In this document: positions 1-64,000 of the stretch, piece by piece
Position numbering within the stretch: the stretch's first letter is position 1
How the letters are laid out: each line of letters starts with the position of its first letter
Origin: a virus
Taxonomy: Duplodnaviria > Caudoviricetes
DNA: 64,000 bases
IMG/VR virus record: IMGVR_UViG_3300020576_002312
Span: 1-64,000 of that record
Strand: one strand, 5' to 3'
Translations under genes and position numbers: made by a program
The notes under the pieces: model-generated
Databases searched by the model: none
What the model saw: the letters and a program-made list of their open reading frames with translations, nothing else
Told to the model about the DNA's origin: nothing

Positions 1-77
1 TGTAATGCAGCCCAGTAAATTACCCCTATAGGTATCAGAATAAAGGGTGCGTAAATGCTTTTAAATAGTCTTTTCAT
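1..77 (-). CDS. small hydrophobic early protein, partial (runs off window start)
   Basis: Manual translation MKRLFKAFTHPFILIPIGVIYWAAL..., same orientation as neighbouring early genes. Confidence 0.4.
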   Translation of the reverse strand, partial: MKRLFKSIYAPFILIPIGVIYWAAL

Positions 78-84
78 AATACAA

Positions 85-243
85 TTATTTATTGTTTTTA
101 CGATACAATTTAATTGCCTCAGTCATTGAAAACATTACGTATTTTTGACCGTTAATATTTATAGTCCCATTTCTGTATTTATAAGCAGTTATATTCTTGC
201 TTACTTTCTTTACCTTAATTGGTGTATCAAACAAATCGTGCAT
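85..243 (-). CDS. small hypothetical early protein (52 aa)
   Basis: Manual translation MHDLFDTPIKVKKVSKNITAYKYRNGTINING..., below ORF-track cutoff. Confidence 0.45.
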   Translation of the reverse strand: MHDLFDTPIKVKKVSKNITAYKYRNGTININGQKYVMFSMTEAIKLYRKNNK

Positions 244-555
244 GATAGTATAATATTAGTTAATTGTTTCGTGTTTAAGCCTGTTTTTAGCCTGTTTAAG
301 ACCTTTAATTCTCTGAATAGTGTTATCCATTAAAGAGAAGATAAATGCCTTTAGCGGGGCTTATTATACGTCTCTTAATATATTAATATCAAGTTTAAAT
401 AATGAACCTTTTACACAAGTCATGCAAATATGTGTTTTCCTGTAAATACAAGCAGTTTGACAATAATGGAAAAATATATTTTCCTTTACTTGTTTTTTTT
501 TCTTAGGTATTATCATTATTATCGTGTTTAATTAGCATATTTAAAAAATATCTCA

Positions 556-726
556 TTACCAATCTATATGATTTCTGTCTATTTCCTCATCAATTTGTTG
601 ATCCATAGTTAATTTATTCACTTCGAAACCTATTTTTTCAAAATTATTAATGTCGCTTTGTGTCATTTCTGTGGTTATTTCCATGTTTTTAAATGGATCA
701 TAATATTTAACTTTATATCTTTTCAT
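556..726 (-). CDS. small hypothetical early protein (56 aa)
   Basis: Manual translation MKRYKVKYYDPFKNMEITTEMTQSDINNFEKIGF..., A-rich leader typical of Bacteroidota starts. Confidence 0.55.
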   Translation of the reverse strand: MKRYKVKYYDPFKNMEITTEMTQSDINNFEKIGFEVNKLTMDQQIDEEIDRNHIDW

Positions 727-821
727 GTTTTTACTTTTTAATTGTTAATACTCTTCTTTTTTGTCCCTTAATGCCTCGGAAAGTTTAAATTTATCTTTTC
801 AAGGGAAGGAAATAATAAATA

Positions 822-1064
822 CTAATCTTCTGTTCCTTCTTCGTCCTCGTCTTCTGATATCCCAAGTTGTTCAAATATCCAGTCAGATTCAAACCAAAGT
901 AAATCATTTAGGGACGTTTCGGATAATCCGTCTGGATAAAGTTCTTCTATCAACCTGTCAAACTCATTACCTTTATTATTATGTAGGATTGTTTCTTTTG
1001 TGTCTTTTGCTCCTGACCATGCACCAAAGTCTGATAACTGCAAATTCTCGTTAAACGTTTTCAT
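822..1064 (-). CDS. acidic early phage protein (F-x-AWSGA...ET-x-LNDLLWF family)
   Basis: Motifs FGAWSGAKDT and LSETSLNDLLWFE resemble a small conserved phage family; very acidic tail. Confidence 0.75.
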   Translation of the reverse strand: MKTFNENLQLSDFGAWSGAKDTKETILHNNKGNEFDRLIEELYPDGLSETSLNDLLWFESDWIFEQLGISEDEDEEGTED

Positions 1065-1100
1065 CTTATTTCGTTTTTAATTGGTTTGTACTTTGTTTAA

Positions 1101-1478
1101 TTATCTTTCAAAAATATCAGTATAAAGAGTATAACAAAACTCCTCAAAGCATAACCAGACAACAAACGTATAATGTACTATTTTGTGCCTGTTTTCTATT
1201 GTATCTCCAATGTTTTCTTCCAATTCTGTTTTATATTCTTCAAGGTCTTCAAGATGTTTAATATAAAATTCTTTACAATCGTGATGATATATAAACTCAC
1301 CGATTAAACCGGATATACATCCGCCATGCTGAAGATCATTAAAAAATGATTTTAGTTTGTCTTTCGGTTTTCCGTCATAACCATTACATTTATCTGTAAT
1401 AATCCGGCAGAAGTCTTCCTTAAAGGAATATTCAATATTTTCGGAATGCTTGTTTAAAATGTTTTCTATTGTTTTCAT
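1101..1478 (-). CDS. early protein, possible Ocr-like anti-restriction protein
   Basis: DLQHGGCISGLIGEFIYHHDC motif and acidic helical composition; function is inference. Confidence 0.6.
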   Translation of the reverse strand: MKTIENILNKHSENIEYSFKEDFCRIITDKCNGYDGKPKDKLKSFFNDLQHGGCISGLIGEFIYHHDCKEFYIKHLEDLEEYKTELEENIGDTIENRHKIVHYTFVVWLCFEEFCYTLYTDIFER

Positions 1479-1545
1479 AATCTTATTTATTAAATTAGTT
1501 TATATTATCCTTAAAGAATGAATTTATTTGCTTTCTGATGGTTAG

Positions 1546-1737
1546 TTAAATGAATGATACGATAATAACGTAAACGACCGATATAATAAGATAGGCCACG
1601 AGAGAGAATTTATATACTCTTTTCGGGATCATCTTAAACAGATTCACCAATACAGGAACAAAGTAATAAAGTAAGGTTAACAAACAACCTGCAATAAACA
1701 GGTATAAAGGAAGGCAGTAAATTAATTGTGTTTTCAT
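1546..1737 (-). CDS. small two-TM membrane protein
   Basis: Two hydrophobic stretches; TATATTTG promoter box at 1767-1774 upstream. Confidence 0.6.
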   Translation of the reverse strand: MKTQLIYCLPLYLFIAGCLLTLLYYFVPVLVNLFKMIPKRVYKFSLVAYLIISVVYVIIVSFI

Positions 1738-2002
1738 TGTCTTAATTATTAGTTAAACATCTGATACAAATATATACCTGATATTTGATATGGCAATAGC
1801 TTAACCGTTATTTAGAATGAAAATAGATAATATTCTGAAATGCTGATTTAATGCGAAGATCGGAACAAAGGTTTATTAAGACTATTTATAAATAAGGGGA
1901 ATAATGCAAAGATTAGAGTAAATTTCTGCGTAAAATAGATATATATAAGCGGGGAAAGTTTAAATTCTCTTATAGGATAACAAGAAAGAGAACAACAAAG
2001 AA

Positions 2003-2446
2003 CTAAACTATAATATTATTATCAGTAATAAACTTATCTAATGCAATCTTATAACTCTTCTCATATTGGTTAATTATTTCTATTCCTTTACTCGTTAGCT
2101 TATATCGTTCAATTCCTTTGATAATATCAGATACTATAATACACTCCTTTAATAATAGAGACTTAACATAATAGTCTGACTTATTGTTATTGAAATAGCC
2201 GTTATACCTTCTTATACTAGACTTTGTAAAAGATGTACTAACATGCTTATTATATATTCCTATTCCGTTTAATATAACAAGCTCATTAATAGTTAGCCCA
2301 TATTTATAACGCAAAGGACGCAAGATCCTAAACAAATTATAAATTAGATATTGTGCCAATGTAATAGGAAGAGAGTAAAGGCCAATATTATATATATCTT
2401 TTGGGGGAGTTGTTGTATTAATATCTATTTGTTTAGTCTCCTTCAT
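2003..2446 (-). CDS. winged-helix DNA-binding protein (MarR-like)
   Basis: LTINELVIL...YKLTSKGIEII wHTH signature; promoter box at 2472-2479. Confidence 0.6.
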   Translation of the reverse strand: MKETKQIDINTTTPPKDIYNIGLYSLPITLAQYLIYNLFRILRPLRYKYGLTINELVILNGIGIYNKHVSTSFTKSSIRRYNGYFNNNKSDYYVKSLLLKECIIVSDIIKGIERYKLTSKGIEIINQYEKSYKIALDKFITDNNIIV

Positions 2447-2884
2447 TGCGTTCCGTTGTTCGTTCCTGGCTCAAAGATAATCAAAGTATTTATGTATGTC
2501 TTCAGGTAGTTACAAAAGTCCTATAATGTTTATTATGGTTTCACTAATATAGGAATATACATAAACCATGTAAATATCAGATACTTACATTTTGGTATTA
2601 TTAGCCGTGTTAATATAGATCATTGCTTTTTGTCATTGTGTCAGATAAAAGGATTGTTATTTTAGGCGGGTGGGCTTCCTGATAACGATTTGTTAAACAG
2701 CGACCGGCCCCCGTATTATTATGGGTCACCCCCTATATACCCTTATGTTTAAGCATCGTCATCCATTACCTCATTGCATAATAATAGAATAGGGTGTGGG
2801 GTGGGTTTAAACGATAACGATGTGCTATATGGTTGTGCCCACTCTTTATTTTAAAGGATAGGGCTATGTATCGCTGTGTTTGCG

Positions 2885-3133
2885 TTAGAAATTGTTTTTA
2901 GATGGGAGTTTACGTTTAGTCTTATAAGCTATAGTATCTCTTCCTATAAGATAGGATTTATAAATTATAGACTTTCCGAGGCGTAATCGTTTATAAACAG
3001 CATCATAGGGGATACCAGGATTCATATTACAGAGGTGTTTCAGGTCATGGTAACATGATATTTCTCCATTTTCCACTAGCACACATACTTTAATCTTCAT
3101 ATTCCGCAAATTTCGTTGTCTAATATTTGCCAA
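2885..3133 (-). CDS. small putative DNA-binding protein (true start may be MKIK at 3100)
   Basis: ORF track; basic HTH-like segment IPYDAVYKRLRLGK; promoter box at 3131-3138. Confidence 0.5.
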   Translation of the reverse strand: MANIRQRNLRNMKIKVCVLVENGEISCYHDLKHLCNMNPGIPYDAVYKRLRLGKSIIYKSYLIGRDTIAYKTKRKLPSKNNF

Positions 3134-3177
3134 AGATAAGAATTTGTTTTATATTTGGGCAAATAAAAGGTAAGACT

Positions 3178-3753
3178 ATGAGAAGAGCACAGGCGTTGGA
3201 TATAAATGAGATAGAGAAATACTACACTATCACCGAGGATGGTATGGTGTGGAGTAAGATCAAGGGGCGGTGGATGAAGCCACGTATGAATATCTATGGG
3301 TATGTATTCTATTCGATAGCTAAGGGTATTGGTGATGGGGGAATACTTGGTGCTTTTGCTCATACGTTAGTTGCCTTGAAGTACATAGGTTCTCCCCCGA
3401 CTGCTAAACATGAGATAGATCATGTAGATGAGAATAAGCAGAACAATCACTGGACTAATCTCAGGTGGGTTACTCATAGTGAGAATATACTTAAGAGTTA
3501 TGAAAGAGGAAGAAGGGGGCATTGGCTTGGGCGTAATAAAGCACCGTTTAGTTTAGAACACAAGATGAAGATGGCAGATGCGAAGAAGAAGAGGGTGGTA
3601 TTTATAAGAGGGGAAGAGAAGGTGGTATTTTCGAGTATAGAGGAAGCGTCTGTGGGGTTAGGTACTTATAGAAAGAAGATATATAGTTCCATTAAAGAGA
3701 ATAAGACGTTCCAAGGCGGTACGCTTAGTTTTCTTGAAGACGTATTTGAATAA
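3178..3753 (+). CDS. HNH homing endonuclease with NUMOD3/NUMOD1-like C-terminal DNA-binding repeats
   Basis: AHTLVALKYI...EIDHVDENKQNNHWTNLRWVTHSEN; SLEHKMKM; FSSIEEAS; promoter box at 3150-3157. Confidence 0.9.
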   Translation: MRRAQALDINEIEKYYTITEDGMVWSKIKGRWMKPRMNIYGYVFYSIAKGIGDGGILGAFAHTLVALKYIGSPPTAKHEIDHVDENKQNNHWTNLRWVTHSENILKSYERGRRGHWLGRNKAPFSLEHKMKMADAKKKRVVFIRGEEKVVFSSIEEASVGLGTYRKKIYSSIKENKTFQGGTLSFLEDVFE

Positions 3754-3951
3754 TAGCGTTTAAATTCAATTCTCCCCTTGTTTCTATGTATTTTCACTTA
3801 TAGTTTTCGATTGAAATGGTTTGGGTGGGGGTTTGTATATCCTTTAAGAGATAATTTAAACCTTACAGGGTTTTCCATGATTGAATTACACATTTTGCAT
3901 AACGCATTTTGTATAATAAGAAAAACCGCATAGGTTAGATGCGGTTCGTAG

Positions 3952-4143
3952 TTATTTGGTCTGTGGGTTCTCTTTGACACGTTTATCTTCCCAAAAGTGT
4001 TCGCACTTATGCTTGTCCTTATTGTAGGGAACGCCATAGAAGAATGACTGGTACTCGTCTGCTTTGGCTGTATGACGGTAGCACTTTTCCTTTAAGGGGC
4101 AATCGAAGTCTTCTGACTGACCTTTACACATCGTTATATCCAT
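3952..4143 (-). CDS. small Cys-rich conserved phage protein
   Basis: MDITMCKG...CPLKEKCYR...CEHFW pattern. Confidence 0.7.
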   Translation of the reverse strand: MDITMCKGQSEDFDCPLKEKCYRHTAKADEYQSFFYGVPYNKDKHKCEHFWEDKRVKENPQTK

Positions 4144-4154
4144 GAGTTTAAATT

Positions 4155-4289
4155 TTATCTTGCAACATATCCTTCTTCATCCTCATCAAAAATAACATCA
4201 ATAGGTTCTTCGATGGGTTCATCATCCTGGTCGCATACTCCATAACCTTGTGGTTCTTCAGGAGTCCAGATTATTACTTTGTCTTTCAT
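4155..4289 (-). CDS. small highly acidic protein (44 aa)
   Basis: Manual translation MKDKVIIWTPEEPQGYGVCDQDDEPIEEPIDVIFDEDEEGYVAR; fills the operon gap. Confidence 0.55.
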   Translation of the reverse strand: MKDKVIIWTPEEPQGYGVCDQDDEPIEEPIDVIFDEDEEGYVAR

Positions 4290-4306
4290 ATCCTTTAAGA
4301 ATTGAG

Positions 4307-4513
4307 TTAAACTTTCTCCGCCATCTTATCATTGTGAAACACGCTCTTACACTCAGGAAGGCTTGTTAACGTCTGCCCATTGACGTAGTAATAGTACTGA
4401 GGGAACGCCCTACTGCATACCGTAAACGGCTGTGCCTGCTTCATGCAGTGACATACTCTACATTGCCATAGTCCTATACGTACTTTATGCCACTTATGCC
4501 TTATTATTGTCAT
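4307..4513 (-). CDS. small zinc-finger-like protein
   Basis: HKW...CRVCHC; coupled to upstream gene. Confidence 0.6.
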   Translation of the reverse strand: MTIIRHKWHKVRIGLWQCRVCHCMKQAQPFTVCSRAFPQYYYYVNGQTLTSLPECKSVFHNDKMAEKV

Positions 4514-4763
4514 GTTTGATACGGTAATCGTGATATATCCAAACTATTATCCATAGAATAGCAAAGATAACCATGAGAGAGACAAAGAGTAAGAAGCATA
4601 ATAACGCTCCGAGGGGCATGCCTAGTTGGTCTAAGATGATACCAATCACCGCAGGTAACGCAAGGATTAGCGTTGTCAAATATCGCACATGTAGGTCTAT
4701 TCCTGCGGAGAATGTTGCTGTGGAGTAGTAATGAAACCACCACTGTTCTAATCTTCTCATCAT
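4494..4763 (-). CDS. small membrane protein
   Basis: Two hydrophobic helices; ATGA overlap with the upstream glycosyltransferase. Confidence 0.65.
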   Translation of the reverse strand: MMRRLEQWWFHYYSTATFSAGIDLHVRYLTTLILALPAVIGIILDQLGMPLGALLCFLLFVSLMVIFAILWIIVWIYHDYRIKHDNNKA

Positions 4764-5455
4764 TGACTTATCATTTCGTTTATTAGATATTTCTCTCTTG
4801 CGCCTATGTTCCCATAAAGGATATCTTTACTCACCACCGGAAGTCTTTTTGACCAAAACTCAACCCCGTTCATGCTCTGATTGTTCTTTAGATCAACGAG
4901 AAAGCCTTTGATAGTAGTGGACTTCTTCACTAATCCTCTTACGCTATCGAGCATCATCGAGTCTATGGTATTGTCTCTTGCGATAGGCCACACGGGATGG
5001 TCAAGTCTTTCAATGATCTCTTTACGGATAGTACGCCCTGGGCCGAGAACCGTGGTGTGCTGAAAATAATATAGATTACCACTTGTTGCACCATCCATAC
5101 TCAGCATATACAAGTCGTTGAGTCCTACCATGTCGTGAGTGTCCATGAGGTCTTGTATGTCGATAAATGTTTGTGTGGAGATAAGATCATCAGATCCCGT
5201 AAGCATAACACAATCTATCTCGGCTTTCTGACACATGTGTATCATAGAGTTGTTAAATTTAGCCGTGAGAGGTCTATTGGGGTACTCATAGAACTCAATA
5301 TCATACTCTTTACATAGGGGGATAGCGTCTATACTCCCTGAAGTTATACAAGGAATGTTCTCACCCGTTTCTTCACGTAAGCGTTTTACCCCTTCGCAAA
5401 ATATTTTGAAGATAGATAACCTACCGTAGTTTGCCGTGATAAGTCCAACCCTCAT
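4760..5455 (-). CDS. GT-A fold glycosyltransferase-like protein
   Basis: N-terminal beta-strand RVGLITANYGR; PLTAKFN; MLTGSDDLIS; paralogous to 9488-10231. Confidence 0.7.
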   Translation of the reverse strand: MRVGLITANYGRLSIFKIFCEGVKRLREETGENIPCITSGSIDAIPLCKEYDIEFYEYPNRPLTAKFNNSMIHMCQKAEIDCVMLTGSDDLISTQTFIDIQDLMDTHDMVGLNDLYMLSMDGATSGNLYYFQHTTVLGPGRTIRKEIIERLDHPVWPIARDNTIDSMMLDSVRGLVKKSTTIKGFLVDLKNNQSMNGVEFWSKRLPVVSKDILYGNIGAREKYLINEMISQ

Positions 5456-5703
5456 ATTTTATCAATATCAAACCATTCTGTCCAAACAAATACCTTATGT
5501 GGGTTGCCTTTGTGGTCAAATACATCTAATATTTTACTCCACTCAAGATTGCTATCCCTGATATCGTGAAAAGATAATTCTTTGAAGTCACCATAGTACT
5601 CTTTAAGAATATCATTGGCCTTATTACTGTTTGATGCTACCCCTAAAACAAAGGTTTCCTCGGTTTCCGCATCTCTCTCGTGTATAACTAAAACTTGATT
5701 CAT
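5452..5703 (-). CDS. hypothetical protein
   Basis: ORF track; overlaps in operon. Confidence 0.6.
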   Translation of the reverse strand: MNQVLVIHERDAETEETFVLGVASNSNKANDILKEYYGDFKELSFHDIRDSNLEWSKILDVFDHKGNPHKVFVWTEWFDIDKI

Positions 5704-5711
5704 ATTGATTA

Positions 5712-5972
5712 CTATATTTCAAACCCTTGTTCTGTGATTTTAACAGCAATATCATGCTCTATACGCCCCTCAAACTCCTTAGCTATGTCATGACTATAAT
5801 TAGACAAATGATATTCTCTAGCGAATGCCTGAAGATTTTCAAGTAGATTAGCTGTATTAAATACATGATACAGTAGTCTAGCTTCCTGTATTGTATTACA
5901 GGTATAACTAATAGTAAACGGAGTAAAATCTTTACTCTTTCCCTCTTTTGGTGTTTTTGATTTAGATGTCAT
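5712..5972 (-). CDS. hypothetical protein
   Basis: ORF track; promoter box at 5994-6001. Confidence 0.6.
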   Translation of the reverse strand: MTSKSKTPKEGKSKDFTPFTISYTCNTIQEARLLYHVFNTANLLENLQAFAREYHLSNYSHDIAKEFEGRIEHDIAVKITEQGFEI

Positions 5973-6038
5973 ATCGTATTATATTTATTTGACCAAAGAT
6001 AAATCAAATTATCGGCACAAACAAACTTTTGCTGCCAT

Positions 6039-7139
6039 TTATTTGCAGTATTTAACATAAAATAGTTTGGGAAAGAACCCCAACTTCATAGCAATCCAAA
6101 ACAAAGGTTTCCATTTTTTAAAATTATATCCCTTGAAGTCGTGATACGTTGCTCTTGGCATCTTCATAATCACATTAAACTCTCTATCCGATAAGAATAG
6201 TTTATCCCTTACCTCTCTCAGGATTTCATCACTAATGGTGATCGGTATCTTGAGTTCTTCCTTTGCAATCTCTTTGAACTGCTTACCCTCACGTATGAAC
6301 GCTGACTGCTCGATACGTCTCTTGTCAATGCCAAACTTAGTGTAAAGATACCATCCCACAAACTCGGTATAGCGGTTCTCGCAGTGGTGTCCACCATAGT
6401 CTTTCCAATCGTAATATACGGCAAGGTCTTTCTTTGCTTGCTCTTTGTCGTACTTCATGTGGTATAACGGGCGATAGTGTTTAATTCCTTTAAGGGATGC
6501 TATTAACTGACTCTTTAGCGTGAGTAACGGATAATACCTTAGTTTATCTACTATGTATGTTTCATACACATCTTGTAGGTAACGGCTATCCATAAGCGTC
6601 CACCCAATCGGGCAACTGCCCTCAGTTCTGAAGCTATGACCGTTGAAGATACTCTTGCAGTCATATTGCTGTGCTATATCAAGCATCAACCGACCCATTG
6701 CTATGTCGTTGGGTATATCTGCCTCTGATACCGATGCCCATAGGAACGCACGATTGAGAGAGTTGTATTCGTTCATGTTTGGACGTATGCGTACATAAGT
6801 ACAGCCGATCTTCTCTACGAGGTTCTTCATATTTGACTCTGCCTCTGCACCATTCCAACCATTATTAAAATGGACGGCTAGGATGCGTAATCCCCATTTG
6901 TTTGCACTATGAAGTAACCACGATGAGTCACAGCCACCGGAGATACCGATAAGGACATCGTATTTATGCTTACGCCCACGCCTGCGTATCTCGTCAATCA
7001 TTTTTATCAGATCATCCGAACTTTCGGGGTACTGTTCATCGAGTTGGTCGTGGATATCACAAAAATTACATACTCCTTCGTTATTAAGGGTTACACCCTC
7101 TATGTCGTCCGTTAAGAGACAAATGTTACATTCTGCCAT
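6039..7139 (-). CDS. N-acetyl-sugar amidotransferase (WbuX/WbpG-like, PP-loop adenine nucleotide alpha-hydrolase)
   Basis: N-terminal CxxC...CxxC; YDVLIGISGGCDSS PP-loop; AVHFNNGWN; WKDYGGHHCEN. Confidence 0.85.
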   Translation of the reverse strand: MAECNICLLTDDIEGVTLNNEGVCNFCDIHDQLDEQYPESSDDLIKMIDEIRRRGRKHKYDVLIGISGGCDSSWLLHSANKWGLRILAVHFNNGWNGAEAESNMKNLVEKIGCTYVRIRPNMNEYNSLNRAFLWASVSEADIPNDIAMGRLMLDIAQQYDCKSIFNGHSFRTEGSCPIGWTLMDSRYLQDVYETYIVDKLRYYPLLTLKSQLIASLKGIKHYRPLYHMKYDKEQAKKDLAVYYDWKDYGGHHCENRYTEFVGWYLYTKFGIDKRRIEQSAFIREGKQFKEIAKEELKIPITISDEILREVRDKLFLSDREFNVIMKMPRATYHDFKGYNFKKWKPLFWIAMKLGFFPKLFYVKYCK

Positions 7140-7142
7140 ATA

Positions 7143-8477
7143 TTAAAATTTAAGTGTTTGTTGTGTTGCTATAACTACTTCTTCCCTTTCTTCTTCCCAT
7201 GAATCTATTCTTGCCTGTGCTATCTTACAGTAGTCGGATTCTCTTTCTATGCCTATAAAACTAAAGCCTTCTATCTTTGCCCCAATGCCCGTACTACCAC
7301 TCCCCATGTAAGGGTCAAGTATAGTTCCTTTCTTAGGTGTAATCATTCGGCATAGGTAACGCATGAGAGATATGGGTTTGACTGTTGGGTGGTTGTTCTT
7401 TTGGGGGGATGCAGGTTTGTTTTCATAACCCCCATTAGGACTCCGTGGGTCTGTACGGAATGAATTAGCCAACATATTATGTCCATCCTTGTTTTTATCT
7501 TCAAACTCATCACACCCCTTATTTCTTTCGCTCTTTGATGCCTTTGCACAGTAAAAAAAGCGGGAGGCTGAACCGCTATCAGCAAAGCAACTTGTAATTA
7601 AGCCACCTTTTCCACTCCCATATATCCCATTATTTTGACAATCAATAGTGCCCGTGCCTATTGTGGCTTTGCCTGATTTAAGAATGCCTACCTTAGCAAA
7701 TTCAGATTCTACTTCATCACTCCCATCGTGTATTACATTGGCGGGAAAACGACCAATATTATTATTCTCTACAAGGGGCTTTCCAAAGTTATAATTGACA
7801 GGATTTTCTGTGCCTTTGCATCCACCGCTTGTTTTCTTTTGTCCGTTTAAGTCTACCCTACATCCATCAATATTAATTCCCCCCGTACCCCATTTAAGTA
7901 CATTGGTGGCTACTGTTTTCTCTGAGAGAGGCTTCCTTGCAAGAGTCCATAATTCCATTGCTGGTTTAAGAGATGTCCCTAATCCTTCGTATTCAGAATT
8001 GCCCTTAGTTAGTTCGAATGACTTACCACTTCCATCCATATACCCAATACCAGTATCTCCTTTATCGTGGTTATTAAGTTTACTCGGCTGTGCCCCACTA
8101 CCATTATTAGAAATCCCAATACTTATACGTTCATTGCCAGTCATTACATCAATAGCCTTGCCTATATTCAGTGACTTAGGGAATCCACTGCCATATATCC
8201 AAGCAATAACATCCCTTATCTCAAACCCCGCATCTTCTATATTAACAGTCATGCGATGTTGTGTGCGAGTACCACAGGCACAAAGGATATGACCACCTGG
8301 TTTTAGCACACGAAACACTTCTTCCCATACTTCTACTTTTGGAACGTCATAATCCCAATGCTTCCCCATAAAAGATATGCCGTAAGGCGGATCAGTAACA
8401 ACGGAATCAACGCTATTGTCGTCTAATGTTTTTAGGGCAACAAGACAGTCATTATTTATGATGGATATATTATTCAT
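7143..8477 (-). CDS. DNA N6-adenine/N4-cytosine methyltransferase (beta class)
   Basis: VVTDPPYG; HPTVKP; ILDPYMGSGSTG. Confidence 0.92.
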   Translation of the reverse strand: MNNISIINNDCLVALKTLDDNSVDSVVTDPPYGISFMGKHWDYDVPKVEVWEEVFRVLKPGGHILCACGTRTQHRMTVNIEDAGFEIRDVIAWIYGSGFPKSLNIGKAIDVMTGNERISIGISNNGSGAQPSKLNNHDKGDTGIGYMDGSGKSFELTKGNSEYEGLGTSLKPAMELWTLARKPLSEKTVATNVLKWGTGGINIDGCRVDLNGQKKTSGGCKGTENPVNYNFGKPLVENNNIGRFPANVIHDGSDEVESEFAKVGILKSGKATIGTGTIDCQNNGIYGSGKGGLITSCFADSGSASRFFYCAKASKSERNKGCDEFEDKNKDGHNMLANSFRTDPRSPNGGYENKPASPQKNNHPTVKPISLMRYLCRMITPKKGTILDPYMGSGSTGIGAKIEGFSFIGIERESDYCKIAQARIDSWEEEREEVVIATQQTLKF

Positions 8478-9044
8478 CTATTTTTTAGTTCCGTAAATAC
8501 AAATAAAATCAAACTCTCCTACTAATTTAGCATCTAGGATATTGATACACTGACTATACCTTTCCACGGCATCCTCTAACTCAGGGAAAAACCTTACGTG
8601 TTGTTCATGCTCTTGTTCGTACTCGCAGGGTAGCGAGATAAAAACTACTCGTCCCTTGGGTATCTTGTTAAGCAATTCAAGGTCATTATCTACATGCTCA
8701 AGTATCTGATTGAAGCATATAGCATCGTAATCCCCATCACTAATAACGTCTGTATCAAAAGCATCAATCACAAAGATTGCGTTGTTGGGGTTTCGTCTTG
8801 TAGCCTCTGCCACGGCAACACTGCTTATGTCAATCCCAATAGAGTAAATCACTCTTTTAGAGGAGTTAAGTCTTTCTATTAAGTGTCCAAAGCCACAACC
8901 CACATCAAGGACTATACCCTCTGCTCTCTGTGCAATCCACTCATAGATAGGTTGCCAATCCGTGATGTGATGGTTATAGGTATTACTTGGGTCTTCAAGT
9001 ATTGCTTGCCAGTCTTTGTTATAGTCGTCTGCGGTAAGGGTCAT
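8478..9044 (-). CDS. class I SAM-dependent methyltransferase (small-molecule/glycan type)
   Basis: VLDVGCGFG motif I; QILEHV motif; no DPPY/NPPY catalytic motif. Confidence 0.85.
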   Translation of the reverse strand: MTLTADDYNKDWQAILEDPSNTYNHHITDWQPIYEWIAQRAEGIVLDVGCGFGHLIERLNSSKRVIYSIGIDISSVAVAEATRRNPNNAIFVIDAFDTDVISDGDYDAICFNQILEHVDNDLELLNKIPKGRVVFISLPCEYEQEHEQHVRFFPELEDAVERYSQCINILDAKLVGEFDFICIYGTKK

Positions 9045-9047
9045 TTG

Positions 9048-9491
9048 CTATGCAGTTATAACAGTATCAAAAACATTACCGATAATAACGCAGTCATCAA
9101 GAATAATTGAATCTATGTCAGGACGAGAAGGTATTTCCCATCCATATACATCAGAGCAACATCCACAATTAGAGACCATTTTGCTTTCAATAATAAAAGG
9201 AGTCCTTTTAAATTGACATTGCATTATATCACCCTCATAAATATCTTTACCGTTCTTGTCGTGGAGTCCGGTGAATTGTTCCACTGATTCGGGATAAACC
9301 TCACATGTATTTATTGGTACGGGTAAATTCCAATCTGACATCCCATCAAAAAGAATAAGTGCTTTCGTATTTTGTTTACGTTGTTCTTCGTTGGCAATAC
9401 AAAGGCTCACCTCTTGATGAAGATGAAAACTGCCATAAACCCATTGGTTGTTATCTATTCGTTTCCCACGAAATTTTATTTCTCTCATCAT
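9048..9491 (-). CDS. YopX family protein
   Basis: REIKFRGK...QFTGLHDKNGKDIYEGDI...IIGNVFD. Confidence 0.92.
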   Translation of the reverse strand: MMREIKFRGKRIDNNQWVYGSFHLHQEVSLCIANEEQRKQNTKALILFDGMSDWNLPVPINTCEVYPESVEQFTGLHDKNGKDIYEGDIMQCQFKRTPFIIESKMVSNCGCCSDVYGWEIPSRPDIDSIILDDCVIIGNVFDTVITA

Positions 9492-10231
9492 CGTTTGTTT
9501 TTATGAAATTCATATACTTCTTCAAAGCCCCACTTGGCTATCCACGCATCGGTGTTGTAGATATAGTCCGATGTGGTGTAATTCATTTCCCTCGCAAAGT
9601 TATGTTTGTTACACCATTCGTCACAGCTTAGGCTAAGGGACTGTACCTCATCTGAGGTTATTGCTTTGATCTTTCCGTTAAGAGATAGCACTCTCTGGTG
9701 CATTGAATAATCCATTGAGTTGTCTAGCTTTGGGTCAAAGGGCTGATAGTCTAACTTCTCAAGCATCTCTTTACGGATAAGCCTACCAATGCCTATTGCC
9801 TCTCCGTTGCGCTTACTCTTGATGTCATATCCACCCCAATTACCTATCTGTAAATCTCCGTGAATAGTATCGTAGCCTCTCACATGTACCATATTGAAGT
9901 CAACCTTACCCACCATATCGTACTCGTTTAAGTACGGAGTTAAGTACTCAAGCCAGTTATTAGAAAGCCAATCAGAACTACCAACAAACAGACAAGCATC
10001 GGGATTATACATGCGTGATGCGATGAAAGCGGTGTTCCACTTCGCACCGAGAGGTTTATTCTCATGATAGATGAACGTACCCCCTGCCTTGACGATAGCG
10101 TACTCCTCATCGTTGGTATCTGCAACGCAAATTACCCGATAACATCCATTCTTTTCAAGCAATCTCTTGATGGTAAGATGCACGAGGGGTAAACGTCCCC
10201 TTACAGGAATACAAGCTACAACTCTCATCAT
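9488..10231 (-). CDS. GT-A fold glycosyltransferase-like protein (start MMRVVA)
   Basis: VVACIPVRGR; KPLGAKWN; FVGSSDWLS; ORF-track start at 10432 is probably too far upstream. Confidence 0.72.
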   Translation of the reverse strand: MMRVVACIPVRGRLPLVHLTIKRLLEKNGCYRVICVADTNDEEYAIVKAGGTFIYHENKPLGAKWNTAFIASRMYNPDACLFVGSSDWLSNNWLEYLTPYLNEYDMVGKVDFNMVHVRGYDTIHGDLQIGNWGGYDIKSKRNGEAIGIGRLIRKEMLEKLDYQPFDPKLDNSMDYSMHQRVLSLNGKIKAITSDEVQSLSLSCDEWCNKHNFAREMNYTTSDYIYNTDAWIAKWGFEEVYEFHKNKR

Positions 10232-10335
10232 TTTATAATAAAAATGTGTGCTAAACCGTAAATAACTATCGCACCTAAAAGCACAAGAACAAAGTAATCC
10301 CAAAGATTCTGAAAGCGGTCTGCTGTTGTTGCCAT
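10228..10335 (-). CDS. 35-aa single-TM peptide coupled to the glycosyltransferase
   Basis: MATTADRFQNLWDYFVLVLLGAIVIYGLAHIFIIK; stop TGA overlaps ATG of GT; promoter box at 10356-10363. Confidence 0.6.
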   Translation of the reverse strand: MATTADRFQNLWDYFVLVLLGAIVIYGLAHIFIIK

Positions 10336-10401
10336 AACTGATTGATTTAATAAGACAAATGTAAAAAATATAAACGAGACTTCCAAATCTTTTTTGTATA
10401 T

Positions 10402-10710
10402 TTGTATGAACGAAAACAGAAAAATATGTCATATAAGATCAACAACACAAAACTTCTTGTCGAGGCTGTACCAGAAGTGGTAAAACAAACCCCAAGCGGT
10501 ATTTTTATCCCAGAAACAATCCAACATAAAAAATCATCTTTGAAGTCTGTAATTTTGATAGCAGGCAAAGGCACTTCCGAGATTGAGATGATTCATAAAG
10601 AGGGAGATACCATTCTGCATAACCCTTACGAGGGGCAGGAGTTTGATTGGGAAAATAAAAAGGTTAAACTGATAGATCAGTCTTCTGTTCTTCTGAACCT
10701 AGGTCAGTAG
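10402..10710 (+). CDS. groES: GroES-like co-chaperonin
   Basis: KQTPSGIFIP mobile loop; VILIAGKG; EGDTIL; own promoter box at 10397-10404. Confidence 0.8.
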   Translation: MYERKQKNMSYKINNTKLLVEAVPEVVKQTPSGIFIPETIQHKKSSLKSVILIAGKGTSEIEMIHKEGDTILHNPYEGQEFDWENKKVKLIDQSSVLLNLGQ

Positions 10711-10981
10711 TAGGGGTAGGTTTCACACCCATCTTCTCTGCATAGTCTTTGTTGATAGCGTACATCTGCGCTTCAAGGTTAACTAATTCGTTAACTAACT
10801 TAACTGATTTATTAAAGAGTACCTGAAGGTCTTTGTCGGGGTGAGTATTGTCCTTTAAAAGAGTAATACTTTCCTCGGTCAACCCCAATATACGAGGGTT
10901 ATTGAGTATCTTAGAGTTTCTTAATTGACCAATCCTTTCAATGATTTCCTTGCCTTCCGTACGCCTACCTTGTCTGTTCAT
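10664..10981 (-). CDS. hypothetical protein
   Basis: ORF track; in operon. Confidence 0.6.
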   Translation of the reverse strand: MNRQGRRTEGKEIIERIGQLRNSKILNNPRILGLTEESITLLKDNTHPDKDLQVLFNKSVKLVNELVNLEAQMYAINKDYAEKMGVKPTPTTDLGSEEQKTDLSV

Positions 10982-10986
10982 TCCTT

Positions 10987-11508
10987 TTAAAATAAGTATT
11001 GTTGTTTATTATTACTAGCAAGTTCTTGCGCTCCTTGCAAGGATTTAAGTTTTTTATTTGTTGTTCTTTTAAAATTAGGCGGATCCAAAACGAAACAAGC
11101 TATATGTCTTCCTGTTCCCTTGCCTTCGTTCATGTCTTCTGTTGCCAGCCATTTAACATCTCTTAGGTTTCTTACTTTAGCCCCCGCCTCTATTAACATT
11201 AATACCCATTTATCTATTGGGTAAACCATTACAACCCGTTTCCCTTTTTTATTTTCAGCGATACACTTTCTTGCCCATGCCGTTGCACCCTTACGCTTAC
11301 CATCCGAAGCATCAAGGTATGACCCAAATGGAGGATTAACATAATTAGACTCGCCCCACTCTGCCCTTAGACCATCATAATCATCAGGTTTGGGAAATGG
11401 ACATGGATCATAATCAAAGTCAAATTCTATATTTAACTGATCGTATAGGGGCGGAGGGGTTAACCAATAATGTTTTCCGTCCTTGCTATTACCATTCTCA
11501 AAAGCCAT
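10987..11508 (-). CDS. phage Dam-like DNA N6-adenine methyltransferase
   Basis: YWLTPPPLY..FDYDPCP; YVNPPF catalytic motif. Confidence 0.8.
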   Translation of the reverse strand: MAFENGNSKDGKHYWLTPPPLYDQLNIEFDFDYDPCPFPKPDDYDGLRAEWGESNYVNPPFGSYLDASDGKRKGATAWARKCIAENKKGKRVVMVYPIDKWVLMLIEAGAKVRNLRDVKWLATEDMNEGKGTGRHIACFVLDPPNFKRTTNKKLKSLQGAQELASNNKQQYLF

Positions 11509-12557
11509 TAATAATCCTTTCTTATTCCAAATTTCTTACAAAGCCAGTTTATATCCCGTGTAAAGAGCAACTTATTTCTTTCTCGGATTTCTAAAACGTA
11601 AGGCATATAATACTTAATTAATCTTCTTCCCTCACTTGGGTTTTTCACTCTCAATTCAAGGGCAATAAGCATTGTCATTACCTTATCCATGAGTCTTTGT
11701 GCTTCGGCTTTGCGGAGCATGGTGAAGGCGATGAAGAATTTATTCCACCAAAAGTAGTCTCCCCGTCCGTTGTTACTCAAAAGCACCCCATCCTCGGTAA
11801 CAAACTTATGAAATATATGTAAGGTTTCCATGTCCCTTATAACGTGGCACTCTCCCCCCGACAACCAATACTTTAGGCTTATCCAAGGCTCAAGCCCCCC
11901 GAAGTAGTGATGACCGACCATCTTTTTTTCGGGCAATGTATCCCATCCATTTACATGCTGATACCAAGTCTTATTGGTTACATAACACGCCCCATAGATA
12001 ATAGGTACTTCGATGATAGGTTCTCGTGGTATGCGTTTAATCCACTTGCAATCGAATAGTCCCACGTATGCTTTTGGTTGATTTATCCTTGAAGGAGAAT
12101 CTTTCGGCAGTTCATCTCCCGTAGCGTAGATAAGAAGTTCTGCTCCATATCTTTTAACACTATCGGGTATTGGGTTAGTGGGATCTAAATAATCCGGTGA
12201 ACCCTCAAGACAACAACTACAAGCAATGCCTTGGGGATGATTAGTAGCATAGTCAAGTGCTTGATTAAACCAACTACTATTCTTCATCATAACGTCCCCG
12301 CCCATAAGGACAATCGTTTCATATTTAGCAAGTGAAACACCCACATCGAAAGCATGTCCCATACCCCGTTGAATAGGTATTTTGATAATACGTAGGTTTG
12401 GATAGTCGCTTTCACTGACCATTATCGGTTCGGTACTCGCATCGTCAATGAGAAGTATCTCAAAAGTAGACAGGTCTTGCCCTTTGATTAAATGGTTAAG
12501 ACAATGATCGAGAAATCTCTCGTTGAAATTAGCAATGATTACTGATATATTTTTCAT
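11508..12557 (-). CDS. GT2/GT27-like glycosyltransferase resembling polypeptide GalNAc-transferase
   Basis: ISVIIANFNE; LLIDDAST; PIIYGACYV; FGGLEPWISLKYWLSGGEC...HIFH. Confidence 0.8.
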   Translation of the reverse strand: MKNISVIIANFNERFLDHCLNHLIKGQDLSTFEILLIDDASTEPIMVSESDYPNLRIIKIPIQRGMGHAFDVGVSLAKYETIVLMGGDVMMKNSSWFNQALDYATNHPQGIACSCCLEGSPDYLDPTNPIPDSVKRYGAELLIYATGDELPKDSPSRINQPKAYVGLFDCKWIKRIPREPIIEVPIIYGACYVTNKTWYQHVNGWDTLPEKKMVGHHYFGGLEPWISLKYWLSGGECHVIRDMETLHIFHKFVTEDGVLLSNNGRGDYFWWNKFFIAFTMLRKAEAQRLMDKVMTMLIALELRVKNPSEGRRLIKYYMPYVLEIRERNKLLFTRDINWLCKKFGIRKDY

Positions 12558-13303
12558 AATACAAATTCAATGTCGCACATCTGAACAGTTAGATACTGCT
12601 TATCTCCGTCAAAAGAGAGATTCCAAATTGATCTTTCGAGGAAAAAAACATTTACGTTAGGGTCTATCGTAACTAAATCCCCCACTTCAAGGTTAGGAAT
12701 ATCTGATCTCTTTGGATTCTGATATAACTTATTGGGTTTACCCACGTACTTAACTATCCCCCGTTTCTTGTCAATGTCTTTGTCGAGTAAATCAAGCTCA
12801 GAAATAGCTTCTTTTTGAACAAGTTCAAGGATTGCGTACCCATTGGTACATATCACATCCCATGTTTCCTTACCATCAAACTTACTTATCCAACGGTGTC
12901 TTTTTGCTACAAGAATATCCTCGTATTTAATGACTGAATATACATCATCTTCAACAAGTATCTGTGGGCAGTTCTTGAGAGCAAGAGGGTGAGAATAGGC
13001 AATGTCGCCCATCTGTGTATCTACATCGCAAGACCAGGACATTGTGTTGTCAATATCTTTCCTGTTAAAATATAATCTATCCACCTGTTTAACTATCTCT
13101 CCCCGCACTATCGTTACATCGGCAATGTGAGAAGTATCGCTCTCTCCGTACGTCACATCCTCGTTGAACCCGATAATGATACCTGCCTTAGTCTTGAGTT
13201 CTTCTTTCTTTGGCATTAAAAGGTGAACGTAGTTGCTCGGATAACTTACCGTAGCCTCATCGTACTCTTTTCGGGTTAATCGTATTTGTAAATTCTCTGA
13301 CAT
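12554..13303 (-). CDS. tandem GroES-like domain protein
   Basis: Two GroES-like units: LKTKAGIIIG...RGEIV...MGDIAY and RGIVKYVGKP...LEVGDLV. Confidence 0.7.
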   Translation of the reverse strand: MSENLQIRLTRKEYDEATVSYPSNYVHLLMPKKEELKTKAGIIIGFNEDVTYGESDTSHIADVTIVRGEIVKQVDRLYFNRKDIDNTMSWSCDVDTQMGDIAYSHPLALKNCPQILVEDDVYSVIKYEDILVAKRHRWISKFDGKETWDVICTNGYAILELVQKEAISELDLLDKDIDKKRGIVKYVGKPNKLYQNPKRSDIPNLEVGDLVTIDPNVNVFFLERSIWNLSFDGDKQYLTVQMCDIEFVL

Positions 13304-13306
13304 GTT

Positions 13307-13573
13307 TTATTTTGCCTCGTTAAGTTTATAATAAACCTCTGTATCCTCTTTTTTCGGGATAGTAATAAGACCTTCTCCTTCAAGATGAACGTAGAACTCT
13401 CCAAGGTCTTTAAGATACTCAATTCGTGTAACCTTGAAAGCCTTGTTCTCTACTGTCATGCGTGTACCGATGAACACCGATACCCCAACCCTGCCATAGA
13501 CTACCTCACCACTCGCATTGATAGTTGAACGGGGGTGAGAATACCATATGCCGACTATTGAGTAACTTTCCAT
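13307..13573 (-). CDS. hypothetical protein
   Basis: ORF track; in operon. Confidence 0.6.
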   Translation of the reverse strand: MESYSIVGIWYSHPRSTINASGEVVYGRVGVSVFIGTRMTVENKAFKVTRIEYLKDLGEFYVHLEGEGLITIPKKEDTEVYYKLNEAK

Positions 13574-13576
13574 AGA

Positions 13577-14125
13577 TCATTCAGTAAAATCATATACTCC
13601 AATTTTATATCCATTCTTTTCTGATTGTTTTAAATAATCCAGAATGAAATTTAAATGTTTTTCTTTTGTATCAAGAACGTCTCCCACATTATTGACACTA
13701 AATAGACCAGTTACTTCATTAACACTAATTAGTTTATGAATCTGTGAATGAATTCGCTTGTCTAAAATAAAAAAATCTTCAAGTAAATGATAATTCCAAT
13801 GATGTATTTCTTCACTTGATAATATTTTTATTTTTTGGGACATCTTTTTTCTTAACCCCTGATAAGCAGTTCCAACCCAAAATAACGTTTTTTTTCTTTC
13901 ATTCCACGGGCTATTAAGATAACCTAATCTGTGATATTTTTCTCTTCCCCTTTCACGTTCCTGTTCCATCCAGTCTTCATCTTGTGATTTTATAAGATAA
14001 TTTTGTTTTACATCTTTTTTATTACACTCTTTACATTTATTAAGATGTCCATCACCCATTTGTGGGTGTTTATAAAACTCACTTAATTCCTTTTCAACCT
14101 TACATTTAAAACAAACCTTTCTCAT
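13577..14125 (-). CDS. HNH-like endonuclease with N-terminal zinc finger
   Basis: [16 protein letters not shown]...KCKEC; EIHHWNY...HSQIH. Confidence 0.75.
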
Positions 14126-14170
14126 TGTGTTAATTTTATGTAAAGATAATGAAATAAATTAAAATGGAAA

Positions 14171-14680
14171 TTAGAATGGATAAAAGCTCATTAATGAACC
14201 AAGTCCAATGAGAATGGTGATAATAAATGGTAAGTCATCAAGGTTTTCGTCAGCCGAACTTGTAGGAATATCACTCATTTTTTGGTCGGGAGTAACAAAT
14301 ACCTTATCTCTGTTTACGTGCCTTCTATTTATGTCCGAGAAGGATATTCTCGTGGCTTTAAGTTCCAAACCATAGTCTTTCCCCGAACCATCCCTCTTAG
14401 CGTACTCGTGACCATCCAATTTAAAGTCAATGGTTATCTCGTCTTTAATCTCAAACTCCGCAGGGTCAAATCCTTTCGGGAGAAGAAACTTAACCAAGTT
14501 GTACTTTATGGTTGATCTTTCCTTACCTGTTTTGTCATCGTTCCAACGTGTAGGGGTAGGAATATCAAGTATGTAGTATAAAAAACTTCCGCTTGTTCCT
14601 TTGGCCTCACTTGTCCATTTACGGATAGGCTTATCGTAAAGTGTCCCTGAAATAGTAAATTCATTAACTCTCTCTGCCAT
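14171..14680 (-). CDS. ssb: single-stranded DNA-binding protein (Bacteroidota DUF3127-like)
   Basis: OB-fold pattern ITIDFKLDGHEY...; acidic DDLPF motif followed by a hydrophobic extension. Confidence 0.7.
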   Translation of the reverse strand: MAERVNEFTISGTLYDKPIRKWTSEAKGTSGSFLYYILDIPTPTRWNDDKTGKERSTIKYNLVKFLLPKGFDPAEFEIKDEITIDFKLDGHEYAKRDGSGKDYGLELKATRISFSDINRRHVNRDKVFVTPDQKMSDIPTSSADENLDDLPFIITILIGLGSLMSFYPF

Positions 14681-14897
14681 CGTTATCTATGTTTTGTTTA
14701 TTTGATTCTATGATTAAATTGTCCGCTACCTTAAGAAAAGTTTGCTCGGTAAAGTGCTTATCTCCTGTCTTTTCAAGGAGTTCAAATGCCATCTTATTTT
14801 GATCTTTTACTACGTCTAAATATAGCAGTACCGCTAAGTGTTTTCTATCACACTTGGATTCTCTGAGTAAATAGCGGTGGTATGCTGTTAATTCCAT
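14664..14897 (-). CDS. hypothetical protein
   Basis: ORF track; promoter box at 14902-14909. Confidence 0.6.
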   Translation of the reverse strand: MELTAYHRYLLRESKCDRKHLAVLLYLDVVKDQNKMAFELLEKTGDKHFTEQTFLKVADNLIIESNKQNIDNDGRES

Positions 14898-14960
14898 TTA
14901 GCAAATATAAATAACTATTATCACTTATGCAAACTTTTTCCTGTAAAAATAAAAACTTTA

Positions 14961-15317
14961 TTATTTTTTCCCATTAGTATTAAGCCTAGGTTTTAAATAA
15001 CGAATAAGCTCTTTTTCAAGAGAAACATAATTATCTGTTAAGTAATAAACAAAAGTAAAGGATATATCATTATTTCTATGTGCAAAAATATACTTAGTTA
15101 GCTTATGCTTGGTTACATATATTCTATGCGCAATATTTTTAGATGACCCAACATAAATAACTGAAGCAACTTCTTTTATTTGGTCAATTTCAATACAAAA
15201 ATAAACTCCGCTTTCATTGGGTAATCCTAATCCTGCACTTGAATCCAATTTAATATTAAATTTATTTTGAATATCAGGATAGAATTGTTTATAAAAATCT
15301 CTTAAAAATATTAGCAT
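14961..15317 (-). CDS. GIY-YIG endonuclease
   Basis: SGVYF...IYVGSS.NI..R...H...EKELIRYLKPRLN. Confidence 0.8.
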   Translation of the reverse strand: MLIFLRDFYKQFYPDIQNKFNIKLDSSAGLGLPNESGVYFCIEIDQIKEVASVIYVGSSKNIAHRIYVTKHKLTKYIFAHRNNDISFTFVYYLTDNYVSLEKELIRYLKPRLNTNGKK

Positions 15318-15323
15318 GTGTTT

Positions 15324-15821
15324 TTAGTTTTGTTGTTCATCGAGATACACATCATCAAAGTTATCCTTATCCTTATCTTGATAATTATCCTTATCTTTTT
15401 CTAGGACTTTATCTTTATCCTTATCTTTATCTTTATCTTTAGGGTCTTCCAAGGGGCTATCAAGGGGCTTATATAGGGTCTTCCAAAGGTTATGTTTTTT
15501 TAACAGTTTAACATACGAAAGTCCCGCCTTATCAGCAGTATGTTCGCTAAGACCTCCATATTGAAAATCACAAAAGTCCGTTACCCATAGTTTTACAGGA
15601 GAAATTCTTTGTACTCTTGATTCTAGTTTTTGAATAATAGAGTCAGAATCAAGGGTGACTCTCATTACAAAAGAAGCTAATTCCCAGTCTTCTTCCCAAA
15701 CACCCACATTATCACAAGTGCCAATGAGATAAAACCAAAATAACTTTGTAGTTGGGTCTAATTCTCTAAACCATTTGTTCTGTGTCCAAATCTCTGATTT
15801 GAAATACCTTTTACCTGCCAT
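15324..15821 (-). CDS. phage replication initiator / replisome organiser-like protein
   Basis: KRYFKSEIWTQNKWFREL...KLFWFYL pattern; (DK)n repeat near C-terminus. Confidence 0.65.
   Translation of the reverse strand: MAGKRYFKSEIWTQNKWFRELDPTTKLFWFYLIGTCDNVGVWEEDWELASFVMRVTLDSDSIIQKLESRVQRISPVKLWVTDFCDFQYGGLSEHTADKAGLSYVKLLKKHNLWKTLYKPLDSPLEDPKDKDKDKDKDKVLEKDKDNYQDKDKDNFDDVYLDEQQN
15361..15486. repeat. hexamer tandem repeats GATAA(A/G) plus direct repeats AGGGTCTTCCAA x2 and CAAGGGGCT x2 (candidate iterons)
   Basis: Directly visible within the replication gene. Confidence 0.6.
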
Positions 15822-15822
15822 T

Positions 15823-15975
15823 TGTAGCTCTTTATTAAATTATAACCCCCACAAAATAAGAAATCCACTAAGGAGAGAGCTACCAGACCTTTTGTGGAAT
15901 TTATTACCTGTGGGGGCGTTTAGTGTTAATTCTGTTTGATTTGCCATGTGTAGCTCTTTACTTAATGCAAATATA
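15823..15975 (-). promoter_or_regulatory. promoter plus structured leader with uORF and anti-initiation-region loop
   Basis: TATATTTG at 15968-15975; AAAGAGCTACA(C/A)ATGGCA twice; stems CCCCCACA/TGTGGGGG and TCCAC/GTGGA; loop GGTAGCTCT. Confidence 0.6.
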
Positions 15976-16126
15976 CGTAAAATTTATTTAATCAATTTTG
16001 AAAGGCAAATATAGAATAAGAAAACAACAATTCCAAATATTGCATGAGTTTTCTGAAAATTTCATGCAGGGGAAAGTTTAAATCATCTTTTCAAGGAAAA
16101 TATTTGCGTATTAATTTTATTAGTTT

Positions 16127-16134
16127 TATCTTTG
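16127..16134 (+). promoter_or_regulatory. Bacteroidota housekeeping promoter -7 box
   Basis: TATCTTTG with TTTG (-33) at 16103-16106, 20-nt spacer. Confidence 0.8.
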
Positions 16135-16392
16135 TATTTCAAACAAGAGTTCATTGAATAAAAATACTGCGTAGATAGCGAGGTGTATGTGGAATAAAAC
16201 CCCATCCCTCGTTACGCTACGAAGATACAGCAACTGATGATGGTATCCTTGGGTAATTGCAATATCCCTTGTGAAGTCGGGTTGCGGAAGAGGTTTGTCT
16301 TGGTGTACCTTTCCTGATCGCTGTGCACCCTTGGTTTGCCGAGGTTGATAGGGATAAAACGCTGAGGACGGAAGTTCATTGAAACAAAGATA

Positions 16393-16466
16393 TGCGCAGT
16401 AGAGAAGTGGTTATCTCGCAAGGCTCATAACCTTGAAATCGTAGGTTCGACTCCTACCTGTCGCTA
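16393..16466 (+). tRNA. tRNA-Met (CAT), initiator-like, 1-nt bulge in acceptor stem, CCA not encoded
   Basis: D-stem GAGA/TCTC; anticodon arm CAAGG-CTCATAA-CCTTG; T-arm GTAGG-TTCGACT-CCTAC. Confidence 0.85.
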
Positions 16467-16579
16467 CAAGGCCGTGATGGCTACGCAGACAATAGGTCTG
16501 CACAAGGGGGCATGGTTACGATAGCAAAGAAGTATAACGAAAGTATAACCATTCAGCTTGAGAACCTAAACCCCCTAAC

Positions 16580-16771
16580 GTGAGAATACTTAACACAACA
16601 TATAGAACAATGACTATGATTAGAGTACAAAACCGAGTAGCGGTAATCATCAAAAATATGGGGGTAGCATGGACGCTTAAATTTCTTGATAATAAAGAGA
16701 TCGTTAAGTGCTTTTACCACGGAGAAGAAGAATGGGAAATATTTATACCTGAAAAACAATATAACGCATGA
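16580..16771 (+). CDS. hypothetical protein
   Basis: ORF track; ATGA overlap with next gene. Confidence 0.5.
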   Translation: MRILNTTYRTMTMIRVQNRVAVIIKNMGVAWTLKFLDNKEIVKCFYHGEEEWEIFIPEKQYNA

Positions 16772-16968
16772 TAAAAATAGAGCAAAGCCACGAAAGTACT
16801 TCTTACTGGAAACAAGACGGACTATACGACAAGAAAACAAAAGACACACGTAAATTTAAACTCTTTGGTCTTACACTTTGGTCAAGCAGTTATGATTTTG
16901 ACTGCGACCTTGTAAAAGAGAAAGACATAGAGGGTGGAACAAAAGTAGGGTTTCAATCAACTAAATAA
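16768..16968 (+). CDS. hypothetical protein
   Basis: ORF track. Confidence 0.6.
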   Translation: MIKIEQSHESTSYWKQDGLYDKKTKDTRKFKLFGLTLWSSSYDFDCDLVKEKDIEGGTKVGFQSTK

Positions 16969-17165
16969 GATATTTTTCATTTCGAGTAGTTGTATGGAGA
17001 TGGGTCTCCATGCGGGACGTAGCGAGTTGTTTTTAGAGATTTTTACAACTCTTAAAAGTTCATAGACGCACACTGCTTTCTATACGTCTAAGTAGTGAAA
17101 TATGTGGCACTCCTACTAAAAAGAGAATCCGAGAGGGTAAACACATGACAGCAAATCGAAACAAC

Positions 17166-17196
17166 AAAAAAGCCCCTTAATCGGGGCTTTCCTTTT
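17166..17196. terminator. bidirectional intrinsic terminator
   Basis: A6-GCCCC-TTAATC-GGGGC-TTT between convergent units. Confidence 0.75.
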
Positions 17197-18113
17197 TATC
17201 TCGCAGCAGGCATCATAATTCCCGACTTACATTTCAGGGGTGTATCAACCTTACGGGATCTACATATTGAACCACAATCTTTGCACCGGAAAGCTAAATA
17301 TCTATTCACGGACGTAGAGTAATGTCCACACTCATCAATATTAGTTGAACCACAAGTAGGACACGTAGGCTCGATAGACTCCTGGTATATCGCCATATTA
17401 GGATGAGATACGATGAAAGGGCGAACCTCGCAATAGTAATCTTCAAGGATAACTACATCAACCTTATTGTATTTCTGCATATAGAGAAGGGACTTACTAT
17501 CTCCGTTCATACACTTAATCCATAGGTCAAAGTCTGTCTTTAATTTACCATTACCACTTGTAAGGGATGCGAGGTAGTCTAGTTTGTTTGATGCGTTTCT
17601 GAATCGTTTACGTGCAACCTCGTAGGTATCTATAACCTGATAAGGACTAGGCGGTGCTATCTTATTTCTTACGCACCGAGTATTGAAATAAGGAATATCA
17701 AATTTTTTCCCATTATGTGCGATTATCACATCGGCGGAGTTAATCCAATGCCAGAGACTTTGTATGATACGCTTATCGTCTTTGTTGATTGCCTCTTCAG
17801 GGGTAAGCACATCAGTCATTATCTTAGAGTCGAATAACCACTTAGCACTCCAACAAAGGAGAAATGATTCACCCTGTAAGGCATTGTGAGGCACAAACTG
17901 TTTGTTAGTTCCCCATACAAAAGCGGGGATAGGACTTGTCTCTAGGTCAAATAGTAAGACCTTGGGTTGTTTCGTTTCCCAGAACTTTCTCTTCCTTTCG
18001 TATCGTCTTAATGTTTCGGCAGTAATGCCATAGTGTGCGAGTGTTTCAGTCTCACCATTCTCATTAAGGTAGGTGAGTACCTGTTCTACGTGTGCTATTG
18101 TAGCATTACTCAT
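17196..18113 (-). CDS. RNase H-fold (DnaQ/PolB-like) 3'-5' exonuclease with C-terminal zinc ribbon
   Basis: LLFDLETS; AHNGKKFDIP; YNKVDV; CPTCGS...CKDCG. Confidence 0.85.
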   Translation of the reverse strand: MSNATIAHVEQVLTYLNENGETETLAHYGITAETLRRYERKRKFWETKQPKVLLFDLETSPIPAFVWGTNKQFVPHNALQGESFLLCWSAKWLFDSKIMTDVLTPEEAINKDDKRIIQSLWHWINSADVIIAHNGKKFDIPYFNTRCVRNKIAPPSPYQVIDTYEVARKRFRNASNKLDYLASLTSGNGKLKTDFDLWIKCMNGDSKSLLYMQKYNKVDVVILEDYYCEVRPFIVSHPNMAIYQESIEPTCPTCGSTNIDECGHYSTSVNRYLAFRCKDCGSICRSRKVDTPLKCKSGIMMPAAR

Positions 18114-18550
18114 TATTTACTTGTTTGGTTAGTATTACTGCGTTTACGTTGTTGTTCTTTTTGCCAAGCATCGAAAGTAGTTACTGAACCGTCTTTACAT
18201 GCTACAAGATCGTCAAGATAAGTAACCCATAGATTGAACTCATCATTTAGGTTCTTCTCTTTCTTCTTCTTCCACCAAGAGAAGTCCTCTCCCCTGCGTA
18301 CCCATGCTCGTTCATAGATTACACTTGCAAATTCCGTGAGAGTATTGACATAAATCTCTTTTGTAGGATTCTGTCTATGTAAGACATCCGCAACTGAGTA
18401 TATATATGCGGTAGGTAGTTTATATTCTCTATTTTCTCTCCTGCGAGTGAAACATTTATTGACAGCCCTCACAAAGCTATCCTTGCTCTTTTTTCCCATA
18501 TCTAATTGATTTAGTTGCACAAATGTAATAAAGATATATGAGATAACCAA
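18113..18550 (-). CDS. hypothetical protein (start probably MGKKS)
   Basis: ORF track; promoter box at 18520-18527 indicates a downstream start. Confidence 0.6.
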   Translation of the reverse strand: MVISYIFITFVQLNQLDMGKKSKDSFVRAVNKCFTRRRENREYKLPTAYIYSVADVLHRQNPTKEIYVNTLTEFASVIYERAWVRRGEDFSWWKKKKEKNLNDEFNLWVTYLDDLVACKDGSVTTFDAWQKEQQRKRSNTNQTSK

Positions 18551-18634
18551 AGAAAGATAAAACTATTTTGTGAAAAACATTTACTTCTTATGAAAATAAT
18601 TTAAAATATATTTGTTTATATGAAAAACGTTTAA

Positions 18635-18642
18635 TATCTTTG
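18635..18642 (+). promoter_or_regulatory. Bacteroidota promoter at the divergence point of the two arms
   Basis: TATCTTTG with TTTG at 18611-18614, 20-nt spacer. Confidence 0.75.
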
Positions 18643-18660
18643 TTACGTAAAACTATATTC

Positions 18661-18990
18661 ATGGAAGAAAATATATCGGTAGTCACAGTAGAGATGGATG
18701 CGTGGGAGTGGTTCTGTGCTGTAATCCAAAAAGGTAATAAGATACTTGAAAAGGTTAAAGACCACAAATCATTAACAGAGGAAGACTATGCGTGGCTTAA
18801 ACTTTTTTACCGAGCATGGGATAACGGAGAGATACCGTTATATCGTCAGCAAATGGAAGGGAAAACTGACAATTCGACACAAACTGATATTTTTGGTCAA
18901 CTTTTAACAGACGAAACTACCGAAGATGGTGACGGCACGGATATTGACAATACTGTTCTTGAACCAATAAATGAACAGAAAAATGAGTAG
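18661..18990 (+). CDS. hypothetical protein
   Basis: ORF track; ATG after promoter. Confidence 0.6.
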   Translation: MEENISVVTVEMDAWEWFCAVIQKGNKILEKVKDHKSLTEEDYAWLKLFYRAWDNGEIPLYRQQMEGKTDNSTQTDIFGQLLTDETTEDGDGTDIDNTVLEPINEQKNE

Positions 18991-19273
18991 AAGATTTTAC
19001 GTAGGCGAGACATCATCCATGATAAACGACATGTTTTATGGCCTTGATGTGTTATCATCAACATTCCCATTCTCCTTTAAAGGACAGGTAGTATCCTCCG
19101 AGGATTATGATCTTGTGCCTAAAAAATCATACATTGAGAAGCAGTTAAAAGAGAAAGAACAGGCATTACAAGAGTTCAAAGAAAGACAGAAGAACCATAA
19201 GCGTTGGGCAGACGAGCAGGAGAAAGCACTTGGGATTGAGATAGACCAACTAAAGCAAAAACTTACTCCTTAA
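18971..19273 (+). CDS. hypothetical coiled-coil protein
   Basis: ORF track; E/K/Q-rich C-terminus. Confidence 0.6.
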   Translation: MNRKMSRRFYVGETSSMINDMFYGLDVLSSTFPFSFKGQVVSSEDYDLVPKKSYIEKQLKEKEQALQEFKERQKNHKRWADEQEKALGIEIDQLKQKLTP

Positions 19274-19326
19274 AGGAAACAAGGGATTCGAGAGCAGAAA
19301 GTGACGAAAGGGAAACGTGTGAGCAA

Positions 19327-19360
19327 AGAGAGGTGGAATACAATCTTCCTCTCTTTTTTT
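19327..19360 (+). terminator. intrinsic terminator
   Basis: AGAGAGG...CCTCTCT followed by T-run. Confidence 0.7.
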
Positions 19361-19450
19361 ATGTCTAAGTTCAAGTTAAAAATAATGCGTAACTTCGCAG
19401 TCTAAAGTAATTTCATTTTTTTATTTATAAACTTAATACAATAAGTAAAG

Positions 19451-19930
19451 ATGCTCCTTAAGGCAGTAAGCAAAGTTTGGACTGGGGCGCACAACGAAAA
19501 GTTGCGCATAACAGATTCAACAAATGGAACGACATTCCTATTTAACGGAAGTCACATCAATGGTTTAATAGTAAGAGCAAGCACCAAGTCCTCGTTTATG
19601 TATCAGGATAACGTGCATGACTTCAGGGCAAAATGCTCATATGTGGAAACTGAGTCAACTAAAGCTGCTGTTAAAGCTGCTGCTGATTTGACTTTCCAAT
19701 CTACATTTGTAGCCCTACTCGTATATCCGAACAACGACAGTACAGCAACTCCGGTATCAACAGAAATCAACTGCGAAAGCATTGCCTATGTTTACAAGGA
19801 TGCTACTGCCCCTGCAACTAAGTCGTGGGTAGTTTACTACGAAGGTTCAAAACGTAGAGAGGTAAAAGTCGCTTACAGTATCAATCAGATATTGTCATTA
19901 GCTGATGATTCAAATTTGACCACGGTGTAA
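19451..19930 (+). CDS. putative auxiliary virion protein with internal duplication
   Basis: Beta-rich Ala/Thr/Ser composition; two similar halves; own terminator. Confidence 0.5.
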   Translation: MLLKAVSKVWTGAHNEKLRITDSTNGTTFLFNGSHINGLIVRASTKSSFMYQDNVHDFRAKCSYVETESTKAAVKAAADLTFQSTFVALLVYPNNDSTATPVSTEINCESIAYVYKDATAPATKSWVVYYEGSKRREVKVAYSINQILSLADDSNLTTV

Positions 19931-19966
19931 ACTCATTGATTTACAGTTAGTTAGTCTTTCATCATT

Positions 19967-20002
19967 AAATTCCGTTATCTCTTGTTGATGACGGAATTTT
20001 TT
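19967..20002 (+). terminator. intrinsic terminator
   Basis: AAATTCCGTTATC/GATGACGGAATTT followed by T-run. Confidence 0.75.
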
Positions 20003-20036
20003 ATTATATTTGCATACTAACTAAAATTAAAAGAAG

Positions 20037-20714
20037 ATGAAAGATTATGCAGGTGTTCAAGTAAAGGGCAGTAAATATATTGTCCAGTTTAGAGTTAAAA
20101 ATAAGTGTGTTTGTGGAGGAACTTACAATACTCCCGAAGAAGCTCACGCTGTTTATCTAAAGATGACAGAAGACCGAAATAAAGAGTATATTCGTCCTGT
20201 AGATTTTATAGAGGGCGAAGAGTGGAGAGAGGTGGCGGGATATGATGGTCGTTATTGGGTAAGCAATCTTGGACGTATAAAAAACATGAATCAGCGTCAT
20301 ACTGGGTTAGAATCACTAATGCCTCCACATCGGAATAAAGATGGATATTATACAATTCATCTTAGACCCAAAAACCATAAGTTAGCTGTTTTAATTTGGG
20401 TTACTTTTAATGGAGAATATGACAGGAAAAAAAATCAGGTTAATCATAAAGATTTAGATAAGTCTAATAACCGATTAGATAATCTTGAATGTATTTATGT
20501 TCGAGAGAACCAATGCCATTCACAGCAAAAGATACACAATAAGACAATGATGGGTTGTTACTTTGACAATAATAAAAGGAAATGGATTGCTTTAATTTCT
20601 GAAGGGGGAAAGCAACGGTATTTAGGGGCATTTTCAACACAAGAGGAGGGTCATGATCGTTACTTACAGGAGGTTGAGAAGATTGGAGAAACTAATAAGT
20701 ACTCATTCAAATAA
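20037..20714 (+). CDS. NUMOD4-HNH homing endonuclease flanked by AP2-like domains
   Basis: EEWREVAGYDGRYWVSNLGRIK; VNHKDLDKSNNRLDNLE; RYLGAFSTQEEGH. Confidence 0.9.
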   Translation: MKDYAGVQVKGSKYIVQFRVKNKCVCGGTYNTPEEAHAVYLKMTEDRNKEYIRPVDFIEGEEWREVAGYDGRYWVSNLGRIKNMNQRHTGLESLMPPHRNKDGYYTIHLRPKNHKLAVLIWVTFNGEYDRKKNQVNHKDLDKSNNRLDNLECIYVRENQCHSQQKIHNKTMMGCYFDNNKRKWIALISEGGKQRYLGAFSTQEEGHDRYLQEVEKIGETNKYSFK

Positions 20715-20746
20715 TCGGCAGCAGACTCAATTTAGTGCCAATAATT

Positions 20747-20776
20747 TGTCACGTTTTTGACCGTAAAAACGTGACA
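20747..20776. terminator. 12-bp perfect inverted repeat
   Basis: TGTCACGTTTTT-GACCGT-AAAAACGTGACA. Confidence 0.55.
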
Positions 20777-20819
20777 TTTGTATTTATACTATCTTTGTGG
20801 TGAACGAAACGAAAGGAAC

Positions 20820-21605
20820 ATGATTTCATTAAAGGACATTGATTCATCTAAACTATTACTACAAATATGTAGTACCTGTAAGGAGGAACTTCCTATTGAT
20901 CTTTTTACTCTTAGAAAAAATAAAAAAGGTGACCATTATGTAGGAACTGTATGTAAAAAATGTACTTCCTTATATAAAAAGCAGTATGCACTTAAACATC
21001 AAAGTGAAATTAGTGAATATAAGTCATCGTGGTATCTTAGGGAAAGGGATAGGTATCTAATAAAATTTAAGGAGCGATATTCTAATAATATAGTAGATGA
21101 AAGACAAAAACATAAAATTTATAGAGACTCCCATAAAGAAGAAAGTGCTTTATTGATGAAAGCGTACTATGATGCGAATAAAGATGAGTTAAAGGAGAAA
21201 AATAAAATATATTATGTTGAAAATAAAGAGAGTATTTTAAATCAGAAAAAGGAATATATTCAATCTAATTTAAGTGCACAGATAGGACATAATCTTCGAG
21301 GTAGAATATGGTCTGCCTTAAAGGGCGGGCATAAGGGGGATCGTCTTTTTGGGTTAATGGGATGTTCATTTGATTTTTTTAAACAATATATGGAAAATTT
21401 ATTTAAAGATAATATGAGCTGGAATAATTATGGAAAAAATGGATGGCACATAGACCATATACGACCATGCGCTTCTTTCAATCTTACCGACCCCGAAGAA
21501 CAAAAGAAATGTTTTCATTATACCAATCTACAACCAATGTGGTCTTCTGAAAATATCTCTAAGGGAAGTCGATATAATGGAATTATTCACAGATTAAAAA
21601 AATAA
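20820..21605 (+). CDS. HNH endonuclease (zinc finger + WHIDHIRPCASF type)
   Basis: CSTCKE...CKKC; LMGCS; MSWNNYG..GWHIDHIRPCASF..CFHYTNLQPMW..N. Confidence 0.88.
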   Translation: MISLKDIDSSKLLLQICSTCKEELPIDLFTLRKNKKGDHYVGTVCKKCTSLYKKQYALKHQSEISEYKSSWYLRERDRYLIKFKERYSNNIVDERQKHKIYRDSHKEESALLMKAYYDANKDELKEKNKIYYVENKESILNQKKEYIQSNLSAQIGHNLRGRIWSALKGGHKGDRLFGLMGCSFDFFKQYMENLFKDNMSWNNYGKNGWHIDHIRPCASFNLTDPEEQKKCFHYTNLQPMWSSENISKGSRYNGIIHRLKK

Positions 21606-21609
21606 TAAA

Positions 21610-22296
21610 ATGGCTATTCTTAATGAATTAAATACATCAAAAATGTCTTTTGATATTCACTCAAAAACACTATATGATGACATCCTTAAAAAGATTCCAG
21701 AATTTGATGTATATAATGGTAAAATAGATGTTATTAAGGTAAGCAGGTACATAATGCTTATGTACGATATGAACTCTCCCATGCGTTCAGAGAAGCCCGA
21801 CCTCTTTCAGCGTAAATACACCGTTGCTATGTATGTGGGGATGCCAAAGAGCAAGAGCAAGTTCACGGGAGAGGTAGAGGCTATTATCTTAGGGGAGAAT
21901 ATGGAAGTAAATACCATGACGCTTGCCTATATATCTCAGTATGGATTACCTGCTTACACAGCCCTACTCGCATACACAGCATTGCTATCCTTTGAAACGA
22001 TGAAAGTCTTTGGGGGAAAACAAACAAAGGATAGTCCTAAGTTAATTGACTATGCCGAAGAAAGGATAAGACACCTAACGAGAGAAGTGTTTAAGTCGGG
22101 CGATTATGATGAAAATACCCTTCTTAGACAACTTCTTTATGAAAAGATTGATAAAGAAAGACTAAGGCTTAGACCGGAGCAAATAATCGCAGATTTAGAA
22201 AAGATGGGTGCGCTCGATCCAAGTTTCTGCCCTTATGGTGAGGAGAACGCAGTAAGAACGGCAGTGAATGAAATGTTCTTTATAGGAGATAAATAA
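21610..22296 (+). CDS. putative terminase small subunit
   Basis: Position immediately upstream of TerL; helical protein. Confidence 0.5.
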   Translation: MAILNELNTSKMSFDIHSKTLYDDILKKIPEFDVYNGKIDVIKVSRYIMLMYDMNSPMRSEKPDLFQRKYTVAMYVGMPKSKSKFTGEVEAIILGENMEVNTMTLAYISQYGLPAYTALLAYTALLSFETMKVFGGKQTKDSPKLIDYAEERIRHLTREVFKSGDYDENTLLRQLLYEKIDKERLRLRPEQIIADLEKMGALDPSFCPYGEENAVRTAVNEMFFIGDK

Positions 22297-22299
22297 CCT

Positions 22300-24657
22300 A
22301 TGAAAGTAAGCGAAGATATTCTCAGTCGGTATAAACAAGCAGATACATCATTTTTAATCAATGACCTTGATAAAGACAGGCGAACAATCCGCATATCACT
22401 ACCAGAACCACCACCAATAGAACTGATTGATGGGTATGGAGAATTGCCCGAAAACCAAGTATTCAAAAGGAAAGAGACACCACATAGACTTAAACTACTT
22501 GAAAACGAAATCTTAAAGGAACTTCAAGACCGAAAGAAGGGTAACTATCAAGAGACTATCACGGGCTATAAGTTGATTGAGATGTTTTGGGAGAGGCTTG
22601 AGGAAAGAGCAGGGGAACTTGAAGATGAGATTGAATTTATAAAAAAGTTGTGGTGGTGGAGGACATACGGATACTGGTTCTTTAATGATGGGAAGCCCAC
22701 CTACATAACAGGCAGACATTTCATGTTTCTCACGTTCTTTTACATGCCTGACGTTAAAGATAACAACGGATACCCTGAGTATAGGGATAGACACCGTAGA
22801 GAGTTCTTATTCAGGGATTATCTACGAAAAACACATCATACCTTTGCGAAACGAGATGAGAAGGGATGGGCTGTGACTAACGATGATGGTACGTATGAAA
22901 TGACCGATATGAGGATGCGGTTGTTCTATGGCGTGGCACACCCAAAGAGTAGGCGTAATGGATCTACAATCATGTCGCTGAGTAATATGGTAGAGGGAGC
23001 AGAGACGGGTTTCGGAAAGTACTCTACTATTGTTTCTAAGGACGGTTCATCTACTGAAGAAGCATATAAACTAAAGTTACTCCCCGCATGGAACGACAGA
23101 CCTCTTTACATACGACCTATTTGGGATGGCAGTTTTAGACCTGAAACAATAAAGTACATTCCCCCAAAGAATAGTCTTGGCATAGAATCGTTGATGAGTA
23201 TTGTGGACTATACCGAGAGTGCAGGTACATTCAAAAAAGACGGTAATAAACTCAATGGGGATATTACTATAGACGAACCAGGTAAAACACAAAATATCAG
23301 CGTTTTAGAAAGACATGATGTTTATAAGAACGCAGCAGCACTTGGAGATGGAACGGTAATACTTGGGTTCTTTGATTACATATCCACGGTAGAGGAAATC
23401 AATGCAGCAGGAACGGCTTTCTTAGATTTACTTGACTTATCGGACTTCTATCAAAGGGGTAGTAACGGGCAGACCTCATCAGGGCTTGCGGTAATGATGT
23501 TTCCTTCTTATGATGGTCAGGAAGGATTCATTGATAAGTTTGGGGCAAGTGTGATACACGAACCCACGGAGAGACAAAAACAACTACGTCCCGATGCTCA
23601 GTTTGCACTACTCAATCAGGGTGCGTTCCAATATCAGCAAGAGAAAAGAGATGACTTCTTAAAGAAAGGTACTCCCGCAGCAATGCAGTCTTATAGGGCG
23701 TATGTAAAAAAATATCCTTGGTGCTCAAGTGAACTTAGTATAGGCACAAGTGGCGACATAGGTTTCAATTACGAGGTACTTGACAAACGTATAGCTGAAC
23801 TACGAAAACTCAAATCACTAAACAGACAAGAGGTAAAGATAGGTAACTTTTACAGGCAAAAAGATTCTCAGGGACAAGACGACCCCGATGGCAGGGTATT
23901 TTGGAGAACAGAGGATAACGGTAAGTTTGAAATGAGTTATGAGCCACCACCATCCTTAACCAACCTACGGACAAGGACTATGGGTTATGATGTGAATAAA
24001 GGGAAGGTAGTACCGCAATGGCGACCTGTATATATGACTAAATTTACTTTAGGGGCGGACAGTGTTGAATATGCCACGCAAAGAAAAGATACAGGCAGTA
24101 GTAGTAGGCAGTCAGATCCTGCAATGTGTATTTTAAGGGAACATGATGCCACCCTTAATCAAGGGCAAGACCCTACCGATTGGATTACTCCTGACATAGT
24201 ATTATTTTATAGATACAGACCTGCATCTCTTGGGGAATACATGGAAGACTGTATAATGGCAATGGAGTTTTATGGAGCAGCGATATTCCCCGAAAGAAAC
24301 AAGACACGACTCTTAGAATATGTTGTTGAGCGTGGTCGTATGGGCTACTTCAAATATTTAATAAACCCGATTACAGGAAGACAAGAGGCAGAACCTGGGT
24401 ATTGGGCGAGCAACGAAAGTAAGCAAGACGGACTTGGCTATGCAAAGGATTGGATAGAGTTCCATGCTCATAAATGCAAACATCTTCGTTTACTGGAAGA
24501 AATGCGAAACATACAGAGTATAGACCAACTTACAAAATTTGATGGATTAGCATCATTTCTTGCCTGTATGATAGGTTCAAAAAGTCCATACGGTCAAATT
24601 GCAGATCGCCAAAGCACATCAAAGATTGATTTAAGTGGTGTGAATTGGCTGAGATAA
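22300..24657 (+). CDS. terL: terminase large subunit (crAss-like)
   Basis: YITGRHFMFL; Walker A-like PKSRRNGST; Walker B ITIDEPGK; nuclease LGADS...SDPA; FPERN; KFD. Confidence 0.92.
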   Translation: MKVSEDILSRYKQADTSFLINDLDKDRRTIRISLPEPPPIELIDGYGELPENQVFKRKETPHRLKLLENEILKELQDRKKGNYQETITGYKLIEMFWERLEERAGELEDEIEFIKKLWWWRTYGYWFFNDGKPTYITGRHFMFLTFFYMPDVKDNNGYPEYRDRHRREFLFRDYLRKTHHTFAKRDEKGWAVTNDDGTYEMTDMRMRLFYGVAHPKSRRNGSTIMSLSNMVEGAETGFGKYSTIVSKDGSSTEEAYKLKLLPAWNDRPLYIRPIWDGSFRPETIKYIPPKNSLGIESLMSIVDYTESAGTFKKDGNKLNGDITIDEPGKTQNISVLERHDVYKNAAALGDGTVILGFFDYISTVEEINAAGTAFLDLLDLSDFYQRGSNGQTSSGLAVMMFPSYDGQEGFIDKFGASVIHEPTERQKQLRPDAQFALLNQGAFQYQQEKRDDFLKKGTPAAMQSYRAYVKKYPWCSSELSIGTSGDIGFNYEVLDKRIAELRKLKSLNRQEVKIGNFYRQKDSQGQDDPDGRVFWRTEDNGKFEMSYEPPPSLTNLRTRTMGYDVNKGKVVPQWRPVYMTKFTLGADSVEYATQRKDTGSSSRQSDPAMCILREHDATLNQGQDPTDWITPDIVLFYRYRPASLGEYMEDCIMAMEFYGAAIFPERNKTRLLEYVVERGRMGYFKYLINPITGRQEAEPGYWASNESKQDGLGYAKDWIEFHAHKCKHLRLLEEMRNIQSIDQLTKFDGLASFLACMIGSKSPYGQIADRQSTSKIDLSGVNWLR

Positions 24658-24718
24658 AATAATTTAATATTTATTTGGAATTGTCACTTACGTCATTTAT
24701 CTTTGAAGAAAAAATCCT

Positions 24719-25813
24719 ATGACAATACAAGAGATAGAACCGTATATAATTTATAAAGTAATTGCGGGTAGTAAGGCGTATGGATTAGACTTACCCACAT
24801 CCGATACCGATATTAGAGGAATCTTTATGCTCCCTAATGAATATCTTTTAGGGAATATCAAGTGCGAACAAGTTAACGATACCACAAATGATATTGTATA
24901 TTATGAACTTAATCGGTTTATTCATTTATTAAAAGAGAATAACCCTAATATTATAGAAAATCTATTTGTTCCATCAGATAAAATTCTATTTAATAGCCAT
25001 AAGATGGACATTCTTTATAATGCAAAAGAAAAGTTTCTAACTACTAAATGTCGCAATACATTTGGGGGTTATTCAATATCACAGATTAAAAAGGCGAGAG
25101 GACTTAATAAAAAGATTGTAAATCCGGTAGATAAAGAGAAGAAAAGTCCAATAGATTTCTGTTATATCTTTGAGAAAGAAGATGGTTATACCATGCTCGC
25201 AAAACAATGGTTAAAAAAACACGGGAAAAAACAAGAGTTTATTGGATTATCTGAATTACCAAACGGAGAACAGATATATAAGGTCTATTATGACTTTCTC
25301 GCTGAAACTAAAAACGATAATCCCCGCTATGGGAATATCGAAACACATGGATTTAGGGGTATCGTTGCCGATGACGGACATCAGTTAAGACACAGTGAGA
25401 TACCTAAAGGGCACATGCTTGAGGGTTTTTTATATTACAATCTTAATGGATATTCTCAGTACTGTAAAGAGTATAAGGAGTATTGGGATTGGGTTGGTAA
25501 AAGAAATCCCATAAGATATAATGATAATGCCAAACACGGGAAAGGGTATGATGGAAAGAATCTTATGCACTGCTTACGTATGCTTGATATAGCTATTGAA
25601 GTTGCACAAGGGAAAGGGGTTAATTTAGTTAGACCTAATAGAGAGTGGCTTTTAAGTGTAAGGCGTGGCGAAGCATCTTATGAAGAGATAATGGGATTAA
25701 TTGAATCAAAGAGGGAGATAATGGATAGTGCTTTTGCCGAATCCACGCTCCCATCCCATGTAGATGAAAAATTTGTTTTTAAACTTCTAAATGACATGCG
25801 AAAAAATAATTAA
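24719..25813 (+). CDS. Pol-beta superfamily nucleotidyltransferase (RlaP/T4 NrdC.11-like), moron
   Basis: AGSKAYGL..PTSDTDIRGIF; NPNIIE; GYDGKNLMHCLRML; own promoter (24698-24705) and terminator. Confidence 0.88.
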   Translation: MTIQEIEPYIIYKVIAGSKAYGLDLPTSDTDIRGIFMLPNEYLLGNIKCEQVNDTTNDIVYYELNRFIHLLKENNPNIIENLFVPSDKILFNSHKMDILYNAKEKFLTTKCRNTFGGYSISQIKKARGLNKKIVNPVDKEKKSPIDFCYIFEKEDGYTMLAKQWLKKHGKKQEFIGLSELPNGEQIYKVYYDFLAETKNDNPRYGNIETHGFRGIVADDGHQLRHSEIPKGHMLEGFLYYNLNGYSQYCKEYKEYWDWVGKRNPIRYNDNAKHGKGYDGKNLMHCLRMLDIAIEVAQGKGVNLVRPNREWLLSVRRGEASYEEIMGLIESKREIMDSAFAESTLPSHVDEKFVFKLLNDMRKNN

Positions 25814-25817
25814 GATT

Positions 25818-25841
25818 AAACCTCAGAAATGAGGTTTTTTT
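25818..25841 (+). terminator. intrinsic terminator
   Basis: AAACCTCA-GAAA-TGAGGTTT followed by T-run. Confidence 0.75.
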
Positions 25842-25879
25842 ATTTATGCCTATCTTTGTGAAAATATATCAAGGGCGAT

Positions 25880-28216
25880 ATGATTCAAAGCAATAAGTAC
25901 GCAACGGGTGAATTTAATCCACCTTCACGTGAAATTGATCCGTTAAAAAAGAATGATGATTACTTTCGTGCGTGGAGTGAATACATCTTCTCTTTATGGT
26001 CTAAAAGCGAAACCGCTTGGGGTTACGACCAAATGGATTACTTCACAACCATGCGTCAATATGCTGACGGGAAACAGGACTCGAATCAATATCGTCCACA
26101 CGTGATTCAAGCAACTGATGAGGATGACGACACATCGGTAACATCAATCTTCGACAACAACAACTTCACAAGACAGGCAAAACGTACAGGTTACGACAAT
26201 GTGATATGGCAGAACCTGTCTCCAAGCGTGAAGATCATGTCGAGCCTTCACGGAATGTTAGATAAGTTCGACTTTGACATTTACGCTGACATGATTGATG
26301 CCGACAGTAAAGGGTTGGTGGAGTTCATCAAGTATAAGAAGTTTCACGAGGCAAAGGACTTTAAATTTCAATCAGAATATAAGGCTAAAGCGGGTATTCC
26401 CTTTGACCAAGAGGTTACATTTCCAAAGACCAAAGAAGAACTTGAATCTTTCGAGGCGAGAGAAGGCTTTAAACTGAATATAGCAAAGAGTATGCAGAAG
26501 CTCTTACGCTACTCATTCCATTTAAGTCAGTGGGATAGTAATGTAAGAAAGAAGGTACTTGATGATTTTATCTCAGTAGGCTATGGAGCAACAAGAGATT
26601 ATTTCGATAGTGAAGATAACAAGTTCAAAGTAAAATGGAATGATCCCGCAAGAGTAGTTATTCAATTCTCTCATGAGTATGACTATAATGATGCTGAGTA
26701 TGCAGGGTACTTTACCGAGTGGACAATATCTAACATAAGGTCTAAACGACCCGACATCCCCGAAGAAGAACTACTTAAACTTGCTAAAGCTAATACAGGC
26801 AGATGGAACAACCCTAAGAGATGGGCAGATAGATATAGTAAACTCGATGGCAAGACAGGTGCATACGGCTACGATAACTTTGATGTGTGTGTCTTCGAGG
26901 CATTGTTCTTAGATACCGATTTCTATAAGAGAAAATACTACAAAGATCAGTGGGGCAAGGATAGAATAAGAGATACCGCTTATAATAAAGAGTTATCCGC
27001 AGATAGCATACGCAGAGGTAGTAAGGTTGTTAAGGGCGGAACAAGAAACTGGAAGCAGTGCTTTTGGATTGTCGATACTGACTATGTGTTCGATTGCGGG
27101 TTAGTAACCATGAGTCCACGACCAAACGGGACTAAGCCTAAGTGCCCAATTCACGTAGAACAGTTACTTCAGACATCAATCATTTATAGGTTACGTCCGA
27201 TACTCGATCAGATAGCTATCACATGGCTTAGATTCCAAAACTCTATGGCTAACATGGTAGAGAGGGGCTATGCAGTGAACATGGGTAAGCTGATGGGGAT
27301 TGTCCTTAACGGAAAAGAGTTAGATCCCGCAAGTGTAATAAACCTATGGAAGCGTAAAGGTCTATTGCCTTATATGGACTCTATGACGGGTCAGTACCAG
27401 GGGGGCGCAGCTATCCCCGTGACACCTATTGACGGTGGACTCGGACAGAGGGTAATGGAAACACAGACAGTGTTCGATATGCTCTATGCAAAGATTGAGT
27501 CCGAGATAGGGCTTAACCCATTATCTTTAGGAAGTACTCCTAATCCTAATGCACCTGTGGCAACATCAGAGGCAGCGTTGAGAGCAACATCAAACGTACT
27601 TAAACCGATAATGGATTCACTCTTTGAACTTAAAGAGAGTATTGCCGAAAGCATGGCGTTAAGGATTCAGATTGGGTTGAGAGTCAATGAAGATATTAGA
27701 CAAGCATACGCAGGGGTCATCACCCCAACCGATATAAGGGCAATGGTCATGGCAGAGAGTTCATCGGTGCAGTATGGTATTATGCTCAAATCAAGACCTG
27801 ACGAACAGCAGAGAGCAGACATCAAGCGTTACATGGAGCTTGGAATACAGGCAGGACTTATTACACCACCCGATGCAATGTACTTCTCGGAAAGGCTGAT
27901 CTCAGGTTCAGACTTAATTGAGATACGTCAGGAGATAGCCTACTCAATACAGAAAGAGTACGAAAGAAAGCAGAAAGAACAACAGGCTAACATCGACAGA
28001 CAGAATCAAGGCTTGATGGCTATGGAACAGCAGAAAGCACAGAATACACAACAGCAGACCATGATGGACACACAGGTTGACATGGCGAAGAAGAAAGCCG
28101 ATATTGACGGGAAAGCATACCTGATGAAACTCGAACAGAATTATAATCTACTTAATCAGACCTTACAGGATATGATGGTAGAGGATGGATTAGCACAACC
28201 AAACGTACCTAAGTAA
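25880..28216 (+). CDS. portal protein (crAss-like)
   Basis: 778 aa after TerL; Q-rich C-terminal barrel; DPARVVIQ...EYAGYF pattern. Confidence 0.88.
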   Translation: MIQSNKYATGEFNPPSREIDPLKKNDDYFRAWSEYIFSLWSKSETAWGYDQMDYFTTMRQYADGKQDSNQYRPHVIQATDEDDDTSVTSIFDNNNFTRQAKRTGYDNVIWQNLSPSVKIMSSLHGMLDKFDFDIYADMIDADSKGLVEFIKYKKFHEAKDFKFQSEYKAKAGIPFDQEVTFPKTKEELESFEAREGFKLNIAKSMQKLLRYSFHLSQWDSNVRKKVLDDFISVGYGATRDYFDSEDNKFKVKWNDPARVVIQFSHEYDYNDAEYAGYFTEWTISNIRSKRPDIPEEELLKLAKANTGRWNNPKRWADRYSKLDGKTGAYGYDNFDVCVFEALFLDTDFYKRKYYKDQWGKDRIRDTAYNKELSADSIRRGSKVVKGGTRNWKQCFWIVDTDYVFDCGLVTMSPRPNGTKPKCPIHVEQLLQTSIIYRLRPILDQIAITWLRFQNSMANMVERGYAVNMGKLMGIVLNGKELDPASVINLWKRKGLLPYMDSMTGQYQGGAAIPVTPIDGGLGQRVMETQTVFDMLYAKIESEIGLNPLSLGSTPNPNAPVATSEAALRATSNVLKPIMDSLFELKESIAESMALRIQIGLRVNEDIRQAYAGVITPTDIRAMVMAESSSVQYGIMLKSRPDEQQRADIKRYMELGIQAGLITPPDAMYFSERLISGSDLIEIRQEIAYSIQKEYERKQKEQQANIDRQNQGLMAMEQQKAQNTQQQTMMDTQVDMAKKKADIDGKAYLMKLEQNYNLLNQTLQDMMVEDGLAQPNVPK

Positions 28217-28233
28217 AAAAATACATATAAGAT

Positions 28234-28521
28234 ATGGCATCAGCTAAAGACAGGTGGGCAATCCTAAATAACATAATCGCTAAAGCAGGGGGCATAGAAA
28301 ACGTGAACCTGCATAGTGAACTTGCAAAAAGCGAGGCAGTACTTAACATGCACAAGGCAAATACCGATATGAGTGCCTTGCAGAGTTCAACTCCCCCACT
28401 AAGTTCCACACCAACTCCCCCACAATCGCAAAATTCACTCGGAGATACTGCAAATCCATTGTCAACTCAACCGATGTCTCCTGAGATGGGACAAAGTACC
28501 AACGGACAACCACCAATGTAA
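28234..28521 (+). CDS. small protein with Ser/Thr/Pro-rich tail
   Basis: ORF track; SSTPPLSSTPTPPQSQ; followed by terminator. Confidence 0.65.
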   Translation: MASAKDRWAILNNIIAKAGGIENVNLHSELAKSEAVLNMHKANTDMSALQSSTPPLSSTPTPPQSQNSLGDTANPLSTQPMSPEMGQSTNGQPPM

Positions 28522-28547
28522 AAACAAGCTGTTTTCATTATAAATTC

Positions 28548-28589
28548 TACGATATAGGTACTCACACTACTTATATCGTATTTTTTTTT
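28548..28589 (+). terminator. intrinsic terminator
   Basis: TACGATATAGGTA/TACTTATATCGTA followed by T9. Confidence 0.75.
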
Positions 28590-28616
28590 GATGAAATATT
28601 TGGAAATGTCAAATGG

Positions 28617-28823
28617 GTGATTTATCTTTGCTGCATGAAAAAATCAAAACTTAAAAAAGAGAATCAATATTTAAGGGATACAATTAGTGTTCTCCGTAAA
28701 GAAATAGATACTCTCTGTGGAGATGATGAATACGCCAAAAGCGTTATTAAACTTGAAAGGCAGATTAACCAAGACCTTGCTGATGCGCTATGGTCGGTTG
28801 CTTTCTCTCATGGGCGATACTAA
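28617..28823 (+). CDS. small hypothetical protein (start probably MKKSK)
   Basis: Promoter box at 28623-28630 lies inside the ORF-track start. Confidence 0.55.
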   Translation: MIYLCCMKKSKLKKENQYLRDTISVLRKEIDTLCGDDEYAKSVIKLERQINQDLADALWSVAFSHGRY

Positions 28824-28852
28824 AGCGATTTAAAAAATAATACTTATCTTTG

Positions 28853-29247
28853 TTACGTTAAAAGAATAACGTGGCAAGATTCCAAAGACATAATTCAAAA
28901 GTACTGAACCTCGTAGATGGTTGTAGAACTTCCGCTTTCCACGGTATTCTTTTAACCAACCTAATACGGGGTTCTTCTATAACTTATCTTGACTCCCTGC
29001 TGATTATATCGAGCAAAATTGAAGACGTACTATTTGTAGCAGGGGGAATAAAAATAATCTGTGCAACGTCCGACAGCCTGACGACATAGTGGGTAATCTC
29101 CTTTAAAGGATAAAACAATCCCCCCCAATTAAACTATTGGATTAAACTAACAAGTAGAGTGCAAAGATGCAAAGTGGGTAAGATTACCCTATAAAGGCTC
29201 TTATACCCTTGACTGAACGACACCTGAAAATGGGTATCGTTTTTTTT
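28853..29247 (+). ncRNA. candidate structured non-coding RNA between portal and scaffold
   Basis: Promoter box 28845-28852; stems TCCCTGCT/AGCAGGGG and GGGTAATCT/AGATTACCC; terminator 29216-29247. Confidence 0.4.
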
Positions 29248-29289
29248 ATGTACCTTTGCAAAAGGAAACTTAACGAAAAGAACAGAAAT

Positions 29290-30414
29290 ATGGCAGGACT
29301 TGGAGATATTTTAGGCAAGGGAACGGCAACGCCCCCTGTAGAACCAACAGAACCGACAACACCGGTTACTCCCGCAGGTGAACCAACAACACCAACGACA
29401 CCTCCGGTAGAACCGAAAAAAGATACAACTCATCCACCCGCAACGACAACATCGTGGGTTGATGAGATTAACAAGGCGTACAAAACAGAGTTTAAGACTC
29501 CCGAAGATTTTGGTAAGTACTTTGAAAGATCAAAGAAGGTCGATGAGTATGAAAGTAAATCTAAGGAGTTTGAGACAAAAGAAAAGCAGTATAAAGAGCA
29601 AGTTGAAACCTTGCAGAGTTCATTGAATCCATTGAGCTATTTTTCAACACCAGAGGCTTACGTAGCCGAGCAGCTAAGAAGGCAATACCCCGATAAGAGT
29701 CCTTCTGTATTACAGGAGATTGTAATCAGAGACACAAAAGGAGTAGCCGACATAGAAGTGCTTGTAAAAAACAAACTACTTGAGACTCCTGACCTCATAG
29801 GCGGGGAAGCGGGAGCGAGAGAATTAGTTTACAGCGAACTTGGTATAGACGGGGACACTTTAGAGACAGAGTGGACAAACCTGACTAAGAACAAGATCAA
29901 AACACAAGCCAAAGATATACGTAAGTCGTGGGATGAACTTAAATCTAAAGTCGAGTTACCGAAGGTACAGACCGCAGAGGAGATTGCCCTTTCACGGACA
30001 AACGCACTTCAAGCAAAACTTGAATCAGCAAAACCCCTGATAGAGCAGTATTCAAAGTTCGATCACTTTACAGAAGAAATTGAAGACGGTAAAACATTCG
30101 ATTTTATAGTGCCGGATGAGTATAAACAATCACTACCTGAAATGATAAAGGCAGCGATTGAGGCAGGGATAGAACCAACCGCAGAGAACATGGCTGTACT
30201 CCATGAGCAGAAAGAGGCTTTACTCCTTCGTAGGAACTTCAAGCAGATATATAAAAGTATCGAGGCTGATGTCGAGACGAGGTTGAAAGCTGAAGAAGAT
30301 AAACGAAACGGTAACATTCCACCCGCTAATACTACAAAGGCTACGGAGTCAGAGTTAGAACGTCAGAAATTCAGTAAAGAACATGGTATTGGAAAATTGC
30401 TTGACAAAAAATAA
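29290..30414 (+). CDS. capsid scaffolding protein
   Basis: Directly upstream of MCP; acidic coiled coil; P/T-rich N-terminus; promoter TACCTTTG at 29251. Confidence 0.7.
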   Translation: MAGLGDILGKGTATPPVEPTEPTTPVTPAGEPTTPTTPPVEPKKDTTHPPATTTSWVDEINKAYKTEFKTPEDFGKYFERSKKVDEYESKSKEFETKEKQYKEQVETLQSSLNPLSYFSTPEAYVAEQLRRQYPDKSPSVLQEIVIRDTKGVADIEVLVKNKLLETPDLIGGEAGARELVYSELGIDGDTLETEWTNLTKNKIKTQAKDIRKSWDELKSKVELPKVQTAEEIALSRTNALQAKLESAKPLIEQYSKFDHFTEEIEDGKTFDFIVPDEYKQSLPEMIKAAIEAGIEPTAENMAVLHEQKEALLLRRNFKQIYKSIEADVETRLKAEEDKRNGNIPPANTTKATESELERQKFSKEHGIGKLLDKK

Positions 30415-30449
30415 ATATAATTTGTTAAACAATTTTAATATAAAATAAG

Positions 30450-31892
30450 ATGTCACTTTCCAATCAGGCAATTACAAACAACACCTTTCAGGGATCTCAC
30501 GATTCCGCATGGGCGAGTCTTTATAGTCTCGTCAATCTTCCACAGGTATATCCTAATCTCGTACAGCGTTACGGTGCAGGATTTTCCAGAGAATTTTTCG
30601 AGTTCCTTACCATCGCAGGACAGGTAGGTACTTGTAAAGCACAGACAGAAACAACTTTTGAGAAGGGTTCTCCTGAAAAGGCAATTACTCTTTCCGCAGC
30701 TATCACAGTTGTTGGCGCAGGCGCAACAATCGCTGTATCAATCAACGAGTGGAACGGTGCAGGTCAGTCTTACCTTTCAATAGGACAGAAGATACTTATC
30801 CCACCTGCCTATATCACAAAGAGTGGTGTAAAACCCGTAGTAGGTCACTGGTATCAGGTAACTTCAATGGGCGCAGTTCAAGCACCGGAAGCTAACACTG
30901 TATTCACATGTACCCCTCTTGATGCACTGACAGTTCTCGCAGTACAAGTTCCATCGGGAACAAGTCTGATGGTAACAGGAGGTAACTTTGCTCCTGGTTC
31001 ACTTGGCGCAAAACCTAAAACAAGCGGATGGTACTCACGTACATTCACAACTGCTATCAAACGTGCTGCTTTCGCTATCGAGGGTTCACAGCAGTCCACA
31101 GAGAGATACACCGACCACCTTATAGGAGGAAGTCAGGGTGTATTCAGTGAGGCTTCAATTCAGGGTGAGTTCGATCTCGATCAGTCAATAAATTACGAAA
31201 TCCTTCTTGGTGGAGTAGCAAACAACCTGACCATGACTAACGAGGATAGTGTTGCTAACTCAGTACGTGGTACACTCGGATTCCTTCCACAGCTTGAATC
31301 AAGAGCTTGCAGACAGTATTACACATCTGCTTATAGCGTTCCTGATGTTGATGATATCAAAAAAGCATGGATTTCACAGGGTGTTACCGAAACCAATGGT
31401 ACACTGATTGCGGGGAATGATTTCCTTCAGGGATTAGAGAACAACGCTCTTGACTTCATTAAAGAGTTCTCAGGTGGAACAGACCTTATGACAGCAATGA
31501 ACGAGATGAAAGTTGACTTCAAAGTGCTGAAAAAAGGACTCATCACACTGACACTTCACGAGATGAAATCTTTCACCAACCCTAACACCCTTGGTAACTA
31601 CGACTTCGGCAAGTACGCAGTTGTATTCCCAAGCACACAGGTAACAGTGAGAGAAGGTGCAGGTGCAACCGAGATTAAGATTCCAAACGTAAGGCTCGCC
31701 TATAAGAACTATAATGGTGAAGACAGAACACGTTGCTTCGGGACTATCAACGGTATCAATGGATTTTCAGGTGGAAATCAGAACATTGCTGACGCAAGGG
31801 ACAGAAAAAAAGTTGAGATATTAAGTGAGTTCATGCTTCAGGTTCATGCAGCCAACCAAATGCTCCTTATAATGCCGTCAACGGTTTTATAA
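30450..31892 (+). CDS. major capsid protein (crAss-like HK97 fold)
   Basis: 480 aa; position portal-scaffold-MCP; highly expressed codon style; terminator follows. Confidence 0.85.
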   Translation: MSLSNQAITNNTFQGSHDSAWASLYSLVNLPQVYPNLVQRYGAGFSREFFEFLTIAGQVGTCKAQTETTFEKGSPEKAITLSAAITVVGAGATIAVSINEWNGAGQSYLSIGQKILIPPAYITKSGVKPVVGHWYQVTSMGAVQAPEANTVFTCTPLDALTVLAVQVPSGTSLMVTGGNFAPGSLGAKPKTSGWYSRTFTTAIKRAAFAIEGSQQSTERYTDHLIGGSQGVFSEASIQGEFDLDQSINYEILLGGVANNLTMTNEDSVANSVRGTLGFLPQLESRACRQYYTSAYSVPDVDDIKKAWISQGVTETNGTLIAGNDFLQGLENNALDFIKEFSGGTDLMTAMNEMKVDFKVLKKGLITLTLHEMKSFTNPNTLGNYDFGKYAVVFPSTQVTVREGAGATEIKIPNVRLAYKNYNGEDRTRCFGTINGINGFSGGNQNIADARDRKKVEILSEFMLQVHAANQMLLIMPSTVL

Positions 31893-31912
31893 TCAGTATA
31901 ATACTAAACACT

Positions 31913-31943
31913 AAGGGGAATATTTGTTTATTCCCCTTTTTTT
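31913..31943 (+). terminator. intrinsic terminator after MCP
   Basis: AAGGGGAATA/TATTCCCCTT followed by T-run. Confidence 0.8.
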
Positions 31944-31946
31944 ATT

Positions 31947-32044
31947 TATCTTTGTAGTGGAGATAGTCGAGGGTAATTGCTCGATGATAAGGGGCAGCCA
32001 ACAACCCTTCTCCACTTTTGTTGGCATCACTAAATTGTTGGATA
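31947..32044 (+). promoter_or_regulatory. promoter and pseudoknot-capable leader of HNH gene
   Basis: TATCTTTG; stems GTGGAGA/TCTCCAC, TCGAG/CTCGA, AAGGG/CCCTT; loop GCCAACAA complementary to TTGTTGG twice downstream. Confidence 0.55.
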
Positions 32045-32857
32045 ATGAATAAGATATGTACTGTATGTGGGCAAGAGAAAGAGATTGATCTCTTTGTAAA
32101 GAAGGCTAAAAGTCCAGACGGACACGCATCTGAATGTAAAGATTGCCATAATAAGCACAATAAGGATGTTTATTATAGAGATATAGAAAAAAGTAGAGAA
32201 AAAGGACGGACAACATCTGCTTCTTATAAAAAAAGGCATCCAGATAGGGTTAAGGAAAATGCTAAGAAGGAACATGTAAAAAATAAAGACAAATATGATA
32301 GCCGTATTATTATATATAGGAGTACACATAAGGATGAAATAAATACATCCAAGCGAGAGTACGCTAAAAAACATCCTGAAAAGGTAAAAAAATGGCACGA
32401 TAATGCAGTTAAGAAAAATGGGGATAAATATAAGGATACTAATAAAAGATATAAAAAAGAAAATAAAGAACGTCTTAATAAACTTGAGGTTGAAAGACGT
32501 AACAAGAATCCACAATTAAAGATTGCGCATAGTCTTAGAAATAGCATAGGTAAATCGTTAAAATCCAAGAGTGAACTTGGAAGAACTCCATCTCTTATAG
32601 GATGCTCTATTGATTCTTTTTGTAAATATCTTGAATCTTTGTTTACAGATGGGATGACATGGAAAAACTATGGACAGGGAAATGATAAATGGACGATTGA
32701 CCATACAATTCCCCTTGTGACGTTTGACCTTGAAAACGAAGAACAACAAAAGATAGCGTTTCATTGGAGCAATATGAAACCTATGTGGCAAAGAGAAAAT
32801 TTTTCTAAAGGGAGTTTGCATAATGGGGTTAGACATCACCGAAAGAAGGCATCTTAA
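32045..32857 (+). CDS. HNH endonuclease (paralog of 20820-21605)
   Basis: ICTVCGQEK...ECKDC; LIGCS; MTWKNYG..WTIDHTIPL..FHWSNMKPMW..N. Confidence 0.88.
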   Translation: MNKICTVCGQEKEIDLFVKKAKSPDGHASECKDCHNKHNKDVYYRDIEKSREKGRTTSASYKKRHPDRVKENAKKEHVKNKDKYDSRIIIYRSTHKDEINTSKREYAKKHPEKVKKWHDNAVKKNGDKYKDTNKRYKKENKERLNKLEVERRNKNPQLKIAHSLRNSIGKSLKSKSELGRTPSLIGCSIDSFCKYLESLFTDGMTWKNYGQGNDKWTIDHTIPLVTFDLENEEQQKIAFHWSNMKPMWQRENFSKGSLHNGVRHHRKKAS

Positions 32858-32921
32858 TTCCATCTCAAAAATATTGTCTATCTTTGCAAGTGAAACGAGT
32901 ATTAATTAAAACAGAAAAGCA

Positions 32922-33935
32922 ATGTTAATTGTTAACGGCAGTGTCCTTCCGGCAAACGCCAATAAAGACCATGAATTATTTCCTATGGTCGATGAATATC
33001 AAAGGTCAATAAAGAAACTTAAAGCGGATTATCCTAAAGGAGAGATTACTCTCATGCGCATAGGCTATCCGCAGACTAACCCTACGGGGCTTGCAGAGGA
33101 TGTTCCCCCTATCTACTTCCCCATGCAGATATCAGACGGCAATGGTGTGTCGTGGGCATACTGCAAGGGCAGACCCGTCATACACCCTAACGGACTGAGA
33201 GAACTACCGAAAGAGGATAGGAGTGAAGCCTTGGGTGATCTTATCTTGCTGGATATAAATAAGAAAGAGGACTACACCTTCTACATGATGTTTAAGAGTG
33301 GTATTCTCAATAACATATACCGAGTATTCGATCCCGATGGTGACAGACTCAAAGAACTTAGACTTCGCAATGAGAGGCGTGAGGTTGAGTATGCTATCAG
33401 CAAAGGTATGGACGAGAGTAAACTACGCAACGTAGCAGCAGCATGGGGCGTAGAGAAGGCATACGAGAAAGATGTACTACTTGTGCAGGCAGACCTTGAG
33501 ACAAAGGTATTCGCTCTCGATGATATTAAAAAGAAAAACCCTACTAACCTTCAGTTGAAAGGTATCACTGAGTTTCTTACCGAGATTAAGGCAGACGACT
33601 ATCTGATGCCCAAGGCACTCGTGCAGAAAGCCATTGACTACAAAAAACTGGTAAAGGATAAGCAGGATCAGAAATATTACTTAGGGGACGTAGAGATATG
33701 TTATATTCCCGTAAATAAGAGGGACGATGAAGTGGACTTCATTGCGGGATATTTAAGACACCCCGATAATAAGGAGAAATGGGATCAGCTCCTAACGGAA
33801 ATGATAGACGAAGAATTTATTACAAGCGGAGATAAATATTCGGTGCGTTGGCTGGCAGTTCAGGTAGGAATACCCGTCAATCAGCAGGCCGAAGCAATCC
33901 GCAAAGCTCTACTCGACAAATTCGTGTCGAAGTAG
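32922..33935 (+). CDS. conserved crAss-like virion-module protein, function unknown
   Basis: Position after MCP; charged helical protein. Confidence 0.6.
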   Translation: MLIVNGSVLPANANKDHELFPMVDEYQRSIKKLKADYPKGEITLMRIGYPQTNPTGLAEDVPPIYFPMQISDGNGVSWAYCKGRPVIHPNGLRELPKEDRSEALGDLILLDINKKEDYTFYMMFKSGILNNIYRVFDPDGDRLKELRLRNERREVEYAISKGMDESKLRNVAAAWGVEKAYEKDVLLVQADLETKVFALDDIKKKNPTNLQLKGITEFLTEIKADDYLMPKALVQKAIDYKKLVKDKQDQKYYLGDVEICYIPVNKRDDEVDFIAGYLRHPDNKEKWDQLLTEMIDEEFITSGDKYSVRWLAVQVGIPVNQQAEAIRKALLDKFVSK

Positions 33936-33960
33936 TTTCTGTTCCTCGTTTCCTTTCTTT

Positions 33961-33993
33961 GGGTCTCTGTCACGAGTTGGCGGAGACCTTTTT
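33961..33993 (+). terminator. intrinsic terminator
   Basis: GGTCTCTGTCA/TGGCGGAGACC followed by T-run. Confidence 0.75.
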
Positions 33994-34048
33994 GATTTTA
34001 AGGGTGTCGCAAAAATCAACTATCTTTGTAACTAAATAAGATTAAGAT

Positions 34049-34798
34049 ATGCTATCATCCCTTGTGTATTCCACGCTACTCACTTTATTGAGGAAAGATG
34101 CCAGAGGTAACTCGGTTAGCGTTGAAGAATATAACCGATTAGCCTCGATAGTCAACACCAAATTATATCAGAAGTATTTTGAGTCAGAGTCGAGTGACGA
34201 TTCTCTTTCTGCGTTTAGGGTAATGCAATCGCCAATAAACTTAGTGGTAGGTGGTAACTCAGCAATGCCTTATGCAAAAGGATTCGCACCGAGTAACTTC
34301 TATTGGATGTCGGGAAAGCCTTTTTGTAATGACAATGGCACTGCAAGGTTTCTCGATCAGGTAACACCTCCTGAGATAGCATATAGGTATGCTGATTTTC
34401 TTACACAGCCGACTATTGAGAATCCACTATATCAGATTACAACCGCAGATGGCAATCCAAATTCATCCTATGCTTTTCTGTGTTATCCGAGTACGATAAG
34501 CACGATATACCTTGATTATTACAGGATAGCAAACACACCTGTTCTTGATTACTACATGAATAATACCACCTTCCAAAAGACATATCTTGATGAAGGTGTT
34601 ACTTATGTTATACCCGTGGGAAGTACTTATAGCGATGGGAGTACAAGCGGAAGCAAGGTATCTAAGACTATTGATTGGGAATGGGCAGAGGCAGACCTAC
34701 CTATTATTATGGCAATGATGCTCCAGGAAGCGGGAATAACCTTACCCGATCAGTTATTGCTTGAGGTGGGGATTAATAACGAAAAAGACTTACTGTAA
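34049..34798 (+). CDS. head-tail connector / ring protein
   Basis: SVEEYNRLA N-terminal pattern; YLDYYR..P; position. Confidence 0.65.
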   Translation: MLSSLVYSTLLTLLRKDARGNSVSVEEYNRLASIVNTKLYQKYFESESSDDSLSAFRVMQSPINLVVGGNSAMPYAKGFAPSNFYWMSGKPFCNDNGTARFLDQVTPPEIAYRYADFLTQPTIENPLYQITTADGNPNSSYAFLCYPSTISTIYLDYYRIANTPVLDYYMNNTTFQKTYLDEGVTYVIPVGSTYSDGSTSGSKVSKTIDWEWAEADLPIIMAMMLQEAGITLPDQLLLEVGINNEKDLL

Positions 34799-35445
34799 TG
34801 CAGAAAAATGAAATCAGGAGTTTAATCAAAAACTTACTACCACGTATAGATAAAGAATCGGTCTTCCACAATAGACTAATTGATGCCTCGGTGGAGAAGG
34901 TACTTGCAGAGATGTACGTTGAGTTATGGGGTGCAGACCCACGTTCAGTTGATGCTTATACAAAATCTTATACTAACATTACGATAGTTCAAGAACCATC
35001 TACAAGTATTTATTATAGTGTTCTTCCTGAAAGGATAATACCTATCCCCGACAATAGTTCAGGCGTAAGACATATATATCCTTTAGTGGCAAATACACCT
35101 GAGTTTAAACCCATGAGTGCTTTTGATATAAATAGGGTATATGATACAGATTTAGCGGTAGTAACAACTAAGGTTGGTTTTAGAGTTAAGCAACAGGGCA
35201 GTACTATATATCCGAGAGTTGACTATTGGAATACCACACCTACGATAGTTAATGCGGGAGTGAGAATGGAGCTTCTTATACCCTTCAGTGCTTATGCAGA
35301 TACCGATATAGTGTTAGTGCCTGAGTTGAAGAATAAAGCGGGAGAATCCTTTACGGATAGGGTAATTAGATTACTTTCAGTTATACCCCCGATAGATACT
35401 GCCGATAATAATAAGAATAAGTACGCACAACCTTCTAAGCAATAA
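34798..35445 (+). CDS. tail ring (tubular) protein
   Basis: Position and size in the ring-protein series. Confidence 0.6.
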   Translation: MQKNEIRSLIKNLLPRIDKESVFHNRLIDASVEKVLAEMYVELWGADPRSVDAYTKSYTNITIVQEPSTSIYYSVLPERIIPIPDNSSGVRHIYPLVANTPEFKPMSAFDINRVYDTDLAVVTTKVGFRVKQQGSTIYPRVDYWNTTPTIVNAGVRMELLIPFSAYADTDIVLVPELKNKAGESFTDRVIRLLSVIPPIDTADNNKNKYAQPSKQ

Positions 35446-35454
35446 TAAAAGTAT

Positions 35455-36168
35455 ATGGCGCAGACTAGTGGATTTCGTGAGATTGGGTTGGTGGTCGATA
35501 ACTTCTTGGCAAAGAATAAACTCACCAACGATGACTACTTTACGTACCTCATCCATGCCTGTGATGCGTACAGAGAGATAAGTTTAAGACATAGCAATGC
35601 CATAGTAACGGCAAAGGTTAGTATATCATCTTTAGGGATAATAGATATGCCAGCTGATATGGTAGGGTTCTCTAACTTATTTATTCCTATAAATGGTGAG
35701 TTTTGGAGTTTTACAGACTTACCGAGGAAAGTAAATACTACAACAACGACTAATAATGTAGAGGGACAGGATGCGACACAGGGCGAGGGCGTTGATGTAA
35801 AGAAAGAGTTCTTCTATGGCATTGGTGGTGTAGGTGGGGTGAACGACTACGGGCGTAAGATAGACTGGAAAGCACGAAGGATATTCTGTGACGGGATTAA
35901 GTCTGATACCGCAGTATTGGTTTACACAAGCAATGGGTTAGAGGTTGGAGCGAGTACATATATCCCCTCTCAGTGTGAGATTTGTATTGACAGGTATCTT
36001 ATGTGGAAACAATCAGAGTTCGATAACGAGTCAATGAATAAGGTCGTCTATAACGAGGAAAAGTGGAAGGAAGAAGTGTTAAAACTCAGAGTGTTTAATT
36101 TCCTTCCAAACCGTGATGAACTTGAAGATGCTTGGAATAAGTCAGTAACTCAAAGTTATCAAAGGTAG
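35455..36168 (+). CDS. tail ring (tubular) protein
   Basis: AKVSISSLGIIDMPADMV pattern; position before muzzle. Confidence 0.6.
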   Translation: MAQTSGFREIGLVVDNFLAKNKLTNDDYFTYLIHACDAYREISLRHSNAIVTAKVSISSLGIIDMPADMVGFSNLFIPINGEFWSFTDLPRKVNTTTTTNNVEGQDATQGEGVDVKKEFFYGIGGVGGVNDYGRKIDWKARRIFCDGIKSDTAVLVYTSNGLEVGASTYIPSQCEICIDRYLMWKQSEFDNESMNKVVYNEEKWKEEVLKLRVFNFLPNRDELEDAWNKSVTQSYQR

Positions 36169-36171
36169 GAA

Positions 36172-39100
36172 ATGAGTGATATAAAACAGGATATTACCTT
36201 TATCGGGTCGGGACTCGATTCTGATACGTCAAATAAGCTAATGGCATTGGGCGATAGCCCTGTTAGGTTACACGTAGCTGTGACCGATGATAGTCTTCAG
36301 GGAGAACTTGTAACCATGCTTGGTACAAAACTTGTATCATACCAAGGTGGTCTTGCGTTATCGAGGGCTTACTTCGCACATGGGGGTTACTACAACGAGT
36401 TACAGAGGACGGTGTATTATTTCATCTTCAGCCAGCCATTTTTAGATACAAGCGTTCCTTCCCCGACTGAATATATCTACGACAACAGGGTACTTGCATA
36501 CAGGGAAGATACAGGGGTAATTGATACGATATTCATTGATAGAAAAAACTATCTTGAGTTAGATCCCGAAAAACCACTCATACGGCCATGTATGATTAAG
36601 GATTGGCTGTTTATCAATCCGGTGACGAGTCAACCAAAAATGATTGATGTTACAAGGGCTTATAACTATACTAACTTTCCGGCATGGGATTCCACAAAAG
36701 GAGATTATGTTTACGGTGATAGAGTAACTTTCTTTGGCGGTCTATTTGTAGTTATTGCCACGCCAACAGCAGGGCAGTCGCCATCAACGCACCCTACTAA
36801 ATGGAGAAGAATAGGGGATAGTTATCAGAGTGAGTCGAGTACTATTGGCGATGAGCTTTCCGTGGCTTTTAACATGATTAAAACTCCCCCGATAGACGTT
36901 ATTAAAACTGCCTTCGGGAGCGACCCAAGCGTAAGTTCAAATCAGGTTAAGGGTAGGGTATTTAGGTTTTGTCACAGGTATCAGTATTTTGATGATTCAT
37001 ATTCGGTTTACTCTGCTTATACGGGACTTAGTTTACCCGTGGACGATGAATTATATTCGGGAGAGGTTATATACTCGACTACATTCAATAACTATATAGC
37101 ACTCACCTTTAGTCTTTACTCGGCATCCCTTGTAAAGAACATAGAGTTATTCTTTCAGGAGTTAGATGGTTCATGGTATAGGTTAGCAGTCATAAAAAGA
37201 CAAGATCAGACCTTGCTTAATGATGTAAACTATACACATAATTTCTACAATAACGAGTCGTATATTGCAGTTCCAAATAGTGAGGTAGTTAAAGTTCAGG
37301 ATGCAGTACCAAGGGAAGCAGGGTCACTTGAGATAATCAATGAGAATATTCTTACACTAGGGAAATGCACAGAGGGATTTGATAACCTTGAAAAAGATGT
37401 TATTGATGTTACTCTTACCCCTGAGATAAAAGATATAAAGCAGTTCACACAAGAAGATACCTTTAAAAGAAACAATATTCCTGGTGATTTAAGTTATAGT
37501 AACTCTTATGATGAACAACTTGGAGTAAATTTTTACTATACCATACTTGACGTAGGAACATGGTTTGCAGGGAGTGGTATAATAGCAACAGATGTTTATA
37601 AGGCTACTCTTGATGGGTTAACCCAATATAAAACACTCGGAGCAGGAGATGTTGATACGGCTGAACATTTAGCTAATGCAATAGCATCGTTATTTCAGAA
37701 CGCAACGGTATATAATGGTGGTGGGGGGATAGTTAATGTACAAATACTTGACTATTATAAGTTTCCTGAACTAACGCTATCGAGATTCTATTCTCCCGAT
37801 GCGCTTGTTACAGGCACGACAACACTTACTAAGTTCAAGGGGGTAAAAGAGGGTGCGTATCATCCATATTGTCTATTCTATTATGACGGACAAATGAGGC
37901 GTAGTTCAGCGCAGGTAAATAGCGATATGGTTACTTACGTGCCATCCGTAAATGAGTACTCACCTCCCGTTACCACAACTAACCATAAGTGGGATATTAA
38001 TTGGGCAGTCAATCACGAGCCTCCAACATGGGCTAAATATTGGAAATGGGGTTATGCAGGGAATAGAAGATGTTCTTATTTCGTTCAGTATATTATTAGT
38101 AAGGTAGAATTATCTGTCGTAGCACCCGATACGCCCGATGTAAATAATACGGTTAAGGTTAATATCACTCCATTACAGACGCTACGCACAACATCAGAGG
38201 TTGGGTGGAACTGTTTCCCAAATTCTATTATTCCTCAATATCAATTTACCGAGGGTGATAGGATAAGGTTTATAACAGAACTTACAGACCCAACACTCGC
38301 AGGCACTCTCTTAGGGGATGTTCTTAATGGTATATACGATTTTGAGATACTAAAATTCGATGAGACCACGAATATGCTCTATGTTCAGTCTTTTGACTTT
38401 GGGACGGCAAACATAGGGGTAAATAGCCTCGTAGAGATTTATACTCCAAGGAAAACGACAGAAGTAGAGTTCTATTATGAGTTCAGTGACCTTTTACCTA
38501 TCGTGACTGATATTAATGGCAAAAGTGCTCATGGGGCAGTTAATTCAGCCAATAATCAGGTAGTAGGTGTATCTCCCGCAACAGGTGTATTTGAGAGTGG
38601 GGATATTTATCATATCTATCGTACGCCAAGTAAGCCATTATCCGAGGATATAAGTGAAACCTTTATGGGGGCTTTCCACGAGTCAATGTGGTGGAGTGAT
38701 TTTTACAAGAGTGACGATTGGAATAGAGGCAAGATAGGTATTGAGAATCCCATAGGCGAGGTAACGACAAACCTCGTGAGGTATTCAAATCCTTATTTTC
38801 AAGGGACACAGATAAACGGACTCACAACTTTTGAAGAAGAAAGTAAGAAAGAGATAAACGATGTATTTGGTGACATACAGGCACTCGTAGAGGTAGGTGA
38901 TACATTAAAAGTATATCAGACTAAGAAAGCAAGTGCAATACTCATAGGTAAGACAGAGTACACAGATTCATCGGGACAACAGACAACGCCCGAACTTACT
39001 ACAAGGACATTGGGATCTATTCGTTACCCTGAAAGTAACTATGGTACGATATTCCCTGAGTCTATTGTAAAAAATAACAGGTACGTTTACGGCTTTGACG

Positions 39101-41007
39101 TTCATAATGGCGTGGTGTGGAGAGATTCCCCTTCAGGGATATTCCCAATAAGCGGTAGATATGCAGAGGCAGGGGGTGATGTAGATTACAAGATGCAGAC
39201 CTATTTCAAGAATAAGTCAAAGGCATTAATGGAGTCGGGCGTTGACCATATCAAGTGTATAGGTGTTTGGGACGGGGAGAATAAGATGTACGTTCTGTCT
39301 ATCAAAGATACCGTCAATGAGGAGAATAATGATACTATCATGTTCCACGAGCCAAGTAACAGGTGGATTACATACGCTGACTTCACTAAGACACCGACAG
39401 GGGGATATAACCAACTACTTGAACTTACATGGGAAGTTGTTAAGGGTTTTGAGAATGGCATAGGTCTTTCGTTTGATTATACAACAAGATTTGCGGTGTT
39501 TGATATAGGTAGCGGGCTTGGTACGTCAGCCAACGCATCGGTAGTACCGCCAAGTGACGGGTTGGGATTAAGAACCTATATTCCGCTTCCGACAATCACT
39601 TGCACAGCAGGGGTAACACCCGATGAGATACCTATGGTGATGACGATACCTGACCCTGTAATACATATATCATCCTTATCGGTAAGCGAAGATACAATGC
39701 TTTGGGATGCAGATCAGAGTGGTGTGGGTGATAAGATAACTACGATGCTATCTAGTATCAATAATCCTTATATAGCAGCTACCTTTATCCTTGAAAGTAA
39801 GCCTTCGTGGATTACGATACTTGAAGAAGGCAGAGCTATCTTTATCAATAACGGAGATACCGTATCACTTACCACTAATCTTTGGGTTTATCCGACACTT
39901 GACAATACGGGAGCACAGAGAGCAGGACAGATTATCTTTAAGGATAGTTTCGGTAACAGAGCAGTAGTCTATTGCACACAGCAAATAGCACTTGTTAATC
40001 CGATAGTTATTCTCGCAATTAATCCCGCAGACACATCAGACCTTGGTATTGGCATGGGAAGTAGTGGTAGTAATTCGGTGGGTACAACAAGAGTGAACCT
40101 AACTGACTTAAATCTCTACAATCCTGGTCGGGCAAATGGAGCAACCTTTGAAGTATTCTACGCAATAACAAGGGATGGGGTTAATGATGCTTCGGGTTCA
40201 TTCGATTATAGAAATGGTGTTATAACAACTACATTCGTTTTACTTAACTCAATATCAACTTCGGGTGAGCAAATTATAGTGTATTTTAGCAGTGCATCAC
40301 ACTCAATACCTATTGATCCTGTAAATGCGAGTGTTCTCGCTGACCCGATAAATATGGTTATCACTATTCCAAAACCGACAATCGTTGTGTCGTGGATTAG
40401 CTTTACCAATACCACGATGACATGGCCTGCAAGTAATAATTCTTACGCAAGCAAGCAGAGTGCGGTAGCCACGTTCCATTCAACCGTGAGTGCGTTCTTA
40501 CAATCATTTCCTTCGTGGATTACTATAATAAATGAATCACACGGGGGTACAATGTTTGTAGGTGACTTAGTAAGAGATGGCGATACTTTGAGTATATACC
40601 CAAATACTACCAATGCTCTCTATGTTCCCAAGGTGGGTACTATCAACTTCAATGACTCGGTGGGTAATATAACTCATATCAACGTCACTCACCAAGCTAC
40701 ATTACTACCGCCAAGCGTTACCATACAGATGCACCCAAGCGATAGGTCAGGTACTACACTCTCACTTATCTCAGGAACGGGCAGTGCAGGCAGTAGTAAT
40801 ATTAGTATTACCTTTACACCGAACTACCCGCATGTAGCTTACGGCAGACCGATAGATTTCAATTATGAGATATGGAAAGACGGAGTGCCTGTTGGTAGTG
40901 GTAGTATGTTTAGTCTGTTAAATCAGAGGGCAAATACAAGAGCATTGACGATGACAAGTCCCGCAGAGGCAGGGCAAACGATAATAATATATTTACAAGA
41001 ACCTTAA
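36172..41007 (+). CDS. tail muzzle/stabilisation protein N-terminal part fused to Ig/BACON-like repeat extension
   Basis: FCHRYQYFDDSYS; LTLGKCTEGF; HPYCLFYYD; FGDIQAL; YGFDVHNG; TIMFHEPSNRW, then repeats. Confidence 0.8.
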   Translation: MSDIKQDITFIGSGLDSDTSNKLMALGDSPVRLHVAVTDDSLQGELVTMLGTKLVSYQGGLALSRAYFAHGGYYNELQRTVYYFIFSQPFLDTSVPSPTEYIYDNRVLAYREDTGVIDTIFIDRKNYLELDPEKPLIRPCMIKDWLFINPVTSQPKMIDVTRAYNYTNFPAWDSTKGDYVYGDRVTFFGGLFVVIATPTAGQSPSTHPTKWRRIGDSYQSESSTIGDELSVAFNMIKTPPIDVIKTAFGSDPSVSSNQVKGRVFRFCHRYQYFDDSYSVYSAYTGLSLPVDDELYSGEVIYSTTFNNYIALTFSLYSASLVKNIELFFQELDGSWYRLAVIKRQDQTLLNDVNYTHNFYNNESYIAVPNSEVVKVQDAVPREAGSLEIINENILTLGKCTEGFDNLEKDVIDVTLTPEIKDIKQFTQEDTFKRNNIPGDLSYSNSYDEQLGVNFYYTILDVGTWFAGSGIIATDVYKATLDGLTQYKTLGAGDVDTAEHLANAIASLFQNATVYNGGGGIVNVQILDYYKFPELTLSRFYSPDALVTGTTTLTKFKGVKEGAYHPYCLFYYDGQMRRSSAQVNSDMVTYVPSVNEYSPPVTTTNHKWDINWAVNHEPPTWAKYWKWGYAGNRRCSYFVQYIISKVELSVVAPDTPDVNNTVKVNITPLQTLRTTSEVGWNCFPNSIIPQYQFTEGDRIRFITELTDPTLAGTLLGDVLNGIYDFEILKFDETTNMLYVQSFDFGTANIGVNSLVEIYTPRKTTEVEFYYEFSDLLPIVTDINGKSAHGAVNSANNQVVGVSPATGVFESGDIYHIYRTPSKPLSEDISETFMGAFHESMWWSDFYKSDDWNRGKIGIENPIGEVTTNLVRYSNPYFQGTQINGLTTFEEESKKEINDVFGDIQALVEVGDTLKVYQTKKASAILIGKTEYTDSSGQQTTPELTTRTLGSIRYPESNYGTIFPESIVKNNRYVYGFDVHNGVVWRDSPSGIFPISGRYAEAGGDVDYKMQTYFKNKSKALMESGVDHIKCIGVWDGENKMYVLSIKDTVNEENNDTIMFHEPSNRWITYADFTKTPTGGYNQLLELTWEVVKGFENGIGLSFDYTTRFAVFDIGSGLGTSANASVVPPSDGLGLRTYIPLPTITCTAGVTPDEIPMVMTIPDPVIHISSLSVSEDTMLWDADQSGVGDKITTMLSSINNPYIAATFILESKPSWITILEEGRAIFINNGDTVSLTTNLWVYPTLDNTGAQRAGQIIFKDSFGNRAVVYCTQQIALVNPIVILAINPADTSDLGIGMGSSGSNSVGTTRVNLTDLNLYNPGRANGATFEVFYAITRDGVNDASGSFDYRNGVITTTFVLLNSISTSGEQIIVYFSSASHSIPIDPVNASVLADPINMVITIPKPTIVVSWISFTNTTMTWPASNNSYASKQSAVATFHSTVSAFLQSFPSWITIINESHGGTMFVGDLVRDGDTLSIYPNTTNALYVPKVGTINFNDSVGNITHINVTHQATLLPPSVTIQMHPSDRSGTTLSLISGTGSAGSSNISITFTPNYPHVAYGRPIDFNYEIWKDGVPVGSGSMFSLLNQRANTRALTMTSPAEAGQTIIIYLQEP

Positions 41008-41022
41008 TAAATTTAAAATACA

Positions 41023-41439
41023 ATGGCAAGTTCAATTCCAAGGGCAAGAAGAAAAGAGTATGCAGATACGCTTGTGGCGAAAGCACTCAAGGTAGCGTTC
41101 TTTACTAACCTTACGGGGTATGATCCTTTAACAGCAACTACTTACGCAGCGTTAGCGGGGACAGCAAGTGAGGTTTCCAACGCAGGGACAGGCTACACTA
41201 CGGGAGGATATTCTCTTACAGGAAAATCATCATCTAATCTTGCTACTAATGGGGCAATAATGACAGCCGATGCAACAGTACTTGGTTCAGCAACCTTTAC
41301 TGCTCAGTATGGTGTTATCTACGACTCTGCAACGGGAAAGATTGAGGGTGTATCTGATTGGTTAACTCCTTATAGCGTAACCAACGGAACGATCACAATA
41401 ACTTGGGATACAGTAGCGGGTTTGTTTAACGTACAGTAG
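41023..41439 (+). CDS. small fibre-associated structural protein
   Basis: LKVAFFT...EVSNAGTGYTTGG...YGVIYD...NGTITITW pattern. Confidence 0.65.
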   Translation: MASSIPRARRKEYADTLVAKALKVAFFTNLTGYDPLTATTYAALAGTASEVSNAGTGYTTGGYSLTGKSSSNLATNGAIMTADATVLGSATFTAQYGVIYDSATGKIEGVSDWLTPYSVTNGTITITWDTVAGLFNVQ

Positions 41440-41448
41440 TAAAGGGTT

Positions 41449-42960
41449 ATGGATAAGCCGAATGTCCTTAAAAGTTCACCGTTTTACATGTCACAAGGCG
41501 ATGTATTATACCTACTTTTCGTAGATGAAAACGGGGATACACCTACCTTTACTTTGAACTCAGAGAACGATGAACTTAGTCCACCTACTGCACCCGTAGC
41601 TACCGATGCAACGTCTGTTACGTCAAGTAGTTTTGTTGCCAACTGGAACTTCACAGAGAACGCAACAGAGTATTTCCTTGATGTAGCAACCGATAGTGCG
41701 TTCACGAGTTTAGTTGCGGGGTATGATAATAAATCAGTGGGTAATGTGACTTCGGCAAGCGTGGTGGGGCTAACAGATGCTTATACATATTATTATAGGA
41801 CAAGAGGTGGTAACTATAACGGAATAGGAAATAACTCAAATACGATAGACTTAACCACAGCGATAGAGAACGTAGTTGATGCAGATGGTAATGTTTATAC
41901 TTATGTAACCATAGGCACTCAGCAATGGATGGTAGAGAACTTAAAGACCACTAAGTATGCTGATGGAACTCCAATACCAAATGTTGCAACTTCATTTAGT
42001 GATTGGTTCTTACCATCTAAGGATGAATTAAATGCCATGTATCAAGAATTAGAGGTGCATGGAGTGGGAGGATTTAGTGATGATATGGGAAGTTATTCTA
42101 CATCAATATATTTAACATCATCAGAAGCGGCTGCTATTCCGGCAGGGCTTGTATGCGTGCAATCTTTTGCTGATGGTGTTCAATATGAAAATATATTTAA
42201 AAATGAGGATCATAATGTAAGACCATGTAGGGCATTTACATCTATATCGCCATCATATTCATTGAGAGACATAGGCCCAGCGGGGGGATATATCTTTTGG
42301 AAATCGGGCAACAATTATCTTGAAGCTATGGCTTATGATATCGGTAGTTACGATTGGAGTAATATTACAGGTCTACAGGTAGGCACGGCTACAGCAATAG
42401 GAACAGGTCAGGCTAATACCACTGCTATTATAGGTCAAGTAGGGCACACCGTTAGTGCTGCCAAATATTGTGATGATTTCATTTTAACAAGCGATTTATT
42501 TTGGGTTAATGATACTAATGGCGCATACTGTTGGTACAACAACGACATAGCAAACAAGACACCTTACGGAGCACTCTATAATTGGTACGCAGTAGATAAC
42601 GCACATGGACTTGCACCTACGGGGTGGAGAGTGCCAAGCGATGCTGATTTTACTACGTTGATAACTTATATAGGTGGAGACGCAGTTGCGGGTGGAAAAT
42701 TAAAAGAGCAGGGAATTACTCATTGGATAACACCAAATACGGGCGCAACTGATGATTATGGGTTTGCGCATCGTGGCGGGGGGCGAAGATATTTAGGATT
42801 ATTTGATACTCTAATGCAGACAGGCTATTTAAGAAGTTCTTCTATTTGGGCAACATCGTCTGTTTTTTTTACAGGACATACTATTACTAATATGAATATT
42901 GGGTATTATGACAAAACAGATGGCTATTCAATTAGGTGTATGCGTGACGTGACTCCTTAA
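41449..42960 (+). CDS. adhesin: FN3 domain + Fibrobacter succinogenes major-paralog lectin domain with inserted Lcl/DUF1566-like domain
   Basis: FN3 SFVANW..YFLDVA..YYYR; DADGNVY..IGTQQWMVENL; GALYNWYAV; GWRVPS; YSIRCMRD. Confidence 0.8.
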   Translation: MDKPNVLKSSPFYMSQGDVLYLLFVDENGDTPTFTLNSENDELSPPTAPVATDATSVTSSSFVANWNFTENATEYFLDVATDSAFTSLVAGYDNKSVGNVTSASVVGLTDAYTYYYRTRGGNYNGIGNNSNTIDLTTAIENVVDADGNVYTYVTIGTQQWMVENLKTTKYADGTPIPNVATSFSDWFLPSKDELNAMYQELEVHGVGGFSDDMGSYSTSIYLTSSEAAAIPAGLVCVQSFADGVQYENIFKNEDHNVRPCRAFTSISPSYSLRDIGPAGGYIFWKSGNNYLEAMAYDIGSYDWSNITGLQVGTATAIGTGQANTTAIIGQVGHTVSAAKYCDDFILTSDLFWVNDTNGAYCWYNNDIANKTPYGALYNWYAVDNAHGLAPTGWRVPSDADFTTLITYIGGDAVAGGKLKEQGITHWITPNTGATDDYGFAHRGGGRRYLGLFDTLMQTGYLRSSSIWATSSVFFTGHTITNMNIGYYDKTDGYSIRCMRDVTP

Positions 42961-42972
42961 CAGATAAAAGCT

Positions 42973-43569
42973 ATGGCAGAAAGAATAGTAGAAATAATGA
43001 GTGATAGTGACGGACGAAAGCACCTTGAGCTTGGTCTTGATGCTGAATCCTTGTCATCGTTCCGTTTACAGATGTGGATTCATAAAAACGGGAAACGTGC
43101 AGTGGATTGGATGAATAACCTGTCGCTTAGTTATATTTCCTTTATCAATGGAGATTTATACGTACACAACTCACATGAAGTGCCGAGATTGTTCTTATTC
43201 GGAGAGCAGAAAGAAGCTAAGATAGGTCTTGTAGCAAACCAAGAACCACAGGAGATAAAACTACTTGACTCACTTATGCTCGACACAGATGGGGCATGGG
43301 AGGTTGAATCGGTAGTCATTCCCCCGTCAATGAACTATCCTGACGGACACTATTCACAGATACCCGCAAGTATGTTTGTCAAAAGAGAGGGCATTTACGA
43401 GTCGGAGTTCCTTAGAAATATGAAGACAAGCAGTTCAACTATCAATCCTATTGAGGCGTTGACAGGAGAACCACTTCGAGGTAATGAAGCGTTGATAACA
43501 CTACGTACGACAAGCGGGGATAGGGTTAGGCTCTTTCGTTGTCAGATAAACATGACCAAAAGTAGATAA
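42973..43569 (+). CDS. tail muzzle C-terminal part (separate ORF)
   Basis: WMNNL..SFINGDLYVHN..FGEQ..NQEP..K..W..KREG..LRG matches my recollection of muzzle C-termini. Confidence 0.65.
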   Translation: MAERIVEIMSDSDGRKHLELGLDAESLSSFRLQMWIHKNGKRAVDWMNNLSLSYISFINGDLYVHNSHEVPRLFLFGEQKEAKIGLVANQEPQEIKLLDSLMLDTDGAWEVESVVIPPSMNYPDGHYSQIPASMFVKREGIYESEFLRNMKTSSSTINPIEALTGEPLRGNEALITLRTTSGDRVRLFRCQINMTKSR

Positions 43570-43608
43570 GATAAAAGTTGATTACCTTTGTAACTAAATC
43601 ACAATAGT

Positions 43609-44316
43609 ATGAGTTTTACACCTTGGGGTATAGCAGCGAACACGGCACTTGGATTAACCAAGGGGGTGCTAGGTATTTTTCAGGCAGCCAAAGCAAGCAA
43701 AGGTTTACGTAACTTACAACAGCCACAATATCAGACACCCGAATCACTTACACAGATGGGAAACTTGGCAAGGCAGATGGCAAGTGCTACGGAAATGCCA
43801 GGTCAAAGACAGGTTGAAGATAAGTTAGGACAGACACAGGCAGAGGGCGTGAGTAATGCGATGAAGTTTGCTACGAGTGCTCTTGCAGGACAGAACGCAG
43901 CAGAGAACCTTGCATCGAAGAAGATGCAGGCAATACAAGACTTGGGTGGTATGTTCGCAGAGTATAAGTCTAAAAGACAACAGGATTTGATGAACGTGAT
44001 GGGACAAGAGGCTCAAGACCAACAGACCAAGTGGAACTTAAACGAATATCAGCCATATCAGATTAAAAAGAATGAGTTGACCGACCAAAGACAGCAGGGA
44101 TGGAATAATATGTTTGGAGGTGTTGATAGTGCGTTGTCGGGGATTACCAACTTAGCGGGCACAAATGACTATTTAAAAGTACTTAAGGGGATGCAACCGC
44201 AGTTTGGTAACACGGGGAATGCTCAAGCTAATACTTCTTTAGGGAATAATAATCAGTGGGCTAATTGGGCAAATCCAAATTTTCAGATGCCACAATATAA
44301 TTATAAACCGTACTAA
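43609..44316 (+). CDS. cargo/ejection (pilot-like) protein
   Basis: Gly/Ala-rich hydrophobic N-terminus, Q/M-rich coiled coil; promoter TACCTTTG at 43583. Confidence 0.65.
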   Translation: MSFTPWGIAANTALGLTKGVLGIFQAAKASKGLRNLQQPQYQTPESLTQMGNLARQMASATEMPGQRQVEDKLGQTQAEGVSNAMKFATSALAGQNAAENLASKKMQAIQDLGGMFAEYKSKRQQDLMNVMGQEAQDQQTKWNLNEYQPYQIKKNELTDQRQQGWNNMFGGVDSALSGITNLAGTNDYLKVLKGMQPQFGNTGNAQANTSLGNNNQWANWANPNFQMPQYNYKPY

Positions 44317-45665
44317 TGGCAGAGTTTTCAACAATTTACGATGGCAAAAATAGTGCAGTAAGACTACCTGATTTAGATAAGACCGAGAAAGCATTATCTC
44401 GCTCTGCGGATTTGCAGATTCGTGGAGAAGAAATGAAGCTCGATAAATCTTTAAAGGATAAAGAACGCCTTCTTGATACAATGAAGACAGTTCCATTGTC
44501 ATTTCATAATGAGATGCTGATGACTCGTCAGGCGTATGAACTTGAAAAGTATAAAAATTTAGGTGCATCGCTTTACGCAAAATACGGAACAGACTTACCT
44601 ATAACAAAACAGATTGAACTTGGTAACGCTAAGTCTGCGTTAGAACAAAAGCAAAAGACATGGCAGGCAGAGTCAGAAACTGCTCAAAGAATAATGGATA
44701 TTTTATCTAAAGATAACGGGCATTATTATGACCATGATTTAGGGATAACTGCTTATAAAAAATGGCTTAAAGATCCCGAAAACAATAGGTTTGATGAGTC
44801 CGCATTAAGTGTTGCACCACAGAGCATGGGTGGGTGGTTAAGAACGCAAGCGAAGAATATGCCTGCATCAACAAATCCCGTTCTTATCAATGGGAGATGG
44901 GTTGACCAAAGAATAGTCTCTGACGATATGAAAAAAGAGGTGATATTTGAGGGGTTAAAAGATGAGGCTAAGCTTAAAGGGGTTATCGCTGATTTCGATG
45001 AATGGACACGCACAGCACCACAACATGAGGTGATTGCCTTATTGGACAAAAACGGTGACGGAGTAGTATCACCCGAAGAAAGAACTGTTGCTAATAGCGG
45101 AGCAAGATTTAAAGATAGTCCTATCGTACAGTGGGCAATGAGCAATCCTAATTATCTCAAGCAGATGGATCAGGACGAGGGCGTATCAAAGAATATACAA
45201 AGAACAAGCATAGGTAGTGGTAGTAACGACAGTTCATGGGCATCACTGAAGATAGGTAACGGCAAGGCTATTAATTATCAACCATCGGATAGAATGTCTG
45301 TTACTTTAGGGAGTTCAGATTACAGCACATATCATGTCATACCTGAATGGCCTACCATGACTATTCCTACAACTAACGTAGAGATACAAACACCACAGGG
45401 CAACAAAGAAAAGACCACAGTAAGAAGTATTGCAGTACAGCCTACGGGTTATGATGAGGATAAGGATGAATTTACATTCATTGCCAAGTCTAACTACAAG
45501 GGTGGGGGCACAATGGGTACAGGTGATCAGATAGCCATAAAGAGACAGTATGTTCCTCGTGAGTTCGATAACTTTGAGATACTTGTCAATGGACAGAGGA
45601 TAAAAATCAAAGACCTAAAGAGAGAGCAACCACAGAAGAAAACAGGGGCACTCGACAATCTGTAA
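44316..45665 (+). CDS. cargo/ejection protein with EF-hand-like loop
   Basis: Position; DKNGDGVVSPEE at 45045-45080. Confidence 0.55.
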   Translation: MAEFSTIYDGKNSAVRLPDLDKTEKALSRSADLQIRGEEMKLDKSLKDKERLLDTMKTVPLSFHNEMLMTRQAYELEKYKNLGASLYAKYGTDLPITKQIELGNAKSALEQKQKTWQAESETAQRIMDILSKDNGHYYDHDLGITAYKKWLKDPENNRFDESALSVAPQSMGGWLRTQAKNMPASTNPVLINGRWVDQRIVSDDMKKEVIFEGLKDEAKLKGVIADFDEWTRTAPQHEVIALLDKNGDGVVSPEERTVANSGARFKDSPIVQWAMSNPNYLKQMDQDEGVSKNIQRTSIGSGSNDSSWASLKIGNGKAINYQPSDRMSVTLGSSDYSTYHVIPEWPTMTIPTTNVEIQTPQGNKEKTTVRSIAVQPTGYDEDKDEFTFIAKSNYKGGGTMGTGDQIAIKRQYVPREFDNFEILVNGQRIKIKDLKREQPQKKTGALDNL

Positions 45666-45752
45666 AATAATTCCAAATAAATTTGCATAAGTCATTTCTT
45701 TGGTTTACATTTGTCAGAAATATAGTATAAAAAACTGACAGAATTAAAGACA

Positions 45753-45965
45753 ATGACCCGCACAAAGTTCCTTATATGGCTAACAATAGTAGTTCTTATC
45801 GCTATCTCGGTGATAGATGCTTTCTGGGGTGGTGCAATAATCTTTGACCAACTTCAACGATACACCTTTCTGTTTGTAGCACTGCTATGCGTGGGTTGTA
45901 TTGTGTGGTACTTTGTTAAGGATGTGCTGATGCAAAAACCTGTGAAAAAACGAAGTCAAAAATAA
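45753..45965 (+). CDS. small two-TM membrane protein (moron-like)
   Basis: Two hydrophobic helices, basic tail; promoter TACATTTG at 45706. Confidence 0.65.
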   Translation: MTRTKFLIWLTIVVLIAISVIDAFWGGAIIFDQLQRYTFLFVALLCVGCIVWYFVKDVLMQKPVKKRSQK

Positions 45966-45977
45966 TGCTTATCTTTG

Positions 45978-46420
45978 TGCTGATTTAACTGACAGTTATA
46001 GTCGTAGGTTAGCAAAAGAAATATTTAAGCAGAATAAAGATTGCCCCGAAAGAGGTGGTGTTAATTTGTCCGATAACTACGAACCATTAACTGTCAGCCC
46101 ATCCTCTTAGGGGTTTCTCTTTTTAGATGGGGGATATTGGTTCAGCAACCATAAATCATCATAACTGAAACATGATAGCTAATAACATGTCAAAAGTATT
46201 AATAGCATTGCCGATCAAAGGCAACAGGGAGTGTGACCTGTATAAACATTACACGCCAAAACAAAACAAAATAAAATAAAGCGAAACGAAATGAAACGAG
46301 CGAAATGACGGGGTAGTATCTCTCATGCGATTAAGCATGGGGGGTAGGGGGGCATACTACCCCTGAATGAGCGAGTGAGTGAGTGAGCGAGCAAGTGTGA
46401 ATCTTTTCTCCCTGAAAAGT
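45978..46420 (+). ncRNA. candidate structured non-coding region
   Basis: Promoter box 45970; stems CTGACAGTTA/TAACTGTCAG, TCGTAG/CTACGA, CCCATC/GATGGG, GGGGTAGTAT/ATACTACCCC; GAGT/GAGC repeats. Confidence 0.4.
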
Positions 46421-46570
46421 AATGATTATCAAAACTAAAGTTGATTAAGTTAAACCTTGTAAAGTTATAATACTTATTCTCTTTTAGGACTAAGACTACA
46501 ATGGGGTGCTATGGAGTAAAGTGACTTGTCCTTAAAAAGCACTATCTTTGTAAGGTAAATCAGTTCTCTC

Positions 46571-49500
46571 ATGGAAGATAAGACAAAATTACTTTACGAT
46601 AAACTATCCGAGCAGGGGTTATATACTAAATCCTTTGACGAGTTCACTACTCAGTTCAGCGACCCAAGTAAGAGAGAACTACTGCATAGTGCGTTAGGGA
46701 AGCAGGGATTGTACACCAAGACCTTTGATGAGTTCAACGCACAGTTCTTCCCTGTTGAAAAAAAAAAAGACACTTCGGAAAGCGATGGACTTCCTTCTTC
46801 GGATATTCCATCAAAGATAGGGCAAGAAGTATCAAAGAAGCCACTCGAAGATTTTACAACTCAACCATCACAGTCAACATCGACTGAACAGCCGTCTGTC
46901 TTAGGGGAATTAGGTCTTACTCTTGAGACACCAAAGCCTACCGGATTCCATGAAGAAAATATCGGGACAAGAGGATTGCAATATCTTTCAGGGCAAACAC
47001 CTGATGTTATCGGCAATGAATTAACAAGAAAACAAAAGCAGTTAGAGAACATTCCGAGTACTGAATTAAAAAACTCAGACGGAACTATTAAACTTGCAAC
47101 ACCCAAATCACTTGTAGAAGATTACTTTAATTTCAAGTCCATTCCACGAGATAATTCCCAGGCAAATACCGCAGGTGAGGCTGTTATGTCCGTACCAAAA
47201 GAGTTAAGCAATGCCTTTGGACGTATGTTTGATGATATGGCAACCGCAGGACGAGCAGTAGAGAAGGGATTTGCACAGATATTCTTAGGCAAAAAAGGTT
47301 CGGATGCCTACATGAAAGCCAAAGATGCGGGTACATTTTCTGCACCTAACTCTATGTCTGCACGACCCGCAGAGAGTTTATCTACTTTCTTATCGGAATC
47401 AACTAAGAATCTCAAGTACATGCCCGAAGGACTTGGGGGCAGTGTTGCAAAAGGGATGATTGATATTGTTCCTGATATCGCAGCCACGTTGATATTTCCC
47501 GAAGGTAAAGTATTCTCTATCGCACCAAAGATAGGGCTTAACCTTGGTAAGTTCGGGATGGAACAAGCCATACGAGGCTATGCACAAGGTATAGGTGAGA
47601 GTAATGGTCAGTTTGGTTTGCAGTTAAAGATGCCCGTTGTTAGAGCGATAGAAAAGGGTGCAATGGGATGGATGTACGAAACAGCAGGAGGATTAAATCA
47701 GAAATTTGCGGGTAACATAGCAAATAGACTATTCCCTAACGCTAGCACCGTTTCAGAATCTATAAATAAGTCTTTATTAGAGCACGGGACGGTATCTACC
47801 CTTGATGGACTTACATTTGGGGGGCTTGGTTCGCTTGATGAGTTATTACGCACGGGAAAGATTACAAGCAAAACATTCCTTGAAGGCTTTGGTATGGGCG
47901 TGGGATTCCATGCTGTAAATGGCTTTCAGTTACTTGGAGCGAGAGCATACACTACTCTTTTAGGGATGCCATCAGAAGGTATCACAAGACTTGCTACAAG
48001 TGGTACAAGTGCTGAAGAACTAAATAAGCAGGCAGACGAAAAGATAAACCTTATTGAGACAAAACAGTCACAGAACCCCGAAGGTGATGCGGTGATGGCG
48101 TTCATGCTTAAAAAGACTGCACAGGCGAAAGCAATGGCAGAGGAAGTCCTTACTAATAAAGATGAGGTCATTGCCGATATAAAAGCTAACGTAACTGATA
48201 AGAAGGCACAAGAAGTCCTTACTGATAAAATCAACGAGGTAGATGCCGACAATGACCCAAAGGTACAGGCAACAAAAGAAATCAACGACAAGATTGCAAA
48301 GATAGACGAACAACTTGAAACAATCAAGTCAAATAAATCATGGGATGATGCGAGGAAAGAGGTAGAGTCTGCACCATTGAAAGAGCAGAAGCAGGCGTTG
48401 AAAGACGAGGCTATCGCCACTCTTAACAAACCCATCGAAACCGAGTTTAAACTTGGGGATAAATCTTTCAAGACAGAGAAGGAACTCACCGACTGGCTTG
48501 ATAAAAACTACAACGAAGAAGATAGATTCACATCGGTTAACGAGGATGGTTATCTTGAACCCAATACCATGAAGGTATTCAATAAATGGTATAAAGAAAA
48601 TAAGCCAAGACTCGCACAGGAACACCTTGATAAGATTGAGCAGTCAAGACCTCCGAAAGACGTTACTTTTATAGGGAAACAAGAAGGGGAAACACCCGAA
48701 GAAAGCCTTGACCTTTATAATGTAAAAGTAGGCGGCCAAGAAGCTACCTTTGCAGTACCAAGTGGCAGTGGAAGGGATGTTATCGAAGCGAAGAAACAAG
48801 CGACCATTGATAAGTTCAAACCCGCAGAGAGCAAAGAATCTATTCCTTTAGTAGAAGAAAAGACTGATGGCTCTACGGGGGATAAGGTATCTTATTTAAC
48901 AGATGAACAAGCAACTCGTATAGGTGAAAAATTAGGACTTACCAAAGAACAAGTATTAGCGGATTCTCCGTCTAATATAGATTTCGTTTATGATCCCAAA
49001 AATAAAGTGTACCCTATTGTAAAAGCAATAATAGATGAAATAGGGAAAAAACCAAAGTCATCCTTAGAGGAGAGTAAACCAATCCTTGAAGAGAATAATA
49101 ACTCTAGCGGGGATAGCAAACCATCACTTACTGATAATAAAGTAGAAGAAGTACTTTCCAAGGGTGACGAGATAAAAGCCAAGCAAGAAGTGGTCAAGGG
49201 GAAGATAGCCGACAACCTCGACAATCTAATGAGTGCTATCGGGGGAATCAAGAATATCACGGGCGATCAAAGAGTGAAGGTGCTTAGTGAATTAGCAGAC
49301 CTCGCAAAGAATATAGCTGAATTAACTTCTCTTAAAGGAGAACAACTTTGGAATGAAGTAAAGAAATATCTTGACGAGAGAAAGATTACCCTGCCTGACG
49401 ATTTGATTTCTGAGTCAAAAACAAGCATTATTGATACATACAAAGAAAAAACTACTGAGAAGGGTAGTGAAGTATCAGCCGAGGAGAAAATAAGCGAAAA

Positions 49501-52500
49501 GTCGTCAGGGGATAAGAAAAACGCTAATAATCCCGATGTTCGTCAAATGGAGGTTGCTCGTAAAGCCGTTGATGAATCAATGTTGCTTTCTGATGACACG
49601 AAACAAGACCTCCGAGATCAAGGGATAGAGTATGCGGTACAGAAAGACTCAGCACTTGATTCTGAGGTTGAGGAGATGGTTAAGATATATGGCAAGGACG
49701 TTGCGGGACTTGACCAAATGCAAGCACTGATAACCAAAGAAGACAATAAGTTAAGCGGGGATAGACGTAACTGGCTTACTGCATTGCTTATCAAGGAACG
49801 TGCAAAACAGATTGAGATAGCACCCGACTTTGCAAGTAAAGTAGCGGAGAAGAAAAAACTTACTGACCTTATCATATTCGCATCAAACAAGGGTGTGTTC
49901 TCAGGACGGGAAACAAGGTCATTCAAAAAGATAGGTGAGGCACTTGAACTTTATCCCGAAGCAATAAAAGCATCGGTCATCGCTAAGATAGACCAAAAGA
50001 ACAAAGAGTTTTTTGACGGCAATGGTCTTGAGAAGATGATTAAAGAGGAAGTAGCTAATTTCTTTAAGGATAAACCACAGAGTAAACCACAAGAGGATAT
50101 TCCTGATATAGATGTTTCAAAAGCTAAGTTAGCAAGAGTACAGGCAGATAGAAAAGAGATACTTGCAAAACTTAAAGAGAGTTTTAAGAAACCAAGTGGT
50201 ACATTATCGTCAAGCGTAATCCCCCTAAGTGCAGAACAGGTAGAGTTAGTTGTTAAACTTGTAGGGAACTATATTGAGGAAGGTGCTTTAAGAACCGAAA
50301 AGGTAGTAAGAAAATTACGCAAGGATTGGGAAGAAATCACAGGCGAAAAGATTACAGATGAGGATGCGTTAAAACTACTCCCTAAAGAGGTGAATGGAAG
50401 GACTATCGAGCAGTGGGATGCCGAGGGTAGAAAACCAAGAGTAGAAAAACAGGGTAAGCCCCCACGTAAACTGAGTACTAAGTCTAAACCGACACCCACA
50501 GAAGAAGAACTTACCAATAGGCTTTTAAAGAAAGCGGGGAAGATAGCAACAAAGAAACAACTTGAAAACTTTGTAAAGAAATACCTTACTGAGATAGCCA
50601 ACAAAGGATTACTTACTGACCAAGAGTTCAGGAGTGTACTAGCAGAGGCACTTGGAAAAGATTATGTTTCAGGACAATCAGAAGGTAAGATAGACGAGGC
50701 AGCGAAGGCAGTTAGCAAATCAAATGAGAAACTTGGTTTACTGCAAAAAGCGTTTGACGATTGGAAGACCGAATATAATAACGACCCCAAATCACCTAAA
50801 TTAGCAGACTTACGTAAGGCACTTGACAGTGCTATTAAGGATGCCGATAATGCAATGTCTGATGCCAAAAGAAAGTATCAGTTTGTTCAGAGTATGTTAC
50901 AGGAAGAACCCGACTTTGTATCTAAATTAGGAACAATGATACAGGGGGGATTGCTTATCCCGTCATCACAGGTCGCAAATATTCTTGGTAACGTGGCATT
51001 GTTACCTGAGACTGGCCCTGCTTACATGCTATCAGGTGCATTTGATGCACTGACAGCTAAAACGGGCGAGGGTATGCAACAATTAATTTCTAAAGTAGAT
51101 CCCGTTAAACATCCTTGGTTATACAGAAAACTTAACGCATGGACACCGAGCGATAAGAGAACCATTCTTCCAGGAGAATATGCCAAAGGATATGCAAGGG
51201 GATTTGGTCATAACTTTCTTGAGGGGGTAAAACAAACATTCTCAGTAGAAGGGCCAGTAGGCACAGAGTTAATGAAAGGCAGTGTTCAAAGAGGCGTACA
51301 TCCGATTGATGCTTTTATGCACCTTTATAAAACAGCAACAAAGGAAGAACAGCGAACACTACAACAACTTGCAGGTGATTTAATGGAAGCATTGCCCGCA
51401 GGATATATGGCTAATGCCCAGTTTAGGGGATTGAATATGTTTGACCTTCCATTCAGGGGTGCGGGTGAATCGGGTATTCTCTATGAAGCATTTGGAATAA
51501 AACGCAGAGAACAGATTAAACAAGCCAATCAAATAACGGATAAAGCCGAGAGAGAAAAGAAACTTAAATATTTAGAGGACACAGAGGATGTCGCAAGAGA
51601 AGAGTTCTATCGCAATCCCGACAAAACAACGCTTGAACTTGCAAAGAGACAGGGTGCAAAGGGTACGTTCTCTCAGAATACAGCATTAAGTAATGCAATA
51701 AATAGTTTTGAGAGGTTTGCTAAAGATCAAAGCGGTTCGGTAGCAGAGACGGCAGTAAATACCGGATTAAGGATGCTTAAAATGCTTAACATGCCTTATG
51801 TGACCGTTCCTATAAATATCATGGGTAAGTCCCTTGAAATGTCTATACCGATCTTTCCTGCGTATAAAATGATAAACCATATTGCTAAAGCGGGGATGGC
51901 AAAAGAGAAAGGGCATTATGCCGTTGCTGACTCATATAGGCGTATGGCAATGGAAGATTTCGGTAATGCGATAGTAGCGGGTGCGGTAACAACACTTGCC
52001 ACTTCACTTGCAATGGCAGGGGTAATAAGAGGTAATAGTGATGATAAGGACGTTAAGGCAGCGCAACAGGATATAGGCAAGGAAGGATTAAGGTTTAATG
52101 CCGATGCTTTCCGTAGGTGGAGAAATGGGGAAGACCCAACATGGCAGGATGGCGATGATACTTATTCTTTAAGGAGACTTGGTGTATTCTCAGTTCAACT
52201 TGGGGCTATTGCACAGGCGATAGGGGAAAAGACACCCGAAGAACTTGAGAAGATGAAGAACCTTGGATTGATAGAGAAACAAGCGCAGATTGGGGCTAAT
52301 ATGTTGAAATACGCACCAACGATAGCACTTGAGCAGTCTATTATGACAGGGGTTAATAATATGGTTCAGGGATTAATGGGTAGTGAGGCTGAGAAAGATA
52401 AGTGGGTAGTAGGCATGGCAGGTGCATTATCAAGTGCAGTCTATCCGAATACAATGGGGAATATCAGTCAGTCCCTTGATGGTTATTATCGTGAGACGAG

Positions 52501-53320
52501 AGATTTGAGTAAGGATGAGAGTAAGATAACCGCACAGTTAAAAAACACTTTCAAGGATAGAATGTTCGGTAGTGATAAGCTCCCAACAAAAGTATCTATA
52601 TGGGGTCAAAAGATACGTAGAATCCCCGAAGGTGAGAATCCTGTTCTTTACGGAATACTCGGCATAGCAAAACATAAAGAATATCAACAATACTCATTCG
52701 GTGCTGAGTTATACGACTTCTACGAGAAGATGAAAGAGACTAACCCTGATGATGCAAAGAACTTATTTCCTACATTACCAACAGCCCGCACAGAGGTTGG
52801 ATGGGATGATGCTAAGATGAGTCCCGAACAGGTACAGCAATATCAAGAGAGAGTAGGTCAGTTAAGGGCGCAAGAAGCAGAAACATATTTTAACTCTAAA
52901 GAGTGGGATGAGGCAGATGACGAGGATAAAATAGCACAACTCACAAGGATATATAGTAAGGCACGTAAGACAGCCGAGGCAGAGTTGTTTTCATGGTTAG
53001 GAATGAAGCAGTCTAAGCCAGATGATTGGAAGATACTTGTGGACAATGAGGCATTACCAATCCCCGTAGTGACCAAAAAACTCGGAGAGCATAAACTAAA
53101 TAACAATGACATTAAGCAGTATAATGATATTGCTCTTCAGTTCTACGCAGATGAGGTAGTACCTATGTTGAAGGACATGACTCCCGATGATATTAAAGAA
53201 ATGAAAACACCTGATCCCGAAACAGGTATATCACCTTGGACTATTACAATGAATAAACTATGGTCGGCATCAATAAGAGGGGCGAAGGGCGTATATCTTG
53301 AATCCTTGAGTGAGAAATAG
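46571..53320 (+). CDS. giant internal virion (cargo/ejection) protein, large polyvalent-like
   Basis: 2249 aa; duplicated N-terminal GLYTKxFDEF motif; helical; C-terminal hydrophobic region; no RNAP motif seen. Confidence 0.7.
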   Translation: MEDKTKLLYDKLSEQGLYTKSFDEFTTQFSDPSKRELLHSALGKQGLYTKTFDEFNAQFFPVEKKKDTSESDGLPSSDIPSKIGQEVSKKPLEDFTTQPSQSTSTEQPSVLGELGLTLETPKPTGFHEENIGTRGLQYLSGQTPDVIGNELTRKQKQLENIPSTELKNSDGTIKLATPKSLVEDYFNFKSIPRDNSQANTAGEAVMSVPKELSNAFGRMFDDMATAGRAVEKGFAQIFLGKKGSDAYMKAKDAGTFSAPNSMSARPAESLSTFLSESTKNLKYMPEGLGGSVAKGMIDIVPDIAATLIFPEGKVFSIAPKIGLNLGKFGMEQAIRGYAQGIGESNGQFGLQLKMPVVRAIEKGAMGWMYETAGGLNQKFAGNIANRLFPNASTVSESINKSLLEHGTVSTLDGLTFGGLGSLDELLRTGKITSKTFLEGFGMGVGFHAVNGFQLLGARAYTTLLGMPSEGITRLATSGTSAEELNKQADEKINLIETKQSQNPEGDAVMAFMLKKTAQAKAMAEEVLTNKDEVIADIKANVTDKKAQEVLTDKINEVDADNDPKVQATKEINDKIAKIDEQLETIKSNKSWDDARKEVESAPLKEQKQALKDEAIATLNKPIETEFKLGDKSFKTEKELTDWLDKNYNEEDRFTSVNEDGYLEPNTMKVFNKWYKENKPRLAQEHLDKIEQSRPPKDVTFIGKQEGETPEESLDLYNVKVGGQEATFAVPSGSGRDVIEAKKQATIDKFKPAESKESIPLVEEKTDGSTGDKVSYLTDEQATRIGEKLGLTKEQVLADSPSNIDFVYDPKNKVYPIVKAIIDEIGKKPKSSLEESKPILEENNNSSGDSKPSLTDNKVEEVLSKGDEIKAKQEVVKGKIADNLDNLMSAIGGIKNITGDQRVKVLSELADLAKNIAELTSLKGEQLWNEVKKYLDERKITLPDDLISESKTSIIDTYKEKTTEKGSEVSAEEKISEKSSGDKKNANNPDVRQMEVARKAVDESMLLSDDTKQDLRDQGIEYAVQKDSALDSEVEEMVKIYGKDVAGLDQMQALITKEDNKLSGDRRNWLTALLIKERAKQIEIAPDFASKVAEKKKLTDLIIFASNKGVFSGRETRSFKKIGEALELYPEAIKASVIAKIDQKNKEFFDGNGLEKMIKEEVANFFKDKPQSKPQEDIPDIDVSKAKLARVQADRKEILAKLKESFKKPSGTLSSSVIPLSAEQVELVVKLVGNYIEEGALRTEKVVRKLRKDWEEITGEKITDEDALKLLPKEVNGRTIEQWDAEGRKPRVEKQGKPPRKLSTKSKPTPTEEELTNRLLKKAGKIATKKQLENFVKKYLTEIANKGLLTDQEFRSVLAEALGKDYVSGQSEGKIDEAAKAVSKSNEKLGLLQKAFDDWKTEYNNDPKSPKLADLRKALDSAIKDADNAMSDAKRKYQFVQSMLQEEPDFVSKLGTMIQGGLLIPSSQVANILGNVALLPETGPAYMLSGAFDALTAKTGEGMQQLISKVDPVKHPWLYRKLNAWTPSDKRTILPGEYAKGYARGFGHNFLEGVKQTFSVEGPVGTELMKGSVQRGVHPIDAFMHLYKTATKEEQRTLQQLAGDLMEALPAGYMANAQFRGLNMFDLPFRGAGESGILYEAFGIKRREQIKQANQITDKAEREKKLKYLEDTEDVAREEFYRNPDKTTLELAKRQGAKGTFSQNTALSNAINSFERFAKDQSGSVAETAVNTGLRMLKMLNMPYVTVPINIMGKSLEMSIPIFPAYKMINHIAKAGMAKEKGHYAVADSYRRMAMEDFGNAIVAGAVTTLATSLAMAGVIRGNSDDKDVKAAQQDIGKEGLRFNADAFRRWRNGEDPTWQDGDDTYSLRRLGVFSVQLGAIAQAIGEKTPEELEKMKNLGLIEKQAQIGANMLKYAPTIALEQSIMTGVNNMVQGLMGSEAEKDKWVVGMAGALSSAVYPNTMGNISQSLDGYYRETRDLSKDESKITAQLKNTFKDRMFGSDKLPTKVSIWGQKIRRIPEGENPVLYGILGIAKHKEYQQYSFGAELYDFYEKMKETNPDDAKNLFPTLPTARTEVGWDDAKMSPEQVQQYQERVGQLRAQEAETYFNSKEWDEADDEDKIAQLTRIYSKARKTAEAELFSWLGMKQSKPDDWKILVDNEALPIPVVTKKLGEHKLNNNDIKQYNDIALQFYADEVVPMLKDMTPDDIKEMKTPDPETGISPWTITMNKLWSASIRGAKGVYLESLSEK

Positions 53321-53368
53321 ACAAAAGAAAGAATAATCGTATCTTTGTAATCTAAAATACAAGTAAAA

Positions 53369-53698
53369 ATGAGCAAACTTACAGATCAGGAGGGTAGAAG
53401 TTTAGAACTAATCCTCGATAACTTCAAATATGTTTCTATCGCAGCAGCTAACTTCGCACCCACGGGTATCTATCTTGAGAAAGGGTTCTATGTGATGCCT
53501 CACTCTGACGGCACTATCTACGGCATTACATGGCGTGACTATAGGGCAAACAACAATAGCTTTACGGGGCTTACTCCGAGTATTTACAAGGGGCTTGATG
53601 CACAATGGATACCTGTTAGATTTGTTCGTATCTACGCAAGTAACGATGGCACATACCCAAGTATTCCTACGACTATAAATTACAGCGTGCCTTTATAG
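53369..53698 (+). CDS. putative head-spike base protein (RcGTA Rcc01079-like)
   Basis: WIPVRFVRIYA motif; precedes a gene beginning MPSIGIGIG. Confidence 0.5.
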   Translation: MSKLTDQEGRSLELILDNFKYVSIAAANFAPTGIYLEKGFYVMPHSDGTIYGITWRDYRANNNSFTGLTPSIYKGLDAQWIPVRFVRIYASNDGTYPSIPTTINYSVPL

Positions 53699-53766
53699 GT
53701 TAGTGCCTTGGAAAGTTCAAATCTTCTTTTAAAGGAAAATAGGTTTATTAAAGAAAAACAAAGACT

Positions 53767-56172
53767 ATGCCAAGTATAGGTATCGGAATAGGGACACATA
53801 AATCTTCTGGCGTTTCAAAGTGGACGCCACTAAAGCCATTAGGGGGCGAGACTCCTAATCTTTGGCTGACATCCCGAAGCGGTCTTTCAATGGTTGATGC
53901 TATCGGGGGAAATAATGCTACAATAACACTGCCTACATTACAGCAATCGAATAACCCTTTGATATGTGTAGATAACGGCGGTTTAGATATTGGTGCTTCG
54001 GCTGGTGATTTTACTTTCGCAGTGAGATGTAAAAGCAATTCTACGCTAAAAACATCTTATCCCACAATAGGCGGGAAGGGAGTTAACGGTTCTGTGAATG
54101 GTATGTATTACTTCTATCAGAACATAACTACGGGCAAAATTCACTGGGTAATAAAACCGACAGGGACAGCAAAAGATACTGAAATAAATCTTGACTTCAC
54201 GGGGGCAGGATGGGTTCTTCTTTTGCTTGAAATAGACAAGACAGGTTCTGTTGGCAGGTGTTTTATTAATGGAGTTCAACAGGGAGCGGATGTAGCATAT
54301 ACTGGTACATGGTCAACAATGGCTAATCAATTTGAGTTCCTATTAGGGAAGGCTAATAATAATGCTGGAAGCGGATATGATTATGATATAGATTGTATTT
54401 ATTCAGAGGCATGGGTTTATAATAGGAAATTCACTTCTACTGAAAAGACAACAATAACAAATTTCGGGCATATAACAGACTTAACGGGAGAACGGGCGCA
54501 CTGGATATGCGATAATATTAACCCTAGAGATTTAAGCGGGAATGGTTATCATTTGAATACTCTTGACGGCACTTCGGCAAATACAAGCAGACTTTATTCA
54601 AGCCAGGGTTCTCGTTATCTTTTGGATAAAGGGTATTCACGATATGGTTTTTCTGGAAGTTCAATTAAGGAAGATAAGTATGTAGGTTATAAGGGGGATG
54701 GAACTGCATTAGTTTCTTCGGGACTTATTGCTGGATATTCTAAAATTACAGATCATACAGGTAATATGGGTCAGCACAATCTCGCAGATAGTTACTTGAC
54801 TTTTGTTGGTGCTAATTGGAGTAGGGATAATACTACTATCTTCGGAGAGATGGCACGACAAACGGCAGCGATGACAGGGGAAAGAAGCTGGTATTTGTCA
54901 GGTACTCCGAAGTTATGGCACTCATCAGAATTTAATAGGGTTAAACTTAATTCGTATTTCAATTCTTCTTATAAGGGTATTGCTTTTCCGAGAGTAGTCG
55001 GGGGTAACTCGGTTGATAATAGAGTCGGTTATCTTGAAATACTTGGTTATGCCTCAAATAAAACGGGGGCAGATTATAACAAAGCATTAACATATACAGG
55101 AGATAGGGGCCATTCATGGGATATTTCCTACTTCTTTAGTGATACTCATTACTGTACAACAAGGGGAAATAAAATACTCGCTTATGATGGTACGACAACA
55201 TTCTCATTAAGTAATGACAAAGGAGCAACTTTCCCCATTACAAAGTCAGTTGCAGGGTATAGCGGTGGATCATGTCAAATGGCATGGATAACCGCATCAG
55301 GGAATATTTATTTCGGAAGTAAAACGAAGATGTATTATTCTTTTGATAGTCTTACTACTGTTACGGAAATGACAGTTCAGTCAGTTGGTGGCGGTGCTTT
55401 CGCTCCGGGGTCAAATGCAAACTTTACAAGGGTAAACCCTTCATCTTATATGACATTCGGTGGTTCGGAGGCTCTTATATGGGGTAACTATTCAATCACA
55501 ACGGGGTCAGATTATACGAATGCTAATGTCTGGCAGTTAAAGGACGGTGCTACTGTTCTAAGAAGTATCTATAATTATACTGGCCCGTCAAAACTAGCAA
55601 GGCATACCGAGAATATCTTTCAGGCAGCCGATGAATCTGTTTATATACAGACAGGAGATGGTAATGGGTATATAAATATCTTAAAGGGTATTTGTAATAA
55701 CCTCAATACATACGACTGGACGTTCTCTTCAATCAGTCCGTCTAATACAAACGAGGGATTCTGGCATTGGGCTGGAGGGTCTTATTATAACGGGTATCTA
55801 TACGCAGGGGTCGAGCTTACTCCAAATCAAGGAATATGGAGAGCTTTATATTCAGATGATTTAACAAATACAGCATCATACAAGAGACTGAATACATTAC
55901 CATTGATGGTTATAAATATGATTGGTAATGGGAAAACACTTATTGCGTCAGACGGACAGGCTAAGAACTTGGCGATAAGTAATAACGGACTTGATTGCTA
56001 TATGTTCAGAATTGTCGGTGGTGCTGATCTTGCAGGGTTCGAGGGGGGGTATTTTGGTTTTGATCCCCCAAATAGTGACGGGTATTTTATGGGTCAAATA
56101 CTCGCAAATGGAGAAACTTGGGAAGATCCGACAACAGGTCAAGTAATAATGTTAAAGATAGTAGACGAATAA
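53767..56172 (+). CDS. spike/fibre protein with LamG-like lectin domain and Asp-box beta-propeller
   Basis: N-terminal IGIGIG; LamG pattern (WVLLLL..FINGVQ..AWVYNR); SNDKGATF Asp-box. Confidence 0.7.
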   Translation: MPSIGIGIGTHKSSGVSKWTPLKPLGGETPNLWLTSRSGLSMVDAIGGNNATITLPTLQQSNNPLICVDNGGLDIGASAGDFTFAVRCKSNSTLKTSYPTIGGKGVNGSVNGMYYFYQNITTGKIHWVIKPTGTAKDTEINLDFTGAGWVLLLLEIDKTGSVGRCFINGVQQGADVAYTGTWSTMANQFEFLLGKANNNAGSGYDYDIDCIYSEAWVYNRKFTSTEKTTITNFGHITDLTGERAHWICDNINPRDLSGNGYHLNTLDGTSANTSRLYSSQGSRYLLDKGYSRYGFSGSSIKEDKYVGYKGDGTALVSSGLIAGYSKITDHTGNMGQHNLADSYLTFVGANWSRDNTTIFGEMARQTAAMTGERSWYLSGTPKLWHSSEFNRVKLNSYFNSSYKGIAFPRVVGGNSVDNRVGYLEILGYASNKTGADYNKALTYTGDRGHSWDISYFFSDTHYCTTRGNKILAYDGTTTFSLSNDKGATFPITKSVAGYSGGSCQMAWITASGNIYFGSKTKMYYSFDSLTTVTEMTVQSVGGGAFAPGSNANFTRVNPSSYMTFGGSEALIWGNYSITTGSDYTNANVWQLKDGATVLRSIYNYTGPSKLARHTENIFQAADESVYIQTGDGNGYINILKGICNNLNTYDWTFSSISPSNTNEGFWHWAGGSYYNGYLYAGVELTPNQGIWRALYSDDLTNTASYKRLNTLPLMVINMIGNGKTLIASDGQAKNLAISNNGLDCYMFRIVGGADLAGFEGGYFGFDPPNSDGYFMGQILANGETWEDPTTGQVIMLKIVDE

Positions 56173-56191
56173 CCGATTAATATAACACACA

Positions 56192-56644
56192 ATGTCAGAA
56201 CATGAGAGTACCTTCATAGCACAACTGCAAGATGAGTTTAAGTCCTTTAAAGACGACATAGACAAGAGATATTCTCGTATGCAGGGATTTCTTATAAGTA
56301 TAATAGTGGTACTTATTGGTTCAAGTATCGCTGTCGGGTTTACCCACTTTACGAGGGATGGTGAGACACGCACAACCGTGGCTGACAATACGAAGAAGAT
56401 CGAGTATATAATGGATAACGCAATGTCACAAAAGGCTATCTCTGATATTCTGATGACATACGATAATAACACAAAGGCGATGGAGAAGTTTCTCCCTAAC
56501 GACATACAGGGTTACGTCAAAGCCACGGAAGAGGCTAATCGCAATATGAGAACATATATAATGATGTTTCAGGGAGGACTTAACATGAGAGGGGGAACGA
56601 CTGACGATCAAACTAAAGGTAATGGAGGAGGAGTTGACCAATGA
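56192..56644 (+). CDS. single-TM protein of lysis cluster
   Basis: TM FLISIIVVLIGSSIAVGF followed by coiled coil. Confidence 0.65.
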   Translation: MSEHESTFIAQLQDEFKSFKDDIDKRYSRMQGFLISIIVVLIGSSIAVGFTHFTRDGETRTTVADNTKKIEYIMDNAMSQKAISDILMTYDNNTKAMEKFLPNDIQGYVKATEEANRNMRTYIMMFQGGLNMRGGTTDDQTKGNGGGVDQ

Positions 56645-56835
56645 AAAAAGTATTAGCAGTAATTAAGAAAATCGGCAAAGGAATCATCGCAATTCTAAAA
56701 TGGGAAGAGTTCACATACGCATTCCCTTTGGGGATATTTGCATTAATAGCTTTTGTTAAATGGAGTCTATTGTTTGTAATCATTACAGCAATATGGTCTG
56801 CTCATATAATCCTTAAAACAAATGAAGAGAAGTGA
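56641..56835 (+). CDS. small membrane protein
   Basis: Hydrophobic; ATGA overlap. Confidence 0.6.
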   Translation: MKKVLAVIKKIGKGIIAILKWEEFTYAFPLGIFALIAFVKWSLLFVIITAIWSAHIILKTNEEK

Positions 56836-57013
56836 GTCAGACTATCCTTATAAAGAATGCGAGTCCTGTAAGACAATAGCCGACTGTCCCCATCCAGACT
56901 GCGATAACGATATGTTGGGGTCGCCAATGCCACCTGAAATATGCTTAAGACCTATCGAGGTGATGAACGAGACTCTGAAATCAAGAAAGAAACGTAATGG
57001 TCGAAAAGATTAG
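56822..57013 (+). CDS. small Cys-rich protein
   Basis: CESC...CPHPDC...C. Confidence 0.55.
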   Translation: MKRSESDYPYKECESCKTIADCPHPDCDNDMLGSPMPPEICLRPIEVMNETLKSRKKRNGRKD

Positions 57014-57269
57014 CATCACCACATGGATAATTCTCTTATGTACTTATCTTATATTCGATTCGCTATATGTACTCTATATACAGGCTGTAAACGAATATAA
57101 AGCACTAAAGGCATCCTTTCTCGGAGTATTTATGTATCTGCTCACCGCTTATGGCACTATCGAATATATTTCTAACTTTGTGAACATCATTCCTATCATA
57201 TTAGGAAGTGGACTTGGAACTTTTATTACTATAAAATATCTTTCGGTTAAAAATGAGGAAAAAATGTAA
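56997..57269 (+). CDS. three-TM membrane protein
   Basis: Three hydrophobic helices; C-terminus duplicated after HNH. Confidence 0.7.
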   Translation: MVEKISITTWIILLCTYLIFDSLYVLYIQAVNEYKALKASFLGVFMYLLTAYGTIEYISNFVNIIPIILGSGLGTFITIKYLSVKNEEKM

Positions 57270-58179
57270 TAAATGTGGTAAAAGAAAAGATGTTTTTCTT
57301 ATGGGTAAAAACCGTAATAGAAAGGACGGCATTGCATCTACCTGTATAGAATGTCGTACAGGTAGCAGTGATAAAAAAAGGATCCAATTAAAAAAAGAGA
57401 AAGACGCGGGGGTAAAGACATGTATTAAGTGTGGGAAAATTAAAAGTATATCATGTTTTTGGAAAGGCATAAAAAACAGAAAAGGGGGGTACTCTTATCT
57501 TGAAGTGAATACTGCGTGTAAGGAATGTAGTTCTAAGAAAAGCAAAAAAAAGAAGGAAAGTGAATTAGAAAAAATATTATTATTTAAAAAAGGACTTGGC
57601 AGATGTACTAAATGTAATATTGTTTATTCTATTAGTTCATTTGTAAAGTCAACAGGTCAATACGGGGTTATCTTTACGTGTAATATGTGTAAAAACAAAA
57701 GGACAAGAGAGCTGAGAAGTACACCCGAAGGTAAATTAAGAATGAAAGAAAGTAATAAAAAAACAGATAGGAGTAAATATAAAGATACAATTCGTAAATG
57801 GATGGAATCAAATAGGGATTATCTTAATAAACAGGAGAATTTAAGATTACATAATGATACTGCATTTAGAATTAAAAAATATCTAAGAAGAGATATAAAT
57901 ACTGCTCTTAAAAAACAAAAAATAGCTAAGACACATAAATTTTTAAATATAATAGGGTGTACCGTAGATGAATTAATCAAACATATTGAATCTCGATTTA
58001 CAGAAGGGATGACATGGGAAAATCATGGGCAGTTTGGATGGCATATTGATCATATTATCCCGTGTGCATCGTTTGATCTTACTAATGAAGAAGAACAGTG
58101 TAAGTGTTTCCATTACACGAATCTTCAACCTTTATGGTGGATAGATAATCTTAAAAAAGGTGCTAAAATTTTATCTTAA
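57253..58179 (+). CDS. HNH endonuclease with three zinc fingers (paralog of 20820 and 32045)
   Basis: KKCNKCG, KTCIKCG, RCTKCN; IIGCT; MTWENHG..WHIDHIIPCASF..CFHYTNLQPLW. Confidence 0.9.
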   Translation: MRKKCNKCGKRKDVFLMGKNRNRKDGIASTCIECRTGSSDKKRIQLKKEKDAGVKTCIKCGKIKSISCFWKGIKNRKGGYSYLEVNTACKECSSKKSKKKKESELEKILLFKKGLGRCTKCNIVYSISSFVKSTGQYGVIFTCNMCKNKRTRELRSTPEGKLRMKESNKKTDRSKYKDTIRKWMESNRDYLNKQENLRLHNDTAFRIKKYLRRDINTALKKQKIAKTHKFLNIIGCTVDELIKHIESRFTEGMTWENHGQFGWHIDHIIPCASFDLTNEEEQCKCFHYTNLQPLWWIDNLKKGAKILS

Positions 58180-58212
58180 TTTTTGTTACACTTAAATACG
58201 GAAAACGAAGCA

Positions 58213-58326
58213 GTGAAAAAGATAGTTAAGGAGGAAGGAGAACCTCCTGCGGTACGAAGGTTGATAAGTTTATTACTTGATAGGAAGTTTTATAAGTATA
58301 AGCAGTTTAAATACGGGAAGGCATGA
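58213..58326 (+). CDS. small basic protein (37 aa) coupled to endolysin
   Basis: GTG start, MKKIVKEEGEPPAVRRLISLLLDRKFYKYKQFKYGKA; TGA overlaps lysin ATG. Confidence 0.45.
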   Translation: MKKIVKEEGEPPAVRRLISLLLDRKFYKYKQFKYGKA

Positions 58327-58751
58327 CAGAAATATTACTTGAGTTTTTAAAACTCTACGGATTAAAAGAGGTAGCGGGAAGTGAGAATAACCCACAGATA
58401 GTCGCCATGTTTAAGGAGATAGGGTTTGAGTCCGTGAAAGACGATGAAACGGCATGGTGTAGTGCGTCTCTCAATTATATCTGTAAAAAACTTGGATACG
58501 AAAGGAGTGGTAAGCTCGATGCACGTTCATGGCTTGCAATGCCTATACGTGTTTTACAACCGACACTTGGTGATATAGTAGTACTTTGGCGTGAATCACC
58601 TACCTCATGGAAAGGTCACGTAGGTTTGTTTATTAATCAGGATATAAATAATGTGTGGGTTTTGGCGGGAAATCAAGGTGATATGATTTCGATCACATCG
58701 TTTCCCCGTGACAGAGTGTTAGGATATAGACAGGTACATAAATTAAAATAA
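58323..58751 (+). CDS. endolysin, TIGR02594 family (NlpC/P60/CHAP-like peptidase)
   Basis: DDETAWCSA; DARSWL; GDIVV; GHVG; LAGNQGD. Confidence 0.88.
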   Translation: MTEILLEFLKLYGLKEVAGSENNPQIVAMFKEIGFESVKDDETAWCSASLNYICKKLGYERSGKLDARSWLAMPIRVLQPTLGDIVVLWRESPTSWKGHVGLFINQDINNVWVLAGNQGDMISITSFPRDRVLGYRQVHKLK

Positions 58752-58757
58752 AAAAAT

Positions 58758-58997
58758 ATGCAACTCAGCTTAGACAACATTAATAAACCTTCCCATAGAA
58801 AGTGGAAGAAGATAGCAGACTACTTGTTATATACGGTTCTCCCTGCTATAAACGTATTTTTGGTAGGCGTTCAGCCCGTCAGCCCTGAGTTTACTATATG
58901 GGCGATGGGGGTGAGTAACCTTCTTATAGCGCTCTTTAAAGGAGCATCAAAACTATCTGCCGAAGAAATACCCGATGAGTATGAAGATAAAATTTAA
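58758..58997 (+). CDS. holin-like membrane protein
   Basis: Two TM segments, charged C-terminus, next to endolysin. Confidence 0.6.
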   Translation: MQLSLDNINKPSHRKWKKIADYLLYTVLPAINVFLVGVQPVSPEFTIWAMGVSNLLIALFKGASKLSAEEIPDEYEDKI

Positions 58998-59721
58998 GTA
59001 TATTATTTTAGCTGTATTCTTATTGATAGGATTAATTTTCTATCTTGGGTGGCACTTCGGTACGTCCAAGCAGAGATCGTTGCAAACTATCAGCGAAAAT
59101 GCCTATAAAAAGGAGTTAAAACGCCTTACAATCACTCTCGATAACAAGACAGCGTTTCTGACTACTACAGAACAGGTTTTAGAAACCGAAAGACAGGCAA
59201 GGAAAGCGGGGGATATTGAGAGGAAAGAATTAAAGGCATTAAATATCAAACAGGCGAATGAAATTAATAGGCTCAAACTAAGGGTTGATACTTTAATTGA
59301 AGATGTAAATCATAATGGACAGATTATTGATATTCTCAATTCGCAAATCACGAACTTTGACAATAACTTGGATACAGTGTCTAGGTTTAAAGCAATAAAA
59401 CTACCTTTTGAATTTAAAAAAGACGATACATGGCTATCCCTTAAAGGGAACTTCAACAGTCAAGGAAAACTTGACATATCGTTGGGCTTAGACTTCAGTG
59501 CCGACCTGATTGCCGGAATAGACAAAACGACTAAGCAGAACACCGTAATACTAAAAACTGATTGCCCTTACATAAAAACAGTAACCTTCAAGTCAATAAA
59601 ACTTGATAGCCCGAAAGATAAAAAATATGGCATAGGCATTCAGTTTGGTTATGGCATTACTCGGAGTGGGTTATCTCCATTTGTCGGAGTGGGACTGCAA
59701 TACTCTCTAATAAAGTTCTAA
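58975..59721 (+). CDS. spanin-like protein (Bacteroidota type)
   Basis: N-terminal TM, coiled coil, C-terminal YGIGIQFGYG...FVGVGLQY beta-hairpin. Confidence 0.65.
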   Translation: MSMKIKFKYIILAVFLLIGLIFYLGWHFGTSKQRSLQTISENAYKKELKRLTITLDNKTAFLTTTEQVLETERQARKAGDIERKELKALNIKQANEINRLKLRVDTLIEDVNHNGQIIDILNSQITNFDNNLDTVSRFKAIKLPFEFKKDDTWLSLKGNFNSQGKLDISLGLDFSADLIAGIDKTTKQNTVILKTDCPYIKTVTFKSIKLDSPKDKKYGIGIQFGYGITRSGLSPFVGVGLQYSLIKF

Positions 59722-59744
59722 TAAAATCTCTAATATTCTCTAAT

Positions 59745-59772
59745 AAAAAAGCCTCCCTAAATGAGAGGCTTT
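59745..59772. terminator. intrinsic terminator between convergent units
   Basis: A6-GCCTC...GAGGC-TTT. Confidence 0.75.
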
Positions 59773-59797
59773 ACTGTTTTAATTTAATCTTTGAGTC

Positions 59798-59839
59798 TTA
59801 GCAGCCTTTGCCGCCTTTGCCTGGTTTCTTCTTTCCCAT
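59798..59839 (-). CDS. 13-aa Lys/Gly micropeptide MGKKKPGKGGKGC
   Basis: Own promoter box at 59877-59884, A-rich leader, terminator downstream. Confidence 0.5.
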   Translation of the reverse strand: MGKKKPGKGGKGC

Positions 59840-59912
59840 TACTTTAAATATTTAAGTTAACTTATAAGAGTAGCCACAAAGATAAAAACTATTTTTGAGA
59901 CTACCAAATAAA

Positions 59913-60668
59913 TTATAATAAAGCAGGAATCAATTTAGCCTTTTCAAGAACATTCCCTGCCTGTGAACCTGTTCTTCCCGACACCTCTGCATCCCATACC
60001 GCTTCAGCTAGTGCGTTGTAATCGACACCACCTGATGCTGCGCTATTGAGTTTAGCACCCATTGTGCCACTTTTATTAAATTCTGTTGCCAATGCGTTCC
60101 ATACTGCTGCGCCTACGTTAGCCGTGTTGAGTCCTGTTCCTGTAACTATGATATCAACACTCATATCTGCTACTCCCGCAGGCAACCCCGATAATCCGCC
60201 TGACCCAAGAAGATTAGCTACCATGTCTCCAAATGCAGTAATATTAGCAGAGATATTCCCTTGCCCTATCATATCACAAACCATCCCTAACTGAGTAATC
60301 AGTGACCCCTCTATAGATAGAGTACAACTACCAGTCATATTGGCAATGATATTACCTAATCCTATTAGGATATTGGTAGTAATATCACCACTACCTGTCA
60401 TTGTTATGTTAGCGGAATAGATAGTCATCGAGCCTGATCCCGATGTGCGTAGAGCCATACCTCCTGCCTTTAAGGGAGGAAACCATGCTCCTGCACCTGT
60501 TGTATATCCTTCGGGAATTGCAGATTTTTTGGATAAAGAGAGAAAGCGTAAAAGGTGGCTACTTGAATTTATACCGAGTAGGCTTCTTTCCGCACAACCA
60601 TTATAGCAGTTGTAACGAATAGGGTATTGCGCTATCTGTGTTATGTTGCCAATTAGCATTATTTCCAA
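59913..60668 (-). CDS. fibre-cassette structural protein (Gly/Ala/Thr-rich)
   Basis: IPEGY..GAWFPPLKAGGM; AAVWNAL / AEAVWD repeats. Confidence 0.65.
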   Translation of the reverse strand: MEIMLIGNITQIAQYPIRYNCYNGCAERSLLGINSSSHLLRFLSLSKKSAIPEGYTTGAGAWFPPLKAGGMALRTSGSGSMTIYSANITMTGSGDITTNILIGLGNIIANMTGSCTLSIEGSLITQLGMVCDMIGQGNISANITAFGDMVANLLGSGGLSGLPAGVADMSVDIIVTGTGLNTANVGAAVWNALATEFNKSGTMGAKLNSAASGGVDYNALAEAVWDAEVSGRTGSQAGNVLEKAKLIPALL

Positions 60669-62263
60669 ACACTAGTTAAATAACCCTGATACATACAAGG
60701 GTTAGGTATTACTGCTCCTGCGAAGATTAAAAATCCTAAACAAGCACCGTCTTTTATCTGTGGTAAAGATGGTAATTGATTAAGTAAATCTCTTTCTGAG
60801 GCGTAGAATGCAGCCGTTAACGGAATTGTAGCAAGTGGTTTACAAAGCACAACATTAACAAAGCCTGCACTAGCCGATGCTGCTGAGAATAACGCTGAGT
60901 CCACTTCTGCTACACCCGCATCCCCTTGTGCTAATGGAAGGAATGGGCCGAAGTTACCCGCAGCAACCCCTGAATGGCTAAGATGTGATTGAATTGCTGA
61001 TGCTGTATTCGCTACTACTGCTCCGAGGTTTCTTGCACTAAGCCCCTGAGTACCACTATAGGTCATTGAAAAGTTCTGAGCGTTTGCACCGTTACTGGTA
61101 TCAATAACATAATATGCCATAACACCCTTACCATCTCCGTAACGAGCGCAACCAATACCGACTGATACGTTGTCAATAGTTATTCTGATAGCATCTGATG
61201 GGGTTATTGAGAATGTCGCTGTTGATGATACGGCAGTGAACGTCTCAATATAAGATCCCGTCCCTGTTATCGTACGAGCCGAACCTGTTACACCGCCACA
61301 AGCAACCTGAAGAGTTCCTGTTGTAGTGAATGAAGTAATATCATATTCCACGGTATATGTTTTGCCAATAACAGTAGAATAGGTCATTGTTTGTGTAAGG
61401 GTATTAGTCCCTGCTCCGTTTTTAAGGACGTTGTTAGTTCCATAAGCCCATCCCGCATTAACTGTCCATCCTGTAGTTCCACCTGTGAATGTGCCGTTAT
61501 TAATATGCTCTTGATTATCGAGTACCTGAGATGTGTTTAAATCGGTTCTTATTTTCGGATAACAGCCAAGCATATCAACAATCATAAGCACTGATGGTGC
61601 TCCCGCAGCTACGTTAGTCCACGCACCACCATTGATAAGAGACTTAACGGCTGATGATACATTGCCTCCATTATATACATTGAGATCCTGTCCTGCTGCA
61701 TTATAAGGATAGATAGTTGTATCTGCCGAATAAGGGGTGAATGATCTTAATTTCCTTACGATAATAACGTCAATAGTTACGGCTGTGATGGTTGTAGCAC
61801 AAGAGATAAGAAATACGTTTGTAGCCCCTGCCGTTACTGTCTCTGTGAATGTTCCGTTAGCTGCACGTGTTACGGCTGTACCACCACCAATAGACATTGA
61901 TAGGTTTCCTGACCCTGCGTAAGAACCCACAGTCCAAATTACTTCATAAGCAAAACCGCTCATACACTCTATATTCTGTTGAAGTGTCTCAACCGATCCT
62001 GAGTTCGCTTTGGTCATCAAGTGAGTTGCTGCCGTCCAAGAGAACCCCGCAGAGAATGTCCAGTTAGAAGCACCCGCAAGGAAATCATAGTTTGAAACTA
62101 GATTACCATGAAGATAGGCAGGAGGAGTACCCCCAAAGTAAGTAAGGTCATACCATCTTCCGGCTACAACTGTACCCCCCGTATAAGTCTTCATAAAATC
62201 ACTACGCCACTGTTGTCCTGCACTCAGCGAGCCTATTATGTCATCAAATGTCTGTATTGCCAT
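60659..62263 (-). CDS. fibre-cassette protein with two inserted carbohydrate-binding-like modules
   Basis: AGRWYDL; PFLPLAQGDAGV; LCKPLATIPL; ERDLLNQLPSLPQIKDGACL. Confidence 0.7.
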   Translation of the reverse strand: MAIQTFDDIIGSLSAGQQWRSDFMKTYTGGTVVAGRWYDLTYFGGTPPAYLHGNLVSNYDFLAGASNWTFSAGFSWTAATHLMTKANSGSVETLQQNIECMSGFAYEVIWTVGSYAGSGNLSMSIGGGTAVTRAANGTFTETVTAGATNVFLISCATTITAVTIDVIIVRKLRSFTPYSADTTIYPYNAAGQDLNVYNGGNVSSAVKSLINGGAWTNVAAGAPSVLMIVDMLGCYPKIRTDLNTSQVLDNQEHINNGTFTGGTTGWTVNAGWAYGTNNVLKNGAGTNTLTQTMTYSTVIGKTYTVEYDITSFTTTGTLQVACGGVTGSARTITGTGSYIETFTAVSSTATFSITPSDAIRITIDNVSVGIGCARYGDGKGVMAYYVIDTSNGANAQNFSMTYSGTQGLSARNLGAVVANTASAIQSHLSHSGVAAGNFGPFLPLAQGDAGVAEVDSALFSAASASAGFVNVVLCKPLATIPLTAAFYASERDLLNQLPSLPQIKDGACLGFLIFAGAVIPNPCMYQGYLTSVWK

Positions 62264-62267
62264 ATTC

Positions 62268-63134
62268 TTAATTGTAAACTGTTTCTACTAAGCCTGTAAA
62301 TATTTGTCCTGCTACGTTACCGTTGACCTGCCCGATAAAATTAACATAAGCCCCATCGTAAATAATAGGCATCTCTCCTTTCATCAAAAGGAAATCCCAC
62401 TCTGCGGGAGTTGTTGTTTCCCTTATAAAGCCCTGAGATAATACCCGACAAAGAACAAGGGCAGCCAAGCCTCCATTGGGGTTCATAAATTGGATTGATT
62501 CTACCGATCTTATACCCTCGTCATTTGGTGTATCTATAAATGTACCTGAAAGCCCTGCCGAAACACCTGAATGAACAATTGTTCCTATATAAGTGTTGGT
62601 GTTAGTTGTAATTAATCTTGATGTTCTTCCACTTACTCCCTTATCATTTGTATAATTTATCGAAAACGTAGCCCCACCCACATAGGGATTTGTTGCTACC
62701 AAGAAAGCCATTACTCGTGAACCGTCTGTATAACGGGGCAAAGAAGGGACAAGAGGGTCGTCAATATGATTTGTGAATGGTTGAGGGTCGGTATTATCCA
62801 TATCTATTAAAGGATAAAACATCAGATAATCAAGAATGAATAATTCCATAGGGACTATTCCTGAGTTGACAGCCATCATTGTTAGCTTCCTTAATATCTT
62901 TGTTGCGGGTGTCTGATCTCCACCTGTCCAAATACCATAGCGACTTGTGAAAAGAGTTGCCTCAAGTGCGTTTCCGGTGTAAAAATTAGGGCGTGGATTA
63001 CCAGGACTCATTGAGAAGTCTACGACAGAACCCCGAACGGAAGCAATAGCAGGGACTTTCCTAAAAGAGACAGTAGTACTTTGTCCGTTAGTATAACAAT
63101 TCTCTACAAGGTCTTTTAGTTTTGTGTATGCCAT
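62268..63134 (-). CDS. fibre-cassette protein, paralog of 60659-62263
   Basis: DFSMSPGNP; LDYLMFYPLIDMD; LPRYTDG; IYDGAYVNF. Confidence 0.7.
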   Translation of the reverse strand: MAYTKLKDLVENCYTNGQSTTVSFRKVPAIASVRGSVVDFSMSPGNPRPNFYTGNALEATLFTSRYGIWTGGDQTPATKILRKLTMMAVNSGIVPMELFILDYLMFYPLIDMDNTDPQPFTNHIDDPLVPSLPRYTDGSRVMAFLVATNPYVGGATFSINYTNDKGVSGRTSRLITTNTNTYIGTIVHSGVSAGLSGTFIDTPNDEGIRSVESIQFMNPNGGLAALVLCRVLSQGFIRETTTPAEWDFLLMKGEMPIIYDGAYVNFIGQVNGNVAGQIFTGLVETVYN

Positions 63135-63135
63135 T

Positions 63136-63390
63136 TTAAATGCTTCTTCCTGTTATCATTGATAGTAATTGTCTTACCGTCATGGTGATTTTAATCGTTG
63201 TCTCCTGTAAAGGATTAAGATTTCCCTTCCCCCGTAAAGTTACCTTCCTTTTAGCGTAAATAGGTACATTTCTATGTTCACATTTATAATCATACTCAGG
63301 CTCATTACCTTCTCCTTTGGGGATTACACCAACACTCTTTCCGCAGACAGAGCATTCATATAAAGAAGGGAATTTCTCTGCTAATGTCAT
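63136..63390 (-). CDS. small zinc-binding protein of fibre cassette
   Basis: YECSVCG...CEH. Confidence 0.65.
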   Translation of the reverse strand: MTLAEKFPSLYECSVCGKSVGVIPKGEGNEPEYDYKCEHRNVPIYAKRKVTLRGKGNLNPLQETTIKITMTVRQLLSMITGRSI

Positions 63391-63391
63391 A

Positions 63392-63820
63392 TTATGATTC
63401 TGTGATTGTTATCGAACCTATGGTAAATACCGGAGTAATCAAATTACTTACGATAATCGGGGCATTAAGATCACCATAATGCCACACATCAACTGCACCA
63501 GACCCCACGCCTGTCTTTGCAGCTACAATAGTGTTTCCTGAAGCCCCACACTGATCGAAAGTAACCTGTGCAGTATTTGACACACTTCTTGTTCCGAGTG
63601 TCCAACCCGCTGCTGATCTTGCTACCGTCTTAGCTACATAATTAGTGTAATCAGCTTTGTTAGTTGACATTGTATCTCCTACCGCACCTGTAACTTTTGC
63701 AAGGGCGAGTGTTACTGTTGTTAATGGAGATGATGATGCGTTGTCGGCTACATTAGCCCATGGGGTAGCAATATACATTAACCCTAAGATGTTATTGCAA
63801 CAGACTGTGCTCTTTGGCAT
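63392..63820 (-). CDS. small fibre-associated structural protein
   Basis: ANVADNASSSPLT; YTNY..VARSAAGWT; promoter box at 63847-63854. Confidence 0.75.
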   Translation of the reverse strand: MPKSTVCCNNILGLMYIATPWANVADNASSSPLTTVTLALAKVTGAVGDTMSTNKADYTNYVAKTVARSAAGWTLGTRSVSNTAQVTFDQCGASGNTIVAAKTGVGSGAVDVWHYGDLNAPIIVSNLITPVFTIGSITITES

Positions 63821-63877
63821 ATCTTTATGATTTTATTATTATTTTACAAAGATAAGCACAAAAAAGTTATGGGATTT

Positions 63878-64000
63878 TTACGAGTATGTAACGCTTGTGA
63901 GGTCTGTTCCTGTATAATGTAAGGTCTTAGTTAGTTCTATACCTGATGGTGTTGCTCCTGAAAGGACTATGCTCGTCAGCACTCCGAGAGTGTAGTTTAA
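63878..64000 (-). CDS. C-terminal end of a structural gene (starts beyond window)
   Basis: ...LNYTLGVLTSIVLSGATPSGIELTKTLHYTGTDLTSVTYS-stop. Confidence 0.6.
   Translation of the reverse strand, partial: LNYTLGVLTSIVLSGATPSGIELTKTLHYTGTDLTSVTYS

Follow-up and report, generated by a model that had tools for sequence, protein, structure and literature searches.

What would a phage do with a glycosyltransferase resembling the enzymes that begin mucin-type O-glycans? Those enzymes are regarded as a eukaryotic invention, and to our knowledge glycosylation of phage virions has been documented so far only in mycobacteriophages, with unrelated enzymes. The gene in question lies in a 64,000-nucleotide stretch of DNA (the window) from an uncultured phage of Bacteroidota-type bacteria, whose terminase points to Flavobacteriia as possible hosts. 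The interval given for it in Table 1 is exactly the ORF, which encodes 349 aa. The original prediction held that the protein carries the Gal/GalNAc-T motif of eukaryotic-type polypeptide GalNAc-transferases (ppGalNAc-Ts, family GT27), that GGD stands in for their D-x-H motif, and that it primes a protein O-glycosylation pathway.

Table 1. Features of the GT27-like gene, its neighbors and candidate acceptors in the window
Feature	Position	Strand	Basis
GT27-like (ppGalNAc-T-like) GT-A glycosyltransferase	11508..12557	(-)	ORF, PF00535, PDB, AF2, fold; predicted soluble
D38-D39, nucleotide-binding 'DD' after strand 2	12441..12446	(-)	two family alignments
G86-G87-D88 at D-x-H metal-motif position	12294..12302	(-)	HMMER alignment to 2d7i and family table
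F219-G235, Gal/GalNAc-T-like motif FGGLEPWISLKYWLSGG	11853..11903	(-)	alignments
H247, third metal ligand position of ppGalNAc-Ts	11817..11819	(-)	family alignment
Residues 251-270, lower-confidence model segment	11748..11807	(-)	AF2 pLDDT 65-77
Tandem GroES/Cpn10-like protein, 249 aa	12554..13303	(-)	homology and synteny
Probable GT-A glycosyltransferase	9488..10228	(-)	weak PF00535, paralogy, AF2 matches
Class I SAM methyltransferase, small-molecule/sugar type	8478..9044	(-)	Pfam and NCBIfam
WbuX-type N-acetyl-sugar amidotransferase (PP-loop)	6039..7139	(-)	TIGR03573
Probable small GT-A paralog	4760..5455	(-)	paralogy and recurrence
Candidate acceptor: Thr/Pro-rich tract TATPPVEPTEPTTPVTPAGEPTTPTTPPVEPKKDTTHPPATTT	29323..29451	(+)	composition; N-terminus of scaffold-position protein
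Candidate acceptor: Ser/Thr/Pro/Gln-rich C-terminal half of 95-aa ORF	28381..28518	(+)	composition

Pfam recognizes no more of the protein than its generic GT2 N-terminal half (PF00535, residues 5-120, E 1.8e-12, 47.9 bits vs a cut-off of 23.3), a domain matched by 40 of 40 aligned family members, and PHROGs assigned it to no family. As a single sequence against all PDB sequences, its top match is GalNAc-T10 (E 4.5e-6). A profile built from 40 family sequences reached E 1e-34 against the PDB; the GT27 alignment spans profile positions 3-290 of 322, and the top 16 matches are all GT27. Judged by sequence, the likeness to GT27 is far above chance and specific. The structural comparison agrees: the AF2 model (pLDDT 93.5) superposes on ppGalNAc-Ts over 283-286 residues at 2.5-2.8 Å (Z 27.8 and 27.6), all of the best 50 Foldseek matches listed are ppGalNAc-Ts, and every other fold, generic GT2 enzymes included, scores Z 18.6 or less. 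By both measures, the catalytic domain is nearest to those of ppGalNAc-Ts, and the entire GT27 catalytic domain (human GalNAc-T1/T2/T4/T10/T12, Toxoplasma GalNAc-T3) superposes on it despite only ~14-18% identity.

The second-best fold is K4 chondroitin polymerase (Z 18.6), and further matches are B4GALNT1 (Z 16.9), TarP (Z 14.7), GT7/beta4GalT (Z 12.3) and SunS (Z 11.9). K4 chondroitin polymerase, beta4GalT and B4GALNT1 have a GT-A fold and a WGGE-type motif in common with the phage enzyme, but their fold match is far weaker than that of GT27, and the family profile aligns with the N-terminal half only of K4 chondroitin polymerase. In the Atlas, bacterial GT2/7C clusters whose acceptor is unassigned are structurally about as near as ppGalNAc-Ts. 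One structurally near Bacteroidota cluster has LanC-like fusions in 36% of its members, a lead only.

The strings on which the motif claim was based are present in the protein: PIIYGACYVTNKTWYQHVNGWD, where G189 and Y192 are invariant across the family; F219-GGLEPWISLKYWLSGG-E236; and H247-IFH. HMMER aligns 'fgglepwislkywlsgg...lHifhkfv' with 'wggeqyeisfkvwmcgg...gHiyrkyv' of GalNAc-T10, and from FGGLEPWISLKYWLSGG to H247 the alignment with the GT27 motif runs column for column, with two substitutions inside the motif. Within the motif G220, E223, S227, K229, G234 and G235 are conserved; H247 is invariant in the family alignment and pairs with the His of 'GHIYRKYV' in GalNAc-T10. The nucleotide-binding DD is likewise common to GT27 and the phage enzyme: in sequence alignments D38-D39 pairs with 'VDD' of GalNAc-T10, and D39 is nearly invariant in the family.

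The metal site departs from that of ppGalNAc-Ts. In mouse GALNT1 the ligands are Asp209, His211 and His344 (PMC4202792). The D-x-H Mn2+-binding motif is absent from the phage enzyme, and since HMMER aligns 'lmGGDvmm' with 'fLDSHc' of human GalNAc-T10, its counterpart is G86-G87-D88, opposite D-S-H, as had been proposed. In addition, Leu replaces the first Glu of WGGE(N), Glu replaces Asn/Gln, and His replaces the Arg that follows the His ligand. Because of GGD, of Leu in place of the residue equivalent to E334 and of the Arg missing after H247, donor and chemistry may differ from those of ppGalNAc-Ts. Furthermore, since the nearly invariant E223 replaces the Asn/Gln of ppGalNAc-Ts, a retaining mechanism should not be assumed. 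An acidic residue at this fifth motif position recalls the beta4GalT pattern, in which beta4GalT1 carries its catalytic base there.

The label 'eukaryotic-type' proved too strong. The closest relatives come from phages and, in some cases, from bacteria, and the characteristic accessories of GT27 are missing. In the AF2 model strand 1 begins at residue 4, leaving neither N-terminal anchor nor stem, and hence no type II topology; no transmembrane segment was found (maximum 19-residue hydropathy 1.03); and the protein stops at the end of the catalytic domain. A Ricin_B lectin domain was looked for in this protein, in all 40 family members of the alignment and in ten long members, and matched none of them. 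Unlike GT27 enzymes, then, it is phage-encoded and predicted to be cytoplasmic; lacking lectin domain, membrane anchor and DxH, and with uncultured-phage proteins as its nearest kin, it is not a classical ppGalNAc-T. Residues 251-270, the sole lower-confidence part of the model by AF2 block pLDDT, are located where ppGalNAc-Ts have their flexible catalytic loop, and may be its equivalent. GT60 enzymes (Gnt1 type, PF11397) are lectin-less GT27 relatives that act on proteins as cytoplasmic/Golgi polypeptide alpha-GlcNAc-transferases. PF11397 is weakly matched by 3 of 40 family members and by the N-terminus of P0043 (E 2e-7 to 6e-4), but not by the phage enzyme itself, and no GT60 entry is prominent among its structural matches.

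The phage enzyme belongs to a large, almost entirely viral family with two types of active site. Distant members (Type I, to which the L077 and L029 enzymes belong) keep D-x-H and GHxFR, whereas the clade of our enzyme (Type II) has [G/A]-x-D at the D-x-H position as part of a three-position switch (DxH to GxD, E/D to L, R to K/G/H/N). The Type II clade is monophyletic (63/63, support 0.86), and its active site is conserved down to ~22-25% identity and therefore under selection. Because the change is coordinated across three positions in a monophyletic, conserved clade, the enzyme is probably active. On the same grounds we rejected the idea of a pseudo-enzyme that decayed for want of DxH; truly ligand-less variants (NxR...GN) occur separately. 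The gene is present in all three genomes of this phage lineage with a completeness of 90% or more, and the lineage is apparently lytic. Among 50,697 deposited phage genomes, megablast and tblastn detected nothing related to the region, to the enzyme or to three other family members, so no cultured phage offers a handle. In 185,579 species representatives of cellular genomes, Type II patterns were found nowhere and Type I patterns on only 4 small MAG contigs; as the patterns were narrow, these counts indicate rather than prove that the family is rare in cells.

The gene's surroundings suggest a pathway. The window carries a probable glycan-tailoring cluster made up of the GT27-like enzyme, a WbuX amidotransferase, two probable GT-A paralogs and a methyltransferase. 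The amidotransferase matches TIGR03573 almost end to end (residues 1-325 vs 1-343 of 344, E 7.8e-53), its 180 bits being under the 203-bit cut-off. The methyltransferase shares 31-33% identity with the corresponding half of glycosyltransferase-methyltransferase fusions in the related loci L010/L011. The two GT-A genes are paralogous (E 2e-14); the larger probably starts at M69 of ORF 9488-10432 and has a weak PF00535 match (E 0.005 over 3-166 of 168), and homologs of the smaller turn up repeatedly close to the GT27-like gene, in L004, L016, L018/19 and L060. The AF2 model for the gene at 9488-10228 is of low confidence (pLDDT 48), which makes its GT-A assignment only moderate, though its best matches are GT-A glycosyltransferases (Z 9-11.4). 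The stop of the GroES/Cpn10-like ORF overlaps the start of the GT27-like gene (ATGA). Its product is 42% identical to that of L002 6168-6914, itself a PF00166 match (E 3.9e-7), and the gene is kept at position -1 in relatives. DNA methyltransferases of N6/N4 type (10987-11508 and 7143-8477) flank the enzyme in this replication-side arm.

Relatives offer a clue to the acceptor. Under a Thr-rich criterion set only after the first cases had been seen, the gene immediately upstream is Thr-rich in 7 of 39 de-duplicated lineages vs 1.9 expected (p 2.5e-4 to 3.5e-4; p ≤ 0.004 at thresholds 12-16); the independently retrieved second batch alone shows a trend only (3 of 14 vs 1.15 expected, p 0.08). 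Six of the seven share a strand with the glycosyltransferase gene and overlap it or are separated by <65 nt, and both active-site types are represented. One upstream neighbor is a T7-type tail tubular protein B whose C-terminus is extended by a T/P-rich stretch, and another contains ~90 consecutive Thr. Other neighbors are a T6(PT)6-tailed protein encoded two ORFs after the capsid gene (L010) and a protein of 864 aa in which three linkers are mucin-like. Fusions of the glycosyltransferase with SAM methyltransferases, and operons of the two, recur in the family.

The proposed protein acceptor thus gains comparative support from these genes and fusions, but the window itself contributes candidates only: no Thr-rich gene adjoins the enzyme, and the Thr/Pro-rich head-module proteins lie ~17 kb away. 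One is the scaffold-position protein (ORF 29209/29290-30414), with the tract peptide TATPPVEPTEPTTPVTPAGEPTTPTTPP; its homologs in related GT-positive phages retain a P/T-rich N-terminus. All the homologs found sat in GT-positive or fragmentary records, leaving no GT-negative relatives for comparison. The other is the 95-aa ORF that directly follows the portal gene. The best tract in the window belongs to a scaffold-position protein, which is an odd target.

Because relatives from a number of other phage lineages directly follow Thr-rich proteins, some of them virion parts, the enzyme probably sugar-coats phage proteins. With moderate confidence, we favor a reading in which it glycosylates Ser/Thr in Thr/Pro-rich tracts of such proteins and its neighbors extend the glycan. 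The analysis establishes the fold and family, the anatomy of the active site, the genomic setting and the associations seen across relatives; acceptor, donor, order of steps and pay-off we infer as follows. An active, cytoplasmic, metal-dependent GT-A enzyme with GT27 catalytic-domain architecture would use a host-made nucleotide-sugar, possibly of HexNAc type, to modify Ser/Thr in unstructured Thr/Pro-rich tracts during late infection. Its cluster partners (the probable GT-A paralogs, SAM methyltransferase and WbuX amidotransferase) would go on to lengthen and tailor the glycan, which might, for example, shield or stabilize virion surfaces.

Phage protein glycosylation could also proceed with one of the two small GT-A paralogs or a host enzyme priming and our enzyme adding sugar onto sugar. 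Either of the other two probable GT-A genes in the cluster could encode the priming enzyme, the E223 pattern suits inverting sugar-to-sugar transferases with the same Gal/GalNAc-T motif, and a chondroitin polymerase is the second-best fold. We nevertheless think elongation unlikely, given that many family members are the only glycosyltransferase beside a Thr-rich gene (L010, L053 and L077) and that the fold is far nearer to peptide-acting GT27 (Z 27.7) than to sugar-acting GT2/GT7 (18.6, 12.3). Seroconverting phage glycosyltransferases provide the model for a different role, in which the enzyme would modify a host envelope glycan (LPS, capsule or host glycoprotein glycans) so as to block superinfection or alter a receptor. 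Lipid-linked glycans are common substrates of GT2-type enzymes, WbuX-type amidotransferases are classically O-antigen enzymes, and homologs bear the automatic JGI name 'glycosyltransferase involved in cell wall biosynthesis'. The missing membrane segment, the near-absence of the family from cells (by the patterns used), the core status of the gene in an apparently lytic lineage, and its place inside virion structural modules beside Thr-rich proteins in several lineages make this role fairly improbable.

A target outside both phage proteins and envelope glycans, such as a host protein, a ribosomally made peptide or a small molecule, seems decidedly improbable: the LanC-fused cluster is a lead only and the peptide S-glycosyltransferase SunS is also GT-A, but no RiPP genes were seen nearby, and the genes that recur beside the family encode large phage proteins, at least one of which belongs to the virion. 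Flanking DNA methyltransferases bring to mind anti-restriction hypermodification by glycosylation of modified phage DNA bases, and 5hmC-glycosylating phage GT-A enzymes are known (Pyle et al., bioRxiv 10.1101/2023.12.21.572611). Those enzymes, phage-encoded like ours and abundant in IMG/VR, have R...DDD...EDY/F motifs, resemble TarP and JGT as their best structural homologs, and cluster with 5mYOX/ThyS/C5-MT genes. Our enzyme differs in all three respects, with GGD in place of DDD, TarP at only Z 14.7, and a family context of Thr-rich proteins and small-molecule methyltransferases. The flanking methyltransferases are of N6/N4 type, and the phage's 78-kb record (88% complete) contained no thymidylate-synthase-like gene and, in a search that had no positive control, no TET/JBP match. 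We consider a DNA target highly improbable.

Glycosylation of phage proteins, the reading we prefer, has a precedent. According to the accounts of Freeman et al. 2023 in PMC12363180 and PMC12619734, phage glycosyltransferases of Che8 (gp110), Corndog (gp38) and Myrna add sugars to C-terminal extensions of the capsid and tail-tube subunits of the phages themselves. The T/P-tailed structural proteins adjoining our family follow the same logic; the link of glycosyltransferase to structural proteins with Ser/Thr-rich extensions holds for the family (the 7 of 39 lineages), whereas the window's tracts are not adjacent. However, the mycobacteriophage enzymes have no sequence kinship with our family detectable by tblastn among the deposited phage genomes, and their hosts belong to another phylum. 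A literature search returned nothing relevant on phage GT27-like enzymes or on virion glycosylation in crAss-like phages.

A wider proposal is more speculative, and we regard it as doubtful: that a large lectin-less ppGalNAc-T-like clade, all but confined to viruses and spanning crAss-like, T7-like and jumbo phages, performs cytoplasmic 'mucin-type' O-glycosylation of poly-Thr/Pro virion linkers and tails, its D-x-H branch being the nearest prokaryotic-world kin of GT27/GT60. If that kinship were true, mucin-initiating chemistry would have been invented in, or exchanged with, phages, and a prokaryotic-virus lineage would be available for testing the origin of GT27/GT60. The clean three-position active-site switch amounts to a natural experiment on how GT-A enzymes select metal and donor, and glycoengineering could draw on the family for peptide glycosyltransferases that are compact, soluble and lectin-free. 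For the phages themselves, virion glycosylation would extend to Bacteroidota-type (crAss-like) and other phages; in gut and aquatic settings this would matter for phage stability, for adherence to mucus and for recognition by the immune system.

The ORF encoding GT, a GT27-like glycosyltransferase of the GT-A fold, contains every sequence string quoted in the original prediction. It overlaps its neighbors at both ends, by ATGA with the stop of the gene upstream and by TAATG with the start of the one downstream, making it part of a tightly packed operon. The Pfam match was confined to the generic N-terminal half (residues 5-120 to PF00535, E 1.8e-12), and PHROGs gave none. The source record is a linear 78,186-bp IMG/VR sequence, estimated to be 88% complete; the window covers its first 64 kb. 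All three genomes of the lineage with a completeness of 90% or more have GT, implying that it is a core gene and not an occasional acquisition. The phage's terminase is ~25% identical to those of Flavobacterium, Cellulophaga and Tenacibaculum podophages, making a Bacteroidota host likely.

The likeness of GT to the GT27 polypeptide GalNAc-transferases (ppGalNAc-Ts) is real and specific: these are its closest enzymes, and the catalytic architecture is common to both. Among all PDB sequences, the top match of the single GT sequence was human GalNAc-T10 (E 4.5e-6), in an alignment that spans the originally singled-out region and pairs the query's "lmGGDvmm" with "fLDSHc", bearing out the predicted replacement of DxH by GGD. 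A profile built from 40 family members matched the PDB with an E-value of 1e-34 across positions 3-290 of its 322; its best 16 matches were all ppGalNAc-Ts, whereas ordinary GT2 enzymes were matched only over the first ~100 residues. On the same 40-member alignment, AlphaFold2 produced a model with pLDDT 93.5 and pTM 0.93, in which the sole softer stretch, residues 251-270, lies at the position of the mobile catalytic loop of ppGalNAc-Ts. The top 50 Foldseek matches of this model were all ppGalNAc-Ts. In an all-against-all search independent of Foldseek, Toxoplasma GalNAc-T3 (Z 27.8) and mouse GalNAc-T1 (Z 27.6) led, both over 283-286 residues at 2.5-2.8 A. K4 chondroitin polymerase was the next fold (Z 18.6), with generic GT2s at 17.5 or below; the model thus groups with ppGalNAc-Ts rather than with generic GT2s, the outcome that favors the original prediction in the structural comparison it proposed as its check.

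GT is nevertheless not a classical ppGalNAc-T. Three defining features were tested and are absent: we found no lectin domain (Pfam), no membrane anchor and no DxH. Calling GT eukaryotic-type is too strong, because it lacks a lectin domain and an anchor and because its closest kin lie outside the eukaryotes. Searched exhaustively, 1.8 billion representatives yielded 1,934 relatives, 19 of them below 1e-30. Each of ten long members scanned carries extra SAM-methyltransferase or further GT2 domains, and none a ricin domain. We recovered 78 related loci from IMG/VR, just four small MAG contigs, with the sequence patterns used, among 185,579 species-representative cellular genomes, and no relative among 50,697 deposited phage genomes. 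In the ESM Atlas, GT falls among clusters from Uroviricota; some bacterial GT2/Glyco_transf_7C clusters and a chordate ppGalNAc-T cluster lie at similar TM (~0.75-0.8). Thus, ppGalNAc-Ts are the closest structures solved, but the family is a viral lineage. In a Bacteroidota Atlas cluster of 528-aa proteins with GT's architecture, 36% of members have a LanC-like domain, hinting at glycosylated ribosomal peptides.

Alignment of 154 representatives to the family HMM separated two active-site classes: Type I has the ppGalNAc-T pattern (D-x-H, WGx[D/S/E]E, GHxFR), and Type II, which includes the query, has [G/A]-x-D (G86-G87-D88 in the query), WGxLEP and GHIF[K/G/H/N]. Both types conserve D39 and H247. 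A maximum-likelihood tree built from 117 near-full-length members places all 63 Type II sequences in a single clade (support 0.86) with no Type I member inside, implying that the switch happened once. This single origin, and retention of the Type II site down to ~22-25% identity, argue for a functional enzyme whose metal geometry and/or donor has changed rather than a relic. Separate from Type II, in some variants (P0069, P0112, P0135, P0149 and the ORF at 5344-6381 of L027/L028) D-x-H is replaced by N-x-R and the invariant His by Asn (GN[I/V/L]YR); with all metal ligands lost, they are possibly pseudo-enzymes or metal-independent forms.

The coordinates of the gene cluster and candidate acceptors are collected in the table.

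Features of the window phage and of related loci (L numbers, IMG/VR loci bearing GT relatives)
Feature	Position	Strand	Remarks
GT ORF	11508-12557	-	349 aa
Tandem GroES/Cpn10-like protein	12554-13303	-	249 aa; translationally coupled to GT
ORF reading like GroES	10402-10710	+	102 aa; by eye; converges on cluster from opposite strand
WbuX-type N-acetyl-sugar amidotransferase	6039-7139	-	full-length; E 7.8e-53
Paralog pair	4760-5455; 9488-10432	-	E 2e-14 to each other; weak GT2 and GT-A signals
Small-molecule-type methyltransferase	8478-9044	-
DNA N6/N4-adenine/cytosine methyltransferases (CcrM-like; Dam-like)	7143-8477; 10987-11508	-	interleaved with glycan genes
Homing-endonuclease-like genes (two HNH; GIY-YIG)	3127-3753; 13577-14125; 14961-15317	+; -; -	scattered, same arm
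Thr/Pro-rich tract, N-terminus of scaffold-position protein	29323-29451
Thr/Pro-rich tract in 95-aa ORF after portal gene
Unannotated ~248-aa ORF directly downstream of Type II GTs	L017 11098-11844; L008 10944-11708; L021 5332-6102; L023; L025

A YopX gene is likewise interleaved with the glycan genes, and a homolog 71% identical to the Dam-like gene lies near the GT of L021. The first 68 codons of the longer paralog (MTYFSVFVHTNIQ...) look non-coding; homologs and the other paralog start at M69 (MRVVAC...), which puts the gene probably at 9488-10228. Neither an epimerase nor a nucleotidyltransferase gene is present in the phage, so host nucleotide-sugars must be used. The 249-aa GroES/Cpn10-like gene also precedes GT at position -1 in L004, L016, L018/19 and L060; the window phage thus has two co-chaperonin-like genes, one of them coupled to a glycosyltransferase.

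A class I SAM methyltransferase is repeatedly fused to Type II enzymes (members P0026, P0032 and P0049, and L010/L011), and the window's stand-alone small-molecule-type methyltransferase is 31-33% identical to the domain in these fusions. An operon with the order GT, 248-aa ORF, methyltransferase recurs in L017 and L008/L063, and the ~248-aa protein is likely a further component of the glycan pathway. A related 83-kb phage (IMGVR_UViG_3300025009_000896) has a second Type II copy (L015, 10046-10930) directly after homologs of the window's tail-module genes (36172-53698).

Several relatives follow Thr-rich genes. In L010/L011 the GT-methyltransferase gene lies within the head module, two ORFs past an SU10-type capsid gene, and 13 nt separate it from the preceding gene, for a 193-aa protein that ends in TDTTTTTTPTPTPTPTPTPTE. 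In L017 an 864-aa protein bearing three mucin-like linkers has its stop within an overlap with the GT start, and in L077 the overlap is with the end of a tail tubular protein B of the T7 type (35% identity, E 7e-45) with a T/P-rich C-terminal extension. The GT of a 204-kb phage (L029/L052) comes after a protein in which ~90 consecutive Thr separate an N-terminal region, reading like an FN3 domain, from a C-terminal domain; those of the L065-L072 group come after proteins whose poly-Thr/Ser tracts lie between two regions that look folded. We surveyed 79 loci by greedy gene calls (1,304 genes, 31 flagged Thr-rich) and collapsed them to 39 GT clusters at 60% identity. By a criterion set once the first cases had been seen, a Thr-rich gene is the immediate neighbor of GT (distance 1) in 7 of 39 clusters, where 1.9 were expected (p 2.5e-4 to 3.5e-4; p at most 0.004 across thresholds 12-16); all seven lie upstream of GT, six on the same strand, and both Types are represented. 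A second, independently retrieved batch alone shows only a trend (3/14 vs 1.15 expected, p 0.08). Both Thr/Pro-rich tracts of the window phage are ~17 kb away from GT; the composition of the scaffold-position tract is conserved in related phages, among which we found no GT-negative relatives to serve as a control.

GT may be an elongating enzyme within the putative protein-glycosylation pathway, as the extra probable GT-A genes in the cluster and residue E223 would allow. E223, nearly invariant in the family, occupies a position that is Asn/Gln in ppGalNAc-Ts and holds the catalytic base in beta4GalT1; a retaining mechanism is accordingly not to be assumed. Modification of the host envelope is disfavored by the enzyme's solubility, by how rarely the patterns used detected the family in cellular genomes and by the structural-module contexts of its genes. 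Glycosylation of DNA is also disfavored, since the known phage DNA GT-A enzymes have other motifs, structural neighbors and gene partners, and since we found in the 88%-complete record neither a thymidylate-synthase-like gene nor, in a search run without a positive control, a TET/JBP gene.

Our literature search found nothing on GT27-like enzymes of phages or on glycosylated virions of crAss-like phages. The closest biological system is mycobacteriophage virion glycosylation (Freeman et al. 2023, as summarized in PMC12363180 and PMC12619734), which is alike in logic, with enzymes unrelated to GT. For GT itself, the fusions and the Thr-rich neighbors offer comparative support for a putative role in modifying protein acceptors.

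Follow-up and report, generated by a model that had tools for sequence, protein, structure and literature searches.

The window analysed here is a 64,000-nucleotide stretch of DNA from an uncultured crAss-like phage. By its gene matches, the locus under study lies in a crAss-like structural module. Terminase (phrog_6681), portal (phrog_6547/P22_portal), capsid-type (phrog_13704) and virion protein (phrog_14543) genes precede it, and a 2249-aa ORF follows it. The features of the locus are as follows; relatives in which the muzzle is one chain are called fused, and those in which it is divided are called split.

35455..36168, + strand: upstream neighbour, 237 aa, preceding the muzzle gene in split and fused relatives
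36172..39384, + strand: N part of the muzzle, residues 1-1071 of P0001 (43% identity to residues 1-1035 of fused P0104; phrog_14478; 115 homologues)
39385..39546, + strand: P0001 residues 1072-1125, a post-break segment ('Next') confined to split forms
39580..41007, + strand: variable arm that ends P0001, two ~237-aa repeats of beta-rich Ig-like domains, the halves of which align with each other
41023..41439, + strand: P0002, 138 aa, predicted phage tail-appendage/fibre-attachment fold (AF2 model; phrog_644)
41449..42960, + strand: P0003, 503 aa, putative receptor-binding protein with a conserved N-terminal segment of ~30 aa, an FN3-like region and a lectin-type head
42973..43104, + strand: N-terminal extension of P0004, residues 1-44, kept in stand-alone C parts
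43105..43236, + strand: predicted last propeller strands, P0004 residues 45-88 (BLASTP to fused P0152, model strands and WD40 alignments)
43258..43569, + strand: predicted C-terminal beta-sandwich (platform-C or ring-joining domain), P0004 residues 96-198 and stop (P0152 model)
43609..44316, + strand: downstream neighbour, 235 aa, with a Gly-rich N-terminus, following the muzzle C-terminus in split and fused relatives

The two neighbours recur in the ORF maps of related loci: an ORF of 227-238 aa ends just before the muzzle start in L001, L003 and L005-L009, and ORFs of 208-244 aa lie directly 3' of the C part in L001, L003, L005, L006, L008 and L009. No Pfam or PHROG match was found for the 237-aa upstream ORF.

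The two muzzle genes

Sequence comparisons confirmed that the predicted tail-tip muzzle of this phage, which is one chain in most relatives, is encoded by two genes. P0001 (ORF 36172-41007, 1611 aa) reaches the motif ...IMFHEPSNRWITYADF at residue 1071 (window position 39384). In P0004 (ORF 42973-43569, 198 aa), ...VDWMNNLSLSYISFINGDLYVHN... begins at residue 44, and residues 45-198 represent the remainder of the muzzle. In pairwise alignments with fused P0104 (1217 aa), P0001 1-1071 matched residues 1-1035 (43% identity, E 0) and P0004 46-198 matched residues 1046-1216 (E 1e-28), and the two matching sequences are only ~10 residues apart in P0104. P0100, which is also fused, aligned with P0004 at E 6e-36. 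The preliminary description of this DNA had named the same two ORFs and their motifs as parts of a muzzle that is contiguous in other crAss-like phages; the alignments bear this out, and ORF 42973 does align to muzzle C-termini. The contiguous motif that it had given was recovered as the junction consensus of 50-60 fused proteins (F.E..NRW.....F.P..Y...G....SF..G.LY.HNS).

The last codon of the N part is separated by 3588 bp from the start of P0004 and by 3.72 kb from its first homologous residue. This gap is occupied by the remaining 540 aa of P0001, the 138-aa ORF and the 503-aa FN3/lectin ORF. A phmmer search of 1.84 billion representatives yielded 579 homologues of P0004, many of which lie at the very C-terminal end of proteins 1100-1830 aa long, and the kinship of P0004 with muzzles is therefore far beyond chance. 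For P0001, 115 homologues were found; its N part matched phrog_14478 (virion structural protein, E 8e-31), and no Pfam family was matched. PF25729 (crAss_MUZ_C) was detected on P0004 residues 76-146 at 19.7 bits (E 0.0012), under the cut-off of 27. The same family is precomputed on fused P0100, P0104, P0107-P0109 and P0111-P0113, to the C-termini of which P0004 aligns at E 1e-28 to 6e-36. A blastn search against the phage collection gave no match at the DNA level.

The small size of P0004 and its Pfam score under the cut-off would fit a decaying insertion remnant, the muzzle functioning without its original C-terminus, but we consider this highly improbable. The C parts are intact at 196-201 aa in L001, L003, L005 and L008, with frames kept open at 44-53% identity (the L007 copy is cut short by the contig end), and 44 columns are invariant across six C-part sequences, a sign of selection. 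The C part closes the cassette in every case, and it is single-copy, no second copy having been found in the genome. On the model described below, P0004 would also encode the ring-joining domain, which is needed to seat the muzzle on the tail barrel (PMC10172136).

Stand-alone C parts also bear an N-terminal extension of their own, and tblastn matches to that of P0004 in relatives begin at residue 1-6. When stand-alone C parts were compared with fused junctions by hhalign (probability 100%, E 6e-65 overall), the alignment reached back to residue 19, placing this region opposite T..F.E..NRW, with the same register in MAFFT; the alignment is weak at this end. Residues ~19-44 of P0004 thus appear to duplicate the junction hairpin.

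Rejoining of the halves through an intron, an intein or ribosomal bypassing, or an origin of the split as an assembly artefact, is scarcely credible. Each ORF in the gap is complete and conserved and has a start of its own, with spacings of 9-15 nt; a search of Rfam, group I and II introns included, gave no match at E<=1, and no flanking repeats were detected round the cassette. Moreover, the arrangement is seen in 7 independent contigs, in which the gap measures 1.8-10.3 kb, and P0004 carries its own conserved extension. Promoter and terminator searches gave nothing above shuffled expectation.

The genes between the two halves

Immediately past the break, P0001 continues into the 'Next' segment, which is present in 99 of the 101 proteins that hold only the N part and in none of the fused ones, and which was found by tblastn at 49-67% identity in L001-L005, L007, L008 and L011. 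Thirteen proteins stop 59-86 aa past the break, with this segment and little more. Comparison of the segment by hhalign with the fused junction and with the C part detected no homology (probability below 1%), and it cannot, therefore, be recognised as a duplicate of the missing strands. The arm that follows consists of two halves with 32% identity (E 6e-28) and matched no Pfam family at E<=10; its BACON-like look is a by-eye impression. In relatives, the tails past the break differ in length, clustering near 75, 190, 295, 450, 540 and 740 aa, and some bear FN3, PhoD_N-like or CBM_5_12 domains.

The AF2 model of P0002 (pLDDT 93.3) gave moderate structural Z-scores of 6.3-9.4 with its seven best PDB matches, all of which are phage tail or neck appendage proteins: Sf14 neck (9.4), Bxb1 tail tip (9.3), KP1 (8.9), phi812 (7.8), HFTV1 (7.4), the phage 7-7-1 tail fibre (7.0) and GP4 fibre I (6.3). 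The first unrelated protein scored 4.8. The match to GP4 fibre I (8JOU, 8jou_a), which ranks seventh, covers 104 of 136 residues at an rmsd of 3.2. Matches in BFVD include a 7-7-1 structural protein, a tail protein and a minor tail protein. None of the six P0002 orthologues matched PF23140, the GP4 fibre I (gp80) family, at E<=10; ESM Atlas gives this family for P0002 as a lead only (0.89). Because this kind of fold is found in neck, baseplate and tail-tip contexts elsewhere, it does not by itself indicate the muzzle. Orthologues of P0002 occupy the same position in L001, L003, L005, L007 and L008, and a ~135-aa protein of this type is kept in all split relatives examined.

P0003 matched Fib_succ_major (E 4e-30) and, weakly and below the cut-off, Lcl_C. 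Its N-terminal motif (M.K.N.FKSS.FYM..GDVLH) is common to six relatives, and their downstream domains differ: the orthologues in L001, L005 and L008 carry FN3 and Fib_succ_major, and neither was found in those of L003 and L007. The Fib_succ_major and FN3 matches, together with the fold matches of P0002, support the adhesin- or fibre-like character that had been ascribed to the genes in the gap. The contents of the cassette differ among split relatives, which hold Fib_succ_major and FN3 domains, a beta-helix protein or a GIY-YIG gene. The gene order is constant in every split relative examined, running from the N part with the 'Next' segment and a variable Ig-like tail through the ~135-aa protein and the P0003-type protein to the C part. 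One protein, P0120, is a natural fusion in which a P0003-type N-terminal segment (48% identity over 42 aa, E 6e-8) is joined directly to a muzzle C part, which hints at proximity.

Position of the break and comparison with known nozzles

Sequence searches of the PDB with P0001, P0004, P0002 and a 50-sequence profile of fused muzzles returned nothing relevant even at E 10. The link to the muzzle of crAss001 (gp44; PDB 7QOK and 7QOL; Bayfield et al. 2023, PMC10172136), too distant in sequence for HMMER, could be made through the fold alone. The confident model of the fused relative P0152 (pLDDT 86.4) aligned with the crAss001 muzzle (7qol_P) at Z 32.7 and rmsd 5.4 over 850 residues (VIA). The aligned span covers residues 1-1190 of the model and 4-1371 of the crAss001 chain (Foldseek E 1e-33). 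The nozzles of P22, Sf6, T7, GP4 and VP1 gave Z-scores of 18-25, and the alignments with crAss001 gp44 and with the P22, Sf6, T7 and GP4 nozzles include both ends of the model. Plain WD40 propellers cover the model only from ~30 to 1083, with upper ends at 1060-1083.

The junction in P0152 falls at 1035|1039, ahead of a four-strand unit at 1040-1082 (strands 1040-44, 1047-52, 1055-61 and 1076-82), which is followed by the strands of a C-terminal sandwich (1090-1189). P0004 45-192 aligns with P0152 1039-1186 without gaps (BLASTP, 33% identity). As read from this model, whose C part is 33% identical to P0004, the evidence supports a break that lies within the beta-propeller and not at a free domain linker, with the last four propeller strands and the C-terminal sandwich that joins the ring on the P0004 side. 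Residues 1-1071 of P0001 would accordingly comprise the N-terminal platform strand or strands, most of the propeller and the inserted Ig-like and crass-type domains. The suggestion in the preliminary description that the propeller is assembled from two polypeptides agrees with this predicted placement.

The predicted protein resembles crAss001 gp44, judged from fused P0152, in its ring-joining domain, its propeller and the large domains inserted in the propeller. It also resembles gp44 in its place within a structural module, with terminase, portal, capsid protein and putative ring genes and the 2249-aa ORF after the cassette. In contrast, gp44 is a single chain, and crAss001 has no appendage at this site; there, the tail fibres are carried by hub proteins of rings R1 and R2 and the muzzle bears none (PMC10172136).

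A closer parallel to the division itself is Pseudomonas podophage A1002, which belongs to an unrelated lineage and has a solved split nozzle composed of nozzle-base gp42 and nozzle-rope gp39 (PLoS Biol, November 2026, PMC13730344). A1002 gp42 contains platform-N, propeller-N and fibre-dock-N, and gp39 contains the fibre dock, propeller-C (51 aa) and platform-C (101 aa), the last two completing the first chain by added strands (PMC13730344). The fibre proteins gp40 and gp41 have gene numbers between the nozzle halves, and the 'rope', the N-terminus of the C part, binds 11 fibre dimers (PMC13730344). As in A1002, a one-chain nozzle appears to be divided here at the fibre-dock position, and P0004 45-198 is comparable in size and order of parts to propeller-C and platform-C. 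An Ig-like-containing appendage leaves the break in each, with fibre-like and lectin genes lying between the halves in the present phage, and the small fibre proteins of the GP4 fibre I kind involved in A1002 may have a counterpart in P0002, which matches GP4 fibre I at Z 6.3. The two differ in that the long appendage here (540 aa of folded Ig-like repeats) is the C-terminus of the N part, the extension of P0004 being only 44 aa, and in that one small-fibre gene is present here. A1002 is, furthermore, a single solved case, compared with a clade with a variable cassette, and the likeness is drawn from its published description, the split being known here from genes and a homology model. A1002 means that the split is no longer an unprecedented route to receptor-binding modules.

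The T7-type nozzles likewise have a fibre dock inserted at the propeller end, on the outer face (T7 gp12, PMC6702177; SU10, PMC9509320), and the crAss-like hotspot similarly lies at the propeller end, shortly before the platform. In T7 and SU10, a small jelly-roll or loop within the chain forms the dock; here the chain is broken and whole genes lie at the site.

Origin and possible role of the break

Proteins that hold only the N part number 101 among the relatives; reading gene neighbourhoods from IMG/VR loci, we found the C part past the gap in 7 genomes. In a midpoint-rooted FastTree phylogeny, 51 split rows lie on one side of a branch with support of only 85 for their monophyly. Their sister group is fused P0104/P0100/P0107 (joint support 100), and the remaining 81 fused and 14 insert-bearing rows are placed elsewhere. 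On this tree, the two-gene layout is the norm of one clade with a single origin, and the fused state appears ancestral on the wider tree. The split is thus not a private event of one phage. The preliminary description had named a two-gene arrangement as the ancestral norm of relatives as a result that would count against it; the arrangement is indeed the rule among close relatives, although not the ancestral one on the wider tree.

The same junction has taken in-frame inserts of 70-603 aa at least five separate times, as in L009, where a single 1653-aa ORF has 455 aa inserted. BLAST comparison of the inserts of fused relatives with the cassette proteins detected no meaningful similarity, and an origin of the split by stop codons within one of those inserts was therefore rejected. 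The idea that a cassette split the gene is also too simple. Each half appears to keep a copy of the junction hairpin, and the split goes together with four conserved elements confined to the clade: in P0001 the post-break segment, in P0004 the duplicated hairpin, then the 138-aa protein itself and the conserved start of the lectin protein.

We consider it likely that the muzzle of this phage consists of two chains and that the break serves as a mount and swap site for host-binding modules. P0001 would supply the N-terminal platform strand, most of a seven-bladed propeller and the inserted Ig-like and crass-type domains, and P0004 would add the last propeller strands and the ring-joining sandwich, so that strand complementation, of the kind known from split proteins, would complete the fold. 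Past the break, P0001 would run on as the conserved ~50-aa segment and then as an arm of two Ig-like repeat units, presumably directed outward, with six arms per virion if the muzzle is hexameric as in crAss001. P0002 and P0003 would most likely assemble at or near the joint as side fibres that bind host glycans and may thereby influence host range. Because conserved muzzle sequence borders the cassette on both sides, homologous recombination could swap modules between these flanks, which would explain the gaps of 1.8 to 10.3 kb with differing content in sister phages. Of the preliminary interpretation, the two-gene muzzle, the break within the propeller and the adhesin-like genes in the gap are thus retained; it needs correction in that the split is shared by a clade, has a precedent in A1002 and is more than the simple insertion of a cassette.

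Since crAss001 fibres attach to ring hubs and not to the muzzle, gene adjacency need not mean that the 138-aa and FN3-lectin proteins dock at the break. The split could accordingly be real but structurally incidental, a fibre module having entered a permissive loop, with the halves reassembling, the 138-aa and FN3-lectin proteins attaching elsewhere on the tail (such as the ring hubs) and the covalent Ig-like arm being all that is shown at the break. The hub proteins that carry the crAss001 fibres on rings R1 and R2 (PMC10172136) and the occurrence of P0002-type folds in neck, baseplate and tail-tip contexts of other phages are consistent with such an arrangement. We nevertheless consider it unlikely. 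P0002, the P0003 N-terminal segment, the post-break segment and the P0004 extension are conserved and co-occur in the split relatives examined, P0120 fuses a P0003-type segment straight to the muzzle C part, and the A1002 fibre proteins numbered between the nozzle halves bind the chain that leaves the break (PMC13730344).

Beyond the two-chain muzzle with an exchangeable mount, a more general scheme is conceivable, although we consider it rather less likely than not. The propeller end might be a hotspot, universal among short-tailed phages, for mounting and for fission, split independently in A1002 and in this crAss-like clade, and the four clade-specific elements might form a previously undescribed joint that holds both chains, mounts interchangeable heads and constitutes the main host-range locus. 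Under this scheme, the hotspot would take the forms of an in-chain fibre dock (T7-type), repeated in-frame inserts (crAss-like muzzles) and a two-gene break.

In crAss-like phages, the receptor-binding proteins are poorly defined, and the host-specificity locus is not known for most uncultured members. A locus with conserved flanks and variable content offers a marker with which host-recognition modules can be found and compared in metagenomes. In addition, a natural two-piece tail-tip protein marks a site at which chain breaks and domains as long as 600 aa are tolerated, a property useful for display or retargeting experiments in laboratory phage-host pairs. Finally, the crAss-like muzzle provides an independent second example of the split-nozzle design, which was described structurally only in November 2026, suggesting a general principle rather than an oddity.

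The two muzzle genes in the structural module

The parent IMG/VR virus record is 78,186 bp long with a completeness estimate of 88%, and the window, which is a portion of it, contains a crAss-like structural module with the following members:

22300-24657: large terminase (phrog_6681)
25880-28216: portal (phrog_6547, P22_portal)
30450-31892: capsid-type protein
between the capsid-type protein and the muzzle region: small virion proteins
36172-41007, plus strand: P0001, 1611 aa
41023-41439, plus strand: P0002, 138 aa
41449-42960, plus strand: P0003, 503 aa
42973-43569, plus strand: P0004, 198 aa
46571-53320: 2249-aa ORF, the last member listed, after the muzzle region

The four ORFs of the muzzle region (P0001-P0004) are tightly spaced on the same strand, with intergenic gaps of 9-15 nt. 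An RlaP-type (polymerase-beta family) nucleotidyltransferase of 364 aa (24719-25813; PF10127, E 3e-19) occupies an unusual location between the terminase and portal genes. In addition, two endonuclease VII/HNH-type ORFs, which are probably homing endonucleases, were found in the structural and downstream modules (32018-32857 and 57253-58179; phrog_1035, E 7e-15 and 3e-20).

Residues 1-1071 of P0001 (the N part) finish in ...IMFHEPSNRWITYADF at window position 39384, and from residue 44 the sequence of P0004 is ...VDWMNNLSLSYISFINGDLYVHN. A sequence search with P0001 residues 1-1100 yielded 115 homologues, a few of which carry the C-terminal Pfam domain crAss_MUZ_C. In P0104, a 1217-aa homologue that does contain this domain, residues 1-1035 align to P0001 1-1071 (43% identity) and residues 1046-1216 to P0004 46-198 (E 1e-28). 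Another homologue, P0100, aligns in the same two-part pattern; therefore, in a contiguous relative, about 10 residues separate the two motifs. The contiguous motif is also present in the consensus of 50-60 fused (single-chain) proteins. An exhaustive phmmer search of 1.84 billion representatives identified 579 homologues of P0004, the nearest of which are stand-alone proteins of approximately 180-300 aa; most of the others form the very C-terminal end of proteins 1100-1830 aa long. The preliminary description had proposed that the muzzle gene is split into two ORFs by an adhesin cassette and had described the two motifs as normally contiguous; these alignments bear out both the split and the contiguity.

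Distribution, gene order and origin of the split

Phmmer searches with three queries, namely the N-end, the C part (P0004 residues 45-198) and the segment that follows the break in P0001, served to sort 266 collected proteins into classes. Fused proteins numbered 124, most with 3-20 residues between the two parts; 101 were N-only, with tails of 59-746 aa beyond the break, and 38 were C-only, some of these being fragments. Both halves were found on one contig in several IMG/VR relatives, the distance from the end of the N part to the start of the C part being 1.76 kb in L004/L005, 2.2 kb in L007, 2.3 kb in L003, 3.6 kb in the window, about 3.8 kb in L002/L028 (spanning both ends of a permuted contig), 4.0 kb in L008 and 10.3 kb in L001. 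In L002 and L028 (IMGVR_UViG_3300044712_000499, 82,580 bp), the N part lies at one contig end and the C part at the other, which indicates a circularly permuted complete genome cut within the cassette. L006, L010 and L012-L015 contain a fused muzzle gene.

The gene order is identical in all five split relatives in which it could be read:

1: N part, a conserved post-break segment of about 50 aa, then a variable tail
2: P0002 orthologue, 132-139 aa
3: protein with a common N-terminal motif of about 30 aa, then differing modules
4: extra genes, optional
5: C part protein, 196-201 aa, with a conserved N-terminal extension of about 44 aa
6: conserved Gly-rich protein of approximately 210-240 aa, which also follows fused muzzles

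The post-break segment is present in 99 of the 101 N-only proteins and in none of the fused proteins. The P0001 tail in the window consists of two repeats of approximately 237 aa (32% identical, E 6e-28), for which no Pfam match was found. Tail lengths in relatives cluster near 75, 190, 295, 450, 540 and 740 aa, as expected from domain gain or loss.

The possibility that the stand-alone C part is a remnant is in practice excluded, because its open frames are conserved, with 44 invariant columns across six sequences, and because a muzzle needs a ring-joining domain. Rejoining of the halves by an intron, intein or bypass is very unlikely, since the gap is filled with complete conserved ORFs and varies in size, and an Rfam match is absent.

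A FastTree was built from 149 rows covering the C-terminal 420 residues of the N part. One branch of it (support 85) has every one of the 51 sampled split forms on the same side. Their sister is a trio of fused proteins, P0104, P0100 and P0107 (joint support 100). The remaining 81 fused rows lie outside this group, as do 14 rows that carry in-frame inserts. This topology indicates that the split arose once. The two-gene muzzle is thus not unique to the window phage but clade-wide, and the interpretation given in the preliminary description is partly supported. The idea that two genes might be the ancestral norm among relatives applies to the clade of the window phage, where this layout is the norm, but not to the wider tree, on which the fused state is ancestral. 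The direction from fused to split is likely, as judged from a quick tree method with a midpoint root.

Stand-alone C parts match the fused junctions with a probability of 100% in hhalign (E 6e-65). The match reaches back, at its weak end, to P0004 residue 19, which faces the T..F.E..NRW hairpin also retained in P0001, and an alignment by MAFFT has the same register. Each gene thus seems to retain a copy of the last hairpin before the break, making a partial duplication during fission probable. Nine further C part proteins of 190-250 aa (P0132, P0133, P0185, P0129, P0131, P0138, P0146, P0192 and P0198) have, ahead of the C part, a clearly recognisable copy of the F.E..NRW..F hairpin or of a whole preceding blade; they represent either pieces of fused genes or splits that arose independently, one blade earlier.

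The junction is also an insertion hotspot. In-frame inserts of 70-603 aa occur exactly at this point in 17 fused proteins, including P0111, P0108, P0147, P0175 and P0202 (approximately 140-157 aa), P0195 (246 aa), P0127 (455 aa), P0160 (478 aa) and P0135 (603 aa), and require at least five origins on the tree. P0127 is a single uninterrupted ORF of 1653 aa in L009. When compared with the cassette proteins, the inserts showed no likeness to them.

Position of the break and nature of the cassette proteins

Because sequence profiles searched against the PDB reached no known structure, we modelled a fused relative, P0152 (1190 aa, 60-sequence alignment; mean pLDDT 86.4, pTM 0.77). Among the best structural matches of the model, the crAss001 muzzle (7qol_P) reached a Foldseek E of 1e-33 and a VIA Z of 32.7, with 850 aligned residues that link model 1-1190 to chain 4-1371. 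Canonical podophage nozzles (Pa223, SU10, P22 gp10, VP1, GP4, Sf6 gp8 and T7 gp12) aligned at both termini with Z 18-25, and plain WD40 propellers aligned over about 280 residues, spanning model residues ~30 to 1060-1083. P0152 1039-1186 aligns to P0004 45-192 without gaps and the end of the N part corresponds to P0152 residue 1035; therefore, the break in the modelled fold falls after the strand 1028-1033 and before a four-strand unit (1040-44, 1047-52, 1055-61 and 1076-82). This unit still belongs to the propeller and is followed by a C-terminal beta-sandwich (1090-1189). By homology to the model, P0004 is predicted to complete the propeller, its strands there forming either a last blade or velcro strands, and to provide the sandwich of the platform or ring-joining domain; P0001 would make up the remainder.

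In an all-against-all structural search with the P0002 model (pLDDT 93.3), the best seven matches were all phage tail or neck appendage proteins: Sf14 neck (Z 9.4), Bxb1 tail tip (9.3), KP1 baseplate region (8.9), phi812 baseplate (7.8), HFTV1 tail (7.4), phage 7-7-1 tail fibre (7.0) and GP4 fibre I (6.3). The first unrelated chain scored 4.8. A comparison with predicted viral structures gave a match of P0002 to the 502-aa structural protein of phage 7-7-1, at a query-based TM of 0.72, as well as to several proteins labelled 'tail' or 'minor tail'. By sequence, P0002 has no match to Pfam Gp80. P0002 is read as a tail-appendage module and not as a member of the GP4 family.

The C-terminal end of P0003 contains a Fib_succ_major lectin-type domain (E 4e-30) and an Lcl_C-like stretch. 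Fib_succ_major lies in two stretches (window 41953-42945; P0003 residues 169-499), and the Lcl_C-like stretch (169-261), which is below the cut-off, precedes the main one. For the third gene, the modules of the window, L001, L005 and L008 include FN3 and Fib_succ_major; those of L003 and L007 gave no match to a known family. The largest cassette (L001:14886-23614, 10.3 kb) encodes P0002 and P0003 orthologues, a 101-aa ORF, a 1199-aa right-handed beta-helix protein that may be a depolymerase or tailspike, a protein of 765 aa weakly matching FN3, and an ORF of 85 aa. In L008, an ORF of 225 aa that weakly matches GIY-YIG endonucleases (16620-17297; E 7.6e-4) lies directly upstream of the C part gene and overlaps its start; it is a putative selfish element at the break.

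Proposed assembly of the muzzle and relation to other nozzles

By analogy with crAss001, the muzzle is probably hexameric. In every subunit, P0001 would pair with P0004, the two chains being joined by complementing strands in both propeller and platform, and the Ig-like repeat arm would point outward from the break. P0002 and P0003 would probably form lectin-tipped side fibres assembled at this joint, and the conserved muzzle sequence on either flank of the cassette would permit module exchange by recombination, giving the cassette a putative role in host range. The serious rival, to which we assign a minor share of the probability, is that the split is real but P0002 and P0003 attach elsewhere. 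In a 251-aa homologue, P0120, a P0003-type N-terminal segment (48% identity over 42 residues, E 6e-8; motif MDKPNVFKSS.FYM..GD.L), without an FN3 or lectin head, leads straight into the muzzle C part. P0120, which may be either a Rosetta-stone fusion or a deletion variant, is a natural fusion and suggests that, once the tail is assembled, the P0003-type segment adjoins the C part at its N-terminus.

The crAss001 protein gp44 shares the fold of the window family but is one chain, and ring hubs serve as the docking points for the fibres of crAss001 (PMC10172136). The junction hotspot is the same topological site as the fibre-dock of T7-type nozzles. The closest working analogue is Pseudomonas phage A1002, whose nozzle consists of two chains, gp42 (platform-N, propeller-N with tip, fibre-dock-N) and gp39 (a fibre dock or 'rope' that includes an Ig-like domain, followed by propeller-C of 51 aa and platform-C of 101 aa); gp39 supplies the strands missing from gp42, and the fibre proteins are gp40 and gp41, numbered between the nozzle halves (PMC13730344). 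P0004 45-198 agrees with propeller-C plus platform-C in the order of its parts and is comparable in size. The two phages differ in that their lineages are unrelated, the window appendage is on the opposite side of the break and takes the form of folded domains in a row, not of a rope, and the window cassette varies across the whole clade. With the A1002 report of November 2026 (PMC13730344), the concept, which the preliminary description had presented as an unusual route to new receptor-binding modules, is no longer unprecedented. We found no description of a split muzzle in crAss-like phages in the literature.

The window system is thus a crAss muzzle and a split nozzle at once: its two-gene muzzle is real, conserved and found across the clade, and a variable adhesin cassette occupies the fibre-dock position. 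For host-range biology, the feature is of solid interest.
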